From: Gamaleyavirus AN24P2
Sequence record: OZ035810.1
DNA length: 64,000 nt
Reading direction: 5' to 3' (one strand)
The notes under the pieces: model-generated
What the model was told of the DNA's origin: nothing
The model's database searches: none
What the model saw: the letters and a program-made list of their open reading frames with translations, nothing else
Shown: positions 1 through 64,000 of the stretch, in pieces
How positions within the stretch are numbered: the stretch's first letter is position 1
Layout of the letters: each line of letters begins with the position of its first letter
Position numbers and translations under genes: made by a program

Positions 1-29
1 AATAGACATAACTTTGTAGCGAGATAAGT

Positions 30-719
30 ATGAGTGAACTAACTAAGCAGCAGATTGTTAATGCCCTACCTGCTAACTTCAAGAATAGTGTAACCCAGGA
101 ATTGGTGGACACAATTAACAACATAACCCAAGACCAACTGGTTGCTGAGTCCTTCCGTGAAAACTTTATCTCCTACTCTGGTGTAATGAAGGAGGGTAAG
201 TTTAAGACCCAGGACTACATGAATGCAGTTCAGTATGTGACTTACAAACACATGGGCTATTCCAATAAGGAAGCCTACTTCAAAACATTCCCTAACCGAC
301 AAGCAGAACTTGTGGCACGAGGAACCAGTGAAAAAGATATTAGTGCTTATGTATCTGCTTATCACAGAGGTAAGTTAGTTAACCTCATCATGGAACAAAG
401 TTTGGTTCCAGTGTGGATTGTGAACCAGGACAATTATCAGAAGGCAATCAATGTTCAGGTTGAACTAATGACCACAGCAGCAAGTGAAAAGGTAAGATGT
501 GATGCAGCTAACTCTATCCTTACTCACTTGGCTAAACCAAAAGACCAGGTAACGAATATCAATCTGGACTTGAGAGAGAACTCTGGATTGACCGACCTCA
601 AGGCAACACTTGCTGCATTAGCTGAACAGCAAATCAATGCAATCAATAGTGGAGTTCCTACTAAAGAGATTGCTGGTTCTAAACTAGTACGTGCAGATGA
701 GGACATTACAGATGTCTGA
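30..719 (+). CDS. hypothetical protein; possible terminase small subunit (directly upstream of and overlapping terL)
   Basis: 229-aa ORF with ATG at 30; stop overlaps the ATG at 712 of the terminase large subunit (ATGTCTGA). Function inferred from position only. Confidence 0.35.
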   Translation: MSELTKQQIVNALPANFKNSVTQELVDTINNITQDQLVAESFRENFISYSGVMKEGKFKTQDYMNAVQYVTYKHMGYSNKEAYFKTFPNRQAELVARGTSEKDISAYVSAYHRGKLVNLIMEQSLVPVWIVNQDNYQKAINVQVELMTTAASEKVRCDAANSILTHLAKPKDQVTNINLDLRENSGLTDLKATLAALAEQQINAINSGVPTKEIAGSKLVRADEDITDV

Positions 720-2301
720 GTTAATTAAGCAGGAACTTGATGAATGGCTGGACCAGGTAGACTACTCCTACCTTAATTCATCTAACTATGTTCCTAGTCA
801 GTTTGCTCTTACCTTTGCCAACTTTATTAAGTTGGTTAATGGCAAGGAAGGTGAATCCAACAAAACACCTCCAGTTCACTTGAAGATGCTGGATAAGATG
901 ATTAGTCCGAACCAGTATGTAGTTAATCTGTGTTTCCGTGGTGCAGGTAAGACTGCTGTGTTCATGGAATACTTTACTTTATTCCTGGCAGTGTTTGGTC
1001 ACTTGCCTAGTCTGGGTAAAGTAGAAGGAATGATTTACGTATCCGACTCAATGGATAACGGTGCTAAGTCTGCACGTAAGAACATTGAGTTTCGATACAA
1101 GAATAGTGAGTTCCTTCAGCAGTGGATACCTGAAGCTATCTTTACGGATAACCTGTTAGAGTTCCGTAATGCAGAAGGTCATCGACTGGGTGTTAAGTTA
1201 TTTGGTGCTAAGACCGGTCTTCGTGGTACGAAGATATATGGTAAGCGTCCTACACTTTGTATACTGGATGACCTGATTAGTGATAGTGATGCTAACTCTA
1301 AGACAAGCATGGAAGCCATTAAGGATACTGTCTATAAAGGGGTGAACCATGCTCTTGACCCTACCCGTCGTAAAGTAATTTTTAATGGTACTCCTTTTAA
1401 TAAGGAAGATATTATTATTGAAGCAGTTGAGTCCGGTGCATGGGATGTCAACGTATGGCCTGTATGTGAGAAGTTCCCTTGCAGTAGAGAAGAATTTCAG
1501 GGTGCATGGGATGACCGTTTCTCTTACGACTACATCAAAGCCCAATACGACATGGCAGTTAAGACCGGTAAGCTGGCAGGTTTCTATCAGGAACTTATGC
1601 TTCGTATTAGTTCTGAAGATGAACGACTTGTTCAGGATAGCGAAATTAAATGGTATAGCAGACAACAGCTACTAAGAATGAAGTCCTGCTACAACTATTA
1701 CATTACAACTGACTTTGCTACTTCGGAGAAACAGACCAGTGATTATAGTGTCATATCAGTTTGGGCTTATAGTTCTAATGGAGATTGGTTCTGGGTTGAT
1801 GGTGTGGCTAATCGTCAGCTTATGGATAAAAACTTTGATGACTTGTTCCGTCTGGTTCAGGAATACCAACCACAAAACGTTGGTGTCGAAATCACAGGGC
1901 AGCAGAATGGATTCATATCTCTTCTTCAGAAAGAAATGATTAATCGTAATGTCTTCTTTAACTTTGCAACCTCTGAGGGTGGTAAGCCAGGCATACGTCC
2001 TGTAACCTCTAAGCTGTCACGTTTTAACCTGGTAGTTCCCTGGTTCAAGGCTGGTAAGATGTACTTCCCGGAAGAGTTGAGAGATACAACTATTATGGGT
2101 CTGTTTATGGGCCAGATTAAACTAGCTACCATTAATGGAATAAAGGGTAAAGATGACTGTATTGATACCATCTCCATGCTGGGTTATCTCAATCCTTGGA
2201 AACCACAGGCAGGTATGACCATGGTGGATAACAAGGGTGATCCAATGTGGGATGATGAAGAGGAAGATAGCATTAATCCACTACGTTCATACATTGTGTG
2301 A
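712..2301 (+). CDS. terminase large subunit
   Basis: Walker A-like P-loop NLCFRGAGKTAV near the N-terminus and a C-terminal nuclease-like region. ORF-track start 691 is GTG; in-frame ATGs at 697 and 712, and 712 has a GAGGA RBS and overlaps the upstream stop. Confidence 0.75.
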   Translation: MSELIKQELDEWLDQVDYSYLNSSNYVPSQFALTFANFIKLVNGKEGESNKTPPVHLKMLDKMISPNQYVVNLCFRGAGKTAVFMEYFTLFLAVFGHLPSLGKVEGMIYVSDSMDNGAKSARKNIEFRYKNSEFLQQWIPEAIFTDNLLEFRNAEGHRLGVKLFGAKTGLRGTKIYGKRPTLCILDDLISDSDANSKTSMEAIKDTVYKGVNHALDPTRRKVIFNGTPFNKEDIIIEAVESGAWDVNVWPVCEKFPCSREEFQGAWDDRFSYDYIKAQYDMAVKTGKLAGFYQELMLRISSEDERLVQDSEIKWYSRQQLLRMKSCYNYYITTDFATSEKQTSDYSVISVWAYSSNGDWFWVDGVANRQLMDKNFDDLFRLVQEYQPQNVGVEITGQQNGFISLLQKEMINRNVFFNFATSEGGKPGIRPVTSKLSRFNLVVPWFKAGKMYFPEELRDTTIMGLFMGQIKLATINGIKGKDDCIDTISMLGYLNPWKPQAGMTMVDNKGDPMWDDEEEDSINPLRSYIV

Positions 2302-2307
2302 GGAAAC

Positions 2308-3015
2308 ATGATTAAGTTAACAGAGTTATATAAGAGTCTGGCTCTGTCTGTCTTGAATAACACCAGTGTGATAACTGATGACAAGAAAGACATTGAACCA
2401 GATAAAAAGGAATACATCCTTGAGTTTATTAATGAGGGACTAACTCGTTTACATGGACGGTTCCCATTAAAGACACGCAATGTATTCGTTGAAATGCGTG
2501 AGGGCAGAACTGAGTACCCTTTACTGGCTCGCTATTCCTTTACTGGATTTGACCCTACACTAGCACAGTACCCATACATTATGGATTCTGCTAGTAACCC
2601 TTTTAAGGAAGACGTTATTAAAATCCTGGTAGTGTATGATTCAAAAGGACACAGACGTGGGTTGAATGATAATCACAATCCGCATGGATTGTTTACTCCA
2701 CGTCCCGATACGTTACAGTGTATTCGTCCTCGTCATTGCGAAGTACTTACGGTAACCTATCAAGCGAAACACCCAACTGTTACTGTAGATGGTGAGGACC
2801 AGGAGATTGATTTACCTGATACCCTACTGCCTGCTTTAAAGTACTGGGTAGCATATAGTTACTACACTGGACTCAATACTGCCGAAAGTACTAGCAAAGC
2901 TACGGAGTATCTACAAATGTACGAATCAATATGTGGAGAGGTTAAGGATTACGACCTTGGAAGCAGCAGTGAGTCCAGTACCAATACACTATTTGAAATA
3001 AGAGGATGGATATGA
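2308..3015 (+). CDS. virion structural protein (N4 gp67-like by position)
   Basis: 235-aa ORF with AGGAAA RBS, between terminase and tail fibre genes. Confidence 0.4.
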   Translation: MIKLTELYKSLALSVLNNTSVITDDKKDIEPDKKEYILEFINEGLTRLHGRFPLKTRNVFVEMREGRTEYPLLARYSFTGFDPTLAQYPYIMDSASNPFKEDVIKILVVYDSKGHRRGLNDNHNPHGLFTPRPDTLQCIRPRHCEVLTVTYQAKHPTVTVDGEDQEIDLPDTLLPALKYWVAYSYYTGLNTAESTSKATEYLQMYESICGEVKDYDLGSSSESSTNTLFEIRGWI

Positions 3016-5282
3016 ATTCTCATAACCCATTTAATACGGGCAGTAACGGTTACTCCAATGACTTTTGTTCTGCTGACTCATTAGTAGATCGAATCATTGG
3101 GGATGCCTACCACGTAGTTAAGGAAGTTTACTTAGCACTGGATAACCTTACCTACATCTATAATTACCTACAGAAGTATGGCTTGATTATTACTGTAGAT
3201 AGTGAAGAGGCAATCAAGGATATCCCTTTATCAATTGGGAAGTTTGCTCGTGTCTACAATAAGTCTGAGTCAGTTGGTTACTACTTTACTGACTATCTTT
3301 ATGTAGATGATGATACCAGTGGCATTAGACCAAATGAACCAGGTGCTACTGGTTCTTGGGTTAGTACCAAAGCTACTGGTTCCAATGCCTCGTTTGTTCG
3401 CATTTGGAAATATCGGGCTAAGACTGATGGTGTTACGTCTATAAAGCTACCCACGGATGTTCCAATTGTTGGGGTGCAGACTATTTACGTGGAGGGGGTA
3501 AGACAGGATATCAATGAAGGTTTTTCCTACAATGAGGGTACTGCTACAATCACACTGGCTGACTCCTTAGAAGTTGGTAATCTGGTTACAGTTATTATAG
3601 GTGTAAATGACCCAGATATGGATGTGGATGTTTTCGCTATACTTAAGAATAGTGATGGTGCATCTAATATCGGTACTCAGTCTGGGGAAACTGTACAACA
3701 AGTTATCGACAGAAATTATGCGAATTTACGTGAGCATTGGCGTCGTCAACTTGCAGAAGCTGGCCTTAACCTTGTCGATGGTAGTTTTGAATACGGGGCT
3801 GAAGTGAGTACCCCCACGGATGCTGTTTGGTATATTGCTGAGGGTCAGTGCTATACGTGGGGGGGTTCACTGCCTAAATCTGTACCTGTAAATTCTAATC
3901 CAGAGAACTCTGGTGGAATTTCAGAAGACGGATGGAATAGTGTGACCTCTCAGTCAACACTGACGGTACTGGCTAAGTCTACTGGTGCACAGAAATCTGG
4001 GTATCGTTATAGTGATGTTTACTCCGTACTCTCCCGGTTTATGGCATACCAGGATCATAATATAGCTCAACCGGCACTAGGCCGTGATGAATCAACAAAC
4101 CAAACCATTTGGGATGCACAATCACAACTTGACTTAAAGCATCGTGGGGGTATTTTCGCAGGCAAGGAAACATATGGTATCCGTGAAAATTCTACCGTAG
4201 CATCATTCAGGGCTAACACAGGTACTGGTAGTGCATTTGTCCCTCAAGTAGCTGGAAGCGACGACCTTGCTGTGCTTGCACAAGCAGGTGCTATGGATAG
4301 CGTAGCTGTTTTCGCTGACACATGGTTAGGCGAATATAACTCATGGGAAGATATTGCTACAGCAAACTATACCGCAACTAGTTTTACCGTTAGCGATGCT
4401 TCATTGCTTGAAAAGGTGAAAGTTGGGCAATTTCTAATGACCAAACATTCATCTAGATATGTTGGCCTAGTAACTGGTATTTCAGGTGCTACTGTAACCG
4501 TCCAGAAGTGGGTTATTTATGGAACTTCAACAGTTGGAACGCCAGCTGATGGTGTCGGCTTATATGTAAACCCTGTTATAAAAGGCTGGGCAGTAAATGC
4601 TAATGTCCTTATAGGTCCCAACAGTAGAGCAGAGAAATGTGCATTATTTGAGTTTGGTCTTCAGAATAATGGAATACCTGATACTGCTCTCATTACTGGG
4701 GGGGACATAGTAGCTCTCAATGCGACTTATGGGGGTGGGGATGGTCTGCGAGTGAGAGGGACTTCAGCGACAGGAAGATGGACCAACGGTGTAAGTGCAT
4801 CTGGGGGTAGCTCTACAAATTTCCGGTCTTCTACAGGGCAAGGCCCTAGTAGTCTAGCTGCATTTTTAGAAGAGTCTGATTCTGCTACAGGGTTTCTTTT
4901 CAAGGGTAAGAACACTTCCCGATCAATTTCATGGCAGAATGCGTCTGGTGTTGAACAAGCTGCCTTAGCTCCTTATGGATTTGAGATTAAAGGTGGGAAG
5001 GGATTGAGTACCGCAGTGTCTGGAAATGCAGTCACTGCTGGTGGTAAGGTTGTAGTACAAAATTCATCGGCGTTTGCTTTAGTACTGCCGGACGCCAGTA
5101 ATTTCACGGCTGGTCGAGAGATTCACTTTATCGCTACTGGTGTTAGCCCTATCACTATTACTAGTGCACAACCAGGGGGTACTGTTAATGGTAACTCTAG
5201 CGTAATTATTACACCTACTTATGGCTTCTCAGAAATGACAGCTACATATGCAGGTGGTGGATTATGGTATGTTACAAGGTAA
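3006..5282 (+). CDS. tail fibre / appendage protein
   Basis: 758-aa protein rich in Gly/Ser/Thr, with an N-terminal ~150-aa region typical of a virion-attachment domain; precedes a second spike gene. Confidence 0.5.
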   Translation: MDMNSHNPFNTGSNGYSNDFCSADSLVDRIIGDAYHVVKEVYLALDNLTYIYNYLQKYGLIITVDSEEAIKDIPLSIGKFARVYNKSESVGYYFTDYLYVDDDTSGIRPNEPGATGSWVSTKATGSNASFVRIWKYRAKTDGVTSIKLPTDVPIVGVQTIYVEGVRQDINEGFSYNEGTATITLADSLEVGNLVTVIIGVNDPDMDVDVFAILKNSDGASNIGTQSGETVQQVIDRNYANLREHWRRQLAEAGLNLVDGSFEYGAEVSTPTDAVWYIAEGQCYTWGGSLPKSVPVNSNPENSGGISEDGWNSVTSQSTLTVLAKSTGAQKSGYRYSDVYSVLSRFMAYQDHNIAQPALGRDESTNQTIWDAQSQLDLKHRGGIFAGKETYGIRENSTVASFRANTGTGSAFVPQVAGSDDLAVLAQAGAMDSVAVFADTWLGEYNSWEDIATANYTATSFTVSDASLLEKVKVGQFLMTKHSSRYVGLVTGISGATVTVQKWVIYGTSTVGTPADGVGLYVNPVIKGWAVNANVLIGPNSRAEKCALFEFGLQNNGIPDTALITGGDIVALNATYGGGDGLRVRGTSATGRWTNGVSASGGSSTNFRSSTGQGPSSLAAFLEESDSATGFLFKGKNTSRSISWQNASGVEQAALAPYGFEIKGGKGLSTAVSGNAVTAGGKVVVQNSSAFALVLPDASNFTAGREIHFIATGVSPITITSAQPGGTVNGNSSVIITPTYGFSEMTATYAGGGLWYVTR

Positions 5283-5317
5283 TATTAACTCATAACTACC
5301 CAATTCATTATGAGCAA

Positions 5318-5341
5318 ACCCCCGCTTCGGCGGGGTATTTT
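5318..5341 (+). terminator. rho-independent terminator-like hairpin between the two tail fibre genes
   Basis: CCCCGC-TTCG-GCGGGG stem-loop followed by ATTTT. Confidence 0.4.
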
Positions 5342-5366
5342 AAAACTACAACATGAGGAATAACCC

Positions 5367-7670
5367 ATGAATAAGACTTTTACGCAGCCTACTGGCCCAG
5401 TGGCCAAGCAGACTAACAAACAAGCTATAGCTAGATTGCTTGGAATAAAAACAGCACAGGTAGGATATTTAAACACATCTACCCCTACTGAAGCATACTC
5501 TGTGCTATATGATGAAGTTTCACAGTTGCCTTTTTATAGGGGCAATGCTACGGGTACTCCTATTTCGTGGTTATACAATGCTACCCTGAATGTGCTGGAT
5601 ATAACAACTACAGCTGGGTCTTACTCATTAGTGTTGGCTAATAAAGTCATAGAGTTAAAAAATGACTTAGCATCTGAAGATGCAGGTAAAGGGGCTGATA
5701 CAATTAAAGTTCGCAAAGGCAGGGCAAGCGTTACACCCAGTCGCACAGTAGCAGAAATGCTTCTGGATGGTATGGCAGGTTTACGTAAAAACTTCGGAGC
5801 AATCGGTAATGGTATAGCTGATGATACTAACGCTATCAACGATATGTGGGAATGTATGTATGATGCATCCTACAAAAGATTTGGAGCACTTACTGATGAG
5901 GCAGCCATCGGTTTTATGCTTCAAAAAGGTCCAGCCTGCTTGGTTGAAAATGGGGTGTATGTCTACTCTGGTCCTGGTTTAACTTTACCTAGTGGTTCTG
6001 CATTTGTAATGAATATCCATGGTGAAAGCGCTCTTTCATCTAAGTTCCTTATTACCTCAGATGCTTATCTTTTTGATTTGGATAATAACCCAGTACATAG
6101 TTATTTGGGTAAATTAACTATCCATGGGGGAAGAGGGGCTGTACGAATGAAATCCAATGCCCGAACTACGGCGGGTATTCATCTATTTGAGCATCTACGC
6201 TTATCTCGTTTTAGTGAATGTGGTATCAGTAATAACTCCATAGATATGCCATACTTTCGTGTAAGGGATTCAATTTTTTATGGTGGCTTATCTTCCCAGG
6301 CTATCGGTGTTTGCGTATCAGGGTTATCCGCTGGGGGTTATATCAGGGATAACTTATTTTCTGATTTACGTTATGGAATTAAATTAGCTATTGGTCGCCA
6401 AGGTACTAGCGTAGTTAATGGACCGGCTACACCATATAATATTGAAGGTAACGATTTTTATCGTACCGGTAATCGTGGTGCCATAGACCCAGATACGCAA
6501 GAATTTGTTCAGTATGCATCTTATGATGTATGGATTGAACCAGGAGCTACTGCAACCAACTCTGGCCGTGCTATTAGATTTGCAGGCAATAAGTTTGGTC
6601 AGGAATACTTAGTATCCCCAGATTCGCATGTACTTATTGCAGATGCTGCTACCCTGGGTGCTACAGACTCCCTCAATGGGGATAAGGCCCATGTTGAGAC
6701 ACTAAGTACTGGATTTGTATCTGGTTTGCTTTTTGAGGGCAATAACGTTAATTCAGCCAATGGTTCTTATATTGCTCCCTTTATAAGGTCATTCACTCCT
6801 AACGTTGGTAACTGTTATGTTGGTGATTTATATGACAATGATATGCCATCCCGCATTATTGAATACTCACCGTTAGTAACCCAAGCATCGATTACTAATC
6901 TGGCTCGTACTAACATTTTTGCTCCTAAATCTTGTTTGGGTTTGCAAAAGGGTGTAGAGCCTAAGCTAATTTCTAACTTAAATGATGTATTCAAAGTTCT
7001 GGATACTAATAACTGGTACGCCGGGCATCCGCAAGTACCCACCCCATTGGTAGGTGCTCAGCAGTCTAACTTTGTGTCTCTGTATGCGGGACCAACTAGT
7101 GGGTTAACTGTGGCAGATGCTACTAAAACATCTGTTAATAACTCTTACGGAGGTGTATACGAAGCTTCTGAAATAACCCTGGCTTCGGGTGGGCGAGCTT
7201 ATACTGTTGTTTCTGGTATGGTAGCTGGGCAGCAACACTACATTGATTTTGAACTAAAACGCGGAAGCTCTAACCCAGTGCAGAGTGTTAAAGTTGAAAT
7301 TCTCAGCACAGATACTACAGTTCTGTACCTTCGCAGAATAATCCTTATCGATACAATCTCCCGGTGGCAAAGGGTAATATTACCATTTATCCCTTCGGTA
7401 TCTGGTCAAGTAATTGTAAGATTCACTTCTTCCACTTTTATCGAGGGCTCTGCTACTAACTTCATAGTAGGTAATCTTAATGTTTATATAAACAATAACC
7501 CCATCAATACAGGGCACAATGGTGGGTTAGGTGGAACTTGGTCTATTCAGCACACTGTGCGAGGTAATCGCCATGAATGGTATGATGCTTCAGGCAATTT
7601 ACGTGCTAAAGTAGGTGCCCCAACTTCAGCAACTGATGGAGTTATCATTAGTGCTAATCCTGTAATTTGA
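5367..7670 (+). CDS. tailspike protein with pectate-lyase-like beta-helix (putative polysaccharide depolymerase)
   Basis: 767-aa protein; motif NFGAIGNGIADDTNAINDMWE matches the N-terminal signature of pectate-lyase-3-type tailspikes (FGAxGDGxxDDTxAIQ); repetitive beta-rich composition. Confidence 0.6.
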   Translation: MNKTFTQPTGPVAKQTNKQAIARLLGIKTAQVGYLNTSTPTEAYSVLYDEVSQLPFYRGNATGTPISWLYNATLNVLDITTTAGSYSLVLANKVIELKNDLASEDAGKGADTIKVRKGRASVTPSRTVAEMLLDGMAGLRKNFGAIGNGIADDTNAINDMWECMYDASYKRFGALTDEAAIGFMLQKGPACLVENGVYVYSGPGLTLPSGSAFVMNIHGESALSSKFLITSDAYLFDLDNNPVHSYLGKLTIHGGRGAVRMKSNARTTAGIHLFEHLRLSRFSECGISNNSIDMPYFRVRDSIFYGGLSSQAIGVCVSGLSAGGYIRDNLFSDLRYGIKLAIGRQGTSVVNGPATPYNIEGNDFYRTGNRGAIDPDTQEFVQYASYDVWIEPGATATNSGRAIRFAGNKFGQEYLVSPDSHVLIADAATLGATDSLNGDKAHVETLSTGFVSGLLFEGNNVNSANGSYIAPFIRSFTPNVGNCYVGDLYDNDMPSRIIEYSPLVTQASITNLARTNIFAPKSCLGLQKGVEPKLISNLNDVFKVLDTNNWYAGHPQVPTPLVGAQQSNFVSLYAGPTSGLTVADATKTSVNNSYGGVYEASEITLASGGRAYTVVSGMVAGQQHYIDFELKRGSSNPVQSVKVEILSTDTTVLYLRRIILIDTISRWQRVILPFIPSVSGQVIVRFTSSTFIEGSATNFIVGNLNVYINNNPINTGHNGGLGGTWSIQHTVRGNRHEWYDASGNLRAKVGAPTSATDGVIISANPVI

Positions 7671-7677
7671 GGTGATT

Positions 7678-7932
7678 ATGGCTCTAAAATTTACTTTTGA
7701 CTTTAATGGTATTATGGTAACCGATGGGGTACTTACTGTAAGCAAACCCATGATTGATGAGGAATCTGGAACAATTACCTTTGGGCTACTGTTCCAAGCA
7801 ACTAGTGCAGACCCGCTACTGAAATCAGTAACGCTTAGTTGTCCCTATGATCCTTTTGGAGCTGACCCATTCACTCAGGCATACGCCTATATAAAATCCT
7901 TACCAGATTATAAATCTGCCGAGGAAATTTAA
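7678..7932 (+). CDS. small hypothetical protein downstream of tailspike (possible assembly chaperone)
   Basis: ORF-track start 7672 is GTG; ATG at 7678 has a GAGGTG RBS. Followed by a terminator. Confidence 0.35.
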   Translation: MALKFTFDFNGIMVTDGVLTVSKPMIDEESGTITFGLLFQATSADPLLKSVTLSCPYDPFGADPFTQAYAYIKSLPDYKSAEEI

Positions 7933-7958
7933 TAAAAGCCCCTTACGGGGCTTTTCTT
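7933..7958 (+). terminator. rho-independent terminator
   Basis: AAAAGCCCC-TTAC-GGGGCTTTT hairpin followed by CTTCT. Confidence 0.6.
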
Positions 7959-8054
7959 CTACCCCACTCTACTATAAATAAGTATTATCTTTTGGTCAGA
8001 CTCTTCTGATACGTCCCAAATGGGTATCATTAAAGAAACATTAAGGACTTTCTC

Positions 8055-8387
8055 ATGAGCGATGAATCGACTTCGGTTCTTCTTGCCCGATTGGAGGAAA
8101 GACTGGAAACATTATTTAAGAACCAAGAAAAGGAGGAGCGTTCCAAAGATAAACTGGAACAAACTCTATCTGGTTTAAGGGAGTCTGTTCAGCAAATGGA
8201 AGGCAGACTTAAAAACGTAGAGGATAGCCTTGCTAAGTCTGAACCTACTATCGAAGAGTTTATTACCATAAAGCATAAAGTTGCTGGTGCTGGAATTTTT
8301 GGTAAGTGGGTATGGGCTATAGCAGGTGCAATCATTGGTGTATTGGCTGCTGCAAGACGGGAGATATTCGCATGGTTCGCAGGTTAA
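8055..8387 (+). CDS. membrane-anchored coiled-coil protein (first gene of lysis region)
   Basis: 110 aa; N-terminal charged helical region and C-terminal hydrophobic segment WVWAIAGAIIGVLAAA; AAGGA RBS. Confidence 0.4.
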   Translation: MSDESTSVLLARLEERLETLFKNQEKEERSKDKLEQTLSGLRESVQQMEGRLKNVEDSLAKSEPTIEEFITIKHKVAGAGIFGKWVWAIAGAIIGVLAAARREIFAWFAG

Positions 8388-8632
8388 AAAGAAAGATAGA
8401 GCTAGTACCTAATTGGAAGAAGTCCTGGAAATGGGCATCTGTTCAGATTAGTACGTTTGGTTTAATTCTGTTTTCTGCTGTAGATATCATCCAACCAATG
8501 GTGACGGGACTACCTCGTCACATCCTGGAAGATATTCCTCATGGTTCCAATATTGCAATCGCACTGTTTGCCTTAAACATCATGGGTAGATTGATACGAT
8601 TCCGTCCAAAGGAAGATTCACATGAAAGCTAA
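8372..8632 (+). CDS. putative holin (two transmembrane segments)
   Basis: In-frame ATG at 8372 inside ORF 8306..8632; two hydrophobic stretches (ISTFGLILFSAVDII and IAIALFALNIMG); immediately upstream of and overlapping the endolysin. Confidence 0.4.
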   Translation: MVRRLKRKIELVPNWKKSWKWASVQISTFGLILFSAVDIIQPMVTGLPRHILEDIPHGSNIAIALFALNIMGRLIRFRPKEDSHES

Positions 8633-9257
8633 ACAGAAACTTGCTGCAAAAGGTGGTGCAGTGGGAGGGGTTATCGCTGCTATTCTGGGGGCAGTGTTTT
8701 ATATGGAAGGAGGGTATGTAAATAATCCTCGTGACCCAGGTGGTGAAACTAATCATGGTATTACCCAAGCTGTAGCTAAATCCCATAAAGAAGTTCTGGC
8801 TACTGAGTATGGTTGGGATGGTTCTATGAAGGGTTTATCTAAAGAGATGGCTGCTGAGATATACATTGATGACTACGTACTTAAGCCTAATTTCGTAGCC
8901 TTCGCTAATATATCTCCTGCTATAACACACAAACTGGTTGATGCTGGTGTTAACACAGGTGTAACCAGACCAGCTAAGTGGTTGCAGCAATCCCTCAATG
9001 AAATGTCCCGTAATGGCAAAGACTACCCTAAAATACAGGTTGATGGTAAAGTCGGTGCAAGTACTGTTAATGCATATAAAGCATTACAGAAAAAGCGAGG
9101 CAAAGTTGCAGCATGTCGGGTAATGATTAAGTTACTTGATGCTAAACAACTGAACCATTACACCTCATTAAACATGCCGGATTTTACGTATGGTTGGGTA
9201 GCTAACCGAATTGGCAATGTGCCACTGGAGGCATGTAATGAAGATGCTAATCTCTAA
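8622..9257 (+). CDS. endolysin, GH108-type muramidase with C-terminal peptidoglycan-binding region and SAR-like N-terminus
   Basis: Motif EGGYVNNPRDPGGETNHGITQ is the GH108 catalytic signature; preceded by a Gly/Ala-rich weakly hydrophobic stretch GGAVGGVIAAILGAVF. Confidence 0.75.
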   Translation: MKAKQKLAAKGGAVGGVIAAILGAVFYMEGGYVNNPRDPGGETNHGITQAVAKSHKEVLATEYGWDGSMKGLSKEMAAEIYIDDYVLKPNFVAFANISPAITHKLVDAGVNTGVTRPAKWLQQSLNEMSRNGKDYPKIQVDGKVGASTVNAYKALQKKRGKVAACRVMIKLLDAKQLNHYTSLNMPDFTYGWVANRIGNVPLEACNEDANL

Positions 9258-9744
9258 AGGTTGGCCTTATCTTCTGGTGGTGGTCCTTGGGGCCACCATG
9301 TACTTTTGGGGTAATTCCAACGGACAGTCTACTGTTCAAAAGAAGTGGGATGACCAAAAGGCTGAAGACCTAAAGACAACGCAAAAATTGCAGGATAAAT
9401 ACAATGCTCTCCAAAGAAACCATAGTTATGAAGTCGGGATACTCACTTCACGGTTGCAGACGGCTGAAAGTAATTACGCAAGCGAGCTTGCTCGCGTTAG
9501 CAGTGATTACGACAGCCGGATGCAACAGTCTGAAAGACGAGCATCGGTATATAAACGTCAAGCCGAAGCCGGAACCCTTGAGTGCAGAAGTCTTGCAAGC
9601 TATGCAGCCAGACTCGACAACAGTCTTGAAGAAGGCAGACGTTTGGTTGAAGAACTCCAGGCAACTGTTAGACTCCGTGACAACCAACTAATTGAGTTGG
9701 GTAAACAAATTCAGGCTGACCGTAAACTTTTTGAACAGGAATAA
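9238..9744 (+). CDS. i-spanin (Rz-like)
   Basis: ATG at 9238 with GGAGG RBS; N-terminal TM helix [22 protein letters not shown] then a coiled-coil-prone periplasmic domain. Confidence 0.6.
9428..9691 (+). CDS. o-spanin (Rz1-like lipoprotein) embedded in the i-spanin gene in another frame
   Basis: ATG at 9428; signal peptide with RR n-region, hydrophobic [10 protein letters not shown] and lipobox-like TAGC, followed by a Pro-rich segment KPKPEP. Confidence 0.55.
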   Translation: MKSGYSLHGCRRLKVITQASLLALAVITTAGCNSLKDEHRYINVKPKPEPLSAEVLQAMQPDSTTVLKKADVWLKNSRQLLDSVTTN

Positions 9745-9746
9745 CT

Positions 9747-12017
9747 ATGGAACACCAAGACACTTTTAAGCCTTTACCAGACCCGGCTCAATCAGAGAAG
9801 TTAACGGACTGGAAGAAGGAACCAAGTATCCAATTACTGAAGGGTGATTTGGAATCAGCTAAACCTGCTCACGATGCAATCATGGCACAGATTCGTGAGT
9901 GGAATGATCTTATGGAAGTTAAGGGTAAGGCTAAGCCACCAAAGGTGAAGGGACGGTCACAAGTCCAACCTAGACTGGTTCGCCGTCAGGCAGAATGGAG
10001 ATATGCTCCATTGTCTGAACCATTCCTCTCTTCTAACAAACTCTTTAAGGTAACTCCGGTTACTTTTGAAGATGAATTAGCTGCACGTCAAAATGAACTG
10101 GTTCTTAACTACCAATTCCGTACCCAGCTTAATAGAGTAAAGCTGGTAGATGATTACGTGCACAGTGTTGTGGATGATGGTACTGGTATTGCTCGTATTG
10201 GCTGGGAACGTAAGACTGTTAAGATTAAAACAGAAACTCCAGTATTCCAGTTGTATCCAATTGAGAACCAGGAACAAGCAGATGTTCTTCAACAGGCTCT
10301 ACAGCTTCAGGCAGAAAATCCCCGTGAGTATGACGAGACAATGCCAGAGGATATTAAGGAAGCTGTTAACTACTTTAATGAAACTGGTGAAGCTACTTAT
10401 GCAATCCAGACTGGGGTTACTGAAGTAGAAGTAGAGAAAGCACTGGTTAACAGACCTACCGTTGAAATGCTTAATCCTAATAACGTAGTTATTGACCCAA
10501 GCTGTAATGGTGATTTGGATAAGGCTCTGTATGCAGTTATCTCCTTTGAGACATGCAAAGCAGACCTTATGAAAAACAAAGACCGTTATCACAACCTAGA
10601 TAAAATTGACTGGGAAAGTTCTAGTCCTATTACTGACCCAGACCATGAAAGTAAAACCCCTAGCGACTTCCAGTTTAAGGATGCACTACGTAAGAAAGTA
10701 GTTGCTTATGAGTACTGGGGATTCTATGACATTAATGATGACGGTTCACTGGAACCAATTGTTGCTACCTGGATTGGTTCTACTCTTATTCGTATGGAGA
10801 AAAACCCATTCCCTGATGGTAAGTTACCTTTGGTAGTTGTTCCCTACATGCCCCGTAAACGTGAACTCTTCGGTGAAGCTGATGCTGAATTGTTAGGAGA
10901 TAACCAAGCAATTCTCGGTGCAACTATTCGTGGAATGATTGACCTGCTGGGTCGTAGTGCAAATGGTCAACGTGGTTATCCTAAGGGAATGTTAGATACA
11001 CTTAACCGTCGTCGATATGATGATGGACAAGACTATGAATATAACCCAATGCAAGGTAACCCTAGTCAGGCCATTATGGAACATAAGTTCCCCGAGTTAC
11101 CTCAATCAGCAATAGTAATGACTCAGATGCAGAACCAGGAAGCTGAATCACTAACTGGTGTTAAAGCATTTTCCGGTGGTGTAACTGGTTCAGCTTATGG
11201 TGATGTAGCTGCTGGTATTCGAGGTGCACTTGATGCAGCATCCAAACGGGAGATGGCAATTCTTCGTCGATTAGCTAAAGGTATGGCAGACATTGGTACT
11301 AAGATTTGTGCAATGAATGCTGTGTTTTTATCTGAGAAAGAAGTAGTACGTATTACCAATGAGCAGTATGTAGAAATTAATCGTGAAGACCTTAAAGGTA
11401 ATTTCGACATTGAGGTTGATATTAATACTGCTGAAATTGATAACCAGAAATCTCAGGATTTGAGCTTCATGGTTCAAACATTGGGTAATACGGTTGACCA
11501 AACTATTACATTATCTCTTGTAGCAAAGATTGCAGAGCTTAAACGTATGCCAGACCTTGCTCATGAGTTACGTAATTGGAAACCACAGCCAGATCCTATG
11601 GAAGAACAGCTTAAGCAGTTAGCAATTCAGAAAGCACAACTAGAGAATGAAGAGTTGAAAAGTAAGATTGCACTTAATAATGCTAAGGCTAAAGAAGCTG
11701 CTTCCAGTGGTGACCTTAAAGATTTGGATTATCTGGAACAGGAATCTGGTACTAAACATGCCCGAGATATGGAAAAACAAAAAGCACAATCTCAAGGAAA
11801 CCAAAACCTTCAGATAACTAAGGCATTGACAACACCCGTTAAAGAAGGGGAAACTACCCCCAACATATCTGCTGCTGTTGGATATAATACTTTGACTAAC
11901 GGGAACTCTATACCAGAACGTGATTTAGCTGCTCAACAAGACCCGGCTTACTCACTTAGTTCCCAATACTATGACCCTAGCCAAGACCCAGCATCGGCTC
12001 TTGGTATGAACCTATAA
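9747..12017 (+). CDS. portal protein
   Basis: 756-aa protein (N4 portal is of similar size); follows the lysis cassette and precedes scaffold/capsid genes; acidic C-terminus. Confidence 0.7.
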
Positions 12018-12030
12018 GGCAGACCTTCAC

Positions 12031-12375
12031 ATGAGTAAAGAATCAACAATCGCTGGACTGGAACATCGACTAGAAGCTGCTAAAGGTGCAGTTGCACATG
12101 CAGAAGATGTACGTAAACTTCTGGAGAATCCACTGTTCCGTAAAGTAATTCTTCGCCAATTCTGTGTAGAAGATTGTGCACGTTACGTACAAGAGTCTGG
12201 TGACCCACTGCTTGAACCTAATAACCGTGCAGATGCACTAAACATGGCTCAGGCTGCTGGTCACTTACGTCGTTGGCTCGACCTCGCCATTCGTATGGGC
12301 GAAAACGAAGCTGACGTTATTCTACAGGTAGAAGAAGAACTCGATGCAGTTCGTGCTGAACCTGAAGACGAATAA
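12031..12375 (+). CDS. hypothetical protein (head module)
   Basis: 114-aa ORF with ATG start between portal and scaffold-like gene. Confidence 0.4.
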   Translation: MSKESTIAGLEHRLEAAKGAVAHAEDVRKLLENPLFRKVILRQFCVEDCARYVQESGDPLLEPNNRADALNMAQAAGHLRRWLDLAIRMGENEADVILQVEEELDAVRAEPEDE

Positions 12376-12394
12376 TTAACCGGAGATATTTCCT

Positions 12395-13615
12395 ATGACT
12401 ACGGAAGCTGCAACCACAGCTTCCGACATTCTCGCAATGTCGGATGATGAGATTCTGAATATGGAAGCCCCAGCAGTTATCGCTGAGGAAGACACTTCCA
12501 CTCAGAACAACCCTGAAACCAACGGCGTACAGACTCCTGATGAAGAAGTTGACCCACCTGCTGTTGAAGACCTACCAACCGAAGAAACCTCCCCAGAAGC
12601 CGAACCAGATGCAGAAGATTCAGCAAATACTTTAACTTCTGATAAAGTTGATGATAAAGTTATTGACACAGAAGTTGATAGTAACGGCGAGCCGATTACT
12701 AAAGCTGAACCTTCTACTACTGAACCAGGCCAGGAACAGAAAGAAGAAGGCAAACAGTCTGAAGGTCTGCCTGCTGACTTCAACTATAAGGAAGGTTATG
12801 AGAAGTTGATGGCTCCTTTTAAAGCTAACGGCAAAATGATTACTCCCCGTTCACCGGAGGAGGCCATTAGCCTGATGCAGATGGGTGCTAACTATACTCG
12901 TAAGATGCAAGAACTTCAGCCATACCGTAAGGTAATGCTGATGTTACAGAACAACGGCTTAATGGATGAGGACAAACTTTCTTTCCTGATTGATCTGGAT
13001 AAAAAGAATCCGGAAGCCATTAAGAAGTTGCTCAAAGACTCTGGTACAGACCCTCTGGACTTTAACCCAGATGAGGAAATTAACTACCAGGGTGGCAATC
13101 ACCGTGTTACCGACACCGAAGCAGATTTTGCAACCGAAATTGACGACTTAAAGTCTACTCAAGAAGGACAAGCTACATTAGGTGTTATTAGTTCGACATG
13201 GGATGCTGCCAGTAAAGATGCTCTTTACCAGAACCGTGGCCTACTTCAGACTATTCACGAACAACGTGAGAATGGTATTTATGACACCATTGCAAACGAA
13301 GTGAATCGTCTCCAGATGTTAGGTCAGATTCCGGTTGGTACTCCGTTTATTCAGGCTTACAACCACGTCGGTAACCTTCTTGCACAGCAAGGAGCATTTA
13401 ACCGAGTGGCTAAGCCTGAACCGGTACAAACAGTTAAACCAGTGGTTCAGCCGGTAGTGCGTGTAGCACAGCCTAAGCAGACTCTGGCTAACAGTGAGCA
13501 AGCTAAGGCAGCTTCCCTTAATCGAGCTGCTACACGTAAAGCAACACCTATTGTAAACCCACTCGCTATGAGTGATGAAGATTTCGCTAAACTCCCAGTA
13601 CCGGGTAGTCTTTAA
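12395..13615 (+). CDS. putative scaffolding protein
   Basis: 406-aa protein with a highly acidic, low-complexity N-terminal third, directly upstream of the major capsid gene. Confidence 0.45.
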   Translation: MTTEAATTASDILAMSDDEILNMEAPAVIAEEDTSTQNNPETNGVQTPDEEVDPPAVEDLPTEETSPEAEPDAEDSANTLTSDKVDDKVIDTEVDSNGEPITKAEPSTTEPGQEQKEEGKQSEGLPADFNYKEGYEKLMAPFKANGKMITPRSPEEAISLMQMGANYTRKMQELQPYRKVMLMLQNNGLMDEDKLSFLIDLDKKNPEAIKKLLKDSGTDPLDFNPDEEINYQGGNHRVTDTEADFATEIDDLKSTQEGQATLGVISSTWDAASKDALYQNRGLLQTIHEQRENGIYDTIANEVNRLQMLGQIPVGTPFIQAYNHVGNLLAQQGAFNRVAKPEPVQTVKPVVQPVVRVAQPKQTLANSEQAKAASLNRAATRKATPIVNPLAMSDEDFAKLPVPGSL

Positions 13616-13631
13616 ACAGGAATAAGATGAT

Positions 13632-14834
13632 ATGTTAAACTATAACGCTCCAGTTAACGGTCAGAAATCTAGCATTGATGGTGCTGGTTCCGACCAGATG
13701 AATACCTTTTATTGGCTGAAGAAAGCTATTATTCAGTCCCGTAAAGACCAGTACTTCATGCCACTGGCTAACACTATTAACATGCCTAAGAACTACGGTA
13801 AGACTGTTAAGGTGTATGAGTACGTTCCACTGCTTGATGATAAGAACATTAACGACCAGGGTATCGATGCTAATGGTGCTACCATCGTTAATGGTAACCT
13901 GTATGGTTCTTCTAAAGACGTCGGTAACATCACTTCTAAACTGCCTCTGCTGACAGAGAATGGTGGTCGTGTTAACCGTGTAGGTTTTACTCGTCTGTCT
14001 CGTGAAGGTTCCATCCATAAGTTCGGTTTCTTCTACGAATTTACTCAAGAGTCTCTGGACTTTGATTCCGATGACCAACTGAAAGAACATCTGTCACGCG
14101 AACTGATGAATGGTGCTGTGCAGTTGACTGAAGCCGTTCTCCAGAAAGACCTGCTGGCTGCTGCTGGTACTGTACTGTATGCAGGTGCTGCTACCTCCGA
14201 TGCCACCATCACTGGTGAAACTTCTACCCCGTCTGTAGTTTCTTATAAGAACCTGATGCGTCTTGACCAGATTCTCACTGAGAACCGTACCCCGACTCAG
14301 ACTACTATCATCACTGGTTCTAAACTGACTGATACTAAAGTACTTGGTGGTACTCGTGTAATGTATGTTGGTTCTGAATTGGTTCCAGAATTGAAAGCGA
14401 TGAAAGACCTGTTCGGTAACAAAGCATTCATTGAAATTCAGCACTATGCTGATGCTGGTACTCTGATGAATGGTGAAGTTGGTTGTATCGATAAGTTCCG
14501 TATTATCCAGGTTCCAGAGATGCTGCATTGGGCAGGTGCAGGTGCTCAAGCTACTTCTAACCCGGGCTACCGTTCCTCTATGGTTAATGGTCAGGAACAC
14601 TACGACGTATTCCCGATGCTGGTAGTTGGTGATGATTCCTTCTCTACCATTGGCTTCCAGACTGACGGTAAGTCCGTTAAGTTCTCTATTATGACTAAGA
14701 TGCCTGGTCGAGAAACTGCTGACCGTAATGACCCGTATGGTGAAACTGGCTTCAGTTCCATCAAGTGGTACTACGGTATCCTGGTTAAACGCCCAGAACG
14801 TCTGGCTATGATTAAGACTGTTGCTCCTCTGTAA
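13632..14834 (+). CDS. major capsid protein
   Basis: 400-aa ORF (N4 major capsid protein is about 400 aa); AGGA RBS; strongly biased codon usage; followed by a hairpin. Confidence 0.75.
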
Positions 14835-14851
14835 TAGTCCGAAATAAAACA

Positions 14852-14875
14852 AGGGGGACATTAGTCCCCCTCTTA
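14852..14875 (+). terminator. terminator/attenuator-like hairpin after the capsid gene
   Basis: AGGGGGAC-ATTA-GTCCCCCT stem-loop; the 3' T-tract is weak. Confidence 0.35.
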
Positions 14876-14907
14876 ACAAAATTAGTTGAACCACAGGAAA
14901 TATTAAC

Positions 14908-15543
14908 ATGAGCATTAACGATAAACCGACCGCTGGCGTAGACGTGAACGTGCAGGGCAACGAAGATACCGTTAACGATATTGCAATGCCTAGTGAACTT
15001 GAGGTTCTTAAGCAACGTGCAACATTGATGAATATTAAGTTCTCTAACAACATCTCCGTTGAAAAACTCCGTGAGAAGATTGAAGCTGCACAAGCAAAAG
15101 ATGAACCAGTAGTAGAAGAAGCTGCTATTAACCCATTGGGTGAAAAACAAGAAGCAGGTGTTAAGAAGATGACTCTGGGTCAGAAGATCCGTGCAGAACA
15201 GACTCGACTGATTCGTGTACGTATTCAAAACCTTGACCCTAAGAAGAAAGACCTGCCTGGTGAGATTATCACCGTAGCTAACGAATATATGGGTACTGTA
15301 CGTAAGTTTGTACCGTTCGGTGAAGTCACTGACAACGGTTATCATATTCCGTACTGTATCTATGAGTTCCTTAAAGAGCGTAAGTTCATCAACATTACGA
15401 CTCGCAAAGGTAAGAATGGCTTACCGGATATCCGTGCAACAGAAGCACGAGAGTTCTCCATTGAAGTACTGCCACCGCTGACTGAAGCAGAACTGGCTCA
15501 ACTGGCTCAAGCACAGATTGCTGCTGGTAGCCTGAACGATTAA
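14908..15543 (+). CDS. virion structural protein
   Basis: 211-aa ORF with AGGAAA RBS in the structural gene block. Confidence 0.45.
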   Translation: MSINDKPTAGVDVNVQGNEDTVNDIAMPSELEVLKQRATLMNIKFSNNISVEKLREKIEAAQAKDEPVVEEAAINPLGEKQEAGVKKMTLGQKIRAEQTRLIRVRIQNLDPKKKDLPGEIITVANEYMGTVRKFVPFGEVTDNGYHIPYCIYEFLKERKFINITTRKGKNGLPDIRATEAREFSIEVLPPLTEAELAQLAQAQIAAGSLND

Positions 15544-15563
15544 CGTATAAGCTACAGTTCAAC

Positions 15564-15601
15564 ACGGCTCACTGGGGTAACTCCGTGGGCCGTTTCTTTT
15601 T
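15564..15601 (+). terminator. terminator-like hairpin
   Basis: Imperfect inverted repeat ACGGCTCAC...GTGGGCCGT followed by TTCTTTTT. Confidence 0.35.
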
Positions 15602-15613
15602 GAACCAAGAGGA

Positions 15614-16456
15614 ATGATTATGTCTTGTTCTGCTGAGGTAGAAGCTAACCGACTCCTAGTAGAGTTAACTAAGGGTGATGACTTTACTCTGCCCAATGTT
15701 GATATGTCCGGTCCTGCATGGGATATCCCAGGTGGAGATACTTCCCCAATCTTTGGTGCTATTGATAAAGTAACCAATGAGTCACTCACTACTCGTGAAG
15801 TAGGTGGTAGTGGTACGTTTGATGCATTAATGGAATCTGCACACAATCATCTCAAAGCCGAGTTTAAAGCTAACCGTATTACTGGTGGTGAATATACCAA
15901 AGCGTACATTGCTATGATGGAAGCCTGTATGAGTAATGCTGTTCAGTTCTTACTTGGGCGTGACCAAGCATACTGGGCTGCTGCTATGGCACAGATTCAG
16001 GCAGTTACTGCACGTGTTGGTTTAGCAACGGCTAAGGCTCAGTTTGTACTTGCTAAGGTACAGGCACTGTCTACTAAGTCTGAGTATGCCTTAACTAAGC
16101 TGAAGCTCTCTAATGAGGGTCAAAATTACTGTGCTGCAAAATTCAATGTGGATGAGATTCTTCCAGCTCAGGAACGTTTACTTAAAGAACAGTATGAAGT
16201 ACAGCGTGCACAGACCATGGAAACACGTTCAGACTCATTGCCTATTGCTGGTTCTATTGGTAAACAGAAAGAATTGTACTCTCAACAGATTACTTCTTAT
16301 CAACGGGATGCAGAAGTGAAGGCATCCAAGCTGTTTACTGATGCATGGATTACTCAGAAGACTATTGATGAAGGTTTGAATCCACCTAATGGTTTTACTA
16401 ACGCAAGTATTGATACCATCTTGGACAAGCTGAAATCTAACAACGGGCTGAACTAA
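15614..16456 (+). CDS. virion structural protein
   Basis: 280-aa ORF with ATG and RBS, in the structural block between capsid and vRNAP. Confidence 0.45.
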
Positions 16457-16457
16457 T

Positions 16458-19112
16458 ATGGGCTTATTCAGTGGGAAGACTAAAGTATACGTAGCATCCT
16501 CTGTCTACAATATGGCAGGGGATATACATAAGCGTCCAAACTATATGAAGACTGTAGTTATCGGTAAGATTGTTGCTGATACTGGATTTACTATGGCAGA
16601 TACTATCTCTGATAGTTACCTGAACGGACCGGGTACTCGTATGCGATTGTTCTCTAGCTGGAGTAAGAATCACTATGACTCTATCGTTGGTATGGCTGGT
16701 TCCTCATTGGGTGTATTAGCCAAGATTGACCCTGCTGTTATAGAGGGTCAAATTACCCCTCCTGCCGGGGAATCTGTCTATGTTCAGGCAGCAAATATTG
16801 GCTTTGCTGATTTTGAGCAGTGGTGTGACCAGTATCTTTATGAGAATGCCCCAAGTCGAATCATGGAACGATTCGACATAGACATTAACGAGGACACTAA
16901 TGAAATTACTATGACCTCCTTAGATGGAGGCTCTACTATTACATTTACACCTACCAACTTTGAACCAGGTGCTCTGTATCTCTATGCTGATTACACATTC
17001 TATAAGTCACCTACTACCTACCCACCCGTAGAAGGTCCGACTACTGTCTATGATAATGAAGATGATTTACCGTCTACCTTGTTGTGGACTACTGTCTCCA
17101 GTGATACGACAGCTAATACAACTAACCTTACTAAGACTATACAGACTCATTCGGTTTATTCTGACGGTAGACCGGATGAGGACAGTACTGTTACTGAACC
17201 AAGTGTGGATAACTGGAACTCTTACGTTAAGGTTTATCGTAGGGGATTCACTGAGAAACCAGATGGTGTAACTGTAGTTGTATCTGACAGGGTAATGACT
17301 CATAAAAAGTTTGGTGAGATTCAATCCAGTACTTCTGTAACTACTAATGTAGTTGATATAGGTAATGGTGTTACTCGTACAGATACGATCACCACTACTA
17401 CTGAGACACTGGTTCGTAAGTATTCCTCCCAGACTACTCATACTGACACTGAAATGACTGCTGTTAGTACTCCCAAGATGCTCATCTATAAGCATAACTC
17501 TGGCAATACTGTACTAGACTCATTATTTGAGACTGAAGCTACTGATAACCGATTCTATCCATTTATTCCAATCAGGAATGATAAACAATGGGTAGAGAAT
17601 GACCCAATTTACCCACACTGTAAAAAGGCTCTTTATAAAGCCACTGGGGGTAAACTTAATAAAGTAACAGCAGAGCTTAAGAAAAATAATGATATAGGGG
17701 ATATACAGTACATCTACGGTACATTTGGTGTATCTCTTAATACTCCAGAGGATACTGCTAAGGAATACATCTATCGTTTTTTTCAGATGGCTACCGAAGC
17801 GTTTCCACCTGACCCAACATACCCAACTCTGGAATCAGTAATTGCAGGATACCAGGCAGCCAATGATGCAGTTGATGCATATGTAGAATGGTGGAACAGG
17901 CAGGAAGGTCATATTGTTGGAACACCTCCCCCCTTGCCAGAATACCCTGTCATACCTAAGCGAGAGTTTAGGGTACATAGTAATAAGCAGTACAAATACG
18001 ACATGACTATTAGCTGGAATTATGTATTTGAAACTACTCACTCAGGTAAAGCATGGTCTGGTGCTAAACAAGGGCAACTTCGAGCCAGGTATGCAGGGGA
18101 TATAACTCTTACACGCAAGAACATACGTACAGCTAGTAACTCTGGTTCAGCTAAAAGATTAGAAGTTACTCCTACGTTTTACTCTATGCAGGAATATGAG
18201 TTGCTTTGGCAAGATGGTAATAACACCTATCGTAAACTTAGGGTGCTGGGCTTACACCATAGCAACAGGGTTTATAAAAACAAGTCAGTGAATATTGATG
18301 TTGCTGAAGCTATGGGTGATGCAGAGGAGAGTGGATTCATAATCCCCCTACATACTAATATCTATCGTTCTATGTCACTGGTTCGTGGTACTCAGTTATC
18401 TACTGCTTGCTCCTACTTAGTGATGAACTCATACAAAAAGGTTAAGAAGAAGTGGTATCAAACTTCTGCCTTTAAGATTGTGGTGGTTGTGGTTGCTGTA
18501 GTTGCATCCGTATTTACTATGGGTGCAGGTGGTGCTGGTATTCTTGGAGCTTACGGTGCAGTCGGTGCATCACTCGGTTTTGTTGGATTGGCTGCCGTAA
18601 TAGTAGGTGCTGTAGCAAACACCATTGCTGCAATGATTCTGATATCCATCACTACTAAAGTAGCTACTTCACTGTTTGGCGATAAGCTAGGTTTTATCAT
18701 TGCTGCTATTGCCTCGATGGTAGCCATGAATGTTGGTACTGCTTTATCTACTGGTACGTCCTTATCTTCTCTAGCCGGTGAAATGATGAATGCCCAAAAC
18801 ATCATGCAGCTTACTAGTTCGGTTGGTAATGGTATTAGTCAGTATATTAATGCATCCACGGCTGCTACTATTCAGAAAGCTGAGAAAGTAATGCAGCAGT
18901 ACAATACTGATATGATGGCAATCAATAAGCAGTATGAAGAGATGTTTGGTACTGCTGGGCAGGGTGTAATTGACCCTATGCAATTCGTGTCAATGGAGTC
19001 GTTGGATTCATTCCTTTCACGTACTCTTATGACTGGTTCGGATATAGCTGACATGTCCTTAAGCATGATAGGTAACTACTCCGATATGACTCTCAATACT
19101 GACCTTGTTTAA
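16458..19112 (+). CDS. large virion protein with C-terminal Gly/Ala-rich membrane-spanning segments (candidate ejection/channel protein)
   Basis: 884 aa; C-terminal region contains consecutive hydrophobic glycine-zipper-like stretches (VVVVVAVVASVFTMGAGGAGILGAYGAVGASLGFVGLAAVIVGAVANTIAAMILI). Confidence 0.45.
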   Translation: MGLFSGKTKVYVASSVYNMAGDIHKRPNYMKTVVIGKIVADTGFTMADTISDSYLNGPGTRMRLFSSWSKNHYDSIVGMAGSSLGVLAKIDPAVIEGQITPPAGESVYVQAANIGFADFEQWCDQYLYENAPSRIMERFDIDINEDTNEITMTSLDGGSTITFTPTNFEPGALYLYADYTFYKSPTTYPPVEGPTTVYDNEDDLPSTLLWTTVSSDTTANTTNLTKTIQTHSVYSDGRPDEDSTVTEPSVDNWNSYVKVYRRGFTEKPDGVTVVVSDRVMTHKKFGEIQSSTSVTTNVVDIGNGVTRTDTITTTTETLVRKYSSQTTHTDTEMTAVSTPKMLIYKHNSGNTVLDSLFETEATDNRFYPFIPIRNDKQWVENDPIYPHCKKALYKATGGKLNKVTAELKKNNDIGDIQYIYGTFGVSLNTPEDTAKEYIYRFFQMATEAFPPDPTYPTLESVIAGYQAANDAVDAYVEWWNRQEGHIVGTPPPLPEYPVIPKREFRVHSNKQYKYDMTISWNYVFETTHSGKAWSGAKQGQLRARYAGDITLTRKNIRTASNSGSAKRLEVTPTFYSMQEYELLWQDGNNTYRKLRVLGLHHSNRVYKNKSVNIDVAEAMGDAEESGFIIPLHTNIYRSMSLVRGTQLSTACSYLVMNSYKKVKKKWYQTSAFKIVVVVVAVVASVFTMGAGGAGILGAYGAVGASLGFVGLAAVIVGAVANTIAAMILISITTKVATSLFGDKLGFIIAAIASMVAMNVGTALSTGTSLSSLAGEMMNAQNIMQLTSSVGNGISQYINASTAATIQKAEKVMQQYNTDMMAINKQYEEMFGTAGQGVIDPMQFVSMESLDSFLSRTLMTGSDIADMSLSMIGNYSDMTLNTDLV

Positions 19113-19125
19113 CAGGAGAATCCTC

Positions 19126-19569
19126 ATGGATTTGTCATTCTTTACGGGCAACCCAACTCCACAGCCAGCGGCTATGTCTTGGATGCCCAATAATAATCAG
19201 AACTTTAATACCCCTGCTATGAATTACATCCCAGGTGCATCCATTGGTATGGGTACAAATGCAGGAGTATCTTCTCCTACTTCTTTCTTGTCTGGTTCAG
19301 CTAATCAGTTGGGAATGAACGTACCTACCTTCCAGTTAGGGCTTGGTGCACTTGGTTCATTGGCTAATATCTATAGTGGTTTCCAGGCCAATAAGTTAGC
19401 CAAAGACCAGTTGAACTTTGCTAAGAGTGTTACTAACACTAACCTGAATAACCAGATTAAGTCTTATAACACTGCTCTGGAAGATCGTGCTCGTAGCCGT
19501 GCTACAGCAGAGAACCGTGACCAGTCTACTGCTGATGCTTATATTGCAGCTAATAAATTAACTCGTTAA
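19126..19569 (+). CDS. virion structural protein
   Basis: ORF-track start 19105 is TTG; ATG at 19126 has an AGGAGA RBS. Confidence 0.4.
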   Translation: MDLSFFTGNPTPQPAAMSWMPNNNQNFNTPAMNYIPGASIGMGTNAGVSSPTSFLSGSANQLGMNVPTFQLGLGALGSLANIYSGFQANKLAKDQLNFAKSVTNTNLNNQIKSYNTALEDRARSRATAENRDQSTADAYIAANKLTR

Positions 19570-19581
19570 TAGGAAACCATC

Positions 19582-21546
19582 ATGGCTCAAATTACATGGC
19601 GTAATGTTGATGCACCTAACTTCTCTGGAGTTGGTGACAGCATTCGCACATTTGGAAGCATGATTGGTAACGCCACCTCCGGCTTAAGTGATGCACTGGG
19701 TAATTTCCAGAACGCTGCCAAGCAGGAGGCTGGCAATGCCGTCATGATGAATGCTATGCAGTATCAAGACCCAACTGAGTATCGTAATGCTTTGGCGTCT
19801 GGTGCACTGTTTCAGGGTGTTGACCCTTCTCTGATAAGCCAACGTACTCTCCAGAATCTGGATGAACGAGCAGGTACATTATTGAGTCAGCAAGGTCAAC
19901 AAGGAACCAATGACTACAATAACTATCGTTTTGGTCGATTACAGAAAAATGATTCTGCGTTAGATAATGCTTCTCCCGCTATTCGTTTATTGTCTGAAGC
20001 TTACCAGTCTGGTGACCAGAATCGTATTAATACTGCATTGGGTCAGACTCGTGAGGCATTATCTACGCTCCCAGCTGACCAACAGTTAGAATTGTTAGGT
20101 AGTTTACAAGGACAGGGTAGTGCTGCTATTAATCAGGCGAGCAATCGTTTTGATTTGGGTGTTGCTCAACGTAATGATGCCGATAGTCAGGCAGCTATGG
20201 GTGTAATGGCACAGATTACCCGTGGTGCTGAGAACCCTAATGATGCCCGTCTGTTGGCAGAAGCATACAGTAAGAACCTGTCTCCAGTTGCACAGGCACG
20301 CTTGCAGGGATTACTGGCTAATGCTTACCCGGGTGTTTACGGTAATGGTGTAGGTGCTACGTCTGCTCCTGGTACTGCTGGTACTCGTCAGGGTTCACCT
20401 TACGATGTTACTTATCAGTTTGCTGGTACATCTACTCCTATTACTCAAATGAGTATTGGTGATGTAATTAAACACCAGGATGGTATGAAATCGAACCAGG
20501 GTGCTTCCCCTGTTGGTGCATTCCAGATTAACCAAGCTACTCTGAAAGACTTCGCTCCCAAAGTTCTTGGTTCAGATTGGCAAAGCCAGCCTCTTTCTGC
20601 TGAGAACCAGGATAAGATTGGTAAGGCTATCTTCGAGTCTCGTAAGAATGGCAACCTTAAAGATACCTGGGCTGCTCTTCCTAACTCTACCCCAGGTGCT
20701 TATAAGGACATGACTTGGGAAGAGATTAAACCTGTTATTGCCCAAGCTGAAGTAGGGGCTGACCCACTCGCTATGGTTCAGAATAATCAAGGCAATCAGG
20801 CAGTATCTACCTTGGCTCAGGGTATGATTGGTACACGTTCTATGCAGGATAATACCGGTAGTCTTAATACTGACTTCCTTGGTACTGTCACTGATAATAC
20901 CCCAGTAGGTGAGATTGCTAACCGTCTGTTGGAAGGTGATTTTAAAGGTGCTGACCGTAACTGGGTACTGAACCGACTGAACGATATTTCTCAACGTGGA
21001 AATATGTCACCAGCTATGGCTGCTGCTGTTATGCAACGTGCACAGACTGGTGTACCAGAAGGTTATATTAGTCGTGCTATTGATGCAGTTAACCCATTCA
21101 TTACCAACGAAGCCGGTAATGGTATGCGTCTTAATGACCGTCAGGTAGAACAGTTAATTGAGGGTGTGAAACGGGGAGAACCACTGGAAGGTAGTGTTCG
21201 TAACCTAGGTCGTGCTCAGGCTATGCAGAATATTCAGGCAGCACAGACTGCATATGATGCTGCTGTAGCTGCACTGACAAATACCCAGAATAAGATTAAC
21301 ACCGGGCAAAGTGGTCTTACTGCACTGTTACCTGCACGTCAGGAAGCTGTTAATAAAGCTGCTGCAATGCTACAAGCTGCACAGGCACAAGTACAGGCTG
21401 ACCCAGCTAACCTGGCTCCAAAAGGTTTTCGGTCACAGGCTAGTGTGGACAGGGCACGAGCAAAGGAAGATGAAGAACGTGCTGCACGTTACCTACGTCA
21501 GGCACAAGGATTGCCTGAGTATATGCAACCAAGACAAAATCGGTAA
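19582..21546 (+). CDS. virion structural protein (N4 gp51-like by position)
   Basis: 654-aa ORF immediately upstream of the vRNAP gene; AGGAAA RBS. Confidence 0.45.
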   Translation: MAQITWRNVDAPNFSGVGDSIRTFGSMIGNATSGLSDALGNFQNAAKQEAGNAVMMNAMQYQDPTEYRNALASGALFQGVDPSLISQRTLQNLDERAGTLLSQQGQQGTNDYNNYRFGRLQKNDSALDNASPAIRLLSEAYQSGDQNRINTALGQTREALSTLPADQQLELLGSLQGQGSAAINQASNRFDLGVAQRNDADSQAAMGVMAQITRGAENPNDARLLAEAYSKNLSPVAQARLQGLLANAYPGVYGNGVGATSAPGTAGTRQGSPYDVTYQFAGTSTPITQMSIGDVIKHQDGMKSNQGASPVGAFQINQATLKDFAPKVLGSDWQSQPLSAENQDKIGKAIFESRKNGNLKDTWAALPNSTPGAYKDMTWEEIKPVIAQAEVGADPLAMVQNNQGNQAVSTLAQGMIGTRSMQDNTGSLNTDFLGTVTDNTPVGEIANRLLEGDFKGADRNWVLNRLNDISQRGNMSPAMAAAVMQRAQTGVPEGYISRAIDAVNPFITNEAGNGMRLNDRQVEQLIEGVKRGEPLEGSVRNLGRAQAMQNIQAAQTAYDAAVAALTNTQNKINTGQSGLTALLPARQEAVNKAAAMLQAAQAQVQADPANLAPKGFRSQASVDRARAKEDEERAARYLRQAQGLPEYMQPRQNR

Positions 21547-21553
21547 TACTAAT

Positions 21554-21577
21554 AAAAGCCCTTCGGGGCTTTTTTCT
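21554..21577 (+). terminator. rho-independent terminator
   Basis: AAAAGCCC-TTCG-GGGCTTTT hairpin followed by a T-run; same family as the hairpin at 7933. Confidence 0.6.
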
Positions 21578-21640
21578 TACACTGGCTTACTGTAGAGTAA
21601 GCTTCTTATATACGATATAAGTTTGAACAGGAAACATGCT

Positions 21641-24600
21641 ATGTCAACATTTGACCGTCTGGCAGGTTTCGCAGACAGCATCACTAATGCTAAGCAAGTC
21701 GATGTCTCTACTGCTACCTCTCAGAAGCAAGCTGCACAAGGGCAAAGCCCTTTCCAATTAACCCCAGAGAATGCTTACAATCTCCAAACTGGACGAGTAG
21801 GTAATTTAGGAATCGGTGCGTTCGAACCAGGTTCCCTCCAAGCTGATTTCACTCAGGCTTCCCCATTAGAAATTCTTAATAAATATGGTAATGAGCAAGG
21901 TCTACAGATTCTTAATAGCCGAGCTAATGCTGCTGATGCTGTACGTCAGGACTTATCTAAACAACGTACTAACGCAGAAGCATTTGGTGATACTCTTTCT
22001 GGTGTTGGTCTTGGTGTTGCTAATACCCTGGGGGGCATTGCTGCTCTTGGCACAGGTTTGGTCAATGATAATGCCGGGGCATCCATTGCTTCCGGGATGG
22101 ATTGGTTGAATGAAGGTGTGCACAATCTCCAGTCTGATGCACTGAATGTTACCCGTAAGGTTGTTCAGAATCAGAACCAGATTTCTGCTCAAAAGAACCA
22201 GAAACTTTACGAACAAGACATCAAAAATGGGGAGAGCAGCTTGGTTGCCTCCCTGTCTCGCATTGGTCGTGATGCTTTTGATTCTGTTGCTAATACACTT
22301 GATAACGGTATGGCTGCTACTGATGGGCTAAGTGAAGGTGTTGGTTCCCTCTTTACTGGTGGTCCACTTATCCGTGGTGTATCTGCACTCGGCAAAGTAA
22401 TGGTAGGTGGTGATAAAGCCGTTAAGGGTATTACCTTAGCTGCTGAGTTAGGTTCTCGTCCTGCACAGGTTGCATTGTCTGCTGGTCGTGTTGCTGCACC
22501 TGCTATTGCAATTGGTGGTATGGAAGCTGGTGGTGCATACCAACAGACTGCTTCTGAAATCATGAAGATGTCACATCAAGAATTAGCAAGTAAGTCTCCT
22601 GTTTATCAACAACATATTGCTGATGGTTTATCTCCTGATGAAGCTCGTCGTCAGACTGCATCTGAAACAGGTATCATTGCTGCTGGCTTAACTGCTCCGG
22701 TTGCTGCTGCTACTGGTCCACTGGTATCTAAATTTGAACTTAATCCACTTAAGGTAGGTTCACTGGTTGGTGCTGGTTCTAACATGCTGCGTGAAACTGT
22801 AGAAGAAGGTATCCAGTCTGGTACTAGTCAGTTTGCACAGAACAAAGCAATTCAAGGTAATGTAGATGCTAAACGTGACTTGCTTAAAGGTGTTGGTGAA
22901 CAAGCAGGTCTTGGTGCACTTTACGGCTTCGGTAGTGCTGGGGTTGCTCAAGCTCCAGGTGCAACTGTTAAAGCTGTTGGTGCTACTGCTGGTCCAGCCC
23001 TTCGTACTACTTTAGCCGGTGCTTCCCTGGTTGGTAGTGCACTAGCAAAAGCTGCATCTCCTCTTACTAACATCCTGGTTCAACGTGGTGAAGAAGTTGC
23101 TAAACGAAATGAACAAGCATCCCCTGTAGCTGATGCTACGGTTAATGCTGCTGCACAGGAAGCTGCTGCTCAGGCAGAACAAGCACAAGCAACTGTACAG
23201 GAAGCAGTAGATGCAATGGATATTTCTCCGGAAGAGAAAGCTGCTGCTACCCAGTATGCTGCTGACTTAACTCAGGCAATGAAGTTTGACCCGGTAGAAT
23301 TGGAACAAACTAACCCAGCAATCCGTGAAGCTGTTTCTGGTTCCACTAACCGTGTTGAAGCTATTCAGAAGATGGCTGACCTGGTTAATACTGCTGAGGA
23401 TCCTAACGTTCAAATGGAAGCTGCAATCCAGATGTATGACAATATCATGTCTATGGATAGCTTCATTAACCGTGACCCGGGTGCTCTGGCTAATCTGGAA
23501 CAAGGTTCTCCTGCTGCTGCGATTGTAGACCAGTTCTCCGGTCTGATGGCTAACGTACAGAATACTCCGAAGGTACTCCGTGCATTTCGTGCCATCCATT
23601 CCATGATTCAGGAACAGGCTGAAGCGGGTAAATTGAAAGCTACTGAAGAAGCTAACCAAGCTCAGGCAAACAACATTGCTATGGCTGCTGATGTGTCTCC
23701 AGAAGTTCTGGATGTAGAATCAGTGAACATGGTTCTGAAGCACGCAAGTGAAGGTAAGATTACATTAGGGAATCGTCAGCGTGCTGCCCTGCAATCTGCT
23801 GCTGCTCTATTGCAAGGAGCACGAGAATTTGACGCTAAAGCAGAAGAACTGGGCTTACGTCCTCAAGACATTGTTAGTAAACAAATTAAAACCGACGAAT
23901 CTCGTTCTAATGAAGGCCAGTACTCTGCGTTGCAACATGCTAAACGCATTCGTTCTGCGTACAACTCTGGTAACTTCGATTTGGCTTCCGCTTATCTCGA
24001 CGACTTTATGAAGTTCGCCCAGCACATGCAGAATAAGGTCGGAGCGTTGAATGAGCATTTGATTTCTGGGAATGCGGATAAGAATAAGTCTGTCCATTAT
24101 CAGGCTCTTACTCCCTCCCGTGAATGGGTACGTAGTCGTACTGGCCTCGGTGTCAATCCGTATGATACCAAGTCTGTTAAGTTTGCCCAGCAAGTAGGAC
24201 TGGAGGCCAAAACCGTAGCTGATATTGTTAATGCACTTGCTACGGCTTACCCGGAGCTTAATGTTTCTCATGTTAAAGTTACTCCATTAGATTCACGTCT
24301 GGACAAGCCTGCTGCCCAGGTGGTTAAAGAGTTCCGTCAGGGCAATCTTGATGCTGCTCAATCCCAACAGACCAATGAACCAGTGAATCAGGTTGATGAA
24401 ACTCCTGTTACAAAACAGGAACCAGTTACCCCTACTGTACAGACTAAACCCTCTGTTAGTGAAGCTGTTAAAACAGAACCTACTATTAAAGAGTCTAAAC
24501 CACAGTCTGTAAAAGAACCTGAGAACCAGTCCGAAAAGCAGGATGCTGCCATCACTAATGAGGATACCACTCAGGAAGTAGCTGAAACTAAAACGGAAAT

Positions 24601-27600
24601 GGAAGCAGTGTTCCCTGTCTATAACAATGACAAGACACCGAGCCAGTTCCTTAAAGCATTTGCTCTGCCGGAAGAACCTAAGACTCGTACCATTGGTTCT
24701 GAATCTCCTTTGACTGATGTTAAGCAAGCACTGTCTTCTGCTGCTCGCTTTGAAGCATTCACACAAAAAGAAAATAACGCTCTCACAAGTGATGTGATGA
24801 AACGTTATCAGGACTTACTGGGCTTTGGTGAAACTCTGAAGACTACTCTTTCTGACCGTCTGGCTAAGTTCCTTGCTAACAAAAATGTTGGTAAACGTTT
24901 TGCAGAAGGTACTGAAGCTAACCGTTGGGTAGGTGGTAAACTGCTGAATATCGTTGAACAAGACGGTGACACCTTTAAGTTCAATGACCAGTTGTTAGAG
25001 ACTGCTGTACTTGCTGGTCTGCAATGGCGACTAACTGCTACACAGAATGCTGCTGTTAAAGACATGAAAGACATAGCTGCTATTACTGGTGTAGAAGCAT
25101 CCCTGTTACCTGAAGGTATTCTGGCTGAATTTGAGAATGCTCAGACTCTGGTTGAAGCTACTAGCTCACTGGCTCAAAAGATTGAATCCTACTGGGGTTT
25201 GAATCGTAATCCTAATGCACCACTGGGCTATACCAAGGGTATCCCAATGGCAATGGCTACAGAGATTCTGTCTTCCCTTATTGAGATGGGTGAAGTTAAA
25301 GAGTCTATGCTGGATGTGTCTGAAATTGACCCAGCCTCCGATAAGACTGTAGGTCTGTACACCATTGAGAAGCTGGATGATAACGATGCCATTAACAATT
25401 TCCCTACTGCTATTGAGGAAGCTGTCCTCGTAGAACCAGAAGAGAAAATGTACTTTGGTGATGATATTCCTTCCGTGGCTCAAACTCAGTTACGTAATCC
25501 GGCTGTTAAGAATACCCCTGAACAGAAAGCTGCTCTTAAAGCAGAACAGGCTACTGAGTTCCGTGTACACATGCCTATGGTTAACTTCTATGAAGCATTA
25601 GGTCGTGACAACATTCTGGAACTGATGGGTGCTGGTACGCTTAATCCTGAACTACTGAACGTAAACACTGCTAAATCACTGGAAGGTAAGAACCTGTCAG
25701 TGTCTATGGCATATGATTCCTTGTTTGGGGTAATCAATCAGGTTCAGGAACAGGAGAATGGACTGGATACTCCTATTCACTATGGTTATAACATGACCCG
25801 TGTAGGTCGTATGCAGATGCTTGGTAAGAATAACCCACAATCCAGTAAGCTGGTGCGTGAAGCAATTCTGCCAACCTTCTCTACTATTGACTTGAGTAAT
25901 GAAAACAGCCAAACGTTCTCAGACTTCCAGTTAGGTCTGGCTCAGGCATTAGGCATCAAGGTACATAACATGTCCCGTGAAGCTATGTCTGAAAAGCTGA
26001 CTAAAGCTCTGGAAGGTAACCTGAAACCTGCTGTTGATATGATGGTTGAGTTTGATAAGTCTGGTCACTTACCAGTTGATGCAGTGGATATTCTGAAGAC
26101 GTCTCTTGGTGGCGATAAATCCTTCGTAGCTCTTATGGCTCTTATGGAATATGCCCGTTACCTGAACAGTGATGACCGTGCCAACTTTAATACCCCACTG
26201 TACGTTGAAGCCGATGGTGTAACTAACGGACCAATCAACGCAATGGTATTAATGACGGGTGGTAAGTTCACTTCAGACTGGGTTAAGAATACTGCTAAAG
26301 GTGGTCTGTTCTTTGGTAAAGCTGGTAAGACTATGAATGAACACCGTTCACAGGATGACAGTGTTGACTTGTATGAAGCATCTACCAACAGTCTGCAACA
26401 AGCTCTGAATGAGTTACGTACTACTTACCGTAACAACGTTCCGGTTATGAACCAGATGAATCATCTCCAAAAGTTAATGGACCTGTTCATTAAAGACTTT
26501 AACCTGAACGAAGACGGTACTCTGGACCTGAAGCGTGGTATCGCTAAAAACCCACTGACTATTACCATCTATGGTTCCGGTGCTCGTGGTATTGCAGGCA
26601 AGATGGTTAGTGCAATTACTGATACCATCTATGAACGCTTCAGTGACGTTCTGCAAGCTCGCGCTGCTGACCCTAGCATTTCCCCAGCTATGGCAATGTT
26701 TGGTAAAGAGGCTGCGTCTGAGACTGATGCTCAGGCTATGCTGGATACTTTCCTTACATCTATGGAAGCACTGACTGGTAATGTTCCAGTTATGCGTAAA
26801 GGTGAGCTGTCTATTCAACAAGTAGAAGGTGCTCTGACTGGTAAGTTAGACCCCCAGAAGTTTACTGTATCTGGTAATGCTCTGAAGAACCTGCAAGAGA
26901 ACATGCTTCACTTGTTCGTTGAACCAATGCGTACTGGTATTCGAAATACTGTTGGTGAAGGTCTAATGCACTCTACTGAGAACTTGCAGAAGGCTACCCA
27001 GATTCAGTCTCTGGTATTGCAAGACATGTTCCAGCAAGCAGTACAGACTAAGCTGGCAGAAAAAGAAAAAGACCCAACATGGAAGAAGGGTGATTTCTTA
27101 ACTCAGAAAGAACTGAACGAAATCCAGGAATCATTGTCTCCACTGGCTCCAATGATTGAGACTGGTTCGCAGACTTTCTACATTGCTGGTAGTGAGAATA
27201 CTGACGTTGCTAACCAAGTACTGGCTACCAACTTAGATGACCGTATGCGTGTGCCAATGAGCATCTATGCTCCTTCACAGGCAGGTGTTGCAGGTATTCC
27301 ATTTATGACCATTGGTACTGGCGATGGCATGATGATGCAGACCCTTTCTACTATGAAAGGTGCTCCGAAGAATACCCTGAAAATCTTTGATGGTATGAAC
27401 ATTGGTATCAATGACATCACTGATGCAAGTCGTAAAGCTAACGAGGCTGTATATACTTCCTGGCAGGGGAATCCTATCAAGAATGTTTATGACTCCTTTG
27501 CTAAGTTCATGAAGAACGTAGACTTCAGCAAACTGTCCGATGAAACTAAACAGGCTATCGCTAAGTCTGCTTTGGAATATGACCAGCGTGAGGGTGCTAC

Positions 27601-30600
27601 TGATGCCTTATTACGTGCAGGTGCTGAACAGATTGAGCGTAACTTGCGTAACATTGCTCTTGGTGTAGATATTCGCCATAAAGTAATGAACCAGGTACAG
27701 ACTACTGTTGACCAGATGGCTGCTGTAGGTGCTCCTTATGTGAACAACGGTAAAATCTCTCTGGAAGGTCTGACTGTAGACCAGCAAGTAGCTAAGCTGA
27801 ACGAATTGTTTGATGCTGAATTAAACAAACGTCGTGATGCAGTACGTGCTGCTAAAGCAGAACCAGTGAAAGAAGTACCAGCAATTGAGCAGGTTGGTCG
27901 TGTACTGAAGTCTGGTGTACGTCTGCTGTCTAATACTGCTATCTCTAAGCTGGCTAAAGAGATGTCTCAGGAACAACAAGCAGTACTGAAAGAAGTACAG
28001 AAATCCCCTGCTGCTAAAGACTACAAGGTTGTCTATGGTACACCTGCCCAACTGGATGCTTACGCTATTGAGAAGAACATTACTCGCCCAGCACCGGAAG
28101 ATATTGAAGCTGCTGAAGCAGGTAATGCATACGGCTGGACTAACTTCGAAGATAAGACCATTTATCTAGTTACCCCTTCCTTAGAAACTCTGGTTCATGA
28201 ATTGGTACATGCTTCTACTTTTGAATCTGTACTGACTCACTATGAAGGTACTCCTAATGAAGCAGTTCAGAACATTGAAGACCTGATGAACCAGTTCCGT
28301 GCTCTGGATGTTAAGGATGAATCTCCGGCAGTACGTGAAGCGTATGCTGATGCACTTAATACCATTAATGGTCACTTGTCCAATGGATTCATTGAGCCAT
28401 CAATGGCTAAAGCTGCTGCACTTAACGAGTACATGGCTTGGGGCTTAACCAACCGTGAACTGATTAGTAAGCAGAAGAAAACCACTGCACTTAAGACTAT
28501 GGTTCAGGCTGTGTATGAAGCAATCAAGCGTCTGGTATTTGGGCGTAAGAAAGCACCAGCTAATGCAGATGATATGTTCTCCGGCTTACTGTTTAACTCT
28601 GCTGTAGTAATGCGAGGACAAGCTCCTACTGCTGCTGTAGCTAAAGATACTACCCTGTTCCATAACAAAGCATACGGTGATAATACTCGTCTGGAAGAAT
28701 TAGGAAAAACCTTCGATAAGTTAATTACTGACTACATTGGTTCAGAACCAGTACAACAAGTAATTCGTAAAGGTAAGTTCTCTGATGCAGTAGTGAATGC
28801 AACTAAAGTAACCCGTGATGTTCAGGCTCATGGCTTCGCTATGAATATGCAGGAACAGCGTCTCTTTACTAACATTGTTGCTGCTCTGGCTACTGAGGCT
28901 GCTATTAACCCTGCTGCTTTGGCTCGTGCACAGGAATACTACACGCATGTTACTAAGAACCTGACTGTTGAAGCATTTATGGCTGACCCAGATAGTACTA
29001 ACCCTGCTGACCGTTATTACGCTCAACAGAAGTTCGATACCATCATGGGTGCTAACAATATTGAGTTTGATGCACAGGGACGTTCTTCCTTACTGCCTAC
29101 CTTTGTTGGGCTGGCAATGGTAAGTGAAGAAGTACGTAAGGTACTGGCTGATATTCCTGTTATGAAAGCAGATAAGCAATCCGGTAATACAGTTGATGCA
29201 ATGCTGACTAACATTGGTACTGCTGCAATGGCTAGTCTGAATGCTCGTGTAGCAGGTGATACCAAAGCTACTAATGTACAGGAAGGTATGGATGCACTGG
29301 CTCAAACAATCATGCAGACTAGCCTTAATGCACAGTCCTTTTATGATTCTGTTGCTACTCCTAGTGGTAATGCTATTGACCGTGCTAACCAGTATCTGGT
29401 GGACTCTATTGATGTATTGTCTACCCGTGCTTTAGAAGGTGCTCGTGAAGTTGCAGCTAATACCAAGAACCCGTTGGTTAAAGGTGCTGCTCATGCTGCA
29501 CAACTGATTGCTGCTATTGCTACAGAGAAGAATGGTGAAATCGTAGCCGAAGGAGTTATGGCTGCAATGAACCAGGGTAAGGTATGGCAACCTTTCCATG
29601 ACCTGGTTAATGACTTAACTGGTCGTACTAAGAGCAATGCTTCTGTGTATGATTTGATTAAGGCAGTTCGTGCACAGGTACAGGCTGACCGTCAACAATT
29701 CCGTGAACATTTGCCTACTACTATCGCATCTAAGTTCAGCCGTAAGCTGACTAATGATGAGTGGAAAGCAATGCACACTGGCATGGGTAAAACTGACTTG
29801 GCTGTCCTGCGTGACACTATGTCTTTGGCTGAAATCCGTGATTTGCTGTCGGACCAAAAGATTGTTGACCGTGAAGTGAATAAGCTGGAAGCAGATTTGC
29901 AGAAGCAAGCTGGACGTAACTGGCCTCTGATTAGTCGTAAATCTAAGCAACTGGCTCAGTTTATGATTAATGGTACAGTTGGTAATAACTTGCTGCGTAA
30001 TGCTACTGCAATTTCTCGTTTACTGGGTGAACGTAAGACTACTAGTTCTATTGTAGATGTAGCTAAACTGGATAAACTGATTACCCTGTATGCACTGGAA
30101 GCAATGAGTAATACTGACCGTGAGATGCTATCTTCACTGGCTCAAACAGAAGTTGATGGGATTGATTTTGCTACTTCTTACCTGGTTGGTCAGCGTAAAG
30201 ATGAAATGGCTAAAGCTAAGTCTGACATGCGTGCAACCCTGAACCAGTACAAAGGTTACATTCCTGGTGAGACTAAACAAGGTGTTAACCTGATTGTTGC
30301 TGAAGACAGTCAATTTGCTGATTTGATTGAGAAGTCCTATGTGCGACTGGGTACTTATCAGGGTAGCTCTGCTAATCGTGGTCCAGCACGTAGTTACTAC
30401 TTTGCACCAGTACAGGCACAGGCTCCATTCTCACAGGGTATCTTACAGAACGTTCGTAATACTGCTGGTGGTGTAGACCTTGGTACAGGCTTTACGATGG
30501 GTACAATGGTAGCTGGTCGTATCACTGACAAGCCTTCCGTAGACCGTATCACTAAAGCACTGGCTCGTGGTGAACGTGGTAATGAACCACTGCTGCCTGT

Positions 30601-31999
30601 GTATGATGACAAAGGTAATGTAGTTGCCTATGAGCAATCTATTGACCCTAACATGCTGAAGCACATTGAGGGTGAGAACCATCTTGCTCGTGCAATTGGT
30701 GTATGGCGTGGTCGTCAGGTAGAGGAAGCTAAGGCCCAGCGTTTCAACGATATGCTGATTGAAAATCTGCATAGCATGTACGAGAACGACATTAAAATGT
30801 CTGCCTCTAATAAGTCCCAGTATGTGAACCTTCTTGGTTCTAAACTGGACCCAGTAACTGCTGATGCTCTTAAACTGATGAACACTGAAACACGTCAGAA
30901 AGCAGAAAGCCTGTTTGGACCCGGTGAACTGTGGGTTCGTCGTGATATGCTGAATGATGCACTAGGCTATCGTGCAGCTTCTGTAGGTGATGCCTGGTCT
31001 GGCAATTCTCGTTGGTCCCCAGAAACACTGGATACCTTCAAGAAAGCTATGTTAGGTGTATTTGGCAACCGTGCTTACAAGTACGTAATGGGTGGTGAGA
31101 ACCTGGTTCAGAACTTAGTTAAAGAAGCTAAGACTCTGATTGTAGTTAAGTCAGTAGTTGTACCTGCTGTTAACTTCTTAGCTAACCTTTACCAGATGGT
31201 TGGTCGTGGTGTACCTGTTAAGAACATTGCTAAGAGCATTCCACAGAAGACTGCTGAGATTAACCAGTACCTGAAATCTCGTCTGCGTCAGGTAGATGCA
31301 GAAGCAGAATTACGAGCAGCTACTAATCCGAACCAGATTCGTAAACTTAAAGCTGAGATTCAGTCCATTACTGATAGTCATAAGCGTATGAGTATCTGGC
31401 CTCTATTAGAAGCTGGGGAGTTCTCTTCAATTGCAGATGCTGGTATTGGACGTGATGATATCCTGATTACTGAGGGTAAACTCCATGAATACATGGATAA
31501 GCTGGCTGATAAGTTACCTAAGTCAGTACGTACTGCTGGTCGTTATGCACTTATCACTAAGGATACTGCTTTGTTCCAGGGTATCCAGAAAACGGTTGAG
31601 TACTCTGACTTTATCGCTAAAGCAATCATCTATGATGACTTAACTCAGCGTAAAGGTAAGACACGTGAAGAAGCACTTGGACGTGTAACTGAAGAGTTCA
31701 TTAACTATGACCGTCTGCCGGGACGTTTCCGTGGCTATATGGAAAGTGTTGGTCTTATGTGGTTCTACAACTTTAAGATTCGTTCTGCAAAAGTTGCAGT
31801 GTCCATGATTCGTAATAACCCGGTCCATGCAGCAATGGCGATGTTGGCTCCAACTCCTACCATGTTTGGTAACGTTGGCTTACCTATTCAGGACAACATC
31901 TTTAGCATTGCTGCTAAGGATAGTCTGGATTACTCTTGGGGCTTTGGACAAGGGCTTCGTGCTCACAACCTGAACCCTTGGATGAACCTGGTAAACTAA
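21641..31999 (+). CDS. virion-encapsidated RNA polymerase (vRNAP, N4 gp50-like)
   Basis: Single uninterrupted ORF of about 3,452 aa from the ATG at 21641 (ORF-track start 21623 is TTG); size and position match N4 vRNAP; AGGAAA RBS. Confidence 0.8.
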   Translation: MSTFDRLAGFADSITNAKQVDVSTATSQKQAAQGQSPFQLTPENAYNLQTGRVGNLGIGAFEPGSLQADFTQASPLEILNKYGNEQGLQILNSRANAADAVRQDLSKQRTNAEAFGDTLSGVGLGVANTLGGIAALGTGLVNDNAGASIASGMDWLNEGVHNLQSDALNVTRKVVQNQNQISAQKNQKLYEQDIKNGESSLVASLSRIGRDAFDSVANTLDNGMAATDGLSEGVGSLFTGGPLIRGVSALGKVMVGGDKAVKGITLAAELGSRPAQVALSAGRVAAPAIAIGGMEAGGAYQQTASEIMKMSHQELASKSPVYQQHIADGLSPDEARRQTASETGIIAAGLTAPVAAATGPLVSKFELNPLKVGSLVGAGSNMLRETVEEGIQSGTSQFAQNKAIQGNVDAKRDLLKGVGEQAGLGALYGFGSAGVAQAPGATVKAVGATAGPALRTTLAGASLVGSALAKAASPLTNILVQRGEEVAKRNEQASPVADATVNAAAQEAAAQAEQAQATVQEAVDAMDISPEEKAAATQYAADLTQAMKFDPVELEQTNPAIREAVSGSTNRVEAIQKMADLVNTAEDPNVQMEAAIQMYDNIMSMDSFINRDPGALANLEQGSPAAAIVDQFSGLMANVQNTPKVLRAFRAIHSMIQEQAEAGKLKATEEANQAQANNIAMAADVSPEVLDVESVNMVLKHASEGKITLGNRQRAALQSAAALLQGAREFDAKAEELGLRPQDIVSKQIKTDESRSNEGQYSALQHAKRIRSAYNSGNFDLASAYLDDFMKFAQHMQNKVGALNEHLISGNADKNKSVHYQALTPSREWVRSRTGLGVNPYDTKSVKFAQQVGLEAKTVADIVNALATAYPELNVSHVKVTPLDSRLDKPAAQVVKEFRQGNLDAAQSQQTNEPVNQVDETPVTKQEPVTPTVQTKPSVSEAVKTEPTIKESKPQSVKEPENQSEKQDAAITNEDTTQEVAETKTEMEAVFPVYNNDKTPSQFLKAFALPEEPKTRTIGSESPLTDVKQALSSAARFEAFTQKENNALTSDVMKRYQDLLGFGETLKTTLSDRLAKFLANKNVGKRFAEGTEANRWVGGKLLNIVEQDGDTFKFNDQLLETAVLAGLQWRLTATQNAAVKDMKDIAAITGVEASLLPEGILAEFENAQTLVEATSSLAQKIESYWGLNRNPNAPLGYTKGIPMAMATEILSSLIEMGEVKESMLDVSEIDPASDKTVGLYTIEKLDDNDAINNFPTAIEEAVLVEPEEKMYFGDDIPSVAQTQLRNPAVKNTPEQKAALKAEQATEFRVHMPMVNFYEALGRDNILELMGAGTLNPELLNVNTAKSLEGKNLSVSMAYDSLFGVINQVQEQENGLDTPIHYGYNMTRVGRMQMLGKNNPQSSKLVREAILPTFSTIDLSNENSQTFSDFQLGLAQALGIKVHNMSREAMSEKLTKALEGNLKPAVDMMVEFDKSGHLPVDAVDILKTSLGGDKSFVALMALMEYARYLNSDDRANFNTPLYVEADGVTNGPINAMVLMTGGKFTSDWVKNTAKGGLFFGKAGKTMNEHRSQDDSVDLYEASTNSLQQALNELRTTYRNNVPVMNQMNHLQKLMDLFIKDFNLNEDGTLDLKRGIAKNPLTITIYGSGARGIAGKMVSAITDTIYERFSDVLQARAADPSISPAMAMFGKEAASETDAQAMLDTFLTSMEALTGNVPVMRKGELSIQQVEGALTGKLDPQKFTVSGNALKNLQENMLHLFVEPMRTGIRNTVGEGLMHSTENLQKATQIQSLVLQDMFQQAVQTKLAEKEKDPTWKKGDFLTQKELNEIQESLSPLAPMIETGSQTFYIAGSENTDVANQVLATNLDDRMRVPMSIYAPSQAGVAGIPFMTIGTGDGMMMQTLSTMKGAPKNTLKIFDGMNIGINDITDASRKANEAVYTSWQGNPIKNVYDSFAKFMKNVDFSKLSDETKQAIAKSALEYDQREGATDALLRAGAEQIERNLRNIALGVDIRHKVMNQVQTTVDQMAAVGAPYVNNGKISLEGLTVDQQVAKLNELFDAELNKRRDAVRAAKAEPVKEVPAIEQVGRVLKSGVRLLSNTAISKLAKEMSQEQQAVLKEVQKSPAAKDYKVVYGTPAQLDAYAIEKNITRPAPEDIEAAEAGNAYGWTNFEDKTIYLVTPSLETLVHELVHASTFESVLTHYEGTPNEAVQNIEDLMNQFRALDVKDESPAVREAYADALNTINGHLSNGFIEPSMAKAAALNEYMAWGLTNRELISKQKKTTALKTMVQAVYEAIKRLVFGRKKAPANADDMFSGLLFNSAVVMRGQAPTAAVAKDTTLFHNKAYGDNTRLEELGKTFDKLITDYIGSEPVQQVIRKGKFSDAVVNATKVTRDVQAHGFAMNMQEQRLFTNIVAALATEAAINPAALARAQEYYTHVTKNLTVEAFMADPDSTNPADRYYAQQKFDTIMGANNIEFDAQGRSSLLPTFVGLAMVSEEVRKVLADIPVMKADKQSGNTVDAMLTNIGTAAMASLNARVAGDTKATNVQEGMDALAQTIMQTSLNAQSFYDSVATPSGNAIDRANQYLVDSIDVLSTRALEGAREVAANTKNPLVKGAAHAAQLIAAIATEKNGEIVAEGVMAAMNQGKVWQPFHDLVNDLTGRTKSNASVYDLIKAVRAQVQADRQQFREHLPTTIASKFSRKLTNDEWKAMHTGMGKTDLAVLRDTMSLAEIRDLLSDQKIVDREVNKLEADLQKQAGRNWPLISRKSKQLAQFMINGTVGNNLLRNATAISRLLGERKTTSSIVDVAKLDKLITLYALEAMSNTDREMLSSLAQTEVDGIDFATSYLVGQRKDEMAKAKSDMRATLNQYKGYIPGETKQGVNLIVAEDSQFADLIEKSYVRLGTYQGSSANRGPARSYYFAPVQAQAPFSQGILQNVRNTAGGVDLGTGFTMGTMVAGRITDKPSVDRITKALARGERGNEPLLPVYDDKGNVVAYEQSIDPNMLKHIEGENHLARAIGVWRGRQVEEAKAQRFNDMLIENLHSMYENDIKMSASNKSQYVNLLGSKLDPVTADALKLMNTETRQKAESLFGPGELWVRRDMLNDALGYRAASVGDAWSGNSRWSPETLDTFKKAMLGVFGNRAYKYVMGGENLVQNLVKEAKTLIVVKSVVVPAVNFLANLYQMVGRGVPVKNIAKSIPQKTAEINQYLKSRLRQVDAEAELRAATNPNQIRKLKAEIQSITDSHKRMSIWPLLEAGEFSSIADAGIGRDDILITEGKLHEYMDKLADKLPKSVRTAGRYALITKDTALFQGIQKTVEYSDFIAKAIIYDDLTQRKGKTREEALGRVTEEFINYDRLPGRFRGYMESVGLMWFYNFKIRSAKVAVSMIRNNPVHAAMAMLAPTPTMFGNVGLPIQDNIFSIAAKDSLDYSWGFGQGLRAHNLNPWMNLVN

Positions 32000-32002
32000 A
32001 AT

Positions 32003-32035
32003 AAAAAAGCCCCTCTATGAGGGGCTTTGCTTTTA
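32003..32035. terminator. bidirectional terminator between convergent vRNAP and minus-strand genes
   Basis: AAAAAAGCCCCTC-TATGA-GGGGCTTTGCTTTT: hairpin with an A-run on one side and a T-run on the other. Confidence 0.6.
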
Positions 32036-32039
32036 GAAG

Positions 32040-32270
32040 TTAAGGTGTTTTCCACATTTTAGGCTTACGCCCTTCACTTAAAAATTTACCAGTCTCCTTA
32101 ATCTTTCGTAGTGTTTCTTCAGATGGGAACCACAGGAATGCGAAGTAAAGCTTCTTAGCTACGTAACGAGTTACTCCTAACTTCTCTGCGATTTCATCAA
32201 ATGAATATGTACGAACGGTATTGTTGAGAATGGCTTCACGAACAACAGAGGTAATAGATACTTGTGCCAT
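32040..32270 (-). CDS. small HTH DNA-binding protein
   Basis: 76 aa; ATG with AGGAAAA RBS; helix-turn-helix-like segment SFDEIAEKLGVTRYVAKKL. Confidence 0.4.
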   Translation of the reverse strand: MAQVSITSVVREAILNNTVRTYSFDEIAEKLGVTRYVAKKLYFAFLWFPSEETLRKIKETGKFLSEGRKPKMWKTP

Positions 32271-32290
32271 GCTATTTTCCTATAAATGAG

Positions 32291-32322
32291 AAAGCCCTCA
32301 CTAAGAGGGCTTGTTTTGTTTT
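32291..32322 (+). terminator. second plus-oriented terminator hairpin
   Basis: AGCCCTC-ACTAA-GAGGGCT stem-loop followed by TGTTTTGTTTT. Confidence 0.4.
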
Positions 32323-32392
32323 GGCTTCTAGAGCCTTACCACTTGTCGGGTAGTTTGATACCTTTCGGTAAAAACTACCTTATACCTATTTA

Positions 32393-41195: not shown

Positions 41196-41500
41196 TATTC
41201 CCCCTTGGGAATCATGTTTGCTTGGAACTCAGGTTCAGACATCAGACCCAGGTTGTTAATAGACAGATAAACAATGTCTTTCAAATCAACCGAAGTGTCG
41301 AAACGCTGGTCCAGACTAATCTTCAAGGAATGATTGGCACGGGCCAAGTCTTTATAGGTCACATGAGGTTCGTCAGTGAGCAACATTGTGTTCATGGTAA
41401 GCAGAGAGCCATCATCCACTTTAGGAAGCTGGAAGATTACCTGTGCTGCTATCATCCAATGATGTTTTCTGACGACGGTTTCTTTAGTACTTTTAGTCAT
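41195..41500 (-). CDS. hypothetical protein
   Basis: 101-aa ORF between the DNA polymerase and the 157-aa ORF, with overlapping stop/start. Confidence 0.35.
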   Translation of the reverse strand: MTKSTKETVVRKHHWMIAAQVIFQLPKVDDGSLLTMNTMLLTDEPHVTYKDLARANHSLKISLDQRFDTSVDLKDIVYLSINNLGLMSEPEFQANMIPKGE

Positions 41501-44076
41501 GCGAATGCCTTTTGAATTGTTTGATGAACTTCTTCTGGGGTAGCGTGATTTGGAATTTCAATCTCGTTAGCCCACGTTGGGTAGAACAAGGATAGTTCCC
41601 CACCCAAACCAACTTCTGGATGAGCAATATCAGGATGGTCTTGCCAGTTAACAGCCTCAACCAAGTGCTTGTTCGTATACTGCAGGGTATCCATGTTGTC
41701 ACGAATCATGAAGTATTGGGCATCATGAATGTGAATACAAGGGCGTATATCTAACCTGAACTCACTGGTTCTGACTTTACGCATAAACTCTGAGCCAGCA
41801 CGGTTATTCAGTAGACACCAGCTTTGACCTAATGCATTACCAGCAGTCCTGCCTTCAGCTTCTGCTTCATACGGAGTCTTACATGTCCCACGTAAAACCT
41901 GAGCCAGTAAAGGAGTACGCACTCTCAAACCAAATGCAGCAGTTACATAACCAGTCTTAGCAGCTTCATCTAGCTTAGCCTGAACCCACATATCACTAAC
42001 TACATAGAGATCGTGATAACGTTTCTCTGTGAGCTTTGCTTTCTCTTCCGGGAAGCCACAGTTTTTCATTAAGCCCATATAAGTACCACCATAGGTAAGC
42101 AGGAAGGTTGGAGCCTTCGAGTCACTACGTAATGATTTGTACTTATGCTGAATGGAGTTAATAGATTCTACAGTGTCTTCTATATCTGGCATCTGCTCAC
42201 CGAAGTAAGCATACGCACGAAGACTGTGCCCATCATAGCCATCGGTATACACCTTAAGCTTCTGTGGGTCTTTGGTAGTTAAAGCTGAGATACGGTCTTC
42301 AAGGCTTGCAAAGTCCAGTCCACAAAATATCCAACCTGGTGGTGCTTCGAAGCATTTCTTAATCTTCTTGGCGTATTTGGAACCACTGGGGATGGTCTGT
42401 AGATTAGGCTCGGACGCTGAGAGACGTCCTGATACTGTGCCTCCAAGATTGAGGTTACCGAACAGGTAGTGCCATCCATCTGGTCCAGGTTGTGCATTAC
42501 GGAAAGCTGGGATGAATGAAGTGATAATCTTATCCACGAGCTTATAGTCGATAAGTGCATTGAGCAGTTCCTTAACATCTTCACTCTGCGTATGTGTACG
42601 TAGTGCTTTAATAGTGTCACCGTCAGTAGCAGGTTGCTTGCTCTTAGTAAGACCAAGAACCGGTAAGCCGATATAATCAAATAACAACTTCTGTAGTTGT
42701 GGACCAGAGTTAGGATTAAACTCTATGTCACAATCAGCCAATGTTACCTGCTTCTTCTTAAGCTTAGCATTCTTATCATCTACCCATTCCTGACGAAGCA
42801 TCTGAGTGAAGTTCTTCATGAGATTGGACTCACGAATAGTTTTCAGAGCCTGGTTCCTGTCAGTTTCCATTTCTTCAGCTACTTGGTTAACGGTTTCCAT
42901 ATTCATGGGCATACCGGTTAACTGCATCTGAATAATGTCTTCACAGGCTGGTTTAAAGATGTTGTTATAAACATCTAGTTGGTTATCAGCTATCAGGGTA
43001 TCCCAGTGCTTCTCATAGGTGTACCAAGTACACAAACCGTCAATGAGGTTGTAACGTAATAGCTGCTCATTAGGAATAAGACGAATGTCTTTAATGTCAT
43101 CCTGAGCATAGTTACCAGCATATTCCTGAGCCTGGTCTTTCAGACTAAGGTGATTGCCAGCACAACTGTTAGTAGCCAGATAGGTAATTAACTTAGTACA
43201 GTCCCAGTTACGAAGCATAATGTCCATGCCATGCAGCAGTCCTTCTGTATCAATCAGGTTATCCATAAATAACTGATAGATAAGTATGTATACGTCATAG
43301 CTAATGTTGTGATACATCTGCCGTTGAGTGTACTTAATGAAGAACTCACGTAACAGGTTTCGAACAATATCATTCCTGTTGATACGCCCATAGGGTGCTT
43401 CAGTAGCACCCTTAATTGGCTCGTAGTCCACATTAAAGGCTATGCCTTGTGTCTTACTCCAACAGAACGTAATTGTTCCTATACCTGCGTTATAGTGCTT
43501 TAAACCGAATGCTTCAATGTCTATAGCCAAGGGCTTATTCATCTCAAGCAACTGGTCTAGCCAGGCTTTAATCTTCTCTGGAGTATCCGGATAGGCTTCA
43601 AACTCAATGATTCCCTGACCTGGTTCAGCATACTGTCCTCGTATGTGGTTAAGCAATGCATCCATACCTTGAGCAATCTTGGCTCTCACTACAGGTGGGT
43701 CATAAAAGACCTGTCTGTAGTTAGGCGTATAGATAACCTTCTGTTTACCCCATACTGAGTCACAAACATAGCCTAGGTTGGCCTCTGCTTTAGCTTCTTT
43801 AGTCAGTATTTTGAAGTAATCAGAATCGGTACAGATGATGTACTGAGTCTCTGCATCATCCAGTACTTGTTGCAATTCCTGCTGTATGAACTCCTTAATC
43901 TCCCTTGCAGGAGTCTTCTTCTTGCCAGGGGCAGAATGAAGCTCAATGAAGATGAAATCTTCCATGCTTAGGTCATAAGGCAGCAGGTAGGTTTTAATCA
44001 TCTCCTCCCTTCGGATTTGATGACCAAGGATAGCAATAGGATACTTACCCGTATCTTGAGAGGTGATGTAACGCAT
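41497..44076 (-). CDS. family A DNA polymerase with 3'-5' exonuclease domain
   Basis: 859 aa; exo motif IDIEAFGL; motif A GLDFASLEDRISAL; motif B KAPTFLLTYGGTYMGL; motif C IHIHDAQY. Confidence 0.8.
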   Translation of the reverse strand: MRYITSQDTGKYPIAILGHQIRREEMIKTYLLPYDLSMEDFIFIELHSAPGKKKTPAREIKEFIQQELQQVLDDAETQYIICTDSDYFKILTKEAKAEANLGYVCDSVWGKQKVIYTPNYRQVFYDPPVVRAKIAQGMDALLNHIRGQYAEPGQGIIEFEAYPDTPEKIKAWLDQLLEMNKPLAIDIEAFGLKHYNAGIGTITFCWSKTQGIAFNVDYEPIKGATEAPYGRINRNDIVRNLLREFFIKYTQRQMYHNISYDVYILIYQLFMDNLIDTEGLLHGMDIMLRNWDCTKLITYLATNSCAGNHLSLKDQAQEYAGNYAQDDIKDIRLIPNEQLLRYNLIDGLCTWYTYEKHWDTLIADNQLDVYNNIFKPACEDIIQMQLTGMPMNMETVNQVAEEMETDRNQALKTIRESNLMKNFTQMLRQEWVDDKNAKLKKKQVTLADCDIEFNPNSGPQLQKLLFDYIGLPVLGLTKSKQPATDGDTIKALRTHTQSEDVKELLNALIDYKLVDKIITSFIPAFRNAQPGPDGWHYLFGNLNLGGTVSGRLSASEPNLQTIPSGSKYAKKIKKCFEAPPGWIFCGLDFASLEDRISALTTKDPQKLKVYTDGYDGHSLRAYAYFGEQMPDIEDTVESINSIQHKYKSLRSDSKAPTFLLTYGGTYMGLMKNCGFPEEKAKLTEKRYHDLYVVSDMWVQAKLDEAAKTGYVTAAFGLRVRTPLLAQVLRGTCKTPYEAEAEGRTAGNALGQSWCLLNNRAGSEFMRKVRTSEFRLDIRPCIHIHDAQYFMIRDNMDTLQYTNKHLVEAVNWQDHPDIAHPEVGLGGELSLFYPTWANEIEIPNHATPEEVHQTIQKAFA

Positions 44077-44085
44077 AGCTTTACC

Positions 44086-44616
44086 TTAGAAAATCAGATG
44101 GGAAGCTGCATAGTACTCAATAGAAGGAAGAATCTTCTCATACTGTTTGATTGCCATAGCATCACCAGCAAGAGTCCAGGCTGCTTCACGAGTACGTGGC
44201 AGTTCCTTGTACTTACCAGTTTGGTCCTGGGCTACCAGACATTCAGGTAAAGCATCACGTACATCCTGATAGGACATACAACCCCGAACCAGGCGATATA
44301 CAGTCTGGTTCACAAGGTGTACTTCCATGATCAGACGACTGGAGGCTTTCAGATACTTGTCTATTGCAGGCCATAGTTCTGGATTAAGTGTTAATCGTTC
44401 ACCGTAGGTTGGGGGTCTGGTAGCATTAGAACGCTGATAGAACTCCCCTTGATAAAGGAATCCAGCCGATACATCAATACCATTGATACGGTCGTTCTTA
44501 TCAATGATACCGTTTAACACACTATCAAGACGAACCAGTTCTGCTAAGAACAGGTGTTTGACTATCTCACTGCTATTGGCAACCTGACCAATAGTCGTTG
44601 AACCAATCTGAGGCAT
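44086..44616 (-). CDS. hypothetical protein
   Basis: 176-aa ORF between the helicase and the DNA polymerase. Confidence 0.4.
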   Translation of the reverse strand: MPQIGSTTIGQVANSSEIVKHLFLAELVRLDSVLNGIIDKNDRINGIDVSAGFLYQGEFYQRSNATRPPTYGERLTLNPELWPAIDKYLKASSRLIMEVHLVNQTVYRLVRGCMSYQDVRDALPECLVAQDQTGKYKELPRTREAAWTLAGDAMAIKQYEKILPSIEYYAASHLIF

Positions 44617-44626
44617 ATATCCTCCC

Positions 44627-45937
44627 TTAGAAAGTTAGACCACCATACTTACTGGCAAGATTGCCATAGAACACTACTCGCTTACGTGCACGAGACACAG
44701 CGACGTAAAGCAGACGGGCAACCATATCAGGTTGGCGACAGCTTGAGAGGTCATTTGCATCAATGAAGATTGTGTCGTAAGTAGAGCCTTGTGATTTATG
44801 GACAGTACATGCATGAGTAGCACGCAGATCTGGAATGGTTTCTTTAAGACGGAAGTAAGGTTCCCAGTTCTTCTCTTTACCCAGCCACTTAACCAAGCGG
44901 TTAAAGTAGTCTGGGTCAGTAGGTACTGGAACCTCACTTACGATACCACCATAGCCAAGGTCAAGAGTACTATCACGAACTTCCAGTTCCAGGTCACCTG
45001 TAACCTTAACCATGCGAGTACTACTATCCTGGTCAATGAGTTTTACGTCTTGCTCAATAGACAGACGATTATCCACACCTAAGCGAACAGCAGAGTTAGA
45101 TACTAGTTGTTCACCAATGGAGTACTCACCCACGTAGCCATTGGCTTCACGAATGTAGTTATTGTAATTAATAACCTGGTCATTTGTGTAAGCAACAATA
45201 CGGCTATTGGTGGGTTGAGTGAAGTGACTGAGAACCAGTTTCTCCATCTCTTCCCCTTGTACCCAGTCAATGATGCCTGGAATACACTTAATAGGCAGGA
45301 AGCCTGTCTTACCTTCCACCGTATCACGCAATTGCTGGTGCAATGCTTTGAGTTCCGGTGCATCGGTACGCATCTGTTCAGTCAGATAGTGTGTTGGGAT
45401 ATTACCTGCATATACCGGAGACTTATTCTCTTTAACAGGCAGAAGCTGAGAAGCATCGCCTACGAATACCAGCTTACACTGGTGAGTGCCTTCACGAGCA
45501 TACTTAAGTAACTGACGGTCAATCATGGATGCTTCATCTACGAAGATGATTTTGTTCTTCTTAATATTGAATGATTTGGACGGTACGACATTAGCCTCGC
45601 CAGTCTTAAAGTCATTCTTAACAATCAGTCCCTGGAAGGAATGATAGGTAGATGTTGGACGTCCAGTAGCCTGAGCCAGAACTTCAGCAGCTTTGTTCGT
45701 GGTCGCAGTCATAACAACCTCGTTATACAGAGGCTTGGTTCCCATAAGGGAGCAAGTTTCCATATATGCAGGCATAGTGTCATCAATGAGGTGCGACATC
45801 AGGAATGTCTTACCAGTACCACCTGGGCCTGAAATTCCAAATTCGGTAGCATTAGGGTCGAGCAGGAAGTCGAAGAACTCCTTCGCAACCGCTTCTTGCC
45901 CCTTGTTCAGTGGGGCTTTGGTAGGTTTGGAAAACAT
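44627..45937 (-). CDS. SF1 DNA helicase (Dda/RecD-like)
   Basis: 436 aa; Walker A GPGGTGKTF, Walker B IIFVDEASMI, C-terminal VHKSQGSTYDTIFID typical of Dda/RecD helicases. Confidence 0.75.
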   Translation of the reverse strand: MFSKPTKAPLNKGQEAVAKEFFDFLLDPNATEFGISGPGGTGKTFLMSHLIDDTMPAYMETCSLMGTKPLYNEVVMTATTNKAAEVLAQATGRPTSTYHSFQGLIVKNDFKTGEANVVPSKSFNIKKNKIIFVDEASMIDRQLLKYAREGTHQCKLVFVGDASQLLPVKENKSPVYAGNIPTHYLTEQMRTDAPELKALHQQLRDTVEGKTGFLPIKCIPGIIDWVQGEEMEKLVLSHFTQPTNSRIVAYTNDQVINYNNYIREANGYVGEYSIGEQLVSNSAVRLGVDNRLSIEQDVKLIDQDSSTRMVKVTGDLELEVRDSTLDLGYGGIVSEVPVPTDPDYFNRLVKWLGKEKNWEPYFRLKETIPDLRATHACTVHKSQGSTYDTIFIDANDLSSCRQPDMVARLLYVAVSRARKRVVFYGNLASKYGGLTF

Positions 45938-45970
45938 TAAAATCTCCAGTAAAAAACCCTCCGTAGAGGG

Positions 45971-46438
45971 TTAGATGTAATGGGTTAAATCCGGGGGAGT
46001 GTAGTCTTTCCCTTTCATAACTTTCTTATTCTCATTAAAGACAGGTTCTCCATCTTCAAACTTAGAATAGTTTGAGCGATTGACCTCAGCCAATGCTCCG
46101 GGGACATTCATCCCAAGGAAAGTACCGACGCCAGTTGCTGTAACAATCTGGTCAGCCAGTGAATCCAGAAAAGCTAAGCGATTGCTTTTTGCTGGGAAGA
46201 TCGCCATGTGGTTTGTTTTCATCAGCAGTGATAATTTACCCAAAGCAGCCTGTGCATCGGCTAGCACTTGTATACTTTCCTCACAGGATGGGGTCAACTC
46301 ATCTAACATTTCACATACTTCTTCCAGATGGCAACCAATCTGGGTACTAATGTTCTTACTCGTCGGATTTGCTACTGCTTTCCGGAACCAGGCTTCCGTA
46401 TTTGCCAGCGTACAAACGGATGAACTTTTCATGCTCAC
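45971..46438 (-). CDS. hypothetical protein (weak MazG-like nucleotide pyrophosphohydrolase resemblance)
   Basis: 155-aa ORF; acidic helix HLEEVCEMLDEL; 5' end overlaps the upstream HTH gene by about 80 nt. Confidence 0.3.
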   Translation of the reverse strand: MSMKSSSVCTLANTEAWFRKAVANPTSKNISTQIGCHLEEVCEMLDELTPSCEESIQVLADAQAALGKLSLLMKTNHMAIFPAKSNRLAFLDSLADQIVTATGVGTFLGMNVPGALAEVNRSNYSKFEDGEPVFNENKKVMKGKDYTPPDLTHYI

Positions 46439-46751
46439 TCTCTTGGTTAAGGCGGCGATTATTATATGCCTCCAGAATCAAGTCTCTTACATATGAGCGA
46501 ATCTCATAAGCAGGGCCAACTTGTTCTGACAGCCAATCAGCCACATGGGTTGGTAAAGGACGTAATACGTTTTCCATGAACGTCCGACGTGTGTCGGCTG
46601 GTTCAATATTTAAAGAACGCAATCGCAGAGTAACTGTAGTGGGGTGAACCCCCAACGTCTTAGCGATAGTTGCGAGGGACAGACCAACAGCATTCATACG
46701 AATGATGTCTTCATCAGTTGCTTTGCGATTACTTCTGAATACTTTAGACAT
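46356..46751 (-). CDS. HTH DNA-binding protein
   Basis: 131 aa; helix-turn-helix LSLATIAKTLGVHPTTVTLRL. Confidence 0.45.
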   Translation of the reverse strand: MSKVFRSNRKATDEDIIRMNAVGLSLATIAKTLGVHPTTVTLRLRSLNIEPADTRRTFMENVLRPLPTHVADWLSEQVGPAYEIRSYVRDLILEAYNNRRLNQESEHEKFIRLYAGKYGSLVPESSSKSDE

Positions 46752-46813
46752 AGCTTATTTCCTCTTCAAAGATAGCCTCACTTTATTATAAGTGAGGCTA
46801 TTTGAACAGGCTA

Positions 46814-48859
46814 TTACTTAGCAGCTTTGACCAGCTTGGTAGCTAACTTAGCTTCTTCTTCAGTCAGACCCATTGCAGTGAATGACTTCTTGGCATGACG
46901 CTTATAGTCTTGCAGAGCATGACCTTTCTGATAGTCAGAGTACGTCGTATCGTTCAGTATGCTACGCAGATTATCAGCATGTTTACCAGACGGAGCTACT
47001 TTAGAGGCAGTAGCAGAACGCATAGGTTTAGTTTTCTTCACTGACTTAGCTTTTGGTGCAGGAATACGAGTACTACGAATAGTAGCAATTGCATCCACCA
47101 CATCGGAACTAACTCCTAAAGCAGCCCATGGCTTACGAGCCTTGCCTCGCATTTCCACAAGTAAATCAGCAGCAGCTAACTTATCTTCTGGTGTTGTTGC
47201 ATTGAGGAACTCTCTAATCAGTTCCTGGATTTGTTCTTTCACAGTAGGAGCCTTCTTAGTAACAGGTTTGAGGTCAGTAGCCTTCACTGGTTCAGCAGCT
47301 ACAGCTTCATTCAGTGACTCTTCCATGTTCAGTGCTTCTTTACTAGCAACTGTACGGAATTGTTCTACAGAACCAGATGTGAGATTAGTGTATTTGAGGT
47401 TAGTACCACGATGTCCACCAACCATAATAAGTGTGGTAGGTGAACTATGGTTCCCAACGATGGCATCATTAAGCAGTTTCTTACCTACTTCTGTTTTAGA
47501 CAGGTAGATACCGTTGTTAACGTTATTACGTTCTTCTTCCGGCAGTTCAGCAATAATATGATATGCAGATACACGCATCTTATTGGTGCTGTACTGAGGA
47601 ACAGCAAATACATCTTCCGGTGCTACTTTACCAAGGATAGTTACGTTACCGCCGAAGCTACGGATATAGCTCATGGATGCTACATGCAAACCGTTAGAGC
47701 AGTCCTGACGACGGTCAGGGTCTACCAGGTCTTCACGTACCTGCACTTTACAGCCTACCCATTGACGAATGTTGCCTGAGTGACAATCAACGAATACACG
47801 TTTACCATCTTCTTTATCTTTATACTGAAGACGTTTCAGGAACAGGATTGAACCATCATCAGCAATAGGTAGCTCAGCAGTTTCCATGAACTTCATCAGA
47901 TCTTCTACTGAGTGCAGGCGGTCTTTAATAACCGGAGCCAGACGCTCAAGGAACTTGGTAAATCCCTTGTAGTCTTTCAGCTGGGCAGACTGACGCAAGT
48001 GACGCTGTAGGTTTTCAACTCCAGGTATAACCCCATTGTTGGTAACAGCAACAACCACTTCATCTTCTTTCACTTCAGTGTGGAAGTTAGCGTCATCGGT
48101 ACTAATAGCACCCAATGCAGCTAACTTATCAGAGACGGCAGCCAGCTTATCCTGGTTCGTAACTTTAACCTCTTCTACATATGGAAATGGCGTTACATCA
48201 CGACTGGTAAATACAATGTGTACTCCTTTGATGTGCTTGGCTTGTTTAATAAACTCACCCATTTCATCATCGGATACTGCACGGATTCCAATAGGCCATT
48301 CCCGTGCAAGGATGCGATTAGTATGGTCATAGCCCCAACCCAGTACGTCGTTAATAAAACGAACCAGTGCAGGATGGTTATGGTCCTTACCCCAGCCAGT
48401 AACCCACATCAGATTGTCACGTCTGTCGTAAAAACCATCAGATACTATTACTTCTGGTTCATTAGCCTGTACAGCCAGGAAAGTATCCATAGCTTTAGAT
48501 ACTAATGTCTTAGTAGGATTACCCAGCTTAATATCTGAAACGATACGGGCAGGAGGAGCACCTGTACCATCTTCGAAGAACTCTTTGAGTTTAGCTTTAG
48601 CTACCTTGAAGAAACGGACGAATCCGTTAGTGTTCTTCTCTGCTTCCAAGTATTCAGTACGCAGAGCTACTTCTGGTGCAATGTTTACTTCTATCTGGTC
48701 TTTGGTAGTTCCCAGACCTTTGGTTTGTGCTTCAGATACAATGCGAGCAACCCGTAGGTCGCTCTGAGGATATACAATCGTGGAGCCATCAGGCTTCCAC
48801 AGTGTAAGGTTACGACTGTCAACTGCCAGTGCGATGATAGAAATCAATTCGATTTTCAT
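46814..48859 (-). CDS. rIIB: rIIB-like protein
   Basis: 681-aa ORF immediately downstream of and co-oriented with the rIIA-like gene; assignment by synteny with N4-like phages. Confidence 0.45.
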   Translation of the reverse strand: MKIELISIIALAVDSRNLTLWKPDGSTIVYPQSDLRVARIVSEAQTKGLGTTKDQIEVNIAPEVALRTEYLEAEKNTNGFVRFFKVAKAKLKEFFEDGTGAPPARIVSDIKLGNPTKTLVSKAMDTFLAVQANEPEVIVSDGFYDRRDNLMWVTGWGKDHNHPALVRFINDVLGWGYDHTNRILAREWPIGIRAVSDDEMGEFIKQAKHIKGVHIVFTSRDVTPFPYVEEVKVTNQDKLAAVSDKLAALGAISTDDANFHTEVKEDEVVVAVTNNGVIPGVENLQRHLRQSAQLKDYKGFTKFLERLAPVIKDRLHSVEDLMKFMETAELPIADDGSILFLKRLQYKDKEDGKRVFVDCHSGNIRQWVGCKVQVREDLVDPDRRQDCSNGLHVASMSYIRSFGGNVTILGKVAPEDVFAVPQYSTNKMRVSAYHIIAELPEEERNNVNNGIYLSKTEVGKKLLNDAIVGNHSSPTTLIMVGGHRGTNLKYTNLTSGSVEQFRTVASKEALNMEESLNEAVAAEPVKATDLKPVTKKAPTVKEQIQELIREFLNATTPEDKLAAADLLVEMRGKARKPWAALGVSSDVVDAIATIRSTRIPAPKAKSVKKTKPMRSATASKVAPSGKHADNLRSILNDTTYSDYQKGHALQDYKRHAKKSFTAMGLTEEEAKLATKLVKAAK

Positions 48860-48863
48860 CAGA

Positions 48864-51431
48864 TTAGTTACCTTTCAGTTTATTTAGACGATTACGGTAG
48901 AGGGACTTAAACCCAGGAATATCCTCTGGATTCTTCTTGAGATGTTTAACTAAACTACCTAAGTCCAGCGTCTGTAGGATGTCATTTTCATACCAGCTAT
49001 AACTGAATAATTCTTTGTAATCATTAAGTATTTTAAAGTACTTATGATTACGTGGATTAGTCATCACTATATATGGCTCTAGGTCATCAACTGACTTAAT
49101 ACAACCCATTTCAACAAGTTTTTCTTCGTTGTCGTGTGGTCGATTTCGTAAAAAGTCATATGCCCATTCATATTCTGGTTTAAAAATCAGATTCTGTAAT
49201 GGTTTGAATGTTAGACCAAGAATATCTAGGATTTCCCAATACTCTCTGTCATCTAGTCCTACGTATTCCAGAATACCAATACGGTGTTCAGTGACATACT
49301 TCTTGAATCCCTTACTGGTAATGACTGACATCAGTTCCCTAAAGCGAACATCATCAATGTGGATAGCACCCCGTCGTTTGGCCTTGTTAGCTTCGATTTG
49401 ATTGCGGCAGACAACTGTCTCTGCTTTCATCTCATCGGACAACTCATACCATTTCCACATGGTTCCAATACTGGCAGTTACTGGGCTACCTGAACCAACC
49501 TGATTAGCCAGTACATAGTACTTTGGCTTCTCTACTTCAACGAAACCAGATTTATCATGGCGGCTTGGGTCAGCAAACTCCTTCTGAATATAAGGCTTAG
49601 ATAACCAATCACCATTTTTATCCCGTACAATAGTAGTACCATTAACTGCATTCAATGAAATCAGAGCATTAGTTTTACCTCCTGCTTTGGTTTTATTGGT
49701 AGCTATTGTCTTAGCTCGTTTCTCAGCAGCTATCTTAGCCTGTTCCCTACGGAAGTTAGTTGGTTTGTCCCACTCATTGTATTGAGTAAGGTCAATTACC
49801 CGATAACCCATAGCAGTGAACTTAGCTACAGCTTCCTCTGCCGCACCCTTCTTAGGTCCAACGACGTGAACAAAAGCTGTACGCTCCAAGTCACCTCTGT
49901 TGTACTCAGGGAAGTATGAGAAGGAATCTGCACAGTCAGATAAACGTCGTGTAACTACAACGTTCTTGGTGGTGAATATGCCAATACTCTGGTGGGAGTT
50001 ATGGTAAATTCTAAAGTAGTCAGTAAGTTTACCTTTTACCAGGTCTACAGAGTTACCCTGGTTCATTATGTAACCAGACCACTTAATACCAGTAGCTTTT
50101 AAAGCAGCAAGCTGGGGTAAGTGCAGATGACGATATACAAATTCCTGGAATGGGGAATATGTATTTTCCTCACGGGTATCCTTAAGAGCACGCATAGCCT
50201 TACCATACAGTTTCTTAAGTCCTGTATATTCAGGGCGAGCTAATAATGCCTTATTAGATAAGTTGCGCCAGTGTTTTATGCAATGCTTACGTTGCTTAGC
50301 CCACAAGCTAGAGGACATATAGCGTTGAACAATGGGGTCTGTAACAGCACCCAGAAAAGACGGATAGGTCCAGAAGCGAACAGATGCTTGAGAGGCATAT
50401 TCTTCAATCTGCTTAACAGCTTCAGGAATCTTGGCCTTAATCTCCTTCTCCATACGGTCTACTAAATCTACACACAGAGTAGTAATACCATCGTCGGTTA
50501 ACTTCTGGTTAGACAGCGTTTCTCGACTAGGGGCAATAGCTAAGGTGTCTGGTGCAGCCTGAACTACTAAATTGACAGCACCGATGATATTCATGAAGTT
50601 GAGAATAAGACCTACAGCTTCTTCACTAGCTGGACTAGATACTATTGGGTACATTACGTTACCGTAGCGAATGAATATGTTACTGTTACCCATATAACCC
50701 TTATACCAGCTATCAGACATATCATATGAACCGGGTTCAAATGACATACCTAACGTATCCAGTAGGATGTAGTCACCTTGTTGAATACTATTGCCTTCCT
50801 CTATTCTAACTAGTTTAGGAATACTAAGCTCAGCCTTAATTTCACCGTTAAATACGATTGATGTGATGTAATGTACAAAGGTATTTATATCATGCTTGCC
50901 TAACTGGAATTTAACTTCCAGACCAGATTCCTCAGTGGGAATATTAGTAACAATAGGAACAATACCCGGTTTACCGTCATTCTCAATCGCAGCCTTAGCT
51001 ACGTTATATACCGACATCTTTCCTTGGTTCCATGAAGTAACCTGGAAACTATCTGTATAAGCGAATGGGGATTTACATCCCAGACCAAAGCCACCAGTAA
51101 CACTACTGTTGGACTTTTTAGTTGATGCACCATAGACACCGTAAATGGAACCAATGAGTTCATCCGGGATGCCGTTACCGTAGTCACGGAAGGTAATAAA
51201 ATTGTCTTTATCAATGGTGATACGAATAGGGGTATCAGTCTTACCTGCTTCAATATGAGCATCCCAACTATTACAGATAGTCTCACGGACTACTGCCAGA
51301 GTAGGATTGTTATACAGGGATGTACTTAATACATGGAAGAATGCCGGGTCATCGGAGATGCCAAAGGCAATTGTTTCTTTGCCACCCAGTGTCGCTGAGG
51401 TAGCTACTTCATTGGTATCTGCAACTAACAT
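48864..51431 (-). CDS. rIIA: rIIA-like protein with N-terminal GHKL ATPase fold
   Basis: 855 aa; N-box-like ETICNSWDAH, G1 box FRDYGNGIPDE, G2 box GGFGLGCKS. Confidence 0.55.
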   Translation of the reverse strand: MLVADTNEVATSATLGGKETIAFGISDDPAFFHVLSTSLYNNPTLAVVRETICNSWDAHIEAGKTDTPIRITIDKDNFITFRDYGNGIPDELIGSIYGVYGASTKKSNSSVTGGFGLGCKSPFAYTDSFQVTSWNQGKMSVYNVAKAAIENDGKPGIVPIVTNIPTEESGLEVKFQLGKHDINTFVHYITSIVFNGEIKAELSIPKLVRIEEGNSIQQGDYILLDTLGMSFEPGSYDMSDSWYKGYMGNSNIFIRYGNVMYPIVSSPASEEAVGLILNFMNIIGAVNLVVQAAPDTLAIAPSRETLSNQKLTDDGITTLCVDLVDRMEKEIKAKIPEAVKQIEEYASQASVRFWTYPSFLGAVTDPIVQRYMSSSLWAKQRKHCIKHWRNLSNKALLARPEYTGLKKLYGKAMRALKDTREENTYSPFQEFVYRHLHLPQLAALKATGIKWSGYIMNQGNSVDLVKGKLTDYFRIYHNSHQSIGIFTTKNVVVTRRLSDCADSFSYFPEYNRGDLERTAFVHVVGPKKGAAEEAVAKFTAMGYRVIDLTQYNEWDKPTNFRREQAKIAAEKRAKTIATNKTKAGGKTNALISLNAVNGTTIVRDKNGDWLSKPYIQKEFADPSRHDKSGFVEVEKPKYYVLANQVGSGSPVTASIGTMWKWYELSDEMKAETVVCRNQIEANKAKRRGAIHIDDVRFRELMSVITSKGFKKYVTEHRIGILEYVGLDDREYWEILDILGLTFKPLQNLIFKPEYEWAYDFLRNRPHDNEEKLVEMGCIKSVDDLEPYIVMTNPRNHKYFKILNDYKELFSYSWYENDILQTLDLGSLVKHLKKNPEDIPGFKSLYRNRLNKLKGN

Positions 51432-51458
51432 TTATTTACTCTCCAGATTAAATGTTGC

Positions 51459-51650
51459 TTACATTAGGACTTGTTTACATTTATCAAAAATAGCCTTACG
51501 AAGTTCAGCTTCTTCCCGTGGCTCATCATTAGGATGGTGACCCAGTGGACTATTTTGAAAAGCATTCATTAGGAATAAGACCTGATACTCGGTTAAACCA
51601 TTAATCTGAATGTTATACGTTTTCTCTGAGGCGATATTTACATTAGCCAT
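51459..51650 (-). CDS. small hypothetical protein
   Basis: ORF 51459..51722 trimmed to the internal ATG at 51650 to avoid an 80-nt overlap. Confidence 0.25.
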   Translation of the reverse strand: MANVNIASEKTYNIQINGLTEYQVLFLMNAFQNSPLGHHPNDEPREEAELRKAIFDKCKQVLM

Positions 51651-51972
51651 TGCGTTTACCTGCCATTGCTTGTAGTACAAATACAGCCAGATCTGCTGCT
51701 TGGTCATCACTAACTGGATCATTACCGTGCCCTAATTGAATGTGACCTTCATCATCCCATTCATCAAGCATACGCTGTACTTCGGACAAACCGGCTTGAA
51801 CCATTTCCTTGCTTGGTTCCAGCCATAACTTACGCTCTTCTGCCAGTGCAGCAATGCACATACATAGAGAGGCAATGTTAGCTGGACAAGCAGCAATATC
51901 CCCAGTTACTGCAATCTCACTAAGTGGGACAGCTTTACCGGTTTTACTATGAATTACTTCAGGGTTAATCAT
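51643..51972 (-). CDS. small hypothetical protein
   Basis: ORF 51643..52020 trimmed to the internal ATG at 51972. Confidence 0.3.
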   Translation of the reverse strand: MINPEVIHSKTGKAVPLSEIAVTGDIAACPANIASLCMCIAALAEERKLWLEPSKEMVQAGLSEVQRMLDEWDDEGHIQLGHGNDPVSDDQAADLAVFVLQAMAGKRNG

Positions 51973-52177
51973 GAATTTGCTCCAGGTTGTGGGCAGGAAT
52001 AGGGAAGCATGGATAGTCACCGGTAGGGTCCAGTGTTACTGATACATGCAGTGTATTTGTCATTTGGGTTAGCATCTGAGCAGCATTGAAATCATCCTGT
52101 ATACAGGCATATACAATGTCACCCTTCTCACCCTCACACATTACGGGTGTGTCTTTGATACGGTATTTAGCAGGCAT
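51965..52177 (-). CDS. small hypothetical protein
   Basis: 70-aa ORF in a tightly packed minus-strand run. Confidence 0.3.
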   Translation of the reverse strand: MPAKYRIKDTPVMCEGEKGDIVYACIQDDFNAAQMLTQMTNTLHVSVTLDPTGDYPCFPIPAHNLEQIHD

Positions 52178-52186
52178 ATTGTTTCC

Positions 52187-52441
52187 TTATTTTTTACTGA
52201 TAATGGGGTTTTTGTAATTCCAGGCTCTATTAAGCTTTTCCAGCTTAAATCCTGCATACCCTGTTTCTTTAGACAGGATTTCTTCCGCAGTGTCTATTGC
52301 GTTAATTTTGCATAAACGCCCATCTATACAGATGTTTTTAAAACTGCCTGTAGATTCTCTGTATATTCCATTGGAATCTTTCTCCAGCATAGTTGCATAC
52401 CAACTTGCCATAAGTCCTCCTGGGACAGTAATTGAAACCAA
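52187..52441 (-). CDS. small hypothetical protein
   Basis: 84-aa ORF, minus strand. Confidence 0.3.
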   Translation of the reverse strand: MVSITVPGGLMASWYATMLEKDSNGIYRESTGSFKNICIDGRLCKINAIDTAEEILSKETGYAGFKLEKLNRAWNYKNPIISKK

Positions 52442-52470
52442 AAAAAGACCTCCCGGAGGAGGTCTTAGGT

Positions 52471-52710
52471 TTACTTACTATTCTCTTCAATGAAGCGTCT
52501 CATACGTTCCTTTGCTTCATCATGTTCACGAATTGCTTCATAGTCACGAGCAAAGTAGTAAACACACCACAAACCAATTTCACTTACAAAGAACAGAATA
52601 CTAGCTCGAATGAACTGCATATCTGTTTCTACGACAAAGGCAACTTTGTATGCGTAGGTTAGTGTAAGTAAGGTACTAATTAGCATTGCGTACAGAGCTA
52701 GTTTTTTCAT
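52471..52710 (-). CDS. small membrane protein
   Basis: 79 aa with two hydrophobic helices (LALYAMLISTLLTLTYAY; FFVSEIGLWCVYYF); overlaps the thyX stop. Confidence 0.35.
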   Translation of the reverse strand: MKKLALYAMLISTLLTLTYAYKVAFVVETDMQFIRASILFFVSEIGLWCVYYFARDYEAIREHDEAKERMRRFIEENSK

Positions 52711-53651
52711 TCAGTAATAGTCTCACCGGGGATTAATTTACGGAATTGGATAAAGTGAAGCAGGTTACCTGAGTACAGATTTCCTTCTTTATCCATGGAT
52801 GTAACACCTTGTTCCCATGTAACTGGGTTCATGTTATTTATATACTTCCCACCAATATTCATAGGCGTAGCCTGATGTTCCGTTGGGGAAGCATGAATAG
52901 GTTGGTTTTCCACTAGCTTAGCAAATAAGCCAAGATCTTCTTCTATAGTAGATGGACGTCCCTCAAAGTTGTTATAGGAAGCACGGGCACAGCGTGCAGC
53001 ACTTACTTTGAGAAGTAAGCCATACACTTCTGCACCACTTGGTTCATCACGTGTAATTCGATTGTGTTTGCAGAAATCGTAAGCAGCAAAACGGTCATTA
53101 GCAGTGATATACGGCAAATGCCAGTGTCCTTGTATGAGTTTAGATGGAACACTTTCTTCGTGTGCCTTACGCATTGCCTGAGCCAGTTCACGAATTTCCG
53201 GTTGTGCATCTTTGTGGTCACGTAAGCCATAGAAATTAGCCCAGCTAGTTGAAGTTACCACTACACGGATATGTGTGAAGGGTTCCAGAATACGGTTAAC
53301 AATCTGCTTATGTACTTGTCCACGACGTAGCATTTCTGCATAGGTAGCAACACTGGATGCAGCCTGTTCCCAGATAAAGATTGCATCACTGCGTTGGTCT
53401 TCAGACAGTTCTTCAAATGCTTGCATACCTTTCTGGTTCTTACCCCAGTGACTTGGCATCACTGGTTCATTACGAACTTGTTCGATGAACTTAGCGGTGG
53501 GAATAGCACGACTGCTTGAAGCATTGCGGTTGAATACACGGTGGGTCATAAACTCACTGTGAATGAATCGGGGATAAACCAATTCAAAAGTAGTAATACG
53601 AGTTCCTGTTTCTGGGTGAACGGAATCTGCAATGACAGTTGCCTTAATCAT
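52707..53651 (-). CDS. thyX: flavin-dependent thymidylate synthase (ThyX-like)
   Basis: 314 aa; motif FMTHRVFNRNASSSR resembling the ThyX RHRx7S signature; N-terminus typical of ThyX. Confidence 0.55.
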   Translation of the reverse strand: MIKATVIADSVHPETGTRITTFELVYPRFIHSEFMTHRVFNRNASSSRAIPTAKFIEQVRNEPVMPSHWGKNQKGMQAFEELSEDQRSDAIFIWEQAASSVATYAEMLRRGQVHKQIVNRILEPFTHIRVVVTSTSWANFYGLRDHKDAQPEIRELAQAMRKAHEESVPSKLIQGHWHLPYITANDRFAAYDFCKHNRITRDEPSGAEVYGLLLKVSAARCARASYNNFEGRPSTIEEDLGLFAKLVENQPIHASPTEHQATPMNIGGKYINNMNPVTWEQGVTSMDKEGNLYSGNLLHFIQFRKLIPGETITE

Positions 53652-54094
53652 TAGAATGACCTTAAATAGTTGGTGATACCACTTCTCGTCTCTGTGATTC
53701 TCTTAACCTGAACGTATACCAGCTTAAACTCACTACGAGGTAGTTCTTGTAATACTGCCACACCTTCAGTAAGAGCCACAGAACACGCTACAGCGGTTTC
53801 TTCTTTAAAGGAGTACAAGTCTTCATACATGAGGGCTTCATACTCTTTACGGAGCATACAGAGAGCATGTCTTGCTTTATCACTTACTTCTTGTGAACCA
53901 GCAGACATAGCTAAGCTGTATATGATAAAGACTTGTTCAAAAACAAAGTCCAGTAATCTATCAGGGGTATTAGTACCCATGAATAATTTTGTTGTGTAGG
54001 AACGAGCTTTACGGTTGAGTTCATACTCATCCTCTATGCCTTTATTATAAAGAACAGGATTTCGTTCCCTTTTTCTTAGGAATGGGATACGCAT
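53651..54094 (-). CDS. hypothetical protein
   Basis: 147-aa ORF with overlapping start/stop codons with its neighbours. Confidence 0.35.
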   Translation of the reverse strand: MRIPFLRKRERNPVLYNKGIEDEYELNRKARSYTTKLFMGTNTPDRLLDFVFEQVFIIYSLAMSAGSQEVSDKARHALCMLRKEYEALMYEDLYSFKEETAVACSVALTEGVAVLQELPRSEFKLVYVQVKRITETRSGITNYLRSF

Positions 54095-54480
54095 TAGTAT
54101 TTACTACCTCTTCTATACCAGGGGTAGTGGTGAGTAGTGCTTTTACCCTTGAACAAGTCACGAGTAATGGGATTCTTTCGTAACTGCTCCAGGTATAGGT
54201 ACATGTGACCTTCTCCCGGATATGCCCAGAACTTATCTATGATTTGGTCTACCTTAGATTTCAGATGAGGTTCTGGGGGAATGTATGAGGTGGTATTAAA
54301 AGGTCTTCCAGTAGTCCATCCTTTCTGAACAAGAACCTGCATTGTTGTATAAAGATCTAATTCACTTTCATTCTCTACTTGGTCATGAATAGTTTTACCC
54401 AAAGTAAGCATTGCAGTTTGTTCCAGCTTACTTAAGTCCAGCCCATACAAGATAGACTTACCATTTCGTCTGTTTGACAT
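54094..54480 (-). CDS. hypothetical protein
   Basis: 128-aa ORF, minus strand. Confidence 0.35.
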   Translation of the reverse strand: MSNRRNGKSILYGLDLSKLEQTAMLTLGKTIHDQVENESELDLYTTMQVLVQKGWTTGRPFNTTSYIPPEPHLKSKVDQIIDKFWAYPGEGHMYLYLEQLRKNPITRDLFKGKSTTHHYPWYRRGSKY

Positions 54481-54595
54481 ACGAGTACCTGTAATTAAAA
54501 AAGCCCACGGGTTAGGTGGGCTTGGATTAGGAGAAGGATAAGCAATGAGCTGGAAGCAACTTCCAGAAGTACCCTCTTATGGATACTTCGGTTAG

Positions 54596-54874
54596 TTACT
54601 CTGCTTTACTGCCACCATTGGTTTGAACAACAGTTACATTTGTAACCTGGTTCTGACCTTTGTTGGACAGTGACCAAATCAGTGCCACTACCCAGAATAC
54701 CAGTGACCAGCCTAATACGATATTAAGCACACCAATACCCCACTTAGAGGCATGGCCTCGTGCAAAAGCAATGATAGTAGGGATAAGGTACACAGCTAAT
54801 ACAAATAACAGAACAAGGATTGCTGCTAAAGATTCCATGATGGTTCCTATGTGAGGTTGAGTTAGTTTCTTCAC
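54596..54874 (-). CDS. superinfection-immunity-type membrane protein (Imm-like)
   Basis: 92 aa; YLIPTIIAFARGHASKWGIGVLNIVLGWSLVFWVVALIWSL matches the Imm superinfection-immunity family signature. Confidence 0.55.
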   Translation of the reverse strand: MKKLTQPHIGTIMESLAAILVLLFVLAVYLIPTIIAFARGHASKWGIGVLNIVLGWSLVFWVVALIWSLSNKGQNQVTNVTVVQTNGGSKAE

Positions 54875-54911
54875 AAATAGCCCAACTATGCTGGGCTATT
54901 TAGGCAGCTAC

Positions 54912-55115
54912 TTACTCAGAATCTTTGCTTGCAGGAGCAATGGCTTTTTTCAGGTAACCACGTACAGAACGATAGCTTTCTTTTACTGGCACAGTACGAC
55001 CATCAATCAGATGGATTACAGCACCGACCGATGTTTCATCTACGTCTACTACGTTAGATGCAACAATAGTTTTACGCACGGTACTGCCAACAGGAGTTAC
55101 TTGAAATACTGACAT
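54912..55115 (-). CDS. small hypothetical protein
   Basis: 67-aa ORF, minus strand. Confidence 0.3.
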   Translation of the reverse strand: MSVFQVTPVGSTVRKTIVASNVVDVDETSVGAVIHLIDGRTVPVKESYRSVRGYLKKAIAPASKDSE

Positions 55116-55145
55116 GTTGTTTCCTTAATTAAGCCGGATAGCCTT

Positions 55146-55652
55146 TTATTTTGAAGGTCTAGCGGCTACTGGTTTGTTTTCCTGGTCCTGATACTTGCCA
55201 TTGTAATTAGCAGGTTCCTGAACCAGATGAAATAATACTTGAGCTATCCCAGCACCAGCCGGGATATGCAATTTCTTACGACCATGATAGACCAGTTCGA
55301 GAGTAAGATACCCTTTCCATCCTGGTTCTATTACAGTATTGAACACTGATAATGCACGTCTTGCCCAGGTAGACTTATCGTGAACGATAGCTACACAGGA
55401 CGGGGACATGTTGAACTTCTCAATTGCTGAAGCCAAGGCGAACTTACCGAGATGGCGTGATACTTGATTCCCATCAATGACTTTCACCATTGGAATCAAC
55501 CCAAATAAGCGATAGAAGGTAATATCTTGTTTGATACGAATATCGTAACCAGCTTCACCCAATCCATAGCTTACGCCATGCTCTGATACCTTACGGTCTG
55601 GGACATCCAGCAACTGAGATGAACGGTATAGGGAATTACCATTAACAACCAT
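55146..55652 (-). CDS. dCTP deaminase / dUTPase-superfamily protein
   Basis: 168 aa; motifs GYDIRI, VIEPGWKGYLTLEL and C-terminal YNGKYQDQ resemble the dCTP deaminase signatures. Confidence 0.55.
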   Translation of the reverse strand: MVVNGNSLYRSSQLLDVPDRKVSEHGVSYGLGEAGYDIRIKQDITFYRLFGLIPMVKVIDGNQVSRHLGKFALASAIEKFNMSPSCVAIVHDKSTWARRALSVFNTVIEPGWKGYLTLELVYHGRKKLHIPAGAGIAQVLFHLVQEPANYNGKYQDQENKPVAARPSK

Positions 55653-56827
55653 TATTTCATTCCTTTAGGGATATGAACTACCTCCCCAAAAGGTACGGTA
55701 GCATTGGGATTATTCAGAACACACCAGATGACGGGGATATCAAATGGTAATTCTTCCATTGGATGAACATACATATCAGAGAATATGATTGCAGCGGTTG
55801 GCTTATTCTTAATAATCCAATCGCGTACTGGTTCTAGGTTTGTACCACCCCGACCGGTAATCTTAATTTCCTCAAAAGTATCTTCTTCAGTGATGTCTAT
55901 TTCTTCCTGGATAACATCGTCGAAGGTAATTAGGGACATCTTCTTAGGGTTGAATTGGCTCTTAACGTAGGCAACCTCTGAGTTAAAACGCAGAGAGTCT
56001 GCACTACTAATAGAACCAGATACATCTTCAAAGTAAGCCAAGTGTCGTAAACGTCCTTCATCATCTTCCATGGAAGGTAGGTAGATGTCAGTGTAACGAC
56101 GGTTAGGTCTGGCCCACGTATAATGAGTATCGTCGATGTCAGTAAAGAAGTTCATCAGGACTTCTTGCCAAGGAACTACTGGTTTAAGGAATTGGGTAAT
56201 AACCTCTTCCATACGCCCAGCACCTTTACCGGGCATCATTCCACCAGCCATCTTCTGGCTTTGCATCGCACGTACTACGTTGTTGACGACAGCACCCTGG
56301 GACTGCCCCGAAGAGGGGGATTTCATGTCGCCAGCAAGACCTGCTCCAGCACCCCCTGACGGCTTCTGCCTTTTCTGAGGATTCTTCATCAGGTCATCGT
56401 AGATGTCTTCTTCGACCCATCCTTTATATTGGGGGTCTTTGCAAATGCCTTCATTGATACCAGTGAACTTGTAACCATCTTCTTCTAACTGAAGGTTAAT
56501 GAAGTGGTCACATGCCTGGTTCCAGACTTCTGGGTCACGGCTTCCACGACGAATGCCATGCAGATATGCCACATGCCAGAGTTCGTGCATTAACACTGTT
56601 TCTCTGGCATCTGGACACATCCAGATAAAGAAATCTGGATTGAAATGGAGTTCTATCCCATCAGTACATGCAGTGGGGCAATCCTCACGTTTCCATGAGA
56701 ACTTAAGGCTACATAGTAATGAACCAAAGAACGCAGCAGACTTGCCTAGGAAAGCCTGAGCTTGAATACGATCATATTCGCGCATTAGTTGTTCATCACT
56801 AAGGGAGTGCTGAGGAAATTGGTTCAT
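55652..56827 (-). CDS. vWA-domain protein with N-terminal HExxH metallopeptidase-like motif
   Basis: 391 aa; HELWH motif near the N-terminus; MIDAS-like FEDVSGSIS in the C-terminal half; directly downstream of an AAA+ ATPase. Confidence 0.5.
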   Translation of the reverse strand: MNQFPQHSLSDEQLMREYDRIQAQAFLGKSAAFFGSLLCSLKFSWKREDCPTACTDGIELHFNPDFFIWMCPDARETVLMHELWHVAYLHGIRRGSRDPEVWNQACDHFINLQLEEDGYKFTGINEGICKDPQYKGWVEEDIYDDLMKNPQKRQKPSGGAGAGLAGDMKSPSSGQSQGAVVNNVVRAMQSQKMAGGMMPGKGAGRMEEVITQFLKPVVPWQEVLMNFFTDIDDTHYTWARPNRRYTDIYLPSMEDDEGRLRHLAYFEDVSGSISSADSLRFNSEVAYVKSQFNPKKMSLITFDDVIQEEIDITEEDTFEEIKITGRGGTNLEPVRDWIIKNKPTAAIIFSDMYVHPMEELPFDIPVIWCVLNNPNATVPFGEVVHIPKGMK

Positions 56828-56831
56828 TGTT

Positions 56832-57884
56832 TTATCCGTGAATGTAGCGAGAGATGTTAGCAGCAGCCTTACGCCATTCAGGGGTAGCCTGAAGTTCTGG
56901 TAATGCTCTGCCTACTGTACGGAAGTACAGAATCTTATGGGTGAACGTTTTAAAACGCTCAATGTACTGAAGAACATCAGCGAAGTTTTCTTCAGTGGTT
57001 TTGTTAGCCAGATGGTTAACGGTAGCCCAACACAGGTTATTATCTTCCGGTAGTGCACAGCCCAGCGGGTCTTTGACTACTTTCTCAATCGTAATCATAC
57101 GATTATACACCTGTGTAAACTGAACAAACTCTGTAGCCTTACCGGCAGTAACGTGGCCTGCATAGTAGATAGAATCTTCATCTGGCAGAGCACCTTCAGG
57201 ACGGTTCTTGAGGTCTTTGTTAACAAAGTCCCAGGTACGAGGGCAGCAGAACGTTTTGTTCTTATGGGCTGGGTCGAAGTCATGCAGATAACCAGGGTTA
57301 GCATGTAGGAATGCAACCAGACGTTCATCCCATTCTTGAGGAATCATTACGTCTTCAACAAAGATGTCGAAGTTAAGTTCCATTTCGAAGTGGACAACAC
57401 GAGACTGCATTGCAGTACCCAGTGGGTTAACAATTGCACGGTCAGTAGCTTTGTTACCTGCACAGATAATCATCACATTAGGATGAAGTTTTTTCTGACC
57501 AGTCATACGGTCTAGAATCAGTTTGTATGCAGCAGCTATTACTTCTTTGCGAGCAGATGGGAACTCGTCAAGGAATAAGAGCCAGCCATTATACCCTTCT
57601 GGTATTTCATCCCCCTCAATAGGGAATAAGTCAGCGAATGGGATAAACTCTGCACGGTCACCATTACGGAATGGTAAACCAGATAAGTCTTCCGGGGCAG
57701 AAGTAGACAGACGATGGTCTATCAGCTTCATACCAAATTCTTCTGCAACAGAACGAATAATTGCAGATTTACCCATGCCTGGTGATGAAGTCAGGAACGG
57801 TACGTTACCTGCTTGTAGGGCACGAATAATAAAGTTACGGGCCTGACGTGTATTACATACGGTCAGTGAGTCAATGCTCGCCAT
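56832..57884 (-). CDS. AAA+ ATPase (MoxR-like)
   Basis: 350 aa; Walker A TSSPGMGKSA, Walker B LLFLDEF; operonic with the vWA protein. Confidence 0.6.
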   Translation of the reverse strand: MASIDSLTVCNTRQARNFIIRALQAGNVPFLTSSPGMGKSAIIRSVAEEFGMKLIDHRLSTSAPEDLSGLPFRNGDRAEFIPFADLFPIEGDEIPEGYNGWLLFLDEFPSARKEVIAAAYKLILDRMTGQKKLHPNVMIICAGNKATDRAIVNPLGTAMQSRVVHFEMELNFDIFVEDVMIPQEWDERLVAFLHANPGYLHDFDPAHKNKTFCCPRTWDFVNKDLKNRPEGALPDEDSIYYAGHVTAGKATEFVQFTQVYNRMITIEKVVKDPLGCALPEDNNLCWATVNHLANKTTEENFADVLQYIERFKTFTHKILYFRTVGRALPELQATPEWRKAAANISRYIHG

Positions 57885-57918
57885 TTACTTACTCTCCTAA
57901 AGTTAATGGAATTATTAA

Positions 57919-58245
57919 TTAAGATTTAATACATGGGTATGCTGTATCAATCGCCAACAGAACCATGTCTGATGGTACTTTTACTGCATTAACCTTTCGG
58001 TCGTACAGAATAATAGTGGCTACTTTGTCAAAGACATTTCCCAGCTTCATATTATCTGGTACGCAGTTTTTACCTGCTTCTACACCCATAGTAACCATAC
58101 CCATGAAGTAACCCTGGTTCACAAAGTTTGAATTATTAGCTTTGTAGTCAGCAGCAGCTTCCAACAAAGTTGCACGACTGGATGCTTGAGCACCGAATGA
58201 CAAAACTGATAAAGCTACTAGGACAACAGCAATTAAAGTTTTCAT
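57919..58245 (-). CDS. secreted/periplasmic small protein
   Basis: 108 aa; N-terminal signal peptide MKTLIAVVLVALSVLSFGAQA; two Cys in the mature part. Confidence 0.45.
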   Translation of the reverse strand: MKTLIAVVLVALSVLSFGAQASSRATLLEAAADYKANNSNFVNQGYFMGMVTMGVEAGKNCVPDNMKLGNVFDKVATIILYDRKVNAVKVPSDMVLLAIDTAYPCIKS

Positions 58246-58430
58246 TTAGTTACCTTTGATTCGTTGAGTTGAAGTACTCCGGTAGGGGTTAATGACCACC
58301 CAATACCAGTATTGAATTGCACTAAGCCCAGTTTTTTAAGAGACTGTGCGGTTTTGTTATTACGGTTGCTGGTGGCAGAACCACCTTGAACCATACGAAG
58401 GAAGATTGCTTGGGACTGAGTAAGTTTCAA
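58242..58430 (-). CDS. small hypothetical protein
   Basis: 62-aa ORF, start/stop overlapping its neighbours. Confidence 0.3.
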   Translation of the reverse strand: MKLTQSQAIFLRMVQGGSATSNRNNKTAQSLKKLGLVQFNTGIGWSLTPTGVLQLNESKVTK

Positions 58431-58636
58431 AGATAGTATCCTTCCAGGTTTATTGGAGTTACAAATGTACTTGCTGACAGACAGAAAGACTTGCCAGTCT
58501 CTACAGCAACAGCAGCAGGTTTACCATCAGGTAAGGTAACTTTTAGGCATACCGTCTGCATATAAATAAAACCATTGGCAGGTTGTACATCGCCAAAAGT
58601 TACCTCATTGTTTTCAGAACGATTTGTTACTTTCAT
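58427..58636 (-). CDS. small hypothetical protein
   Basis: 69-aa ORF, overlapping start/stop codons. Confidence 0.3.
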   Translation of the reverse strand: MKVTNRSENNEVTFGDVQPANGFIYMQTVCLKVTLPDGKPAAVAVETGKSFCLSASTFVTPINLEGYYL

Positions 58637-58821
58637 TTCTTCTCCGGTACGAACTGCATTACGCAGTTTTGATTACGAGGGATATTCAATTCACATTCAT
58701 GCTTGAGGGTTTGCGTTACAGAATTTGGTGTAGAACCAAAGTAGGTATTAGAAATAGCTACAAATCCTGCACCTATTAAACCACCCAGTAAGAATGAGAA
58801 GAATGCAATCTCTTTATACAT
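58633..58821 (-). CDS. small membrane protein
   Basis: 62 aa with N-terminal TM helix IAFFSFLLGGLIGAGFVAI. Confidence 0.35.
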   Translation of the reverse strand: MYKEIAFFSFLLGGLIGAGFVAISNTYFGSTPNSVTQTLKHECELNIPRNQNCVMQFVPEKK

Positions 58822-58925
58822 TTCCTGGTTCCAGAATGTTTAAGCCAAAAAAAGACCTCCCTTCAATAGGGAGGTCAATAGATATCAAAGGAATGTTATG
58901 GGTTTTATCAACCCAAATAAAGCAA

Positions 58926-59240
58926 TCAGGATTGCGTAGCAAGCCAATCCAGATATTCTTCTGGGTCATCGAAGTATTCATTACCATCTTCATAGAACCA
59001 GTCAACCCAACGGTCTTCTAGTTCCATATCGACTAGGTCTTGGTCAGTGAGGGACTCATCCCACATCTCAATACCGTTAGCATTAGCATAATCGCCTTTG
59101 ACATTGTTCTCATACTGAAATAGGTCATAGTCTGCTAATGCATTCTTAATCTTAACAGCTTCCTGAAGACTGTCTGTTTCTACATGAAATGCCTTCATTG
59201 GCACTTGAGGAATGTGCCATACACGCAATTTTTGTGTCAT
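58926..59240 (-). CDS. acidic aromatic-rich small protein
   Basis: ORF-track start 59315 is TTG; ATG at 59240 has an AGGAG RBS; C-terminus DWFYEDGNEYFDDPEEYLDWL. Confidence 0.4.
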   Translation of the reverse strand: MTQKLRVWHIPQVPMKAFHVETDSLQEAVKIKNALADYDLFQYENNVKGDYANANGIEMWDESLTDQDLVDMELEDRWVDWFYEDGNEYFDDPEEYLDWLATQS

Positions 59241-59304
59241 TTTTACTCTCCTATAAATACAAGAAGCCCTCACAAGGAGGGCTTTAACCAAATAAAGACT
59301 ACTA

Positions 59305-60138
59305 TTATTCTGCAACAGTAATAGCGATGGTTACATCGACCTTACCATTGGTAACTACTACAGAAGTAGCTTCCCCAGCAGCCACAGGTTTAACTGTTAG
59401 TACGTTACCAGCAATTGTAGCTGTAGCACGGGCAGAATCCGGAGCAGTCTTGATAGACAAAGTACCAGCAGAAGAACCAACAGGCATAGTAGCAATGGTT
59501 ACAGTCTTACCGGCAGCAGTATCAGCAGCAACAGACAGAGCCAGTGAATCTGGGGTAGCTACCAGAGAGCTTGCTTCGTAGTAGCCTACAGCCAGCAGTG
59601 ACTCATCTTCTACCGTGGTTCCATTAGCATCAGTAACAATCACTTTATAAGTACCAGCAGAAGCAGCTGTTACGTTATTAAGTGTCAATGTTGCAGTAGC
59701 AGCAGATGCGTTATCACCAGAATCAATATCAGTGAATACTGCACCAGCAGTATCAGCTTTGAATTGCCATTTATAAGTAAATGGAGCTTTACCACCTGCT
59801 ACATCAACATGCCAGTTAACATCTTCACCTTCGATAGTGGAGACTAAACGAGGCAGTTTGGTAGCAATAGTCAGTTGTGGAGTAGCTTTCATATCAATAG
59901 AGATGGCTTGCATATCCACAATGTTGTTAGGCCAGAAGCCTGCTTTAGAAGGGTCTTTAGCAGAACGTTTGTACAGCAGATCACGAACCCCATGAAAGAT
60001 AACTAAGCTATCTGGGTAAGTGGCATCTGGATGTACAAAAGTACCTACTTCTACTGAACCACCTGGAATAGAACCACCTGCATCCAGTACAGTTGCAACA
60101 TTGGTGGTTTTGTTAAAACCTACTTTTAAAGTTGGCAT
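59305..60138 (-). CDS. Ig-like domain protein (possible capsid decoration protein)
   Basis: 277 aa; Thr/Ala/Val-rich beta-strand repeats (ATATLTLNNVTAASAGTYKVIVTDANGTT) typical of bacterial Ig-like domains. Confidence 0.4.
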   Translation of the reverse strand: MPTLKVGFNKTTNVATVLDAGGSIPGGSVEVGTFVHPDATYPDSLVIFHGVRDLLYKRSAKDPSKAGFWPNNIVDMQAISIDMKATPQLTIATKLPRLVSTIEGEDVNWHVDVAGGKAPFTYKWQFKADTAGAVFTDIDSGDNASAATATLTLNNVTAASAGTYKVIVTDANGTTVEDESLLAVGYYEASSLVATPDSLALSVAADTAAGKTVTIATMPVGSSAGTLSIKTAPDSARATATIAGNVLTVKPVAAGEATSVVVTNGKVDVTIAITVAE

Positions 60139-60212
60139 ATGAATTTCCTCTTAAGTAAATAGCAGGGTTAGTATACACGATGGGTAAAAATAAAAACCCT
60201 CCATTAGGAGGG

Positions 60213-60479
60213 TTAGATAATTACATAGTAGATAGCAAAAGCTATCCATCCTGCCATTACAAAGCAGCCAAGTGAGTATGCTCCATAGTAACAGTAAGCA
60301 AACTTAGACTTGTGGGCACGAACTATCGTAGCCAGAACCAGTACAGATAAAACTATCAGTATTATCTGAGAGATTACTTCAAAAGGGATTAGCATAGTTA
60401 TTACCTCCAAGCAAAAAATAAAGCCCCACTCCCGAAGGAATGAGGCTAGTTTATTAATACACTTGCACAGTCCAGCCAT
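60213..60479 (-). CDS. small membrane protein
   Basis: 88 aa; two hydrophobic helices. Confidence 0.3.
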   Translation of the reverse strand: MAGLCKCINKLASFLREWGFIFCLEVITMLIPFEVISQIILIVLSVLVLATIVRAHKSKFAYCYYGAYSLGCFVMAGWIAFAIYYVII

Positions 60480-60580
60480 TGTAAGAATCTACAAAGACAA
60501 TCCAGTCATCTTCTGCCCATAGTCTAGAACAAACTCCTGGGACTTTGAATCTGTATAAACCTTGTCTATAAGCTTCTTTT

Positions 60581-61798
60581 TTAGCTAAGGGCATAATCGG
60601 CCTCCAGAATGTCTTGCCAGAGGCTGTCATCCAGCTTACCAGCAGAGAACTCTTGTCCAAGTACCTGGGACAGGATGAATCCCAGTAGGTCACTCTTCGC
60701 AATGTCAGACAGAATCTGATTGTACTGACGACGTAGGTCATTACCATAGTTAGGGTGGCAACGGAAGCAGTCATGTACAGTCATTACAGGGAATGGCTTC
60801 TTAGGCATAGTGTCAATCATATCTGCTACTACTTGACGGTCTACCAATGCAATAGTATTCGGGTCAAGGAAGTCTAGGATAGACAGCGACAGGAATCCAG
60901 ATTTCTCATAATGATTCCAGATTTCCATAGTTTTCTCTTGGTTCCCTTCAATAACAGGGTATTCACTTGGTCCGATATCGCACAGTTCACGTACATAGGC
61001 AACCAGTTTAGGATCGAAGTTACAACGACGCAGCATCTCACGTACCACCATTCCATCAATAGAGTGAGTGATGTTAGCAGAAAGCATACGGGTCTTCTCT
61101 TCAGTACCCTGAACCATACGAGTGATGTCAAATGGCTTACCTAAGAAGTTAACAGTTTGTACTTCTGGAACCATGACCTTAATGACAGCATGGAAGTTGT
61201 CAGGTAATACCCATACGTAACGGTTAGCATCCGGGTTACCACATTGCAGTAAGAACTTGTTCAATGCCCAAGGACCACTAGCAACAGTTTCCATTACATT
61301 CTCAAAAGTCTTGAGACGAATACCTTCACCGAATACTTCTTTAGGCTTGGCTTCTGAACCGTAGAATGCAGTCATAACTGCCTGCTTAGTGTCACTACGT
61401 TTAATACGAGATGCTTCACCAAGGATGTCCAGCATCTTATGATAGATAACTGTATAAGCATCACGACGTAATGGCTTACCATTCTCTCCCATGTAATTAA
61501 CTACGTTACACAGTTCAGCAGCAGAACGGTCACCAGTCAGGCAAGCCAGTAACTGCAATCCTGACGATGTAGCATCCAGAGCCACGGCATACCCAATAGG
61601 CTTACCTGCTTTCATGTCTTTCCATGCGTTTAAGCCAGCATAGAACAGTGCAGATTCTTCAGCTTCATCTACCAGATTAAGTAGGTTAGCCTCATTCTCA
61701 TCGAACCAAGTAATACGTTCATCCCAGGTCTTTTTATCCAGACCATAGTTATTGGCGATGTCTACTTTCAAGTATTCTTTAGCGGTTAACAGTTGCAT
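60581..61798 (-). CDS. phage RNA polymerase II large subunit (T7-like catalytic subunit, N4 gp16-like)
   Basis: 405 aa (N4 gp16 is 404 aa); T7 RNAP motif A-like ALDATSSGLQLLA, motif B-like TAFYGSEAK, motif C-like VHDCFRC; AAGGA RBS. Confidence 0.7.
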   Translation of the reverse strand: MQLLTAKEYLKVDIANNYGLDKKTWDERITWFDENEANLLNLVDEAEESALFYAGLNAWKDMKAGKPIGYAVALDATSSGLQLLACLTGDRSAAELCNVVNYMGENGKPLRRDAYTVIYHKMLDILGEASRIKRSDTKQAVMTAFYGSEAKPKEVFGEGIRLKTFENVMETVASGPWALNKFLLQCGNPDANRYVWVLPDNFHAVIKVMVPEVQTVNFLGKPFDITRMVQGTEEKTRMLSANITHSIDGMVVREMLRRCNFDPKLVAYVRELCDIGPSEYPVIEGNQEKTMEIWNHYEKSGFLSLSILDFLDPNTIALVDRQVVADMIDTMPKKPFPVMTVHDCFRCHPNYGNDLRRQYNQILSDIAKSDLLGFILSQVLGQEFSAGKLDDSLWQDILEADYALS

Positions 61799-61855
61799 CT
61801 TATGTTCCTTTTGCTTCTTGGCTCCTCACTATGGAGAGCCTGCTTATTGGATGAA

Positions 61856-62095
61856 TTAGCCAGCATTAAATGATGACAATACTATTCCTGGTTCCACACC
61901 TTCGGTGGCAATACCTAGGTACTCGATGTGCACTCTCTCAGGAGAGGAACACCAGGCGGAAGACAGATTCCATTCTCCGTCTGGATTAATAAGGCGAGCT
62001 TCTTCTTTAGTTTTGGCCGCTACAACGGCAGAATCGTATGTATCCCACCCTGTGTTCTCTTCCTGGCTAATAAGCCATAGTTTTAATCTACTCAT
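61856..62095 (-). CDS. small hypothetical protein between the RNAP II subunits
   Basis: 79-aa ORF overlapping the stop of the RNAP II small-subunit gene. Confidence 0.3.
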   Translation of the reverse strand: MSRLKLWLISQEENTGWDTYDSAVVAAKTKEEARLINPDGEWNLSSAWCSSPERVHIEYLGIATEGVEPGIVLSSFNAG

Positions 62096-62906
62096 CGTTT
62101 ACTAACTCCTTATTAGCGAACTCCAGTACAGCTTTGTTGTAGCTGGTTCCCTGATAGTTAATGTGATAGCCCTGAGCGTAAGTACGCCCACGTTTGTCAT
62201 ATTTGTGACCTAGTGAGAAGTTATTACCTTCTTTGGACACTAACTCCATTACTTCCTTAGCAGTACGGCTGTACTTCTCAAAGGCTTTAACACGTTTCTC
62301 ATAATCCTGACGGGTTTCGCCCTCTTTGGGCTTATCCATATTAGGACGGGAGTCTTTTACATAGTTAGCAACGTCCCAGTTAATGCTTAGACGTTGATTA
62401 TTCATACGGTTGATGTGGTCAAGACAGACATCCATCTCATGATGGTTCTTCTTGAGGATGATACTTCCTCTGCTCTCGTAGTAACCTGTATCACGGTTAC
62501 ACAGAACAGGCTTAGGAGCACTTACGATAGGTAATGGATATTGGAATGCTTCCAGTTCCATCTGTACATCTTCACTAATCTCATAGATAACACCGAATTT
62601 GTCGATGGTAGGGTCATAGTTGAAGCAGTCATTCTCTGCCATTTTATACAGACAGTCGGCGATGTACTGAGCATCATCTGAGTGGTTCATGAGAGAGCCA
62701 ATCATAGTCTGAAGGTCAGCACGTTTATGTAGGGCAATCTGCACCATTGCATCAATGAGCAGCTTATAATCAATTTCCAAATAGGCAGCGAATGCCTTAA
62801 AGTCAATTTCTTCGGAGTCCTCAAATTCCTTCCTCATACGAGGGAGTAACTGGCATTTATTAAACAGTGTTTCTAAAGTCTTTTGATGCTCAATGGATGC
62901 GTACAT
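62088..62906 (-). CDS. phage RNA polymerase II small subunit (N4 gp15-like)
   Basis: 272 aa (N4 gp15 is about 269 aa); directly upstream of the catalytic subunit. Confidence 0.6.
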   Translation of the reverse strand: MYASIEHQKTLETLFNKCQLLPRMRKEFEDSEEIDFKAFAAYLEIDYKLLIDAMVQIALHKRADLQTMIGSLMNHSDDAQYIADCLYKMAENDCFNYDPTIDKFGVIYEISEDVQMELEAFQYPLPIVSAPKPVLCNRDTGYYESRGSIILKKNHHEMDVCLDHINRMNNQRLSINWDVANYVKDSRPNMDKPKEGETRQDYEKRVKAFEKYSRTAKEVMELVSKEGNNFSLGHKYDKRGRTYAQGYHINYQGTSYNKAVLEFANKELVNDE

Positions 62907-62929
62907 AGCTTCTTTCCTATATGAGTTAA

Positions 62930-63406
62930 TTATTTACCGTGATTCGGATGATAGCCGAGAAGATACATAGCTCTTTCTCGTGCTTTACTGGCTTCTTCTA
63001 TAGTATCGAAGTAGCCTAGGTGTTTTAGCTTACCGTCTATACTTATTCGTGCACTCCACTTCTGTAACTTTGCATACCACCCGACACCAGTAACACCGGA
63101 TTTGTTTCTTTTATCTTTGGATTTATTCTTCATGTTTCCTGCATGAGTGGTTAAATTAAGATTACTTAGTAGATTGTTGGCTCTGTTCCTGTCGTCATGG
63201 TCTATTACCATTCCAGGAGGAACTGGGCCATTATGCATCTCCCATATGATTACATGGACACGGTATTGCTTTGCTTTATACATGAAGGTGAGATAGCCGG
63301 TATGATGCATACTTCCTGCTTCATCCCCTATTTTTACTCGTACTGCTGGTTTAATCTTCCAGTATATTCTGCCATTGGCATACTCAAAGATTTCATGCCA
63401 ATTCAT
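62930..63406 (-). CDS. HNH homing endonuclease with AP2 DNA-binding domain
   Basis: 158 aa; HNH_3-like VIDHDDRNRANNLLSNLNLTTHAGN; AP2-like SGVTGVGWYAKLQKWSARISIDGKLKHLGYFDTIEEASKAR; ATG with AGGAG RBS. Confidence 0.7.
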   Translation of the reverse strand: MNWHEIFEYANGRIYWKIKPAVRVKIGDEAGSMHHTGYLTFMYKAKQYRVHVIIWEMHNGPVPPGMVIDHDDRNRANNLLSNLNLTTHAGNMKNKSKDKRNKSGVTGVGWYAKLQKWSARISIDGKLKHLGYFDTIEEASKARERAMYLLGYHPNHGK

Positions 63407-63430
63407 CGCATATTCTCCTAAATGTGATTA

Positions 63431-63455
63431 ATAACCAAAAGCTGCGGAGCAGCTA
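63431..63455. promoter_or_regulatory. hairpin with 3-nt GGA loop preceded by AAAAG: candidate vRNAP-type early promoter and/or minus-strand terminator
   Basis: Plus strand CCAAAAG-CTGC-GGA-GCAG-CT; on the minus strand the same hairpin is followed by TTTTGG. It lies in the only sizeable intergenic gap in the early region. Confidence 0.4.
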
Positions 63456-63459
63456 TTAC

Positions 63460-63735
63460 CTAACGTTTAGTCCAAAAGGTAATACGAATACTGTTCTCTT
63501 GACCAAGGTAGTCAATACGTACATATAAACCATTACCGCTAAACTCGTTATTTTTCTTCTGGTAAGGCCATACCAGACTACGCATAGGTATTTTAATTAA
63601 ACCAGATATATGACCTAGTTTAGTACGACCCTTTAGTTCGTTTTGTAATGCACAATAGATATCATGCCGTGTAAGTGCCCTGGCTCTGACTTGAGCAGCC
63701 CATAGTTCTTCATATGTCATTTGGTAGTCTCCCAA
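63460..63735 (-). CDS. hypothetical early protein
   Basis: 91-aa ORF, minus strand. Confidence 0.35.
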   Translation of the reverse strand: MGDYQMTYEELWAAQVRARALTRHDIYCALQNELKGRTKLGHISGLIKIPMRSLVWPYQKKNNEFSGNGLYVRIDYLGQENSIRITFWTKR

Positions 63736-63980
63736 TAGTTGAAGGCATCACCTAAGTGTTTACGCCATGCTTCAGGTAACAATACGTTGCCTGTAACATT
63801 AATGAACTGATATGGGTCTAGATAGTCATTACTCATGACTTTGAAATCCCATTGTGGATTGGCAGATGCATAGGCAATGAAGCCTTCAATGAAGCCATAG
63901 ATAGCACCCTCTTTGATACGGTTACCATTGCCATCTCTTACTGGGATAGCAAAGCTATTACCATAATGACCATAGGCCAT
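63717..63980 (-). CDS. hypothetical early protein
   Basis: 87-aa ORF; reading frame is open to the window edge, so the true start may lie beyond 64000. Confidence 0.3.
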   Translation of the reverse strand: MAYGHYGNSFAIPVRDGNGNRIKEGAIYGFIEGFIAYASANPQWDFKVMSNDYLDPYQFINVTGNVLLPEAWRKHLGDAFNYWETTK

Positions 63981-64000
63981 ACCCCAACGAGCACCGTGCT

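What the first reader, a model, noticed from the sequence alone, without database searches (positions are those of the whole stretch)
45971..46751. Overlapping gene pair: HTH regulator and MazG-like ORF
The 131-aa HTH protein and the 155-aa downstream ORF overlap by about 80 nt in different frames. This may be a genuine overprinted gene pair or a mis-set start; the HTH protein is a candidate regulator of the middle-to-late switch.
Basis: seen in the sequence. Interest (0 to 1): 0.2.

Follow-up and report, generated by a model that had tools for sequence, protein, structure and literature searches.

The report
Real gene overlap in N4-like phage
Two neighbouring replication-module genes of an N4-like coliphage (a small DNA-binding protein and a nucleotide pyrophosphatase) really do overlap by 77 bases, an arrangement already annotated in phage N4 and of ordinary interest.

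Summary
The window is Gamaleyavirus AN24P2 (N4-like, Schitoviridae). On the minus strand, 46356-46751 encodes the orthologue of N4 gp35 (131 aa, helix-turn-helix). The next gene encodes the orthologue of N4 gp36, an all-alpha NTP pyrophosphohydrolase.

The overlap is real. The gp36 start is the ATG at 46432 (153 aa, 77-nt overlap), not the GTG at 46438. That ATG is invariant in 17 distinct relatives and has the best Shine-Dalgarno pairing of the candidate starts. Homologues in unrelated phages that lack the HTH neighbour align from residue 2-9. The downstream ATG (46309), used in two public annotations, would delete helices 1-2 and the invariant EExxE motif.

The overlap is asymmetric. The first ~36 nt show constraint in both frames: they encode the conserved end of the HTH protein's last helix and a weakly conserved gp36 leader. 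In the last ~41 nt, substitutions follow only the gp36 frame. The last 13 HTH residues therefore behave as an unconstrained, predicted-disordered run-on tail. Across Schitoviridae the HTH stop position varies widely, and one lineage has a homing endonuclease inserted in the overlap.

No evidence links the HTH protein to the middle-to-late switch, which in N4 is attributed to N4SSB. The arrangement is already annotated in N4 and G7C. Low interest.

The parts
46772..46801 (-). Perfect 12-bp hairpin with a 6-nt AT-rich loop, between the rIIB stop and the HTH gene's ribosome-binding site. It forms the upstream boundary of the two-gene unit and is likely a terminator or RNA-stability element.
   Evidence: the repeat finder I11, the only perfect 12-nt hairpin with a loop in the listed pairs. 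Conserved with compensatory stem changes in G7C, N4 and KP8 relatives. Annotated 'stem_loop' in G7C and 'terminator' in SP5M.
46760..46766 (-). Shine-Dalgarno sequence (AAGAGGA) of the HTH gene, 8 nt before the ATG.
   Evidence: Read from the sequence. Anti-SD duplex -6.0 kcal/mol.
46356..46751 (-). HTH protein gene, 131 aa, orthologue of N4 gp35 (phrog_6377). The core domain is residues 1 to ~100. The last helix runs to residue 115, and residues 116-131 are predicted disordered.
Evidence: ORF. phrog_6377 E=1.5e-73 over its full length; Pfam HTH_38 and HTH_23 sub-threshold. AF2 model pLDDT 76.5 with helices 13-22, 26-33, 37-46, 54-63, 68-77 and 84-115; residues 116-131 have pLDDT <50.
46435..46444 (-). 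Purine-rich Shine-Dalgarno-like element (AAGAGAGTGA) for gp36, lying inside the HTH ORF.
   Evidence: Anti-SD duplex -7.9 kcal/mol, within the top ~5% of all 22-nt windows on this strand. N4 (AAGGA) and KP8 (AAAGG) keep a purine-rich element at the same distance although the encoded HTH residues differ.
45971..46432 (-). All-alpha NTP pyrophosphohydrolase gene (MazG/PRA-PH-like), 153 aa, orthologue of N4 gp36, starting at the ATG at 46432.
   Evidence: phrog_671 E=4.8e-31, aligned over residues 4-154 of the 155-aa ORF submitted. ATG invariant in 17 distinct relatives. Annotated with this start in 24-32N, G7C and N4. hhalign 98-99% to proteins that pass Pfam PRA-PH.
46398..46432 (-). Dual-constraint part of the overlap. 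It encodes HTH residues 107-118 (H-E-K-F-I-R-L-Y-A-G-K-Y, the end of the last helix) and the gp36 leader, residues 1-12.
   Evidence: Fitch changes per site at HTH codon positions 1/2/3 are 0.83/0.42/0.92, against 0.51/0.18/2.23 in the HTH core. HTH third positions are suppressed (p=0.0008) and gp36 third positions are suppressed (p=0.004). The motif is conserved out to Achromobacter and Pseudomonas N4-like phages.
46356..46397 (-). Run-on part of the overlap. It encodes gp36 residues 12-25 (helix 1, invariant W15) and HTH residues 119-131 plus the stop codon. The HTH frame shows no detectable constraint here.
   Evidence: Changes per site are 2.69/0.92/0.85. Variation has moved to HTH position 1, which is gp36 position 3 (p=2e-8 against the core). 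The HTH tail has pLDDT <50. The tail is replaced or lost in pSb-1-like phages.
46310..46324 (-). Codons for the invariant E37-E38-x-x-E41 motif (putative metal-binding) of gp36.
   Evidence: Invariant in alignments A1, A3 and A4, including two proteins that pass Pfam PRA-PH.
46307..46309 (-). Internal ATG (Met42), used as the start in the IME11 and SP5M annotations and by many automatic gene calls. Rejected as the start here.
   Evidence: 112-aa annotations. This start lies downstream of the EExxE motif and of helices 1-2. Anti-SD pairing is only -4.5 kcal/mol.
45955..45972 (-). Intrinsic-terminator-like hairpin followed by a T-run, overlapping the gp36 stop codon. It forms the downstream boundary of the unit, before the Dda-like helicase gene.
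   Evidence: scan_promoters_terminators. A hairpin is kept at this position in G7C, N4 and KP8 relatives; the T-run is present in the Gamaleyavirus and N4 loci but not in KP8.

Best explanation
This is a genuine, conserved, same-strand, out-of-frame overlap between two middle-region genes of an N4-like phage: the gp35-type HTH protein gene and the gp36-type all-alpha NTP pyrophosphohydrolase gene.

Shown:
- gp36 starts at the ATG at 46432, 77 nt upstream of the HTH stop.
- That ATG sits inside the HTH codons His107-Glu108 (CAT-GAA).
- A purine-rich Shine-Dalgarno-like element lies just upstream, also inside the HTH ORF.

Inferred:
- Ribosomes initiate on gp36 independently, inside the HTH ORF, on a shared transcript bounded by two conserved hairpins.
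- The overlap arose by 3' extension of the HTH gene into the older gp36 N-terminal coding region.

Shown by substitution pattern: the overlap is functionally asymmetric. The first ~36 nt are constrained in both frames. They encode the conserved end of the HTH protein's last helix and a poorly conserved, probably disordered gp36 leader. The remaining ~41 nt evolve as ordinary gp36 coding sequence (helix 1). The last 13 HTH residues are an unconstrained tail that ends wherever conserved gp36 codons happen to create a stop (AGT-AAG gives TAA, with a back-up TAG 9 nt later).

Functions (inferred only): the HTH protein is a small sequence-specific double-stranded-DNA-binding protein of the replication module, with unknown target. 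gp36 is a nucleotide-pool NTP pyrophosphohydrolase of unknown substrate.
For: - Identity and synteny. The window is 100% identical to Gamaleyavirus AN24P2. The gene order rIIB, HTH, NTP-PPase, Dda helicase is shared with N4 gp34-gp37.
- Start site. The ATG is invariant in 17 distinct Enquatrovirinae sequences. The His (or Tyr) codon carrying the A and T of the ATG always ends in T, never C, whereas only 13% of HTH-core third positions are invariant. Anti-SD pairing is best for this ATG, -7.9 kcal/mol, top ~5%.
- The gp36 N-terminus is ancestral. Homologues in Vibrio phage 1.090.B, phiHSIC and Achromobacter phage JWT have no HTH gene upstream, yet align from residue 2-9 and keep W15 and EExxE. 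The AF2 model places helices at 8-19 and 25-44.
- Asymmetric constraint. Position-specific Fitch counts and Mann-Whitney tests in 15 Enquatrovirinae sequences show it, and 5 Rothmandenesvirinae sequences show the same pattern.
- The HTH tail is disordered in the AF2 model.
- The stop position is plastic. Across 55 distinct Schitoviridae loci the HTH protein is 99-195 aa. Overlap with the favoured gp36 start ranges from none (other genes inserted between) through 1-8 nt to about 200-270 nt.
- A natural uncoupling exists. In pSb-1-like phages an HNH endonuclease gene sits in the overlap. The HTH protein keeps residues up to ...YAGK and loses the tail, and gp36 restarts downstream.
Against: - There is no direct expression evidence for either start (no ribosome profiling or N-terminal proteomics).
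- The substitution analysis covers only 25 codons in 15 related, recombining sequences, using parsimony on a neighbour-joining tree, so the p-values are indicative only.
- Constraint in the first 36 nt could partly reflect requirements of gp36 translation initiation rather than HTH protein function.
- The Shine-Dalgarno element in this genome is imperfect (AAGAGAGTGA).
Confidence: 0.85

Rival explanations
1. Mis-set start: gp36 really begins at the internal ATG (46309, Met42), giving a 112-aa protein and no overlap, as annotated in IME11 and SP5M.
For: Two public records and many automatic calls give the 112-aa form. A GGAAGAAG element lies upstream of that ATG.
Against: - This start would delete predicted helices 1-2 and the invariant EExxE motif.
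- Residues 9-41 are conserved in homologues from unrelated phages.
- Substitutions in 46356-46397 follow the gp36 reading frame.
- Anti-SD pairing is weaker than at 46432.
- The 112-aa calls are most simply explained (my inference) by gene finders that penalise same-strand overlaps longer than about 60 nt.
Confidence: 0.03
2. Fully dual-coding overprinting: all 77 nt encode functional residues of both proteins, with the HTH tail (residues 119-131) serving as, for example, an interaction or degradation tag.
For: The stop position and the 131-aa length are kept in most Enquatrovirinae. The tail is acidic and serine-rich in many members.
Against: - HTH first codon positions in the tail change at 2.69 per site against 0.51 in the core (p=2e-8).
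- The tail sequence differs freely between close relatives.
- It is predicted disordered.
- It is lost in pSb-1-like phages and absent in many Schitoviridae.
- The stop is created by conserved gp36 codons, so its conservation needs no selection on the HTH protein.
Confidence: 0.08
3. Programmed +1 ribosomal frameshift in the overlap producing an HTH-NTP-PPase fusion protein.
For: The gp36 frame is +1 relative to the HTH frame and stays open upstream of the ATG.
Against: - gp36 has its own conserved ATG and Shine-Dalgarno-like element.
- I saw no slippery or shift-prone motif in the sequence.
- The relative frame differs (0, +1, +2) and other genes intervene in other Schitoviridae (RG-2014, OLIVR1, pSb-1-like).
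- There is no significant RNA structure around the start (z=-0.97).
Confidence: 0.02
4. The HTH protein is the regulator of the middle-to-late transcription switch.
For: It is a DNA-binding-type protein, presumably expressed with the middle (replication) genes given its position, and is widely conserved among Schitoviridae.
Against: - In N4, late transcription is attributed to host sigma70-RNAP activated by N4SSB (PMC4496689).
- gp35 is not among the 14 core genes of N4-like phages (PMC4193335).
- No literature on gp35 function was found.
- Nothing in the sequence ties it to late promoters.
Confidence: 0.05

Closest known systems
Escherichia phage N4 gp35/gp36 (EF056009: 20143-20538 and 20462-20914) and G7C gp35/gp36
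   Same: These are orthologous genes in the same order (rIIB, gp35, gp36, helicase), with the same 77-nt overlap, the same relative frame, and the gp36 ATG at the same position in the gp35 codons.
   Different: The HTH proteins are 76-89% identical and the gp36 proteins 67-71% identical. The central part of gp36 (residues 44-88) is a different cassette.
Long same-strand gene overlaps created by loss or shift of the upstream gene's stop codon (3' extension), a general class in prokaryotic and phage genomes (background knowledge, not checked in the paper library)
   Same: The overlap is out of frame. The downstream gene's N-terminus is the older reading frame. The upstream gene's added tail is variable, compositionally biased and disordered. 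The stop position differs between lineages.
   Different: Part of the extension (~12 codons) has become conserved in two subfamilies, so it is not pure run-on.
All-alpha NTP pyrophosphohydrolases of phages (MazG / PRA-PH-like; PHROG 671)
   Same: It has the EExxE motif, a conserved acidic pair, and a C-terminal region that aligns with proteins passing Pfam PRA-PH. It lies in a nucleotide-metabolism and replication gene context.
   Different: The window protein gives no Pfam MazG or PRA-PH hit itself. There is a long variable insert between the acidic motifs. The substrate is unknown.

Membership tests
Genuine dual-coding (overlapping) gene pair | Both reading frames encode proteins with independent homologues | tested here: met
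   The HTH protein has 159 phage records and 419 protein clusters. gp36 has 337 phage records and 601 clusters, including phages that lack the HTH gene.
Genuine dual-coding (overlapping) gene pair | The downstream gene's start lies upstream of the upstream gene's stop, and this is conserved in relatives | tested here: met
   The ATG is invariant at HTH nt 320 in Enquatrovirinae and Rothmandenesvirinae. The conserved gp36 W15 codon lies 23-239 nt before the HTH stop in these and several other genera.
Genuine dual-coding (overlapping) gene pair | Purifying selection on both frames throughout the overlap | tested here: not met
   Dual constraint is seen only in 46398-46432. In 46356-46397 only the gp36 frame is constrained.
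All-alpha NTP pyrophosphohydrolase superfamily (MazG / PRA-PH-like) | Significant match to a curated family model | tested here: inconclusive
   - Pfam and NCBIfam give no hit for the window protein.
- Pfam PRA-PH is sub-threshold in 5 of 31 homologues.
- PHROG 671 gives E=4.8e-31.
- hhalign gives 98-99% probability to CN2 and Darwin proteins, which pass the PRA-PH cut-off.
All-alpha NTP pyrophosphohydrolase superfamily (MazG / PRA-PH-like) | EExxE motif on helix 2 plus a second acidic motif | tested here: met
   E37, E38, E41, D90 and D94 are invariant across A1, A3 and A4. The spacing to the second motif is longer than in the canonical MazG motif as I recall it, because of the variable insert.
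All-alpha NTP pyrophosphohydrolase superfamily (MazG / PRA-PH-like) | Four-helix-bundle fold matching solved MazG or HisE structures | tested here: inconclusive
All-alpha NTP pyrophosphohydrolase superfamily (MazG / PRA-PH-like) | NTP pyrophosphohydrolase activity | not testable with these tools
   Needs an enzyme assay.
Helix-turn-helix DNA-binding proteins (HTH_38 / HTH_23, homeodomain-like) | Tri-helical HTH motif | tested here: met
   The AF2 model has helices 13-22, 26-33 and 37-46 at pLDDT ~90. All top Foldseek hits are HTH DNA-binding domains, but with E>0.1.
Helix-turn-helix DNA-binding proteins (HTH_38 / HTH_23, homeodomain-like) | Score above the curated Pfam cut-off | tested here: not met
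   HTH_38 scores 21.0 bits against a cut-off of 27. HTH_23 scores 20.0 against 24.6. Some homologues carry a precomputed PF13936 hit.
Programmed ribosomal frameshift fusion | Conserved shift site and conserved relative frame, with no independent start for the downstream ORF | tested here: not met
   gp36 has an independent conserved ATG and Shine-Dalgarno-like element. The relative frame varies among genera and genes can intervene.
Regulator of N4 late transcription | Requirement for late promoter activation | not testable with these tools
   The literature assigns this role to N4SSB (PMC4496689). No data on gp35 were found.

The most novel reading that the evidence does not exclude
The most novel reading not excluded has two forms. 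In the first, the conserved ~36-nt dual-coding segment is a regulatory device: ribosomes finishing the HTH ORF pass over the gp36 ribosome-binding site and start codon, and so set or limit the gp36:HTH ratio. In the second, the gp35 HTH protein is a so-far unassigned transcription or replication factor of N4-like phages, for example a double-stranded-DNA-binding helper at AT-rich middle promoters, or at the conserved hairpin just upstream of its own gene.
Probability: 0.05. Interest if true: 0.45.

Novelty: already known. Interest (0 to 1): 0.1.

Why it matters
The main value is for annotation. Public records of this phage group disagree: some show the 77-nt overlap, some truncate gp36 to 112 aa, and some omit the HTH gene or annotate an antisense ORF instead. 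The comparative evidence settles the start at the ATG at 46432. It is also a small, clear example of how a long overlap can be real yet only partly dual-functional. It does not change the understanding of N4 gene regulation.

Tried and rejected
- A Foldseek search with the HTH model returned only generic HTH domains at E>0.1.
- phmmer and profile searches of PDB sequences gave no meaningful hit for either protein.
- Pfam and NCBIfam gave nothing above threshold for either protein.
- Literature searches for gp35/gp36 function, N4-like transcriptomes or essentiality screens found nothing specific.
- RNA folding around the gp36 start gave no structure beyond chance (z=-0.97), so structure-based translational coupling is unsupported.
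- The +1 frameshift fusion, the downstream-start hypothesis and the late-switch regulator role were considered and rejected or down-weighted, as set out under the rival explanations.
- The long (167-195 aa) HTH-frame ORFs in Achromobacter and Pseudomonas N4-like phages were considered as evidence of a much larger functional overlap. This was rejected because their tails are Gly/Pro/Ser/Asp-rich, vary in length between close relatives, and show gp36-frame periodicity.

Full report
**Identity and context**

The 1.5-kb region around the finding is 100% identical, at the same coordinates, to Gamaleyavirus AN24P2 (OZ035740.1). It is 89-99% identical to many G7C-like coliphages of the family Schitoviridae.

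All relevant genes are on the minus strand:
- rIIB-like gene, 46814-48859.
- A 131-aa helix-turn-helix (HTH) protein, 46356-46751.
- A ~153-aa NTP pyrophosphohydrolase-like protein, ending at 45971.
- A Dda/RecD-like helicase, 44627-45937.

This is the phage N4 gp34-gp35-gp36-gp37 block.

The two-gene unit is bracketed by two hairpins. Upstream is a perfect 12-bp hairpin at 46772-46801, conserved with compensatory changes. Downstream is a terminator-like hairpin plus T-run at 45955-45972.

**Checking the observation**

The two ORFs exist as described. They overlap by 83 nt if the downstream ORF starts at the first in-frame GTG (46438), and by 77 nt from the ATG two codons later (46432). The downstream frame is +1 relative to the HTH frame.

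Public annotations disagree:
- N4, G7C and 24-32N annotate the 77-nt overlap.
- IME11 and SP5M annotate a 112-aa protein from an internal ATG (Met42, 46309) with no overlap.
- KP8 uses yet another start.
- The inbricus and Axy04 records omit the HTH gene altogether.
- Automatic calls in metagenomes are similarly split between ~144-153 aa and 112 aa.

**Which start is right**

Four lines of evidence favour the ATG at 46432.

(i) *Conservation.* The ATG is invariant in 17 distinct Enquatrovirinae sequences. It lies within the HTH codons His107-Glu/Asp108 (CAT-GAN), and the His codon is always CAT, never CAC. Only 13% of third positions in the HTH core are invariant. The GTG at 46438 is absent in N4 and KP8-type phages.

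(ii) *Ribosome binding.* The 22 nt upstream of this ATG pair with the 16S rRNA 3' end at -7.9 kcal/mol, within the top ~5% of windows on this strand. The value is -2.9 for the GTG and -4.5 for the internal ATG. N4 and KP8 keep a purine-rich element at the same distance although the HTH residues encoded there differ.

(iii) *Protein conservation.* Residues 9-43 of the 153-aa protein are strongly conserved. W15, P23, T24, K26-I28, T30, Q31, G33-E38 and E41-L43 are invariant among close relatives. Q31, G33, H35, E37, E38 and E41 are invariant across Schitoviridae. Homologues in phages unrelated to N4 have no HTH gene upstream, yet are 143-147 aa long and align from residue 2-9. These are Vibrio phage 1.090.B, phiHSIC and Achromobacter phage JWT.

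(iv) *Predicted structure.* The AF2 model places helix 1 at residues 8-19 and helix 2, carrying EExxE, at residues 25-44. A start at Met42 would remove both.

In this genome there is no other in-frame ATG, GTG or TTG between codon 1 and Met42. The overlap is therefore at least 77 nt.

**What the two proteins are**

The HTH protein matches phrog_6377 over its full length (E=1.5e-73). It matches Pfam HTH_38 and HTH_23 only below threshold.

Its AF2 model (pLDDT 76.5) has a confident tri-helical HTH at residues 13-46, two further helices, and a long last helix at 84-115. Residues 116-131 have pLDDT <50. Foldseek finds only generic HTH DNA-binding domains at E>0.1.

The downstream protein matches phrog_671 'nucleotide pyrophosphohydrolase' (E=4.8e-31) but no Pfam or NCBIfam model.

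A profile of 31 diverse homologues aligns at 98-99% hhalign probability with Bordetella phage CN2 and Corynebacterium phage Darwin proteins. Both of those pass the Pfam PRA-PH cut-off. The acidic residues E37, E38, E41, D90 and D94 are invariant.

Fold searches with the mediocre model (pLDDT 67) were uninformative. I therefore file the protein in the all-alpha NTP-PPase superfamily (MazG/PRA-PH-like) on sequence-profile grounds, not as a member of Pfam MazG proper.

**Anatomy of the overlap**

I aligned 15 distinct Enquatrovirinae sequences without gaps and counted parsimony changes per site on a neighbour-joining tree. In the overlap, HTH position 1 is gp36 position 3, HTH position 2 is gp36 position 1, and HTH position 3 is gp36 position 2.

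| Segment | Changes per site at HTH codon positions 1 / 2 / 3 |
|---|---|
| HTH core, residues 1-99 | 0.51 / 0.18 / 2.23 |
| Overlap, first 12 HTH codons (46398-46433) | 0.83 / 0.42 / 0.92 |
| Overlap, last 13 HTH codons (46359-46397) | 2.69 / 0.92 / 0.85 |
| gp36-only codons 27-43 | 1.78 / 0.50 / 0.33 |

The HTH core shows the normal pattern for a protein under purifying selection, with variation concentrated at third positions.

In the first 12 overlapping codons, HTH third positions are suppressed (p=0.0008). gp36 third positions are suppressed relative to the rest of gp36 (p=0.004). HTH first positions are no more variable than in the core (p=0.17). Both frames are therefore constrained here.

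In the last 13 HTH codons the periodicity has switched to the gp36 frame, matching the gp36-only codons. HTH first positions vary far more than in the core (p=2e-8).

Five Rothmandenesvirinae sequences show the same pattern: 0.1/0.1/0.4 for HTH residues 107-116, then 0.82/0.55/0.43 in the tail.

At the protein level, the HTH motif (A/E)-H-E-(K/R)-F-(I/L)-(K/R)-(L/R)-Y-(A/V)-G is conserved from G7C to N4 and KP8. It appears as (H/Y)-E-R-H-L-x-K-Y-G-G in Achromobacter and Pseudomonas N4-like phages. What follows it differs freely even between close relatives.

The HTH stop (TAA) is formed by the wobble T of gp36 codon 25 plus the AA of the invariant Lys26 codon. A second stop (TAG) follows 9 nt later, inside the conserved Ile-Ser codons. 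This second stop is the one used in three relatives whose first stop is lost.

**Wider family**

Among 55 distinct Schitoviridae loci, the HTH core (~100 aa) is highly conserved but total length ranges from 99 to 195 aa.

- *Short forms.* Erwinia phages, Zuri and ort11 end 1-8 nt inside the gp36 start region, which is classic 1/4/8-nt coupling.
- *Intermediate forms.* Philippe, RiverRider, Pokken and QDWS595 overlap by 47-86 nt.
- *Long forms.* Achromobacter phages and inbricus keep the HTH frame open for ~200-270 nt into gp36. Their tails are Gly/Pro/Ser/Asp-rich and vary in length between near-identical phages.
- *Separated forms.* In RG-2014 and OLIVR1 other genes separate the two.
- *Interrupted form.* In pSb-1-like phages an HNH (HNH_3, E=9e-16) homing-endonuclease ORF is inserted exactly in the overlap. 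It co-opts the old gp36 ATG and its first codons. The HTH protein keeps ...EHDKFIRLYAGK and then ends after six unrelated residues. gp36 restarts right after the endonuclease stop.

Together these indicate that the gp36 N-terminus is the older frame. The HTH gene has repeatedly extended or retracted over it. Only the first dozen extension codons have acquired a conserved role, and only in Enquatrovirinae and Rothmandenesvirinae.

**Mechanism**

Shown: two independent, conserved coding frames, with a conserved internal start and ribosome-binding element.

Inferred: both proteins are translated from one middle-class transcript, and gp36 initiates de novo inside the HTH ORF.

I found no significant RNA structure around the start (z=-0.97). 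I saw no frameshift-prone motif. The relative frame is not conserved across the family. I therefore reject both a frameshift fusion and structure-dependent coupling.

The biochemical roles are inferred from family membership only: DNA binding for the HTH protein, and nucleotide-pool hydrolysis for gp36.

**The regulatory suggestion**

In N4, middle transcription uses RNAPII (gp15/gp16) with gp2 and probably gp1. Late transcription uses host sigma70-RNAP activated by N4SSB (PMC4496689). gp35 is not among the 14 core genes of N4-like phages (PMC4193335). I found no functional study of gp35 or gp36. A role in the middle-to-late switch is therefore unsupported, though not excluded.

**Caveats**

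- There are no expression data.
- The substitution tests use few sites, and the sequences are related and recombine (the gp36 centre is visibly mosaic).
- Part of the constraint in the first 36 nt could come from translation-initiation requirements rather than HTH protein function.
- The superfamily assignment of gp36 is by profile transitivity, not by structure.

**Verdict**

The 'genuine overlap' alternative is supported, and the 'switch regulator' idea is not. The arrangement is already present in the N4 and G7C annotations, so novelty is nil beyond the asymmetry analysis. Interest is low.

Noticed in passing
L024 1814-2338 (also L025); corresponds to an insertion at about window 46390: In pSb-1-like relatives a 174-aa HNH_3 (+AP2-like) homing-endonuclease ORF is inserted exactly inside the gp35/gp36 overlap. 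It uses the old gp36 ATG and its first ~12 codons, truncates the HTH tail, and displaces gp36 to a new start right after its own stop.
   Followed up: partly
window 46169-46303 (gp36 residues 44-88): The central part of gp36 (end of helix 2, a loop and helix 3) exists as at least five discrete, unrelated-looking cassettes among Enquatrovirinae. Their flanking gp36 sequence is nearly invariant, especially the C-terminal 65 residues. This looks like mosaic recombination or diversifying selection on one face of the enzyme.
   Followed up: partly
window 46772-46801: A perfect 12-bp hairpin with a 6-nt AT-rich loop lies between rIIB and the HTH gene, flanked by TTCAAA/TTTGAA. It is conserved with compensatory stem changes in G7C, N4 and KP8 relatives. 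Public records call it 'stem_loop' or 'terminator', and its function is unknown.
   Followed up: partly
window 45955-45972: An intrinsic-terminator-like hairpin (CCCTC-TACG-GAGGG) plus a T-run overlaps the gp36 stop codon, only ~18 nt before the helicase start. A hairpin is kept at this position in relatives; the T-run is present in the Gamaleyavirus and N4 loci but not in KP8.
   Followed up: partly
L003 2712-2879 (IME11; also PW8): Some close relatives carry an extra 55-aa ORF between rIIB and the HTH gene that is absent from this window.
   Followed up: no
L007 and L008 (inbricus, Axy04), 1501-2088: The public records of these N4-like phages do not annotate the HTH gene at all. Axy04 annotates an antisense ORF in its place. 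In these phages the HTH-frame ORF is open for 167-195 aa.
   Followed up: partly
L011 1800-2207 (Delftia phage RG-2014): In this phage a gene annotated 'recombination directionality factor' sits between the HTH gene and a longer (197-aa) pyrophosphohydrolase gene. tblastn with the window gp36 protein found no match in this locus.
   Followed up: no

Follow-up and report, generated by a model that had tools for sequence, protein, structure and literature searches.

An accessory gene of the superinfection immunity (Imm) family in the N4-like phage Gamaleyavirus AN24P2

Does an N4-like phage carry a gene that shuts a second phage out of the infected cell? The question is raised by a short minus-strand reading frame in Gamaleyavirus AN24P2 (OZ035810.1); the window, that is, the whole stretch of DNA analysed here, is 64,000 nucleotides long, and all AN24P2 positions refer to it. 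A preliminary description of this DNA had assigned the frame to the Imm family, which in coliphage T4 blocks the entry of DNA from superinfecting phage, and had taken its presence in an N4-like phage to suggest active exclusion of secondary infection. That description was right on the family and plausibly right on the function; the start codon is the only point that we correct. The result confirms routine annotation, namely that N4-like coliphages of the G7C type carry an accessory gene of the Imm family and that N4 lacks one.

Genomic context and relatives

The 2.4 kb around the gene (53600-56000) are 100% identical, at the same coordinates, to a further Gamaleyavirus AN24P2 record (OZ035740.1), which is without annotation, and approximately 90% identical to the corresponding region of Bp4, PhAPEC7, IME11, ECBP1 and others (Schitoviridae, Enquatrovirinae, Gamaleyavirus). 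An ORF of 3458 amino acids (21623-31999, plus strand; TTG is the start given by the ORF finder) is located at the site taken by the virion RNA polymerase gene in Bp4. The identity to Gamaleyavirus AN24P2, together with this large ORF at the virion RNA polymerase position, bears out the N4-like context from which the preliminary description argued.

The gene itself is already known. In G7C, the type phage, it bears the name gp27.1 and the annotation "immunity to superinfection; similar to Imm of phage JS98," and many Gamaleyavirus records use equivalent names, such as "membrane immunity protein," with a few listing a hypothetical protein. The finding is therefore already public as annotation, and we regard imm as an annotated, lineage-typical accessory gene of the G7C-like phages, of low interest as a discovery.

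The Gamaleyavirus orthologues (G7C gp27.1, PhAPEC7_26 and their counterparts in Bp4, IME11, ECBP1 and St11Ph5) are the same gene at the same locus; overall protein identity is 79-99%, with hardly any differences in the first 61 residues, and the genes have the upstream stem-loop and the downstream terminator in common with AN24P2. They differ in the tail of the protein, which is of the 80-aa "QNQVTNVTVVQTNGGSKAE" type in AN24P2 and of the 86-aa "SQTTIVNVGSGNQYNV..." type in G7C, and in the gp28-like gene 3′ of imm, which is present in AN24P2 and absent from G7C. N4-like contigs from metagenomes encode an Imm protein of 61-66% identity at the same position, the gene order being DUF2201 protein, dCTP deaminase, 67-aa protein, Imm, gp28-like, gp29-like and ThyX.

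A six-frame HMM search of the entire N4 genome revealed no PF14373 ORF (best E 0.11), and nothing is found between N4 gp27 and gp28. Hence imm is an accessory gene, absent from N4 and from the Gamaleyavirus phi G17 and present in close relatives. N4 gp18 (7668-7982 in N4) is annotated as "superinfection exclusion, similar to P22 gp17," N4 itself having no ORF of the Imm family; the two N4-like lineages may carry different exclusion-related accessory genes. The PhAPEC7 record notes three small genes after its gp17 homologue as being without similarity to N4.

Reading frame and start codon

The longest possible reading frame at this site (54596..54874, minus strand) begins with GTG and encodes 92 amino acids. 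The segments YLIPTIIAF, LGW and ALIWSL, quoted in the preliminary description for the ORF at 54596-54874, are all present in it exactly as given. This Imm-family ORF is a real gene under strong purifying selection: dN/dS, taken from the first 61 codons, is 0.03-0.11 when AN24P2 is compared with seven other Gamaleyaviruses, and 0.1-0.2 for AN24P2 imm against the metagenomic N4-like contigs. The features that bear on its start are as follows.

54596..54838, minus strand: Imm-family gene of 80 codons, closed by TAA; counterpart of G7C gp27.1 and of PhAPEC7_26
54845..54848, minus strand: Shine-Dalgarno sequence AGGA, 6 nt 5′ of the ATG at 54838, read from the sequence
54839..54874, minus strand: 36-nt 5′ extension from GTG to ATG; the GTG is lost in ECBP1 and ShWW44, and is paired in a hairpin

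In an alignment of eight Gamaleyavirus sequences the GTG at 54874 is replaced by GAG in ECBP1 and by GCG in ShWW44, and in these two phages there is no replacement in-frame start between the upstream TAG and the ATG. The ATG at 54838 and the AGGA preceding it are, on the other hand, invariant in all eight. The GTG is not preceded by a Shine-Dalgarno sequence, and RNA folding places its G as the final paired base at the foot of a 13-bp stem-loop. The ATG is also the annotated start in every annotated relative that we fetched, and T4 Imm and more distant homologues start, with M-E, directly at the first hydrophobic helix. Since the GTG is lost in two relatives, the Shine-Dalgarno sequence and ATG are conserved, and both the relatives' annotated starts and the M-E homologues agree with it, we place the gene at 54596-54838; judged from these comparisons the true start is almost certainly the ATG at 54838 and the product 80 amino acids long, not 92. 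The 92-aa protein of the preliminary description is accordingly retained as to its frame, which is indeed open from the GTG, and shortened as to its length.

A 92-aa product initiated at GTG, with a 12-residue hydrophilic N-terminal extension (MKKLTQPHIGTI), would draw on that open frame and on the conservation of the extension at the DNA level in most close relatives, but the relatives' alignment and the hairpin fold make it highly improbable and we reject it; the 36 nt most likely represent an untranslated leader rather than coding sequence.

Family membership and predicted structure

Both forms of the protein match PF14373 (Imm_superinfect) over the full profile (positions 1-42 of 42), with 61.4 bits (E 7.4e-17) for the 92-aa form and 61.9 bits for the 80-aa form; the curated gathering score of this 42-position profile is 27.9 bits. 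The Pfam search thus upholds the family assignment of the preliminary description with a full-length match at roughly twice the cutoff, and the outcome which that description had named as fatal to its proposal, no profile match to the Imm family, did not occur (61.4 against 27.9 bits). A second match is to PHROG 1039, "immunity to superinfection" (E 3.7e-31). A six-frame HMM scan of the whole window gave a single Imm-family ORF, with an E value of 3.9e-30, the next best being 0.011. By these profile scores the AN24P2 protein belongs firmly to the Imm_superinfect family, and the match is not due to chance.

54668..54793, minus strand: PF14373 domain, residues 16-57 of 80, comprising the end of helix 1, the RGHASK loop and helix 2
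54599..54664, minus strand: polar C-terminal tail, residues 59-80, of varying length and sequence among relatives

The family signature, made up of the positions conserved in at least 82% of the best 150 family representatives, reads Y-x-x-P-x-x-x-A-x-x-R-x-H ... I-x-x-x-N-x-x-x-G-W-[ST]-x-x-x-W-x-x-x-x-x-W-[SA]. It is complete in AN24P2, with all 13 residues in place (Y17, P20, A24, R27, H29, I35, N39, G43, W44, S45, W49, W55 and S56); among the same 150 representatives the consensus allows T or S at position 45 and S or A at position 56. Other resources returned nothing for the protein: there is no NCBIfam model matching it above noise, no PADLOC-DB family at E<=1, and no solved relative in a sequence search of the PDB even at E<=10.

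In the hydropathy and charge map the protein starts with M-E, continues as two hydrophobic helices connected through a short basic loop (ARGHASK), and closes with a polar tail. AlphaFold2, run with a 28-sequence alignment, predicts one long helix spanning residues 2-28, another spanning 31-62, and disorder in the tail, with a mean pLDDT of 70.6, a pTM of 0.32 and pLDDT below 50 at residues 67-80. Such a predicted fold fits a membrane helical hairpin and says nothing more. By the positive-inside rule the R/H/K loop would face the cytoplasm, location and topology both being predictions, and from the architecture we infer that the protein resides in the inner membrane. Fusions within PF14373 give hints both ways on topology: in representative P0190 the hairpin is preceded by a signal peptide and an N-terminal domain of periplasmic type, whereas the opposite is hinted at by P0114, with a long N-terminus lacking a signal peptide, and by P0090 and P0137, which have C-terminal zinc ribbons.

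The proteins of the relatives range from 67 to 86 amino acids and differ only in the tail, which seems to be dispensable or fast-evolving. At least three versions occur in the genus (in proteins of 80, 83 and 86 amino acids), and in Uz-1 and Bp4 a frameshift has shortened the protein to 67. The tail retains a β-strand-like alternating V/I-T/N pattern, as does that of T4 Imm ("QVIII").

Organization of the imm locus

The genes around imm are collinear with those of N4, with homologues of gp26 (dCTP deaminase, 62% identity), gp27 (35%), gp28 (41%) and gp29 (36%), and imm is situated between the gp27-like and gp28-like genes on the minus strand. Along that strand the gp27-like stop is followed by a stem-loop with TTTGTG, the AGGA leader, imm, another stem-loop, a 7-bp hairpin and a terminator.

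54874..54902, minus strand: stem-loop of 13 bp with the loop AUA, then TTTGTG; -17.4 kcal/mol, z-score -3.0
54566..54589, minus strand: stem-loop just 3′ of the imm stop, from RNA folding and alignment with phi G17 and G7C
54550..54566, minus strand: hairpin with a 7-bp stem and 3-nt loop, CTGGAAG-TTG-CTTCCAG, from RNA folding
54497..54523, minus strand: intrinsic terminator, stem GCCCAC/GTGGGC plus T6, from a terminator scan and folding
54094-54480, minus strand: gp28-like ORF of 128 amino acids, just 3′ of the terminator

The first stem-loop, between the gp27-like stop and imm, delimits the imm cassette on the left; it is conserved in the relatives and annotated as a stem_loop in G7C. The right border is the stem-loop after the imm stop, which ends in CTTCTG in AN24P2 and in CTTGTG in the relatives. 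Two similar elements of the type "stem-loop + (T)TTGTG" therefore bracket imm; a repeat search did not pick up the hairpins found by folding. In phi G17, a Gamaleyavirus without imm, the 7-bp hairpin follows immediately on a lone stem-loop with TTTGTG. Because phi G17 lacks exactly the DNA between the two elements, imm plus one stem-loop can be viewed as a discrete cassette, and on this comparison it looks like one that is gained or lost by recombination between the flanking elements.

The 7-bp hairpin, between imm and the terminator, is kept in all relatives, phi G17 included. In shape it recalls the small hairpin promoters of the N4 virion RNA polymerase; its site is the middle-gene region. 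The terminator lies 3′ of imm and 5′ of the gp28-like gene, and is annotated as such in PhAPEC7. No convincing σ70 promoter is found directly 5′ of imm, and the scan gave fewer hits than in shuffled controls, so that a private promoter of the host type is not supported. The simplest reading is that imm is co-transcribed with the N4-type middle genes, since it shares their strand and their block (homologues of gp24-gp30). The gp28-like ORF, present in AN24P2 and most relatives and missing from G7C and phi G17, marks a second indel hot spot beside imm.

Comparison with T4 Imm and other exclusion proteins

In T4, Imm in the plasma membrane and the periplasmic protein Spackle lead to resistance to secondary infection by T-even phages (PMC7677548; PMC6832632). 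The note in the T4 record states that Imm mediates a membrane change which leaves the superinfecting DNA in the periplasm; its molecular action is poorly understood (PMC6832632). T4 imm mutants are, in addition, partly impaired both in their resistance to lysis from without and in sustaining lysis inhibition (T4 record note; PMC7677548; PMC6832632).

The AN24P2 protein is similar to T4 Imm in size and layout (80 and 83 amino acids; M-E, helix, basic loop, helix and polar tail), with a first hydrophobic segment of approximately 25-30 residues in each, and the two proteins are 30% identical over 61 amino acids (BLASTP E 3e-10). T4 Imm, taken from the T4 record, scores 58.2 bits against PF14373 at residues 22-63, compared with 61.9 for AN24P2. 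Both genes are found among early or middle genes for nucleotide metabolism and replication. The loop reads RGHASK in AN24P2 and RGSKS in T4, and where AN24P2 and most relatives have H29, N39 and G43, T4 Imm has S, S and N. These three departures affect the loop His, the Asn of helix 2 and the Gly of the G-W pair. T4 Imm is the only characterised member of PF14373 and yet, by alignment, is atypical at three conserved positions. With some 30% identity, and with T4 Imm lacking these three residues, transfer of function from T4 to AN24P2 is not safe. The carriers differ as well: T4 is a myovirus with a contractile tail and the partner exclusion protein Spackle (gp61.3, periplasmic), whereas AN24P2, an N4-like podovirus, delivers its genome with other machinery.

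Other T-even phages provide closer relatives. Imm of the T4-like Salmonella phage KM16 is 51% identical to the AN24P2 protein over 65 amino acids (pairwise E 1e-19), and is only 41% identical to T4 Imm; its gene occupies the position of T4 imm, between DNA polymerase and a gp42-like (dCMP-hydroxymethylase-like) gene. The Imm proteins of further Tevenvirinae, T4-like phages of Klebsiella and Citrobacter, are approximately 51-55% identical to that of AN24P2 over the core by tblastn. These orthologues belong to a different phage family and lie in a different genomic neighbourhood from AN24P2 imm.

Proteins of the SieA type are small membrane proteins of the resident or primary phage which stop an incoming genome after adsorption, most of them being expressed from prophages. 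We take P22 SieA, HK97 gp15 and Sie2009 to be functional analogues of Imm, acting as inner-membrane blocks to DNA entry. No sequence relationship between these proteins and the AN24P2 protein was detected in Pfam, PHROGs or PADLOC, and AN24P2 is virulent.

Distribution of the family

An HMMER scan of 1.84 billion representative sequences at E<=1e-3 recovered PF14373 members in 8109 clusters at 50% identity. Most of these are stand-alone proteins of 60-90 amino acids; some are fused to zinc ribbons, to SHOCT/DUF4429 or to a second, tandem Imm domain (fusions, tandem domains and signal peptides are represented by P0090, P0137, P0171, P0185, P0190 and P0114). Given the size of the family and the variety of its fusions, the hairpin may represent a membrane module of general use. 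A literature search on PF14373 returned no relevant study.

The phages carrying a member include T4-like phages of Klebsiella, Citrobacter and Salmonella, siphoviruses, Vibrio phages and mycobacteriophages, and in the AP22-like myoviruses of Acinetobacter the Imm relative is a core gene. An imm gene with 57% identity (6001-6219) is present in a 41.6-kb metagenomic phage contig together with DnaB, DUF3310 and a terminase of the Sf6 type. The distribution points to horizontal exchange of imm among unrelated phages, and the contig in particular to its transfer between enterobacterial phages of unrelated types.

Proposed function

We lean towards the view, as moderately likely, that the AN24P2 protein would become inserted in the inner membrane early after infection, barring later-arriving genomes from the cytoplasm. 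The sequence of events would be the following. Imm would be made within minutes of infection, probably together with the middle genes; early production is probable because imm lies on the middle-gene strand and within the middle-gene block, between the gp27 and gp28 homologues, and ends at the intrinsic terminator. The two-helix hairpin would then insert into the inner membrane and, on the model of T4 Imm, change the step at which genomes are delivered through that membrane. A phage adsorbing later would be unable to bring its DNA into the cytoplasm, which would leave the cell to the first one. The exclusion activity, the timing of its expression and the phages against which it is directed (its own kind, T-even phages or both) are what we infer from the gene and its relatives. 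Searches combining N4-like, G7C or Gamaleyavirus with superinfection yielded no functional study, and no experiment on any N4-like Imm was found in the searchable literature.

Among the arguments against exclusion is the mode of DNA delivery. T4 Imm acts on T-even phages, which have contractile tails, whereas an N4-like podovirus delivers its DNA in another way, so that self-exclusion by the T4 mechanism is not obvious. A broader idea, which we consider unlikely, is that the hairpin serves as a general-purpose gatekeeper and not as a device specific to T-even phages; its target would be a host factor, or a conserved step at the inner membrane, needed by very different phages. It draws on the occurrence of nearly the same protein in an N4-like podovirus, in T4-like and AP22-like myoviruses and in the 41.6-kb contig. 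On this idea Gamaleyavirus Imm might shut out not siblings only but also unrelated phages competing for the same gut hosts, T-even phages among them. If this were true, the highly conserved R27, H29, N39 and G43-W44 would mark the contact with the host target; these residues are present in AN24P2 and partly missing in T4 Imm.

The main value of the AN24P2 gene is as a tractable handle on a very large and almost unstudied family. In phi G17, which is without the cassette, and its close relatives, which possess it, there is a natural test case for the function of PF14373, and the contrast could show whether exclusion of the Imm type works on non-contractile phages. There is also a modest practical side: Gamaleyaviruses are used in phage-therapy cocktails, where an exclusion gene could interfere with co-administered phages, for example T-even phages.

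Alternative functions

The name "superinfection immunity" may have been propagated too far. The protein would then be a generic small-membrane-protein module which in AN24P2 does something unrelated to exclusion, for example modulating a host transporter or envelope function to the benefit of replication. The 8109 clusters with their varied fusions lend this some credence, as do the three off-consensus positions in the sole characterised member and the placement of imm among nucleotide-metabolism genes with no recognisable defence or exclusion gene adjoining. The stand-alone copies of 60-90 amino acids, however, recur in many unrelated phages, virulent and temperate, a spread that fits a function in phage-phage competition regardless of the biology of the carrier; moreover, the AN24P2 protein is closer to the syntenic T-even Imm orthologues than these are to T4 Imm. 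On balance we think it improbable that the name misleads in this way.

Doubtful to a greater degree is a role in protecting the membrane or timing lysis in place of a block to DNA entry. The protein would stabilise the inner membrane against the damage done by secondary adsorption ("lysis from without," secondary traumatisation), or would modulate the triggering of the holin. T4 Imm has been said to resemble a holin (PMC6832632), and a two-helix membrane hairpin is also the form of class II holins. This has to be set against the presence of a complete lysis cassette elsewhere in the window.

8109-9741, plus strand (late): N4-type lysis cassette with homologues of gp63 (pinholin), gp62 (holin), gp61 (endolysin) and gp60 (spanin)

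The functions of gp63, gp62, gp61 and gp60 are as defined for N4 (bioRxiv 10.1101/2025.11.12.688109). The cassette is 45 kb from imm and on the opposite strand, and the AN24P2 protein has no match to any holin or antiholin family in Pfam or PHROGs; we therefore rejected the identification of imm as the holin gene. G7C, which is reported to be without lysis inhibition, nevertheless retains imm, and this, with the separate lysis cassette, weakens the case for a protective or lysis-timing role.

Follow-up and report, generated by a model that had tools for sequence, protein, structure and literature searches.

gp24 and gp25 of Gamaleyavirus AN24P2, a conserved AAA+ ATPase and putative metallopeptidase-vWA pair with a possible role in counter-defence

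The current study examined a window of 64,000 nucleotides from Gamaleyavirus AN24P2 (OZ035810.1), a G7C/N4-like schitovirus, which encodes an AAA+ ATPase (gp24) next to a protein combining a putative metallopeptidase domain with a vWA/MIDAS domain (gp25). We tentatively propose that the two products could act as an ATP-driven, MIDAS-targeted protease for counter-defence or host takeover, a reading to which we give slightly less than even confidence. The pair is real, but it is not new, as it corresponds to the long-catalogued gp24/gp25 genes, both of which are among the 14 published core genes of N4-like phages. Furthermore, the MoxR AAA+/metallopeptidase-vWA architecture was published for group 2.2 jumbo phages by Iyer et al. 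(2021, Viruses 13:63, PMC7824862), who propose a role in virion assembly and, in the passages covered here, do not include N4-like phages in the discussion. The novelty implied by a sequence-only reading of this DNA is therefore not supported. In the literature we found, no function is assigned to N4 or G7C gp24/gp25 and there is no functional study of DUF2201, PF13203, PF09967 or COG3864; the main text of the CRISPRi-ART paper likewise holds no data on N4 gp24/gp25.

Results

Genomic organization of the gp24/gp25 locus

The sequence-only reading described an operonic Walker A/B ATPase and vWA/MIDAS protein, and this description is accurate: both open reading frames are present on the minus strand (Table 1) with invariant motifs, 4 nt separate the gp24 stop codon from the ATG of gp25 downstream, and the gp25 stop codon overlaps the ATG of the following dCTP deaminase gene (TAATG). 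A consensus scan of the minus strand located terminator-like hairpins at 58876-58854 and 54523-54501, and these flank what is likely one transcription unit, in which three small ORFs are followed by a Tai4/Rap1a-like ORF, gp24, gp25, the dCTP deaminase gene, gp27 and Imm. The annotation of G7C has a matching stem-loop upstream of the cluster, whereas its second annotated stem-loop precedes imm and the second hairpin of AN24P2 follows it. The region is 91-92% identical in DNA to that of G7C, and the orthologues of N4 (an AAA ATPase and a vWFA protein) and G7C share its gene order and lengths (350 and 391 aa); in G7C, but not in AN24P2, the two genes are separated by gp24.1, an HNH homing endonuclease. 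The string of ATPase, vWA, dCTP deaminase and ThyX genes is kept down to 45% identity. The rIIA/rIIB genes lie ~4 kb downstream of the AN24P2 unit, and the head-decoration gene gp17 lies ~1.5 kb upstream of the pair in the same orientation. In N4, gp24 and gp25 are middle-class genes and their neighbors are nucleotide-metabolism and superinfection genes, not the late structural module.

Table 1. Features of the gp24/gp25 locus, in positions of the AN24P2 window
Feature	Position	Strand	Details
Likely transcription unit	54501-58876	-	bracketed by terminator-like hairpins; ORF/family calls
Imm (superinfection-immunity homologue)	54596-54874	-	in putative transcription unit
gp27	54912-55115	-	in putative transcription unit
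dCTP deaminase	55146-55652	-	3' of gp25
gp25-like protein	55652-56827	-	391 aa; N-terminal zincin-like domain, linker, C-terminal vWA/MIDAS
gp25 vWA fold domain	55670-56041	-	residues 263-386
gp25 MIDAS D268-V-S-G-S272	56012-56026	-	completed by T329 (55841-55843) and D351 (55775-55777)
gp25 DUF2201_N putative metallopeptidase region, including linker	56069-56827	-	residues 1-253; Pfam 17-253
gp25 R240-P-N-R-R-Y245 linker motif	56093-56110	-	low-confidence loop in model
gp25 A105-C-D107, within N103-x-A-x-D-x-x-x-N111	56507-56515	-	D107 is candidate third metal ligand
gp25 H81-E-L-W-H85, putative zinc-binding/catalytic HExxH	56573-56587	-	conservation, Pfam region
gp24-like AAA+ ATPase	56832-57884	-	350 aa; midasin/dynein/MoxR (AAA_5-type) clade
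gp24 span holding N144/R162/R216	57237-57455	-	
gp24 putative sensor-2 R216 (PRTW)	57237-57239	-	invariant; role inferred from AAA+ topology
gp24 putative arginine finger R162	57399-57401	-	invariant; role inferred from AAA+ topology
gp24 sensor-1 N144	57453-57455	-	invariant; role inferred from AAA+ topology
gp24 Walker B D106-E107 (LLFLDE, 102-107)	57564-57569	-	alignments
gp24 P64-E-D-L-S-G-L-P71 motif	57672-57695	-	helix-2 insert region
gp24 Walker A/P-loop G36-M-G-K-S40	57765-57779	-	alignments
Tai4/Rap1a-like ORF	57919-58245	-	in putative transcription unit

gp24 is an AAA+ ATPase related to midasin, CbbQ and NorQ

gp24 is a member of the AAA+ ATPase superfamily, with the AAA+ alpha/beta core and helical lid. 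Across 37 homologues (alignment A2), invariant positions include G38, K39 and S40 of the Walker A motif (SSPGMGKS, residues 33-40), D106 and E107 of Walker B, as well as N144, R162 and R216. The same residues, R216 included, are invariant in a distant set of 14 homologues (A5), with the exception of E107. Since gp24 passes the generic Pfam AAA family (1.2e-5, 26.2 bits against a cut-off of 21.2) and matches neither AAA_5 (PF07728) nor AAA_3 (PF07726, MoxR proper) at E <= 0.01, the earlier designation "MoxR-like" is correct only at the level of the midasin/dynein/CbbQ/NorQ clade; gp24 is not a demonstrated MoxR proper. Among its homologues, that of jumbo phage PAC2 passes AAA_5 (24.0 bits against 22), that of Burkholderia falls narrowly below (21.3 bits), and AAA_3 stays below its cut-off for gp24 and all homologues scanned. 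Single-sequence searches of the PDB returned only a weak midasin match for gp24 and nothing for gp25; profiles were needed. By structure and profile, the nearest relatives of gp24 are midasin, the dynein AAA domains, CbbQ and NorQ; midasin is the best among solved structures (profile E 1.8e-17), and CbbQ and NorQ are the closest small solved ATPases.

The likeness to midasin (Rea1/Mdn1) extends to a "P-x-D-L-x-G" segment in the helix-2 insert. In gp24, P64, D66, G69 and P71 of this motif are invariant from schitoviruses through plasmid homologues and align with the "LSdstDPxxLxG" segment of midasin AAA domains; the model has a low-confidence loop here (residues 69-82). In midasin, AAA_5-type modules are coupled to a MIDAS domain, which holds substrates by an acidic residue. 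However, midasin is a single eukaryotic polypeptide of 5,000 residues in which six AAA modules are fused and which lacks a peptidase, whereas the phage pair has one AAA module per chain and carries the MIDAS on a separate protein. Bacterial systems composed of a MoxR-type ATPase and a vWA cofactor, such as NorQ/NorD, CbbQ/CbbO, RavA/ViaA and BchI/BchD, mature or reactivate enzymes rather than cleave targets, and to our knowledge adaptors of the NorD, CbbO, ViaA and BchD type contain no peptidase domain. gp24 is also set apart from these systems by a helical C-terminal extension of roughly 170 residues, which is conserved only within its own family.

gp25 combines a putative metallopeptidase domain with a complete MIDAS

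Two Pfam families, both above their gathering scores, follow one another in gp25: DUF2201_N ("putative metallopeptidase"; 7.2e-57, 193.5 bits, cut-off 23.2) and DUF2201 ("VWA-like"; 1.3e-33, 116.1 bits, cut-off 26.4). This is the architecture of the COG3864-type "predicted metal-dependent peptidase", and the DUF2201_N plus DUF2201 family numbers 21,936 representatives at E <= 1e-3 (clusters at 50% identity). The N-terminal zinc-peptidase-like HELWH motif recognized in the earlier reading occupies residues 81-85, of which H81, E82 and H85 are invariant both in alignment A1 (37 sequences) and in alignment A3 (15 sequences down to 22% identity, with plasmid and jumbo-phage members). About 0.02 HExxH motifs would be expected by chance in gp25 from its composition, and the location of this one inside the DUF2201_N match indicates that it is no chance motif. 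In an AF2 model (pLDDT 80), strands 42-45, 53-55 and 59-62 are followed by helices 72-87 and 99-116, and HELWH sits in the first of these helices, after the three-stranded sheet. Over the HExxH stretch, the family profile has weak matches to the M48 peptidase 3c37 (0.0068), the selecase MJ1213 (0.0087) and HtpX (0.05), and the N-domain profile also weakly matches Ste24 and BepA around the active-site helix; structure searches returned no matching solved structure for this domain. This setting does not bear out the concern that the HExxH might fall in a non-catalytic region, and from the Pfam assignment and weak profile matches we regard the N-terminal domain as a putative zincin-type metallopeptidase.

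Downstream of the HExxH, residues N103, A105, D107 and N111 are invariant in A3. D107, located on helix 99-116, is the candidate third metal ligand, and this Asp within an N-x-A-x-D motif would distinguish gp25 from AAA+ zinc proteases and from the M48/HtpX/selecase minigluzincins. Two metagenomic gp25 homologues carry inteins exactly between A105 and C106. The linker to the vWA domain, where pLDDT is below 50 for residues 235-252, includes R243 and R244, which are invariant in A1 and nearly so in A3, along with conserved W238, Y249 and P251.

The C-terminal domain has a Rossmann-like vWA fold, matches NorD and BchD, and has a DxSxS motif aligning with the integrin MIDAS. Going by the sequence alignments, the MIDAS residue set is complete: D268, S270, S272, T329 and D351 are invariant in A1 and A3. 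The HExxH, D107 and the full MIDAS show no variation across schitoviruses, jumbo phages and plasmids. Neither gp24 nor gp25 has a match in PADLOC or NCBIfam.

The pair recurs in other phages and in plasmids

A gp24-type ATPase occurs in 823 phage records and a gp25-type vWA protein in 689, with the two spread over the same lineages. Vequintavirus, two jumbo-phage lineages, and plasmids of Burkholderiales and cyanobacteria also carry the pair; overall, the pairing is conserved across four lineages of phages and several groups of plasmids. The jumbo phages K64-1 and PAC2 share the two-protein architecture, with distant sequences (24-34% identity). In K64-1, the ATPase gene (28% identity) lies directly upstream of that for a DUF2201 protein, with a thymidylate synthase gene ~2 kb from the pair, while in PAC2 the ATPase gene (34%) is ~3 kb upstream of the vWA gene and a homing endonuclease lies between. 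Megaplasmids of Burkholderia and Cupriavidus encode the ATPase, a conserved hypothetical protein and then the vWA protein, and the Burkholderia plasmid ATPase is 28% identical to gp24 over its full length. On Synechocystis pSYSA, a MoxR family ATPase adjoins a VWA-like protein. In conjugative plasmids, the genes are found directly upstream of type IV secretion genes.

Several candidates were rejected. The middle gene of the Burkholderia/Cupriavidus trio is shared by those plasmids (56% identity) but unrelated to the neighbor of the Bas54 peptidase, and was rejected as a conserved third component. An "AAA family ATPase" near a DUF2201 gene on a Rhodococcus plasmid is no homologue of gp24 (13% identity) and was left out of the gp24 profile. 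In phage JES2013, ORF11 adjoins the DUF2201 gene, but the ATPase is ORF4. A scan of genome contigs returned mostly N4-like contigs, some of them in bacterial or archaeal bins, which are not independent bacterial contexts.

Orthologues in Bas54 have a host-dependent phenotype

The Vequintavirus Bas54 (Escherichia phage MaxBurger) encodes homologues of both proteins: bas54_0063, a "MoxR ATPase" (26% identity to gp24, E 1e-20), and bas54_0055, a "putative metallopeptidase" (22% identity to gp25 over the full length, E 4e-20), whose near-identical JES2013 orthologue carries DUF2201_N and DUF2201. The Bas54 proteins are larger (394 and 486 aa), and their genes lie on opposite strands, 8 genes apart, rather than adjacent; bas54_0063 is two genes upstream of rIIA/rIIB. 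A HIDEN-SEQ study (bioRxiv 10.1101/2025.11.20.689424) found both to be non-essential on E. coli K-12, with 60/64 and 81/86 TA sites disrupted, yet on the clinical isolate CFE311 insertions in the ATPase gene (log2FC -7.23, q = 0) and the metallopeptidase-vWA gene (log2FC -2.20, q = 0.009) were depleted. The ATPase knockout was specifically sensitive to the cloned defense system DS-28, against which the second validated Bas54 gene is bas54_0140, encoding an unrelated protein of 99 aa (10.1101/2025.11.20.689424). The preprint draws no link between the ATPase and its vWA-peptidase partner. We found no homologue of bas54_0140 in the AN24P2 window (best tblastn E 0.31) and no description of the composition of DS-28 in the literature. 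The sequence-only reading had named dispensability without a phenotype as counting against its proposal; in this relative, that is only half borne out, as both genes are dispensable on K-12 but a phenotype exists on the clinical host. These data are the only experimental phenotype that we found for the family, and given identities of only 26% and 22% to the AN24P2 proteins, the function may not transfer.

Discussion

Several steps can be envisaged for the proposed ATP-driven protease. gp24 presumably forms a hexameric ring, and gp25 would be its dedicated partner in a complex. The gp25 MIDAS would use a bound divalent cation to hold an acidic side chain on a specific target protein, by analogy to integrin I domains, midasin-Rsa4, CbbO-Rubisco and NorD, while gp24 would pull on or reshape the target (or gp25 itself), and the zincin site formed by the HExxH and downstream Asp would cut it. 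Such a two-polypeptide remodeling-and-cleavage machine would be functionally analogous to FtsH and other AAA+ zinc proteases in joining an AAA+ motor to an HExxH zincin. Unlike in FtsH, motor and protease are separate polypeptides, membrane anchors are absent, and gp24 belongs to another AAA+ clade. The role would be non-structural and most probably host-directed, in the middle phase of infection, and the protein neutralized would most likely be a component of an anti-phage defense system. Homology to the Bas54 proteins suggests a counter-defense role in AN24P2, and the Imm homologue, Tai4/Rap1a-like protein and rIIA/rIIB in its vicinity are consistent with a host-directed one. The suggestion in the sequence-only reading that the pair could remodel or cleave a host or phage target during takeover is compatible with this picture and draws indirect support from the Bas54 data. 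Conversely, the depletion of the Bas54 peptidase-vWA gene, being much weaker than that of the ATPase gene, counts against counter-defense, as do the lack of a bas54_0140 homologue in the window and of PADLOC and NCBIfam matches, and the presence of gp24/gp25 in the core of all N4-like phages hints at a more basic role, since counter-defense genes are usually variable accessory genes. The most specific form of the proposal is doubtful, if still a serious candidate: a split FtsH-like protease, common to all schitoviruses, vequintaviruses, several jumbo phages and conjugative megaplasmids, whose MIDAS would recognize a host immune protein (e.g. a DS-28 component) by an acidic residue, leading to its destruction or dismantling.

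Core status would also fit a virion-assembly chaperone with proteolytic processing, which would fold, assemble or trim structural proteins such as the giant virion RNA polymerase, tail or appendages. This is the role proposed for the jumbo-phage pair of the same architecture, and the same article cites a precedent in the archaeal virus ATV, where a MoxR-vWA role in tail development was shown (PMC7824862). The pair is also mostly confined to phages with large genomes and complex virions, and gp17 is nearby. Nevertheless, we consider this role unlikely. In both Bas54 orthologues, >93% of TA sites can take a transposon insertion and the phage still plaques on K-12, and so virions assemble without the pair there. 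Plasmids make no virions, and the homologous pairs that they carry rule out a role confined to virion building. Furthermore, the N4 genes are middle-class and outside the late structural module, and mass spectrometry of virion proteins in N4-like roseophages detected neither protein.

The matches of gp24 to CbbQ/NorQ and of the vWA domain to NorD and BchD, together with the conserved ATPase-vWA-dCTP deaminase-ThyX string and the thymidylate synthase of K64-1, could also point to a chaperone for enzyme activation or cofactor insertion, of the NorQ/NorD, CbbQ/CbbO, CoxD/CoxE or CobS/CobT type, serving dCTP deaminase, ThyX or a host enzyme. We find this improbable. We know of no peptidase domain in those four systems, whereas the HExxH, including its catalytic Glu, is invariant throughout the gp25 family; nor do we know of any need for metal-cluster insertion in dCTP deaminase or the flavin-dependent ThyX. 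Neither gene adjoins the pair in Bas54 or plasmids, and the Bas54 phenotype is specific to the host strain, not metabolic.

A role linked to DNA replication or recombination, for example in stripping phage or plasmid DNA of proteins tightly bound or cross-linked to it, in the manner of SprT/Wss1-type zincins, appears very improbable. The middle-gene position amid DNA-metabolism genes and the plasmid location beside type IV secretion genes would suit it, as would the targeting of gp24/gp25 genes by inteins and homing endonucleases, which are typical of replication genes. However, a Pfam scan detected no DNA-binding domain, the profile matches are to M48/HtpX-type zincins and not SprT/Wss1, and the Bas54 genes are dispensable on K-12. 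Lastly, the label "HNH endonuclease" borne by gp25 in phrog_1314 (PHROG 1314) and copied into many GenBank records, the sole point in favor of that assignment, is refuted with practical certainty by the domain analysis, in which DUF2201_N and DUF2201 explain the whole protein as a vWA fold plus a helical zincin-like domain and no HNH family is found by Pfam; separate HNH homing endonuclease genes beside gp25 in G7C and its relatives may be the source of the label.

If gp24/gp25 do constitute an ATP-driven, MIDAS-targeted anti-immunity protease, they would represent a rare enzymatic, proteolytic mechanism of counter-defense, and the spread of the module through plasmids and virulent phages would then have an explanation. 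With about 22,000 clusters at 50% identity the family is very large, and the split FtsH-like reading, if true, would reveal a widespread protein-degrading anti-defense strategy of mobile elements. Given the Bas54/DS-28 result, the hypothesis can be tested directly in the tractable model phage N4, and the question is also relevant to phage-therapy candidates of the G7C/N4 type.

The probable gp24/gp25 transcription unit

The ATPase gene gp24 and the vWA gene gp25 are already known as a pair: public records for phages of this group annotate both, they have figured in the N4 literature since 2009 and are covered by two Pfam families, and a 2021 paper described their architecture in phages. The window matches Gamaleyavirus AN24P2 (OZ035740.1) with 100% identity and unchanged coordinates, and is 91-95% identical to the G7C-like coliphages (family Schitoviridae). 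The RefSeq record of G7C names its orthologues gp24 ("ATPase") and gp25 ("VWA-like domain-containing protein"), both annotated as similar to coliphage N4 gp24/gp25. The two genes are spaced by 4 nt, a strong AGGAG ribosome-binding site precedes gp24, and the stop codon of gp25 and the start codon of the dCTP deaminase gene overlap in TAATG. Two minus-strand hairpins resembling terminators (58876-58854 and 54523-54501) flank a probable unit in which three small ORFs are followed by a Tai4/Rap1a-like protein with a signal peptide-like N-terminus, gp24, gp25, the dCTP deaminase, gp27 and a homologue of the superinfection-immunity protein Imm. Given the short gap, the overlap and the bracketing hairpins, the operonic pairing of ATPase and vWA genes proposed in the sequence-only reading is therefore real.

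Genes of the probable gp24/gp25 transcription unit (window numbering)
Feature	Coordinates	Strand	Length	Remarks
gp24 ATPase ORF	56832..57884	-	350 aa	
gp25 vWA protein ORF	55652..56827	-	391 aa	
Tai4/Rap1a-like protein	57919-58245	-	108 aa	N-terminal signal-like segment; directly upstream of gp24
Imm membrane protein	54596-54874	-	92 aa	Pfam Imm_superinfect 7e-17; PHROG "immunity to superinfection"

The similarity of the Tai4/Rap1a-like protein to these type VI secretion amidase immunity proteins is weak, its Pfam match (E 0.0012) falling short of the cut-off. In relatives this protein carries the annotation "Tai4", and a protein resembling type VI secretion immunity factors would be unusual on a phage. 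In G7C (7670-8146 of locus L001) and several other relatives, a homing HNH endonuclease, gp24.1, lies between gp24 and gp25; it is absent from the window. The ATPase of phage U1G (NC_070872.1) is annotated as two pieces with HNH genes around it.

Conserved features of the two proteins

In Pfam, gp24 is recognized solely by the generic AAA model (1.2e-5), with neither of the curated AAA_5 and AAA_3 models passed, and it matches PHROG 1297 "ATPase" at 2e-133; its homologue in the jumbo phage PAC2 does pass AAA_5. Across 37 gp24 homologues (51-87% identity), the invariant residues are Walker A G38-K39-S40, Walker B D106-E107, N144, R162 and R216. When 14 divergent members of the family were combined into a profile, midasin matched at E = 1.8e-17 and the next family (NtrC-type) at 1e-4; the midasin alignment spans the invariant P64-x-D66-x-x-G69-x-P71 of the helix-2-insert region. 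The earlier designation "MoxR-like" is therefore correct at the level of the clade (the AAA_5 dynein/midasin/CbbQ/NorQ group), but it does not extend to a match with the curated models. Residues ~180-350 form a helical extension kept within the gp24 family, plasmid homologues included.

For gp25, Pfam assigns residues 17-253 to DUF2201_N ("putative metallopeptidase domain", 7.2e-57) and residues 263-386 to DUF2201 ("VWA-like domain", 1.3e-33). In its predicted model (pLDDT 80), the N-terminal domain proceeds from a three-stranded sheet (42-62) to a helix (72-87) bearing H81-E-L-W-H85 and then to a second helix (99-116) bearing N103-x-A105-C-D107-x-x-x-N111. No variation occurs at H81, E82, H85, N103, A105, D107, N111 or any of the five MIDAS positions, either among 37 N4-like homologues or in a second alignment of 15 sequences, 22-62% identical to gp25 of the window, that brings in jumbo phages, one vequintavirus and plasmid proteins. 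The profile of this second set aligned with integrin I domains (5e-6, DxSxS aligned) and, over the HExxH stretch, weakly with the M48 peptidase 3c37 (0.0068), selecase MJ1213 (0.0087), HtpX (0.05), Ste24 and BepA. About 0.02 HExxH motifs are expected by chance in gp25, and the condition that was to refute the sequence-only reading, an HExxH in a region predicted to be non-catalytic, therefore does not apply. Judged from sequence and model, H81-E-L-W-H85 occupies the position expected of a zincin active site and retains the catalytic Glu; gp25 is a putative peptidase with D107 as its candidate third metal ligand. The linker motif R240-P-N-R-R-Y is also conserved and lies in a low-confidence loop of the model.

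Two metagenomic N4-like homologues of gp25 (P0244 and P0252) contain inteins (Pfam Vint / Intein_splicing) that split the invariant N-x-A-C-D precisely at the A105-C106 junction (WNDA|CISGE...VVHN|CDYVINN), a site that corresponds to window 56507-56515 and adjoins the presumed third zinc ligand. Intein insertion points are usually the catalytic motifs of important proteins.

In PHROG 1314 the gp25 family is labeled "HNH endonuclease", a name copied to many GenBank phage records. Pfam detects no HNH domain in gp25, and the name is apparently a mistake that may have arisen from the genuine HNH homing endonucleases inserted beside the gene.

Distribution among phages and plasmids

Both genes belong to the 14 core genes of N4-like phages, gp24 being entered as "unknown" and gp25 as "vWFA domain", and their transcripts in N4 are described as middle-class (PMC4193335; PMC2784036). 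By tblastn, relatives of gp25 occur in 689 phage records and those of gp24 in 823, in the same lineages: Schitoviridae, Vequintavirinae, the Alcyoneusvirus and Wroclawvirus jumbo phages and Campylobacter phages. The ATPase gene is directly upstream of the DUF2201 gene in jumbo phage K64-1 (28% identity), ~3 kb upstream in PAC2 (34%) with a homing endonuclease between, and eight genes away in vequintaviruses. A further 95 plasmids encode gp25 relatives. Burkholderia and Cupriavidus megaplasmids exhibit the order ATPase, conserved ~300-aa protein, vWA, the Burkholderia ATPase being 28% identical to gp24 over its full length. The middle protein is 56% identical between B. pseudomallei plasmid NZ_CP009155.1 and C. 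necator pBB2, and a Pfam search with the Burkholderia copy returned no match. On NZ_CP009155.1 the trio is directly upstream of virB11/B2/B3/B4 conjugation (type IV secretion) genes, with a PRTRC cassette ~20 kb upstream. On Synechocystis pSYSA a "MoxR family ATPase" adjoins a "VWA-like domain-containing protein". For the gp25 family, the number of cluster representatives recovered by an exhaustive profile search was 21,936 at E <= 1e-3, falling to 5,497 at 1e-30. Thus gp24/gp25 is a mobile module of two genes, shared by virulent phages and plasmids, and no peculiarity of AN24P2.

Several database records deserve separate mention. Large bacterial contigs of Mesorhizobium yinganensis (contig2, 727 kb, 434947-448110) and a Roseococcus MAG (297 kb) contain an N4-like string of ATPase, vWA-peptidase, dCTP deaminase, ..., thymidylate synthase (45-51% identity), to be explained either by integration of an N4-like element or by chimeric assembly. 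N4-like phages are considered to be strictly virulent. The 75-kb Acinetobacter baumannii "plasmid" pRBH2-3 (NZ_CP110465.1) is schitovirus-sized with the N4-like order phage-type RNA polymerase, ATPase, HNH endonuclease, vWA-peptidase, and is probably a phage genome or phage-plasmid. A 69-kb "MAG: archaeon" record (JANQNF010000027.1), whose gp25 is 78% identical to that of the window, is probably a misbinned G7C-like coliphage. In Klebsiella phage K57alpha1.2 (OY979416.1) the gp24/gp25 region is annotated "virion RNA polymerase", which looks wrong.

Phenotype of the Bas54 homologues

A literature search for experimental work on N4 gp24/gp25 found no study. In Vequintavirus Bas54 (MaxBurger, MZ501093.1), HIDEN-SEQ identified two genes that the phage requires against DS-28, a predicted two-gene defense system of E. 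coli CFE311, and one of them is the "MoxR ATPase" bas54_0063 (bioRxiv 10.1101/2025.11.20.689424). The bas54_0063 gene is a tblastn match of the window ATPase (hit H175; BLASTP 26% identity, E 1e-20), and the "putative metallopeptidase" bas54_0055 is a full-length gp25 homologue (22% identity, E 4e-20), whose near-identical orthologue in phage JES2013 has DUF2201_N plus DUF2201. The study highlights only the ATPase and bas54_0140 as anti-DS-28 genes and leaves bas54_0055 without comment (10.1101/2025.11.20.689424); tying the latter to the ATPase phenotype is our reading of its significant depletion in CFE311. The window was searched for a bas54_0140 homologue and none was found.

Transposon data for Bas54 genes, from Extended Data Table 8 of 10.1101/2025.11.20.689424 (TA sites on K-12; log2FC, CFE311 vs BW25113)
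Gene	TA sites hit	Class on K-12	log2FC	q
bas54_0063 (ATPase)	60/64	Non-essential	-7.23	0
bas54_0055 (metallopeptidase-vWA)	81/86	Non-essential	-2.20	0.009
bas54_0140 (99 aa)	24/24	Non-essential	-5.48	0

Discussion

Our leading, if still tentative, explanation is that gp24/gp25 may constitute an ATP-driven, MIDAS-targeted machine that would remodel or cleave a host protein, probably an immune one. The Bas54 phenotype is both strain-specific and DS-28-specific, which argues for a function that targets the host and is needed conditionally. The same can be said of the superinfection and conflict genes nearby, with Imm and the Tai4-like gene in the unit itself and rIIA/rIIB near the pair both here and in Bas54, and of the occurrence of the module in elements that need to establish in defended hosts. 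Weighed against the rival explanations, these observations therefore favor a host-target machine. Two caveats apply: core-gene conservation is unusual for counter-defense genes, and the sequence distance over which the Bas54 result would be transferred to the window proteins is large.

For the jumbo-phage pair, Iyer et al. proposed a role in virion assembly with proteolytic processing, referring to the archaeal virus ATV and its MoxR-vWA system. Virion assembly is unlikely, since both Bas54 genes are dispensable for plaques, which speaks against an obligatory role, and homologous pairs are present on plasmids. Likewise, gp24 and gp25 occupy a middle-gene, non-structural position and neither is in the published list of virion proteins of N4-like roseophages (PMC4193335). 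Maturation or activation of an enzyme, as by NorQ/NorD or CbbQ/CbbO, appears more doubtful still: N4-like phages keep the gene string ATPase, vWA, dCTP deaminase, ThyX, but outside the schitoviruses the pair has no constant enzyme neighbor, and the zincin site is invariant in the gp25 family. A DNA-linked role seems slightly more improbable again, and what likelihood is left falls to other explanations.

The host-target reading concerns two universal schitovirus genes, for which the Bas54/DS-28 result makes a direct functional test possible.

What the first reader, a model, noticed from the sequence alone, without database searches (positions are those of the whole stretch)
57919..58821. Translationally coupled operon of four small envelope-targeted proteins
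Four ORFs of 62-108 aa have overlapping stop/start codons. The first has a cleavable signal peptide and two cysteines, and the last has a single TM helix. Nothing about them is recognisable by motif. Small early-expressed envelope proteins of this kind are frequent host-takeover or superinfection-exclusion factors.
Basis: inference. Interest (0 to 1): 0.4.

Follow-up and report, generated by a model that had tools for sequence, protein, structure and literature searches.

The report
Phage accessory genes with Rap1a-like protein
Four small, real, back-to-back genes of an N4-like E. coli phage are a mixed accessory cassette, not one envelope system. The last one encodes a secreted relative of the Rap1a/Tai4a proteins that bacteria use to block cell-wall-cutting toxins, so it may shield the infected cell.

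Summary
The window is Gamaleyavirus AN24P2, a G7C/N4-like phage. The four ORFs exist on the minus strand and are joined by ATGA, TTGA and ATGA overlaps. All are under purifying selection (dN/dS 0.12-0.18) and conserved in 19-99 phage records. They are not a stand-alone operon. They follow a conserved terminator hairpin and run without a terminator into the conserved gp24 ATPase gene. This places them in the N4-type middle region, so "early" is unsupported.

Only two products go to the envelope. gp17.1-like has one TM helix and an invariant tail, ECELNIPRNQNCVMQFVPE. gp17.3-like has a Sec signal peptide and two Cys. The 69-aa ORF is a soluble accessory insert. gp17.2-like is a basic winged-helix protein.

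"Nothing recognisable" is wrong. gp17.3 is a distant Rap1a/Tai4a homologue (T6SS amidase immunity): HHalign 99.3%, top PDB fold hits Tai4/Rap1a, and the same 44-residue Cys spacing as the Rap1a disulfide. It is a swapped cassette with four allele classes, and its most variable stretch matches the Rap1a segment that blocks the effector active site.

Most likely it is a periplasmic inhibitor of Tae4/Ssp1-type endopeptidases that protects the infected cell. This is untested. UniProt and GenBank already label orthologues Rap1a/Tai4.

The parts
58847..58876 (-). Intrinsic-terminator-like hairpin (GACCTCCCT-ATTGA-AGGGAGGTC) followed by T7. It sits about 25 nt upstream of the first ORF's ATG.
   Evidence: 9-bp stem, 6 GC pairs, T-run. 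It is conserved in 11 of the 12 relatives examined, with paired changes in the stem (phiG17, NAN33P5), and replaced in Bp4 by a different hairpin. It is annotated stem_loop or terminator in G7C and PhAPEC5/7.
58633..58821 (-). gp17.1-like gene, 62 aa. A bitopic inner-membrane protein: TM residues 5-23 and an invariant C-terminal motif ECELNIPRNQNCVMQFVPE (Cys43, Cys53).
   Evidence: phrog_7508, 1.3e-33; 99 phage records, including Klebsiella and Erwinia N4-like phages; motif invariant in 76 unique homologues, with synonymous variation present; dN/dS 0.17.
58427..58636 (-). orf69, 69 aa. A soluble, acidic accessory protein of unknown function, inserted between gp17.1 and gp17.2 in only some relatives.
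   Evidence: phrog_18793, 1.6e-48; 19 records only; present or absent at NTGA junctions; dN/dS 0.12-0.14; no TM or SP; weak resemblance to N4 gp21; no PDB relative.
58242..58430 (-). gp17.2-like gene, 62 aa, TTG start. A basic (pI 11.3) minimal winged-helix protein, predicted cytoplasmic. Its 3' end is frameshifted relative to all relatives.
   Evidence: phrog_7665, 4.8e-33; 81 records; 1-nt deletion; dN/dS 0.17; AF2 pLDDT 88.6; top Foldseek hits are wHTH domains of DtxR/MntR, CggR and MarR; TMq 0.66-0.77.
57919..58245 (-). gp17.3-like gene, 108 aa. A secreted Rap1a/Tai4a-family protein (the T6SS amidase-immunity fold) with Cys61 (58063-58065) and Cys105 (57931-57933).
   Evidence: (Pfam Rap1a, E 1.2e-3, below threshold), 21+23 (the profile finds proteins that pass PF18602), 27 (the only PDB profile hits are Tai4 6IJE/6IJF and Rap1a 3ZFI/4BI8), 25+28 (AF2 pLDDT 84; Foldseek top hits Tai4/Rap1a, prob 0.93-0.99), 87 (HHalign 99.3%, E 1.7e-20), 92 (UniProt names orthologues 'Rap1a immunity protein domain-containing').
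58183..58245 (-). Sec-type signal peptide of gp17.3 (codons 1-21; MK / TLIAVVLVALSVLSFG / AQA|S). There is no lipobox.
   Evidence: The region has low pLDDT in the model. It is conserved among allele classes A-C.
58015..58056 (-). Codons 64-77 of gp17.3 (DNMKLGNVFDKVAT). This is the most variable 14-residue stretch of the mature protein and is equivalent to Rap1a residues 81-94, which block the Ssp1 active site.
   Evidence: entropy 0.85 against 0.39 for the mature protein; the 8 contact-equivalent positions score 1.01, permutation P=0.003; pN/pS 0.35 against 0.18. Searches give the residue mapping.
57885..57918 (-). 34-nt spacer carrying the SD (AGGAGAG) for gp24. It contains no terminator, so transcription should continue.
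   Evidence: near-identical in the G7C-group relatives; Jgk1 has other genes here.
56832..57884 (-). N4 gp24-like AAA+ ATPase. It is the conserved core gene downstream and marks the end of the variable segment.
   Evidence: 95-99% aa identity in the G7C-group relatives.

Best explanation
The locus is the variable accessory segment at the head of the long rightward (here minus-strand) N4-type middle transcription unit of a Gamaleyavirus. It lies between the capsid-decoration gene and the conserved gp24/gp25 pair. It holds four genuine, translationally coupled but functionally unrelated small genes:
(1) gp17.1, an inner-membrane-anchored peptide whose invariant 19-residue C-terminal motif is the functional part. 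Its target is unknown.
(2) orf69, an optional soluble insert.
(3) gp17.2, a minimal basic winged-helix protein. It is cytoplasmic and probably binds nucleic acid.
(4) gp17.3, a Sec-exported member of the Rap1a/Tai4a family.

Proposed mechanism for gp17.3. It is exported to the periplasm of the infected cell. DsbA locks it through the Cys61-Cys105 disulfide, and it forms a dimer as Rap1a does. It then sterically blocks the active site of an incoming Tae4/Ssp1-type (NlpC/P60) gamma-D-Glu-mDAP endopeptidase. This keeps the infected cell's wall intact against type VI attack by neighbours until the phage's own lysis. Because such effectors are polymorphic, the phage population carries several interchangeable alleles.

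Shown here: the coding status, coupling, targeting signals, family and fold homology, cysteine geometry, cassette-like allele replacement, and variability concentrated at the contact-equivalent surface. Inferred: export, disulfide, dimer, binding of an endopeptidase, identity of the target, and timing of expression.

The stated confidence applies to the whole statement, including the T6SS-protection mechanism. Rap1a-family homology alone is about 0.9, and the description of the locus as a modular accessory segment is about 0.85.
For: Identity and context: 100% match to Gamaleyavirus AN24P2; synteny with G7C gp17.1-17.3 and gp24.

Real genes: dN/dS is 0.12-0.18.

Rap1a membership:
- A weak direct Pfam hit.
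- An exhaustive profile search returns only 18 proteins, several of which pass PF18602 at 53-67 bits.
- HHalign probability is 99.3%.
- The only PDB profile hits are Tai4 and Rap1a.
- The best PDB fold hits are Tai4 and Rap1a, and the model has five helices.
- G49, C61 and C105 are invariant across the phage and bacterial members.
- The Cys spacing of 44 equals that of the essential Rap1a Cys78-Cys122 disulfide between the alpha2-alpha3 loop and the C-terminus.

Polymorphic-target signature:
- Nucleotide identity to ECBP1, Bp4 and Moonfish falls from >90% to ~45% exactly across gp17.3 and recovers in gp24. There are four allele classes at 35-58% aa identity.
- The most variable window of the mature protein coincides with the Rap1a residues that contact Ssp1.

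Other points:
- Tae4-family effectors occur in E. coli, Salmonella, Enterobacter, Cronobacter and Serratia, and Ssp1-like ones always pair with Rap1a-type immunity.
- The phage's own endolysin is a GH108 muramidase, not a Tae4-like enzyme.
- Rap1a-like genes recur in other N4-like contigs, next to an AAA ATPase gene.
Against: - The direct Pfam score is below the gathering threshold (19.8 against 27.7 bits).
- No effector gene is adjacent, so this is an orphan, and nothing here shows binding to any enzyme.
- pN/pS in the variable segment is only 0.35, so positive selection is not demonstrated. Loops following a disulfide are often variable anyway.
- The family is old and widespread within Schitoviridae, and no close bacterial donor was found. 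That fits a phage-specific role as well as recurrent capture of immunity genes.
- No paper in the searched library reports a phage-encoded T6SS immunity function.
- The functions of gp17.1, orf69 and gp17.2 remain unassigned.
- The middle-class timing is by analogy with N4 only.
Confidence: 0.45

Rival explanations
1. gp17.3 uses the Rap1a fold to inhibit a peptidoglycan hydrolase that is not delivered by a T6SS. One candidate is a virion-borne endopeptidase of other, superinfecting phages, which would amount to superinfection exclusion. Another is a host periplasmic NlpC/P60 enzyme such as MepS or MepH, which would amount to host takeover or control of lysis timing.
For: The fold and disulfide evidence is the same as for the main explanation. 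The family is entrenched in N4-like phages at a fixed position near the AAA ATPase, and no recent bacterial source was found. Both points suggest a phage-life-cycle role. Allele diversity would fit variable enzymes of competing phages.
Against: Host MepS-type enzymes are conserved, which does not explain four allele classes or variability focused on the contact-equivalent surface. All experimentally characterised members of the family neutralise T6SS Tae4/Ssp1 effectors. No known phage exclusion protein has this fold among the PHROG and PADLOC hits.
Confidence: 0.2
2. One reading: the four proteins act together as one envelope-located host-takeover or superinfection-exclusion system, expressed early.
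For: The coupling is tight. Two members are envelope-targeted. gp17.1, gp17.2 and a secreted last gene co-occur in the same order in Gamaleyaviruses and in Jgk1. KP8 keeps gp17.1 and gp17.2 homologues plus an unrelated secreted protein, in a different order with an HNH gene between them. A P22 gp17-like gene lies just upstream.
Against: Two members are predicted cytoplasmic. orf69 is present in only 19 records, against 56-99 for the others, and alternates with orf86. gp17.3 alleles are exchanged without change in gp17.1 or gp17.2. N4 itself has none of the four. The position is middle-class, not early.
Confidence: 0.1
3. The ORFs are dispensable ORFan filler with no specific function, and the resemblance of gp17.3 to Rap1a is a fold relic.
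For: Three of the four proteins have no assignable function. The segment is an indel hotspot. N4 lacks them.
Against: There is purifying selection on all four. The 19-residue gp17.1 motif is invariant across about 50% divergence, with synonymous change present. The cysteines, G49 and the YPC motif of gp17.3 are conserved across allele classes that are 35% identical.
Confidence: 0.07

Closest known systems
Rap1a of Serratia marcescens (PDB 3ZFI, and 4BI8 with Ssp1): the 'Tai4a' family, Pfam PF18602 / IPR041238
   Same: Both are about 100-aa proteins with an N-terminal Sec signal peptide. Both form a compact five-helix bundle. Both have one Cys in the alpha2-alpha3 loop and one near the C-terminus, 44 residues apart, and both end in a (Y/F)PC motif. 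The variable stretch of gp17.3 aligns with the Rap1a residues 81-94 that plug the Ssp1 active site.
   Different: Sequence identity is only about 10-15% and the Pfam score is below threshold. The gene is carried by a virulent phage with no adjacent effector and no T6SS genes. The dimer and the inhibition are untested.
Tai4 of Agrobacterium tumefaciens (PDB 6IJE, and 6IJF with Tae4)
   Same: It is the best hit both by PDB profile (E 2.7e-3) and by Foldseek (prob 0.99, TM about 0.6). The alignment covers both cysteines.
   Different: Identity is 14-15%. It is a chromosomal immunity gene with a cognate Tae4. The GenBank label 'Tai4' on phage orthologues should be read as the Rap1a/Tai4a fold. It is not the Rap2a/EcTai4/STTai4 fold, which gave no hit.
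Orphan T6SS immunity genes on mobile elements (e.g. acquired interbacterial defence islands of Bacteroidales; orphan Rhs immunity in Serratia)
   Same: It is an immunity-type gene without a cognate effector, carried on a mobile genome, polymorphic and exchangeable. Some bona fide Rap1a relatives found here also sit next to integrase or resolvase genes.
   Different: Those protect a living bacterial lineage. Here the carrier is a lytic phage, so any protection would last only for the latent period.
G7C gp17.1 / gp17.2 / gp17.3 (HQ259105) and PHROGs 7508, 7665, 11132, 18793
   Same: These are direct orthologues at 91-98% aa identity, with the same order and the same flanks.
   Different: AN24P2 has the extra orf69, a TTG start on gp17.2, and a frameshifted gp17.2 tail. 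All are annotated as hypothetical in G7C.
N4 gp19-gp23 (the same genomic slot in phage N4)
   Same: The slot lies between the decoration / P22-gp17-like genes and gp24. It is likewise filled with small membrane and envelope proteins: gp19 membrane, gp20 SPFH lipoprotein, gp23 two-TM.
   Different: There is no detectable homology to gp17.1, gp17.2 or gp17.3. Only orf69 weakly resembles N4 gp21.

Membership tests
Rap1a / Tai4a T6SS amidase-immunity family (PF18602) | The sequence passes the Pfam family model at the curated threshold. | tested here: not met
   19.8 bits against a cut-off of 27.7 (E 1.2e-3). Other phage-type relatives also score 16-24 bits.
Rap1a / Tai4a T6SS amidase-immunity family (PF18602) | Homology by profile methods to proteins that do pass the family model. 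| tested here: met
   The phage profile retrieves PF18602-positive proteins out of 1.84 billion. HHalign of the phage set against that set gives 99.3%, E 1.7e-20, over 104 columns. The only PDB profile hits are Tai4 and Rap1a.
Rap1a / Tai4a T6SS amidase-immunity family (PF18602) | A compact five-alpha-helix fold like 3ZFI. | tested here: met
   The AF2 model has pLDDT 84 and five helices after the signal peptide. The top six Foldseek PDB hits are Tai4 or Rap1a chains, with TM 0.52-0.64.
Rap1a / Tai4a T6SS amidase-immunity family (PF18602) | A structural disulfide between the alpha2-alpha3 loop and the C-terminal region (Rap1a Cys78-Cys122). | tested here: met
   Cys61 lies in the loop after helix 41-57 and Cys105 after the last helix. 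The spacing is 44, as in Rap1a, and both are invariant in all 22 aligned phage and bacterial members. Actual bond formation was not tested.
Rap1a / Tai4a T6SS amidase-immunity family (PF18602) | An N-terminal signal peptide and periplasmic location. | tested here: met
   The sequence reads MK + 16 hydrophobic residues + AQA|S, with no lipobox. This is a sequence-level prediction only.
Rap1a / Tai4a T6SS amidase-immunity family (PF18602) | Encoded next to a cognate Ssp1/Tae4 effector within or near a T6SS locus. | tested here: not met
   The neighbours are gp17.2 (wHTH) and the gp24 ATPase in a 71-kb lytic phage genome. At most it is an orphan immunity gene.
Rap1a / Tai4a T6SS amidase-immunity family (PF18602) | Forms a homodimer and neutralises a Tae4-family DL-endopeptidase. 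| not testable with these tools
   This needs biochemistry or complex prediction. Only a monomer model could be made.
Canonical Tai4 (Rap2a / EcTai4 / STTai4 fold) | Sequence or fold similarity to Rap2a, EcTai4 or STTai4. | tested here: not met
   No Pfam Tai4 hit at E<=0.1. None of these chains appears among the PDB profile or Foldseek hits. Rap1a is a distinct fold.
Translationally coupled gene run | Same strand, stop/start overlap or abutment, and an SD inside the upstream ORF. | tested here: met
   ATGA, TTGA and ATGA overlaps with GGAG/AAGGA-type SDs. NTGA or TAA-ATG junctions are conserved in all G7C-group relatives examined, whatever cassette is present. Actual coupling was not measured.
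Known phage superinfection-exclusion / anti-defence proteins | Homology to a characterised exclusion or defence-related family. | tested here: not met
   PHROG categories are 'unknown function' for all four. There are no PADLOC or NCBIfam hits. Only the separate upstream gene matches Pfam GP17.
Winged helix-turn-helix DNA-binding domains (for gp17.2) | An H-H-H plus beta-hairpin wing fold that superposes on known wHTH domains. | tested here: met
   The model has pLDDT 88.6. The top hits are DtxR/MntR, CggR, MarR and GntR DNA-binding domains, TMq 0.66-0.77, but E values are only 0.09-0.6 because the domain is small. No sequence-level family hit was found. DNA binding is untested.

The most novel reading that the evidence does not exclude
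Virulent N4-like coliphages carry a polymorphic, exchangeable cassette encoding a periplasmic T6SS-immunity protein. Its purpose would be to protect the infected cell from being lysed prematurely by type VI amidase attack from neighbouring bacteria. That would be phage-encoded defence against interbacterial antagonism, with phage alleles tracking effector diversity in the community.
Probability: 0.35. Interest if true: 0.7.

Novelty: new member of a known kind. Interest (0 to 1): 0.4.

Why it matters
If gp17.3 does neutralise Tae4/Ssp1-type effectors, a strictly lytic phage would be investing in protecting its host cell from other bacteria during the latent period. That would link phage fitness to contact-dependent bacterial warfare. 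It would also predict that phage success in dense gut or sewage communities, and in phage therapy, depends on which T6SS effectors the neighbours carry.

The four interchangeable alleles on near-identical phage backbones make a ready-made specificity panel. The invariant gp17.1 peptide motif is a clean target for finding a new phage-host interaction.

If gp17.3 does not do this, the locus is an ordinary variable accessory segment of a well-known phage group.

Tried and rejected
- Direct sequence search of gp17.3, and of its close-family profile, against PDB found nothing. Hits appeared only after distant relatives were added.
- NCBIfam and PADLOC scans of all four proteins gave no meaningful hit.
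- I looked for a bacterial source of gp17.3. No DNA match was found in 5,426 complete E. coli genomes. A pattern scan of 185,579 representative genomes confirmed no relative. This scan has limited sensitivity and is not proof of absence.
- I considered that gp17.3 regulates the phage's own endolysin. This is unlikely, because that enzyme is a GH108 muramidase.
- I considered that the invariant gp17.1 tail reflects a nucleotide-level element. This was rejected because KP8 and Jgk1 keep the peptide with synonymous changes.
- I tried to fix the gp17.1 topology by the positive-inside rule. 59 of 76 homologues favour C-in, but the G7C-type sequences have no flanking charge, so it stays unresolved.
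- orf69 has no PDB or Pfam relative. There is only a weak similarity to N4 gp21.
- Literature searches for phage-encoded Tai4/Rap1a or for Gamaleyavirus plus type VI found nothing relevant.
Full report
**Identity and layout**

The 1.3-kb region matches Gamaleyavirus AN24P2 (OZ035740.1) at 100% and at the same coordinates. It matches about 60 other G7C-like N4-type coliphages at 85-98%.

All four ORFs are on the minus strand. In transcription order they are:
- a 62-aa ORF, 58821..58633, orthologue of G7C gp17.1;
- a 69-aa ORF, 58636..58427, absent from G7C;
- a 62-aa ORF with a TTG start, 58430..58242, orthologue of gp17.2;
- a 108-aa ORF, 58245..57919, orthologue of gp17.3.

The junctions are ATGA, TTGA and ATGA, each preceded by an SD-like purine run.

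Upstream lies a strong terminator-like hairpin with a T7 run (58876..58854). It ends about 25 nt before the first ATG and is conserved in relatives with paired stem changes. Further upstream are a P22-gp17-like gene and the Hoc-like decoration gene.

Downstream, a 34-nt spacer with a strong SD and no terminator leads into the N4 gp24-like AAA ATPase and the gp25-like DUF2201 protein. The four ORFs are therefore the variable head of a longer unit, not a self-contained operon.

**Are they real genes?**

Yes.
- Each matches a PHROG at E 1e-33 to 1e-54.
- tblastn finds gp17.1 in 99 phage records (Escherichia, Klebsiella, Erwinia, Shigella). It finds gp17.2 in 81, gp17.3 in 56 and orf69 in 19.
- Nei-Gojobori dN/dS among 5-12 orthologues is 0.12-0.18 for each gene, against 0.03 for the neighbouring core gene gp24.

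**Modularity**

Across 13 relatives the segment between gp17.1 and gp17.2 is empty (G7C, Moonfish, phiG17, ST4, Bas96). Otherwise it holds orf86 (UE-S5b, U1G), orf69 (AN24P2, NAN33P5) or both (PGN829.1, ECBP1, Bp4). The junction is always NTGA, and the start codon changes among ATG, GTG and TTG.

The 17.2/17.3 junction is TAA-ATG in the 11 G7C-group relatives examined. In AN24P2 a 1-nt deletion shifts the last codons (..ELKGN* becomes ..ESKVTK*) and creates the ATGA overlap.

Phage N4 has different genes in this slot: gp19 (membrane), gp20 (SPFH lipoprotein), gp21, gp22 (HNH) and gp23 (two TM segments). None is homologous to gp17.1, gp17.2 or gp17.3.

**Targeting**

Only two products are envelope proteins.
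- gp17.3 has a typical Sec signal peptide, MK / 16 hydrophobic residues / AQA|S.
- gp17.1 has one hydrophobic segment (residues 5-23, KD 2.28).
- orf69 (max KD 1.06, pI 5.1) and gp17.2 (max KD 0.69, pI 11.3) have neither feature.

**gp17.3 is a Rap1a/Tai4a homologue**

- Pfam gives a sub-threshold Rap1a hit (E 1.2e-3, 19.8 against 27.7 bits).
- A profile of 16 phage orthologues was searched exhaustively against 1.84 billion representatives and returned only 18 proteins. Several of these pass PF18602 at 53-67 bits.
- HHalign of the phage set against those proteins gives 99.3% probability, E 1.7e-20.
- A combined profile hits only A. tumefaciens Tai4 (6IJE/6IJF) and S. marcescens Rap1a (3ZFI/4BI8) in the PDB.
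- The AF2 model (pLDDT 84) has five helices after the signal peptide. Its top six Foldseek PDB hits are those same proteins (prob 0.69-0.99, TM 0.52-0.64).
- G49, Cys61 and Cys105 are invariant across all 22 aligned phage and bacterial members.
- The two cysteines are 44 residues apart. One lies in the alpha2-alpha3 loop and one near the C-terminus, exactly as in the Cys78-Cys122 disulfide reported as essential for Rap1a folding (PMC3852654).
- BFVD shows that UniProt already names the SP5M and Bp4 orthologues 'Rap1a immunity protein domain-containing protein'. GenBank records call it Tai4 or Rap1a in UE-S5b, PBM-3 and Moonfish.

The homology is thus solid and is already captured by automatic annotation. 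I found no paper that discusses it. The label 'Tai4' should be read as the Rap1a/Tai4a fold. The canonical Tai4 (Rap2a/EcTai4) fold gave no hit.

**Evolutionary pattern of gp17.3**

gp17.1, gp17.2 and gp24 are 84-100% identical among G7C-group Gamaleyaviruses (Jgk1 is more distant). gp17.3 falls into four allele classes that are 35-58% identical to each other. In 60-nt windows, nucleotide identity to ECBP1, Bp4 and Moonfish drops from >90% to about 45% exactly across gp17.3 and returns to 90-98% in gp24. That is cassette replacement.

Within the commonest class (100 unique sequences), the most variable 14-residue window of the mature protein is 64-77. Anchored on the conserved Cys, this corresponds to Rap1a residues 81-94. 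Those residues include Ser81, Gln82, Gln84-Thr87, Glu90 and Glu94, which contact Ssp1 and block its active site. The eight contact-equivalent positions have mean entropy 1.01, against 0.39 for the mature protein (permutation P=0.003).

pN/pS there is raised (0.35 against 0.18) but stays below 1. This is suggestive of a variable target, not proof.

The more distant relatives (P0111, P0113, P0116, P0117) also lie on N4-like phage contigs beside an AAA ATPase gene. No close bacterial copy was found. The family is therefore long-resident in Schitoviridae.

**Mechanistic reading of gp17.3**

Characterised Rap1a-type proteins are periplasmic, disulfide-bonded dimers. They sterically block Ssp1-type Tae4 (NlpC/P60) gamma-D-Glu-mDAP endopeptidases. 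Ssp1-like effectors always pair with Rap1a-type immunity, and Tae4 homologues occur in E. coli and its enterobacterial neighbours.

The phage's own endolysin is a GH108 muramidase, so self-regulation of lysis is not the obvious role.

The best-supported model is an orphan immunity-type inhibitor made in the infected cell that protects the wall from incoming endopeptidase effectors. Polymorphism would match effector diversity. The main rival is inhibition of some other hydrolase, either a competing phage's virion enzyme or a host NlpC/P60 enzyme. Conservation of host enzymes argues against the host option.

**The other three genes**

- gp17.2 models confidently (pLDDT 88.6) as helix-helix-wing-helix. 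It superposes on the wHTH domains of DtxR/MntR, CggR and MarR (TMq 0.66-0.77). It is probably a small cytoplasmic nucleic-acid-binding protein.
- gp17.1 has a variable TM anchor and a tail, ECELNIPRNQNCVMQFVPE, that is invariant in 76 unique homologues down to about 45% overall identity. KP8 and Jgk1 encode the tail with synonymous differences, so the constraint is on the peptide. K/R bias favours a cytoplasmic tail in 59 of 76 homologues, but the G7C-type sequences are uninformative. The topology, and whether the two Cys form a disulfide, is therefore open.
- orf69 is a soluble accessory protein with only a weak likeness to N4 gp21.

**Timing**

In N4 the early products are gp1, gp2 and gp15/gp16. 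Middle transcripts, made by RNAPII, cover the left half of the genome (PMC4496689). This cluster lies just downstream of gp16 and gp17. Middle class is therefore the likelier assignment, and 'early' is unsupported. There is no room for a promoter between the hairpin and the first ATG. Expression probably relies on read-through or on an upstream promoter. This was not tested.

**Verdict**

The locus is an ordinary variable accessory segment of a well-studied phage group.

One member is of real interest: a polymorphic Rap1a/Tai4a-family periplasmic protein in a virulent phage. Databases recognise it, but it is functionally unexplored.

Noticed in passing
window 58926-59240 (-): A P22 gp17-like gene (Pfam GP17, E 6.6e-46; orthologue of N4 gp18) sits just upstream of the terminator. 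It is present in AN24P2, PGN829.1, U1G, ST4, NAN33P5, Jgk1 and N4, but absent from G7C, UE-S5b, ECBP1, Moonfish, phiG17 and Bas96. The mechanical ORF call starts at TTG 59315, but homologues start at the ATG at 59240.
   Followed up: partly
window 58246-58262 (-), 3' end of the gp17.2-like ORF: A 1-nt deletion relative to the 11 G7C-group relatives examined changes the C-terminus (..ELKGN* becomes ..ESKVTK*) and creates the ATGA overlap with gp17.3. It could be a genuine variant or an assembly error in OZ035740.1.
   Followed up: partly
window 58847-58876 (-): The terminator hairpin is conserved in 11 of 12 relatives, with paired stem changes. It lies only about 25 nt from the first ATG and leaves no room for a promoter. 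How the cluster is transcribed past it by the T7-like RNAPII is unexplained.
   Followed up: partly
L013 (U1G) 2862-4796; L008 (NAN33P5) 3254-4783; L011 (Bp4) 3257-4308: In some relatives the gp24 ATPase gene is split. In U1G and NAN33P5 an HNH endonuclease ORF interrupts it (intron-like); in Bp4 there is a frameshift. Several relatives also carry HNH genes between gp24 and gp25. In the window gp24 is intact.
   Followed up: no
L007 (Klebsiella phage KP8) 3400-3759: KP8 keeps gp17.1 and gp17.2 homologues. At the end of the cluster, in place of gp17.3, it has an unrelated 119-aa signal-peptide protein with no Pfam hit. N4 has an SPFH/Band-7 lipoprotein (gp20) in the slot. The position seems to collect exported proteins of different families.
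   Followed up: partly
L017 79-399; L018 6001-6327: Bona fide Rap1a (PF18602) genes retrieved by the phage profile sit beside integrase or resolvase genes rather than T6SS effectors. This suggests orphan immunity genes on other mobile elements.
   Followed up: no
L014 1120-2204; L016 3573-4654; L022 651-1723: In more distant N4-like contigs the Rap1a-like gene directly follows, and overlaps by a few nt, a ~250-aa AAA/AAA_2 ATPase gene. Whether this pairing is functional is unknown.
   Followed up: no
window 60213-60479 (-): An 88-aa ORF with two or more hydrophobic stretches lies upstream of the Hoc-like gene and is preceded and followed by terminator-like hairpins (60447-60422, 60214-60195). 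It may be another small membrane protein. It was not examined.
   Followed up: no
window 8622-9257 (+): The endolysin is GH108 plus PG_binding_3 (a muramidase). In the relative Bas96 the corresponding gene is flanked by annotated holin and spanin genes. It was used only to exclude it as the likely target of gp17.3.
   Followed up: partly

Follow-up and report, generated by a model that had tools for sequence, protein, structure and literature searches.

The RNAP II locus of AN24P2

The window analysed here comprises the first 64 kb of the genome of the phage Gamaleyavirus AN24P2 (OZ035740.1, 71,225 bp), so that window coordinates are also the coordinates of the record. AN24P2 is a G7C/N4-like podovirus of E. 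coli that belongs to the Schitoviridae, and its GenBank record carries no annotation. Positions 62930..63406 of the minus strand hold an intact open reading frame (ORF) of 158 amino acids plus stop codon, a putative HNH-AP2 homing endonuclease gene (HEG), hereinafter the HNH gene, which starts with ATG and is preceded, 8 nt upstream, by the Shine-Dalgarno (SD) sequence AGGAG. All the genes around it are likewise encoded on the minus strand. Directly downstream lies the gene for the N4 gp15-like small subunit of RNAP II (62088..62906; phrog_2166, "N4-like RNA polymerase", E=1.4e-114), annotated as RNAP1 in related phages; it is followed by a 79-aa ORF (61856..62095; phrog_5444) and by the gene for the gp16-like large subunit of RNAP II (60581..61798; PF00940, phrog_2051). 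Upstream of the HNH gene there is a small early-region ORF of 86 aa with no assigned function (63460..63720/63735; phrog_14487), the real start of which is probably the ATG at 63720, since its homologues align from residue 6. The ORF map and the PHROG assignments thus bear out the earlier note, which had placed the gene between an early gene and the RNAP II small-subunit gene. No further member of this HNH family was found, either elsewhere in the window or in the rest of the genome.

An I-HmuI-type nuclease core joined to an AP2 domain

The N-terminal part of the protein includes a well-defined HNH_3 domain of the beta-beta-alpha-metal type (PF13392; aa 48-92, positions 63131..63265, minus strand), which matches profile positions 1-45 of 46 with E=3.3e-17 and a score of 62.3 bits as against the cutoff of 24.8. 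The C-terminal AP2-type DNA-binding domain (PF00847; aa 103-147, positions 62966..63100, minus strand) is recognized with E=8.5e-5 and 23.2 bits, short of the gathering score of 33.3, and the precomputed AP2 matches of the orthologous proteins are flagged as "weak" as well. The entire protein is spanned by the family phrog_99 ("HNH endonuclease"; E=5.8e-61). The sole PDB structure matched by sequence is that of I-HmuI (1U3E; E=1.1e-4). In this alignment, D69-H70, N82 and N91 of the AN24P2 protein are paired with the D-H, N and N residues of I-HmuI, the D-H pair of the query falling on the DH of ..VVDHKDGNKDNNLSTNL..KIN..; counted from H75, the respective I-HmuI positions are D74-H75, N87 and N96. 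H70 is shared by all of the 28 homologues aligned, and D69, N78, N82 and N91 by at least 90% of them.

The AlphaFold2 model of the protein (mean pLDDT 86.2) consists of an N-terminal sheet, a beta-beta-alpha core (strands 66-70 and 83-87, helix 88-92) and, at the C terminus, an antiparallel sheet of three strands (108-111, 116-123 and 126-133) packed with helix 136-149, the block-mean pLDDT for aa 111-150 being 80-92. When the whole chain is compared by Foldseek, I-HmuI (1U3E) ranks first and is followed by plant and apicomplexan AP2 domains with an rmsd of 1-2 A. For the C-terminal region, the rmsd is 1.0-1.4 A to the AP2 domain of Arabidopsis TEM1 and 2.0 A to AtERF1; overall, the AP2 domains of TEM1, ERF1 and WRINKLED1 are retrieved with probabilities of 0.99-1.0 at an rmsd of 1.2-3.9 A. 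The assignment of an AP2 domain, weak by profile, is thus supported by a predicted fold that is clear. The architecture given in the earlier note, a free-standing HNH_3 nuclease with an AP2 domain, is accordingly upheld by Pfam, by the alignment with I-HmuI and by the fold, and the catalytic residues are intact.

The dN/dS ratio among the orthologues of the HNH gene is as low as 0.04-0.07. Hence the protein is under strong purifying selection and is functionally constrained, and the ORF is not a chance one.

Anatomy of the insertion and context of expression

The organization of the junction is best seen in the comparison with UE-S5b, the closest isolate that lacks the HNH gene (about 94% identical over the region). 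AN24P2 has 500 extra bases, which form a cassette that consists of the HNH ORF and a spacer (21-26 nt across the occupied genomes) with an SD sequence of its own; this cassette of about 500 bp is lodged between the native leader with its SD and the ATG of the polymerase gene. The HEG-less junction of the UE-S5b/G7C type reads ...GGAGAATAAGCGATGTACTCATCCATTGAACATCAGAAGCAACTCGAA..., and the hairpin, leader and SD (...TTAGGAGAATATGCG) that stand before the polymerase ATG in UE-S5b stand before the HNH ATG in AN24P2. Specifically, the 30-nt 5' leader of the HNH gene (63407..63436, minus strand), which contains the native SD AGGAG, is nearly identical to the sequence upstream of RNAP1 in UE-S5b, so that the SD that serves the polymerase gene in the HEG-less relatives is that of the HNH gene in AN24P2. 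The polymerase gene, in turn, is preceded by the 23-nt cassette spacer (62907..62929, minus strand) with the replacement SD TTAACTCATATAGGAAAGAAGCT, conserved in 7/7 occupied genomes and different from the native ..TTAGGAGAATAAGCG of the genomes with an empty site. Outside HEG-bearing genomes, this type of spacer sequence is found in phage phi G17 only.

Upstream of the leader, at 63441..63453, there is a candidate N4 P2-type promoter for the virion RNAP (vRNAP) directed along the minus strand, namely, a template-strand hairpin GCTGC-GGA-GCAGC as read 5'->3' on the plus strand. The plus strand CCAAAAGCTGCGGAGCAGC can be compared with ..CCAAAAGAAGCGGAGCTTC.. of the N4 P2 oligonucleotide (PMC13492108): positions 63434-63453 read ...ACC-AAAA-GCTGC-GGA-GCAGC..., and the P2 promoter oligonucleotide used for cryo-EM reads ...GCC-AAAA-GAAGC-GGA-GCTTC... 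(PMC13492108). The determinants of N4 vRNAP promoters include a template-strand hairpin with a stem of 5-7 bp and a 3-nt loop, a purine at -11, -10G, -8G, an A-tract that serves as a ruler, and +1C (PMC4496689). The hairpin at 63441 has every one of these, with -8G, -9C, -10G, -11G, -12A, four A's and +1C. By the N4 promoter rules (PMC4496689), +1 would fall on C63436 of the template, with transcription running leftward and a 30-nt leader preceding the HNH ATG.

Such hairpins occur three times in the whole genome (at 63441, 67928 and 68765), and all three belong to the early region, have the same orientation and follow CCAWAA; for the pattern CCAWAA-N3GC-GGA-GCN3 with a complementary stem, a hand estimate of the chance expectation is about 1e-4 per genome. 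The GCGGAGC heptamer by itself was discarded as promoter evidence, being not enriched in the window (one found as against 2.5 expected); what points to a promoter is the full hairpin together with the A-tract and +1C, in three copies on one strand. In a terminator scan, the hairpin at 63441, which is followed by TTTT, was also picked up as a terminator-like site of the upstream gene, so that it could equally act as a terminator, and a dual role as promoter and terminator is possible. The same scan yielded no terminator-like site between the HNH and polymerase genes, and a search for sigma-70 promoters in 59000-64000 returned none that was convincing (4 found as compared to 11 expected).

Occupancy of the junction among related phages

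When the junction was used as a query against 50,697 phage records, 78 related records were retrieved, and AN24P2 is the only one of these (1/78) that has the HNH gene at the junction. Most of the HEG-less relatives possess an empty intergenic site of 51-56 nt; in about 30 records among the matches listed, the empty site is exactly 500 bp shorter. Several other HEG-less records (e.g. Mimir124) contain at this place an unrelated insert of about 235-260 bp with a small ORF. In IMG/VR, none of the 20 loci reached via the polymerase subunit has an occupied junction, and the relatives of the HNH protein found there are all at most 49% identical and include no orthologues. The absence of the gene from the junction in relatives, which the earlier note had proposed as a check, thus extends to all 77 other related phage records (0/77) and to the IMG/VR loci (0/20). 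Family-wide conservation is therefore not observed, and the AN24P2 copy retains the HNH residues, contrary in both respects to the outcome by which the earlier note would have been refuted. Among isolates, the element is rare (1/78) and is not sweeping.

A scan of a large protein collection and of metagenomes brought the number of occupied genomes to seven, AN24P2 and six metagenomic contigs. The orthologues encoded by the latter are 98% (contig OEQM01000028.1, hereinafter L109), 90% (L024), 83% (L026), 80% (L027), 79% (L025) and 78% (L192) identical to the AN24P2 protein at the amino acid level. All of the orthologues lie 21-26 nt upstream of the ATG of the small-subunit gene and behind the hairpin and SD of the respective lineage, whatever the upstream gene, and the occupied backbones are 70-92% identical in nucleotides. 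The next-closest proteins, with 55-59% identity (L190, L191 and L193), are found in other, unrelated contexts and do not share this home site.

No literature on AN24P2 was found, and the junction at the RNAP II small-subunit gene is not discussed in the papers found on Gamaleyavirus and homing endonucleases.

Divergence of the alleles and their horizontal movement

Across five lineages (AN24P2, L024, L025, L026 and L027), the alleles of the HNH gene are 73-81% identical in pairwise nucleotide comparisons, with star-like identity matrices, and the identity stays in this range regardless of whether the adjacent polymerase genes are 92% or 70% identical. Synonymous sites of the HNH gene are saturated (dS at least 1.4 or undefined), whereas for the adjacent RNAP1 gene dS is 0.31-0.41 among AN24P2, L024 and L026. 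Hence, the divergence of the HNH alleles is uncoupled from that of the backbones.

The reverse pattern, an island of near-identity, is seen between AN24P2 and L109. Proceeding along the locus, the nucleotide identity is 87.7% in the upstream ORF, 100% in the leader, 98.1% in the HNH gene (7 substitutions in 477 nt) and 100% in the spacer, and then it declines over successive segments of the polymerase gene from 96.7% to 95.2%, 91.7% and 84.7%. In the L109 copy, two inserted nucleotides (GC) put the sequence out of frame at codon 33/34, owing either to decay or to an assembly error.

Together, the island and the pattern of divergence are the footprints that would be expected if gene conversion around the HNH element had taken place repeatedly and, in one case, recently, even though ordinary homologous recombination, without any nuclease, could in principle also produce an identity island. 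The recent insertion proposed in the earlier note has to be split in two. The identity island and the discordance of dS indicate that "recent" applies to the allele shared by AN24P2 and OEQM01000028, but the element as a whole is old at this site, with five or more allele lineages that are only 73-81% identical in nucleotides.

A patch at the start of the polymerase gene that is inherited with the HNH gene

The traces of the insertion extend into the polymerase gene. In the comparison of AN24P2 with UE-S5b, identity drops to 68% in the 50 nt directly 3' of the insert, as against 96-100% in the flanks on both sides. Whatever their backbone, all occupied genomes have in common a distinctive stretch of ~30 nt with which the polymerase gene begins. 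Three nucleotides of the polymerase gene are diagnostic, namely, nt 7 (Ser3->Ala), nt 18 (GAA->GAG) and nt 29 (Gln10->Thr/Leu/Met/Val); they separate the occupied loci (7/7, or 6/6 before L192) from the empty ones (17/17), and Gln10 is invariant in the empty loci, including lineages that are only 70% identical. The RNAP1 of L026 is 92% identical to that of AN24P2 at the amino acid level, yet its first ~90 nt are as in the distant L025 and L027 (75-76%) and unlike those of its own close relatives.

In AN24P2, the first 60 nt of the small-subunit gene (62847..62906, minus strand) can be viewed as a patch that is co-inherited with the HEG and is the candidate recognition region, presumably in its resistant form (S3A, GAA->GAG, Q10T). 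The patch would represent a co-conversion tract that probably also makes the occupied allele resistant; since it is read as a tract that confers resistance, the sensitive target would lie in ATGTACTCATCnATnGAACATCAGAnGCA.

This reading has to accommodate phi G17, which was detected in a 76-nt search of the phage collection. It lacks the HNH gene and nevertheless has the spacer with SD and the polymerase start of the occupied type directly behind the hairpin. Phi G17 may represent the ancestral type of the allele, or a resistant empty allele, or else a precise loss between the two leader copies of the TAATTAAC type on either side of the cassette. The existence of a HEG-less phage with the same type of flank weakens the view of nt 7, 18 and 29 as pure immunity mutations. 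Because phi G17 has them without the HEG, the flank polymorphisms are better described as HEG-linked than as established immunity mutations; they may be markers of the donor lineage carried along by co-conversion. The exact H+-type polymerase start ATGTACGCATCCATTGAGCA gave no matches in IMG/VR.

A probable homing endonuclease gene and the alternatives

Taking these data together, we consider it highly probable that the ORF at 62930..63406 is a free-standing HEG that combines an HNH_3 nuclease of the I-HmuI type with an AP2 domain at the C terminus, and that its home site in the G7C/N4-like phages of Gamaleyavirus is the junction directly before the start codon of the gene for the small subunit of RNAP II. 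The domains are intact and under selection, the insertion has a defined anatomy, a single site is occupied, the gene has moved horizontally and its flank is inherited with it.

The homing cycle can be envisaged as follows. The HNH gene would be transcribed first in the early transcript, from the N4 P2-type hairpin promoter, by the virion RNAP injected with the phage DNA. If phages with and without the gene infected the same cell, the HNH enzyme would introduce a nick or a cut into the HEG-less allele, close to the stretch of ~30 nt with which the polymerase gene begins (consensus ATGTACTCATCnATnGAACATCAGAnGCA). Repair off the HEG-bearing genome would then copy in the cassette along with a short downstream tract, and this tract, with the replacement SD and the S3A/GAG/Q10X patch, would render the product resistant. 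Homing of this kind would bias the inheritance of the neighbouring RNAP II markers, that is, cause marker exclusion. Enzymes of the I-HmuI type are nickases, and because such enzymes nick, efficient homing of the HNH gene would not be guaranteed.

An alternative is that the gene has ceased to be selfish and mobile and has been domesticated, or retained, for a nuclease or DNA-binding function that is of use to the phage. Its product could, for example, regulate the early RNAP II operon through the AP2 domain or be directed against host DNA or phage competitors; the patchy distribution would then reflect the flux of accessory genes by ordinary recombination. Strong purifying selection and the ancient allele lineages do speak of long-term maintenance, and the gene belongs to an immediate-early operon under a predicted vRNAP-type promoter. 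There are also precedents: other phages have recruited HEG-derived AP2 domains for the sequence-specific silencing of transcription (bioRxiv 10.64898/2026.02.23.707548), and HEG domains have been co-opted in the conflict between phages and their satellites (PMC10448857). However, CasPR-type regulators are built of CapR, AP2 and HTH (bioRxiv 10.64898/2026.02.23.707548), whereas the AN24P2 protein has kept all its nuclease residues; purifying selection is seen in active HEGs too; and 77 of the 78 related isolates replicate without the gene. Moreover, the strict confinement to a single site, the co-converted flanks and the identity island are the signature of homing and not of an accessory gene that is shuffled freely. 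Domestication therefore appears unlikely.

Still somewhat less likely, in our opinion, is that the gene is a relic, a once-mobile HEG that has lost its activity in AN24P2 and is carried along on its way to loss, as in the late phase of the homing cycle. The frameshift in the closest copy, that of L109, would fit such a fate, as would the rarity of the element among isolates and the HEG-type flank of phi G17, compatible with precise loss between the TAATTAAC-type leader copies. Yet the ORF of AN24P2 is full-length and contains every conserved catalytic and AP2 residue, the few substitutions that separate it from L109 (7 in 477 nt) leave little time for silent inactivation, and dN/dS stays at 0.04-0.07 across the lineages. 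Finally, a chance ORF or an assembly artefact, a suspicion to which the unannotated GenBank record might give rise, is hardly conceivable in view of the highly significant family matches, the confident fold, the same-site orthologues in independent assemblies and the strong purifying selection. A packaging role, as of terminase-associated HNH proteins, was rejected as well, given the early-region location of the gene, its HNH_3/I-HmuI type and its absence from nearly all relatives.

Relationship to known homing endonucleases

As a free-standing HEG, the AN24P2 gene can be compared with several known systems. I-HmuI is encoded within a group I intron of a DNA polymerase gene and has a helix-turn-helix module at its end. 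The AN24P2 protein resembles this enzyme of the Bacillus phage SPO1 (1U3E) in having an N-terminal beta-sheet, an HNH_3 beta-beta-alpha-metal core with the D-H...N...N residues, the form of an extended monomer and a separate C-terminal DNA-binding module, but the two are only about 23% identical, and the AN24P2 protein is free-standing, intergenic and ends in AP2.

Within the genus, its counterparts include the Gamaleyavirus paralogues (in G7C at 10917-11387, in U1G, in UE-S5b at 62496-62963 and in Mimir124) and a 168-aa HNH protein encoded between the RNAP II genes, which share with the AN24P2 protein the family phrog_99, the size and the architecture; in G7C-like phages, similar genes are routinely annotated as "HNH homing endonuclease". 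However, these paralogues are at most 52% identical to the AN24P2 protein (31-34% for the inter-subunit one) and map to other genome positions, and the site just before the small-subunit gene is occupied by none of them.

SegG and SegE are nucleases of the GIY-YIG type, that is, of another family than HNH. In their genomic behaviour, the T4-type HEGs SegG, SegE and MobE (Liu et al. 2003, J Mol Biol 334:13, as cited in PMC10448857) are similar to the AN24P2 gene, being likewise intergenic, adjacent to a conserved gene, and characterized by co-conversion of flanks and by presence/absence polymorphism. Marker exclusion, the mechanism proposed in the earlier note, is an experimental finding for the T4-type HEGs; for the AN24P2 gene, it is predicted from sequence patterns. 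With regard to architecture, a family of HNH-AP2 HEGs in phages, cyanobacteria and protists is attributed to Magnani et al. (2004, Plant Cell 16:2265) in PMC10448857. This type includes the "IPA-HNH" proteins of the Vibrio phage ICP1 (Barth et al. 2023, PMC10448857), which have the same N-terminal HNH and C-terminal AP2 domains and are encoded by free-standing phage genes of patchy distribution at the boundaries of genetic exchange. The domains of the ICP1 proteins are too divergent for Pfam HNH_3 (PMC10448857), whereas the AN24P2 protein is a canonical HNH_3 nuclease, and the home site and the phage family are different. What is specific to the AN24P2 gene is thus its home site and a cassette that borrows the promoter and ribosome-binding site (RBS) of the host gene while replacing the RBS of that gene; it is not a new kind of system.

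One can tentatively go a step further, to a proposal that we deem possible although not the probable one, namely, that these genes form a lineage of HEGs, not described before, that has specialized on the junction at which translation of the N4-type RNAP II small subunit begins. Such an element would take over the vRNAP hairpin promoter and the RBS of its host gene, so that its product is the first protein of the early transcript, would bring a spare RBS for the essential polymerase gene, would persist by repeated homing as several ancient allele lineages of low frequency, and would force changes (S3A and Q10->T/L/M/V) of residues that are elsewhere invariant in this essential transcription enzyme. 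As a second HNH slot lies between the subunit genes, the RNAP II locus would then be a hotspot of selfish nucleases that shape the recombination of the middle-transcription machinery.

Implications

The analysis fills in a record that has so far been unannotated, and it provides a natural example of a homing cycle in the Schitoviridae, with four states represented in the sequence data: empty and presumably sensitive (most isolates), occupied (AN24P2 and others), occupied but frameshifted (OEQM01000028.1), and empty with a flank of the occupied type (phi G17). It also suggests how a HEG may slot itself between the promoter/RBS and an essential gene with the expression of the latter remaining undisrupted. 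For the G7C-like phages, the RNAP II locus can be flagged as a probable hotspot of recombination and marker exclusion, which would be relevant to therapeutic phage cocktails and to genetic crosses.

Predicted promoters and terminators of the early region

Three sequences in the early region of AN24P2, all on the plus (template) strand, match the N4-type vRNAP hairpin consensus CCAWAA-NNNGC-GGA-GCNNN perfectly. They are predicted promoters that parallel the early promoters P1-P3 of N4, also three in number. The one located upstream of the HNH gene (63441-63453) is the only one of them inside the window; the other two lie at 67928-67940 and 68765-68777 of OZ035740.1 (5929-5941 and 6766-6778 of locus L028, respectively). 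Directly 3' of the RNAP II large-subunit gene, the minus strand carries two strong terminator-like hairpins, at 60422-60447 and 60195-60214, with stems of 11 and 8 bp, respectively, that are followed by T-runs. The early transcription unit, which would start at the predicted promoter 5' of the HNH gene, is likely to end at these hairpins.

Variation at the junction and upstream of it

The junction directly 5' of the small-subunit gene takes more than one kind of cargo, since some relatives carry, at the same site, an unrelated insert of ~235-260 bp that encodes an ORF of ~85 aa without a PHROG (locus L003, 4084-4338; also L007, L010, L011 and L017). Such an unrelated insert is found at the junction in about 8 phage records, including SP5M, E20, F22, PE007, 24-32N, NAN33P5 and K57alpha1.2, and in Mimir124 it has the hairpin on one side and the polymerase gene on the other. 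In contig OEQM01000028.1 (L109), the copy of the HNH gene, 98% identical to that of AN24P2, contains a 2-nt GC insertion at 2598-2602 (ATGCATCAT to ATGCGCATCAT), causing a frameshift at codon 33/34; the copy is either a freshly inactivated homing endonuclease gene (HEG) or an assembly error. Among 78 phage records, phi G17 (MH358458.1) is the only HEG-less phage in which the polymerase leader with its SD and the first 30 nt of the gene (1848-1900) are of the occupied type (TAATTAACTCATTAAAGGAAAGAAGCT-ATGTACGCATCCATTGAGCAC); its junction is a candidate for a resistant or post-loss allele.

Farther upstream, the phrog_2072 gene (63717-63980, minus strand) exists as two very different alleles in close relatives (84-98% vs ~42% aa identity). 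In the raw alignment of AN24P2 with L109, nucleotide identity drops to ~16% over 63736-64300, which shows that the mosaic boundaries of the early region are sharp.

A second variable slot between the RNAP II subunit genes

Gamaleyaviruses also vary at a second slot, located between the genes for the two RNAP II subunits. In AN24P2, it harbors a 79-aa ORF (phrog_5444; 61856-62095, minus strand); in other members, it is occupied by a 168-169-aa HNH(-AP2) endonuclease that differs from the HNH protein studied here (31-34% identity). The corresponding positions are 2755-3261 in L002, 2739-3245 in L003, 3906-4322 in L007, 3843-4241 in L010, 5272-5778 in L025 and 2386-2895 in L027. In L007, a second copy of the final 21 small-subunit codons lies 3' of the inter-subunit HNH gene (4337-4399; 90% aa identity), and this duplicate looks like a target-duplication scar of the inter-subunit HEG. 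In L025, a contig of low coverage (0.94x), the small-subunit gene (4500-5269) falls into two pieces in different reading frames, covering aa 1-200 and aa 215-272, a break that probably reflects a sequencing error and not a biological feature.

L025 and L027 possess both HEGs, flanking the small-subunit gene on either side. This arrangement raises the thought that HEG activity might be linked to the division of the T7-like polymerase into two genes.
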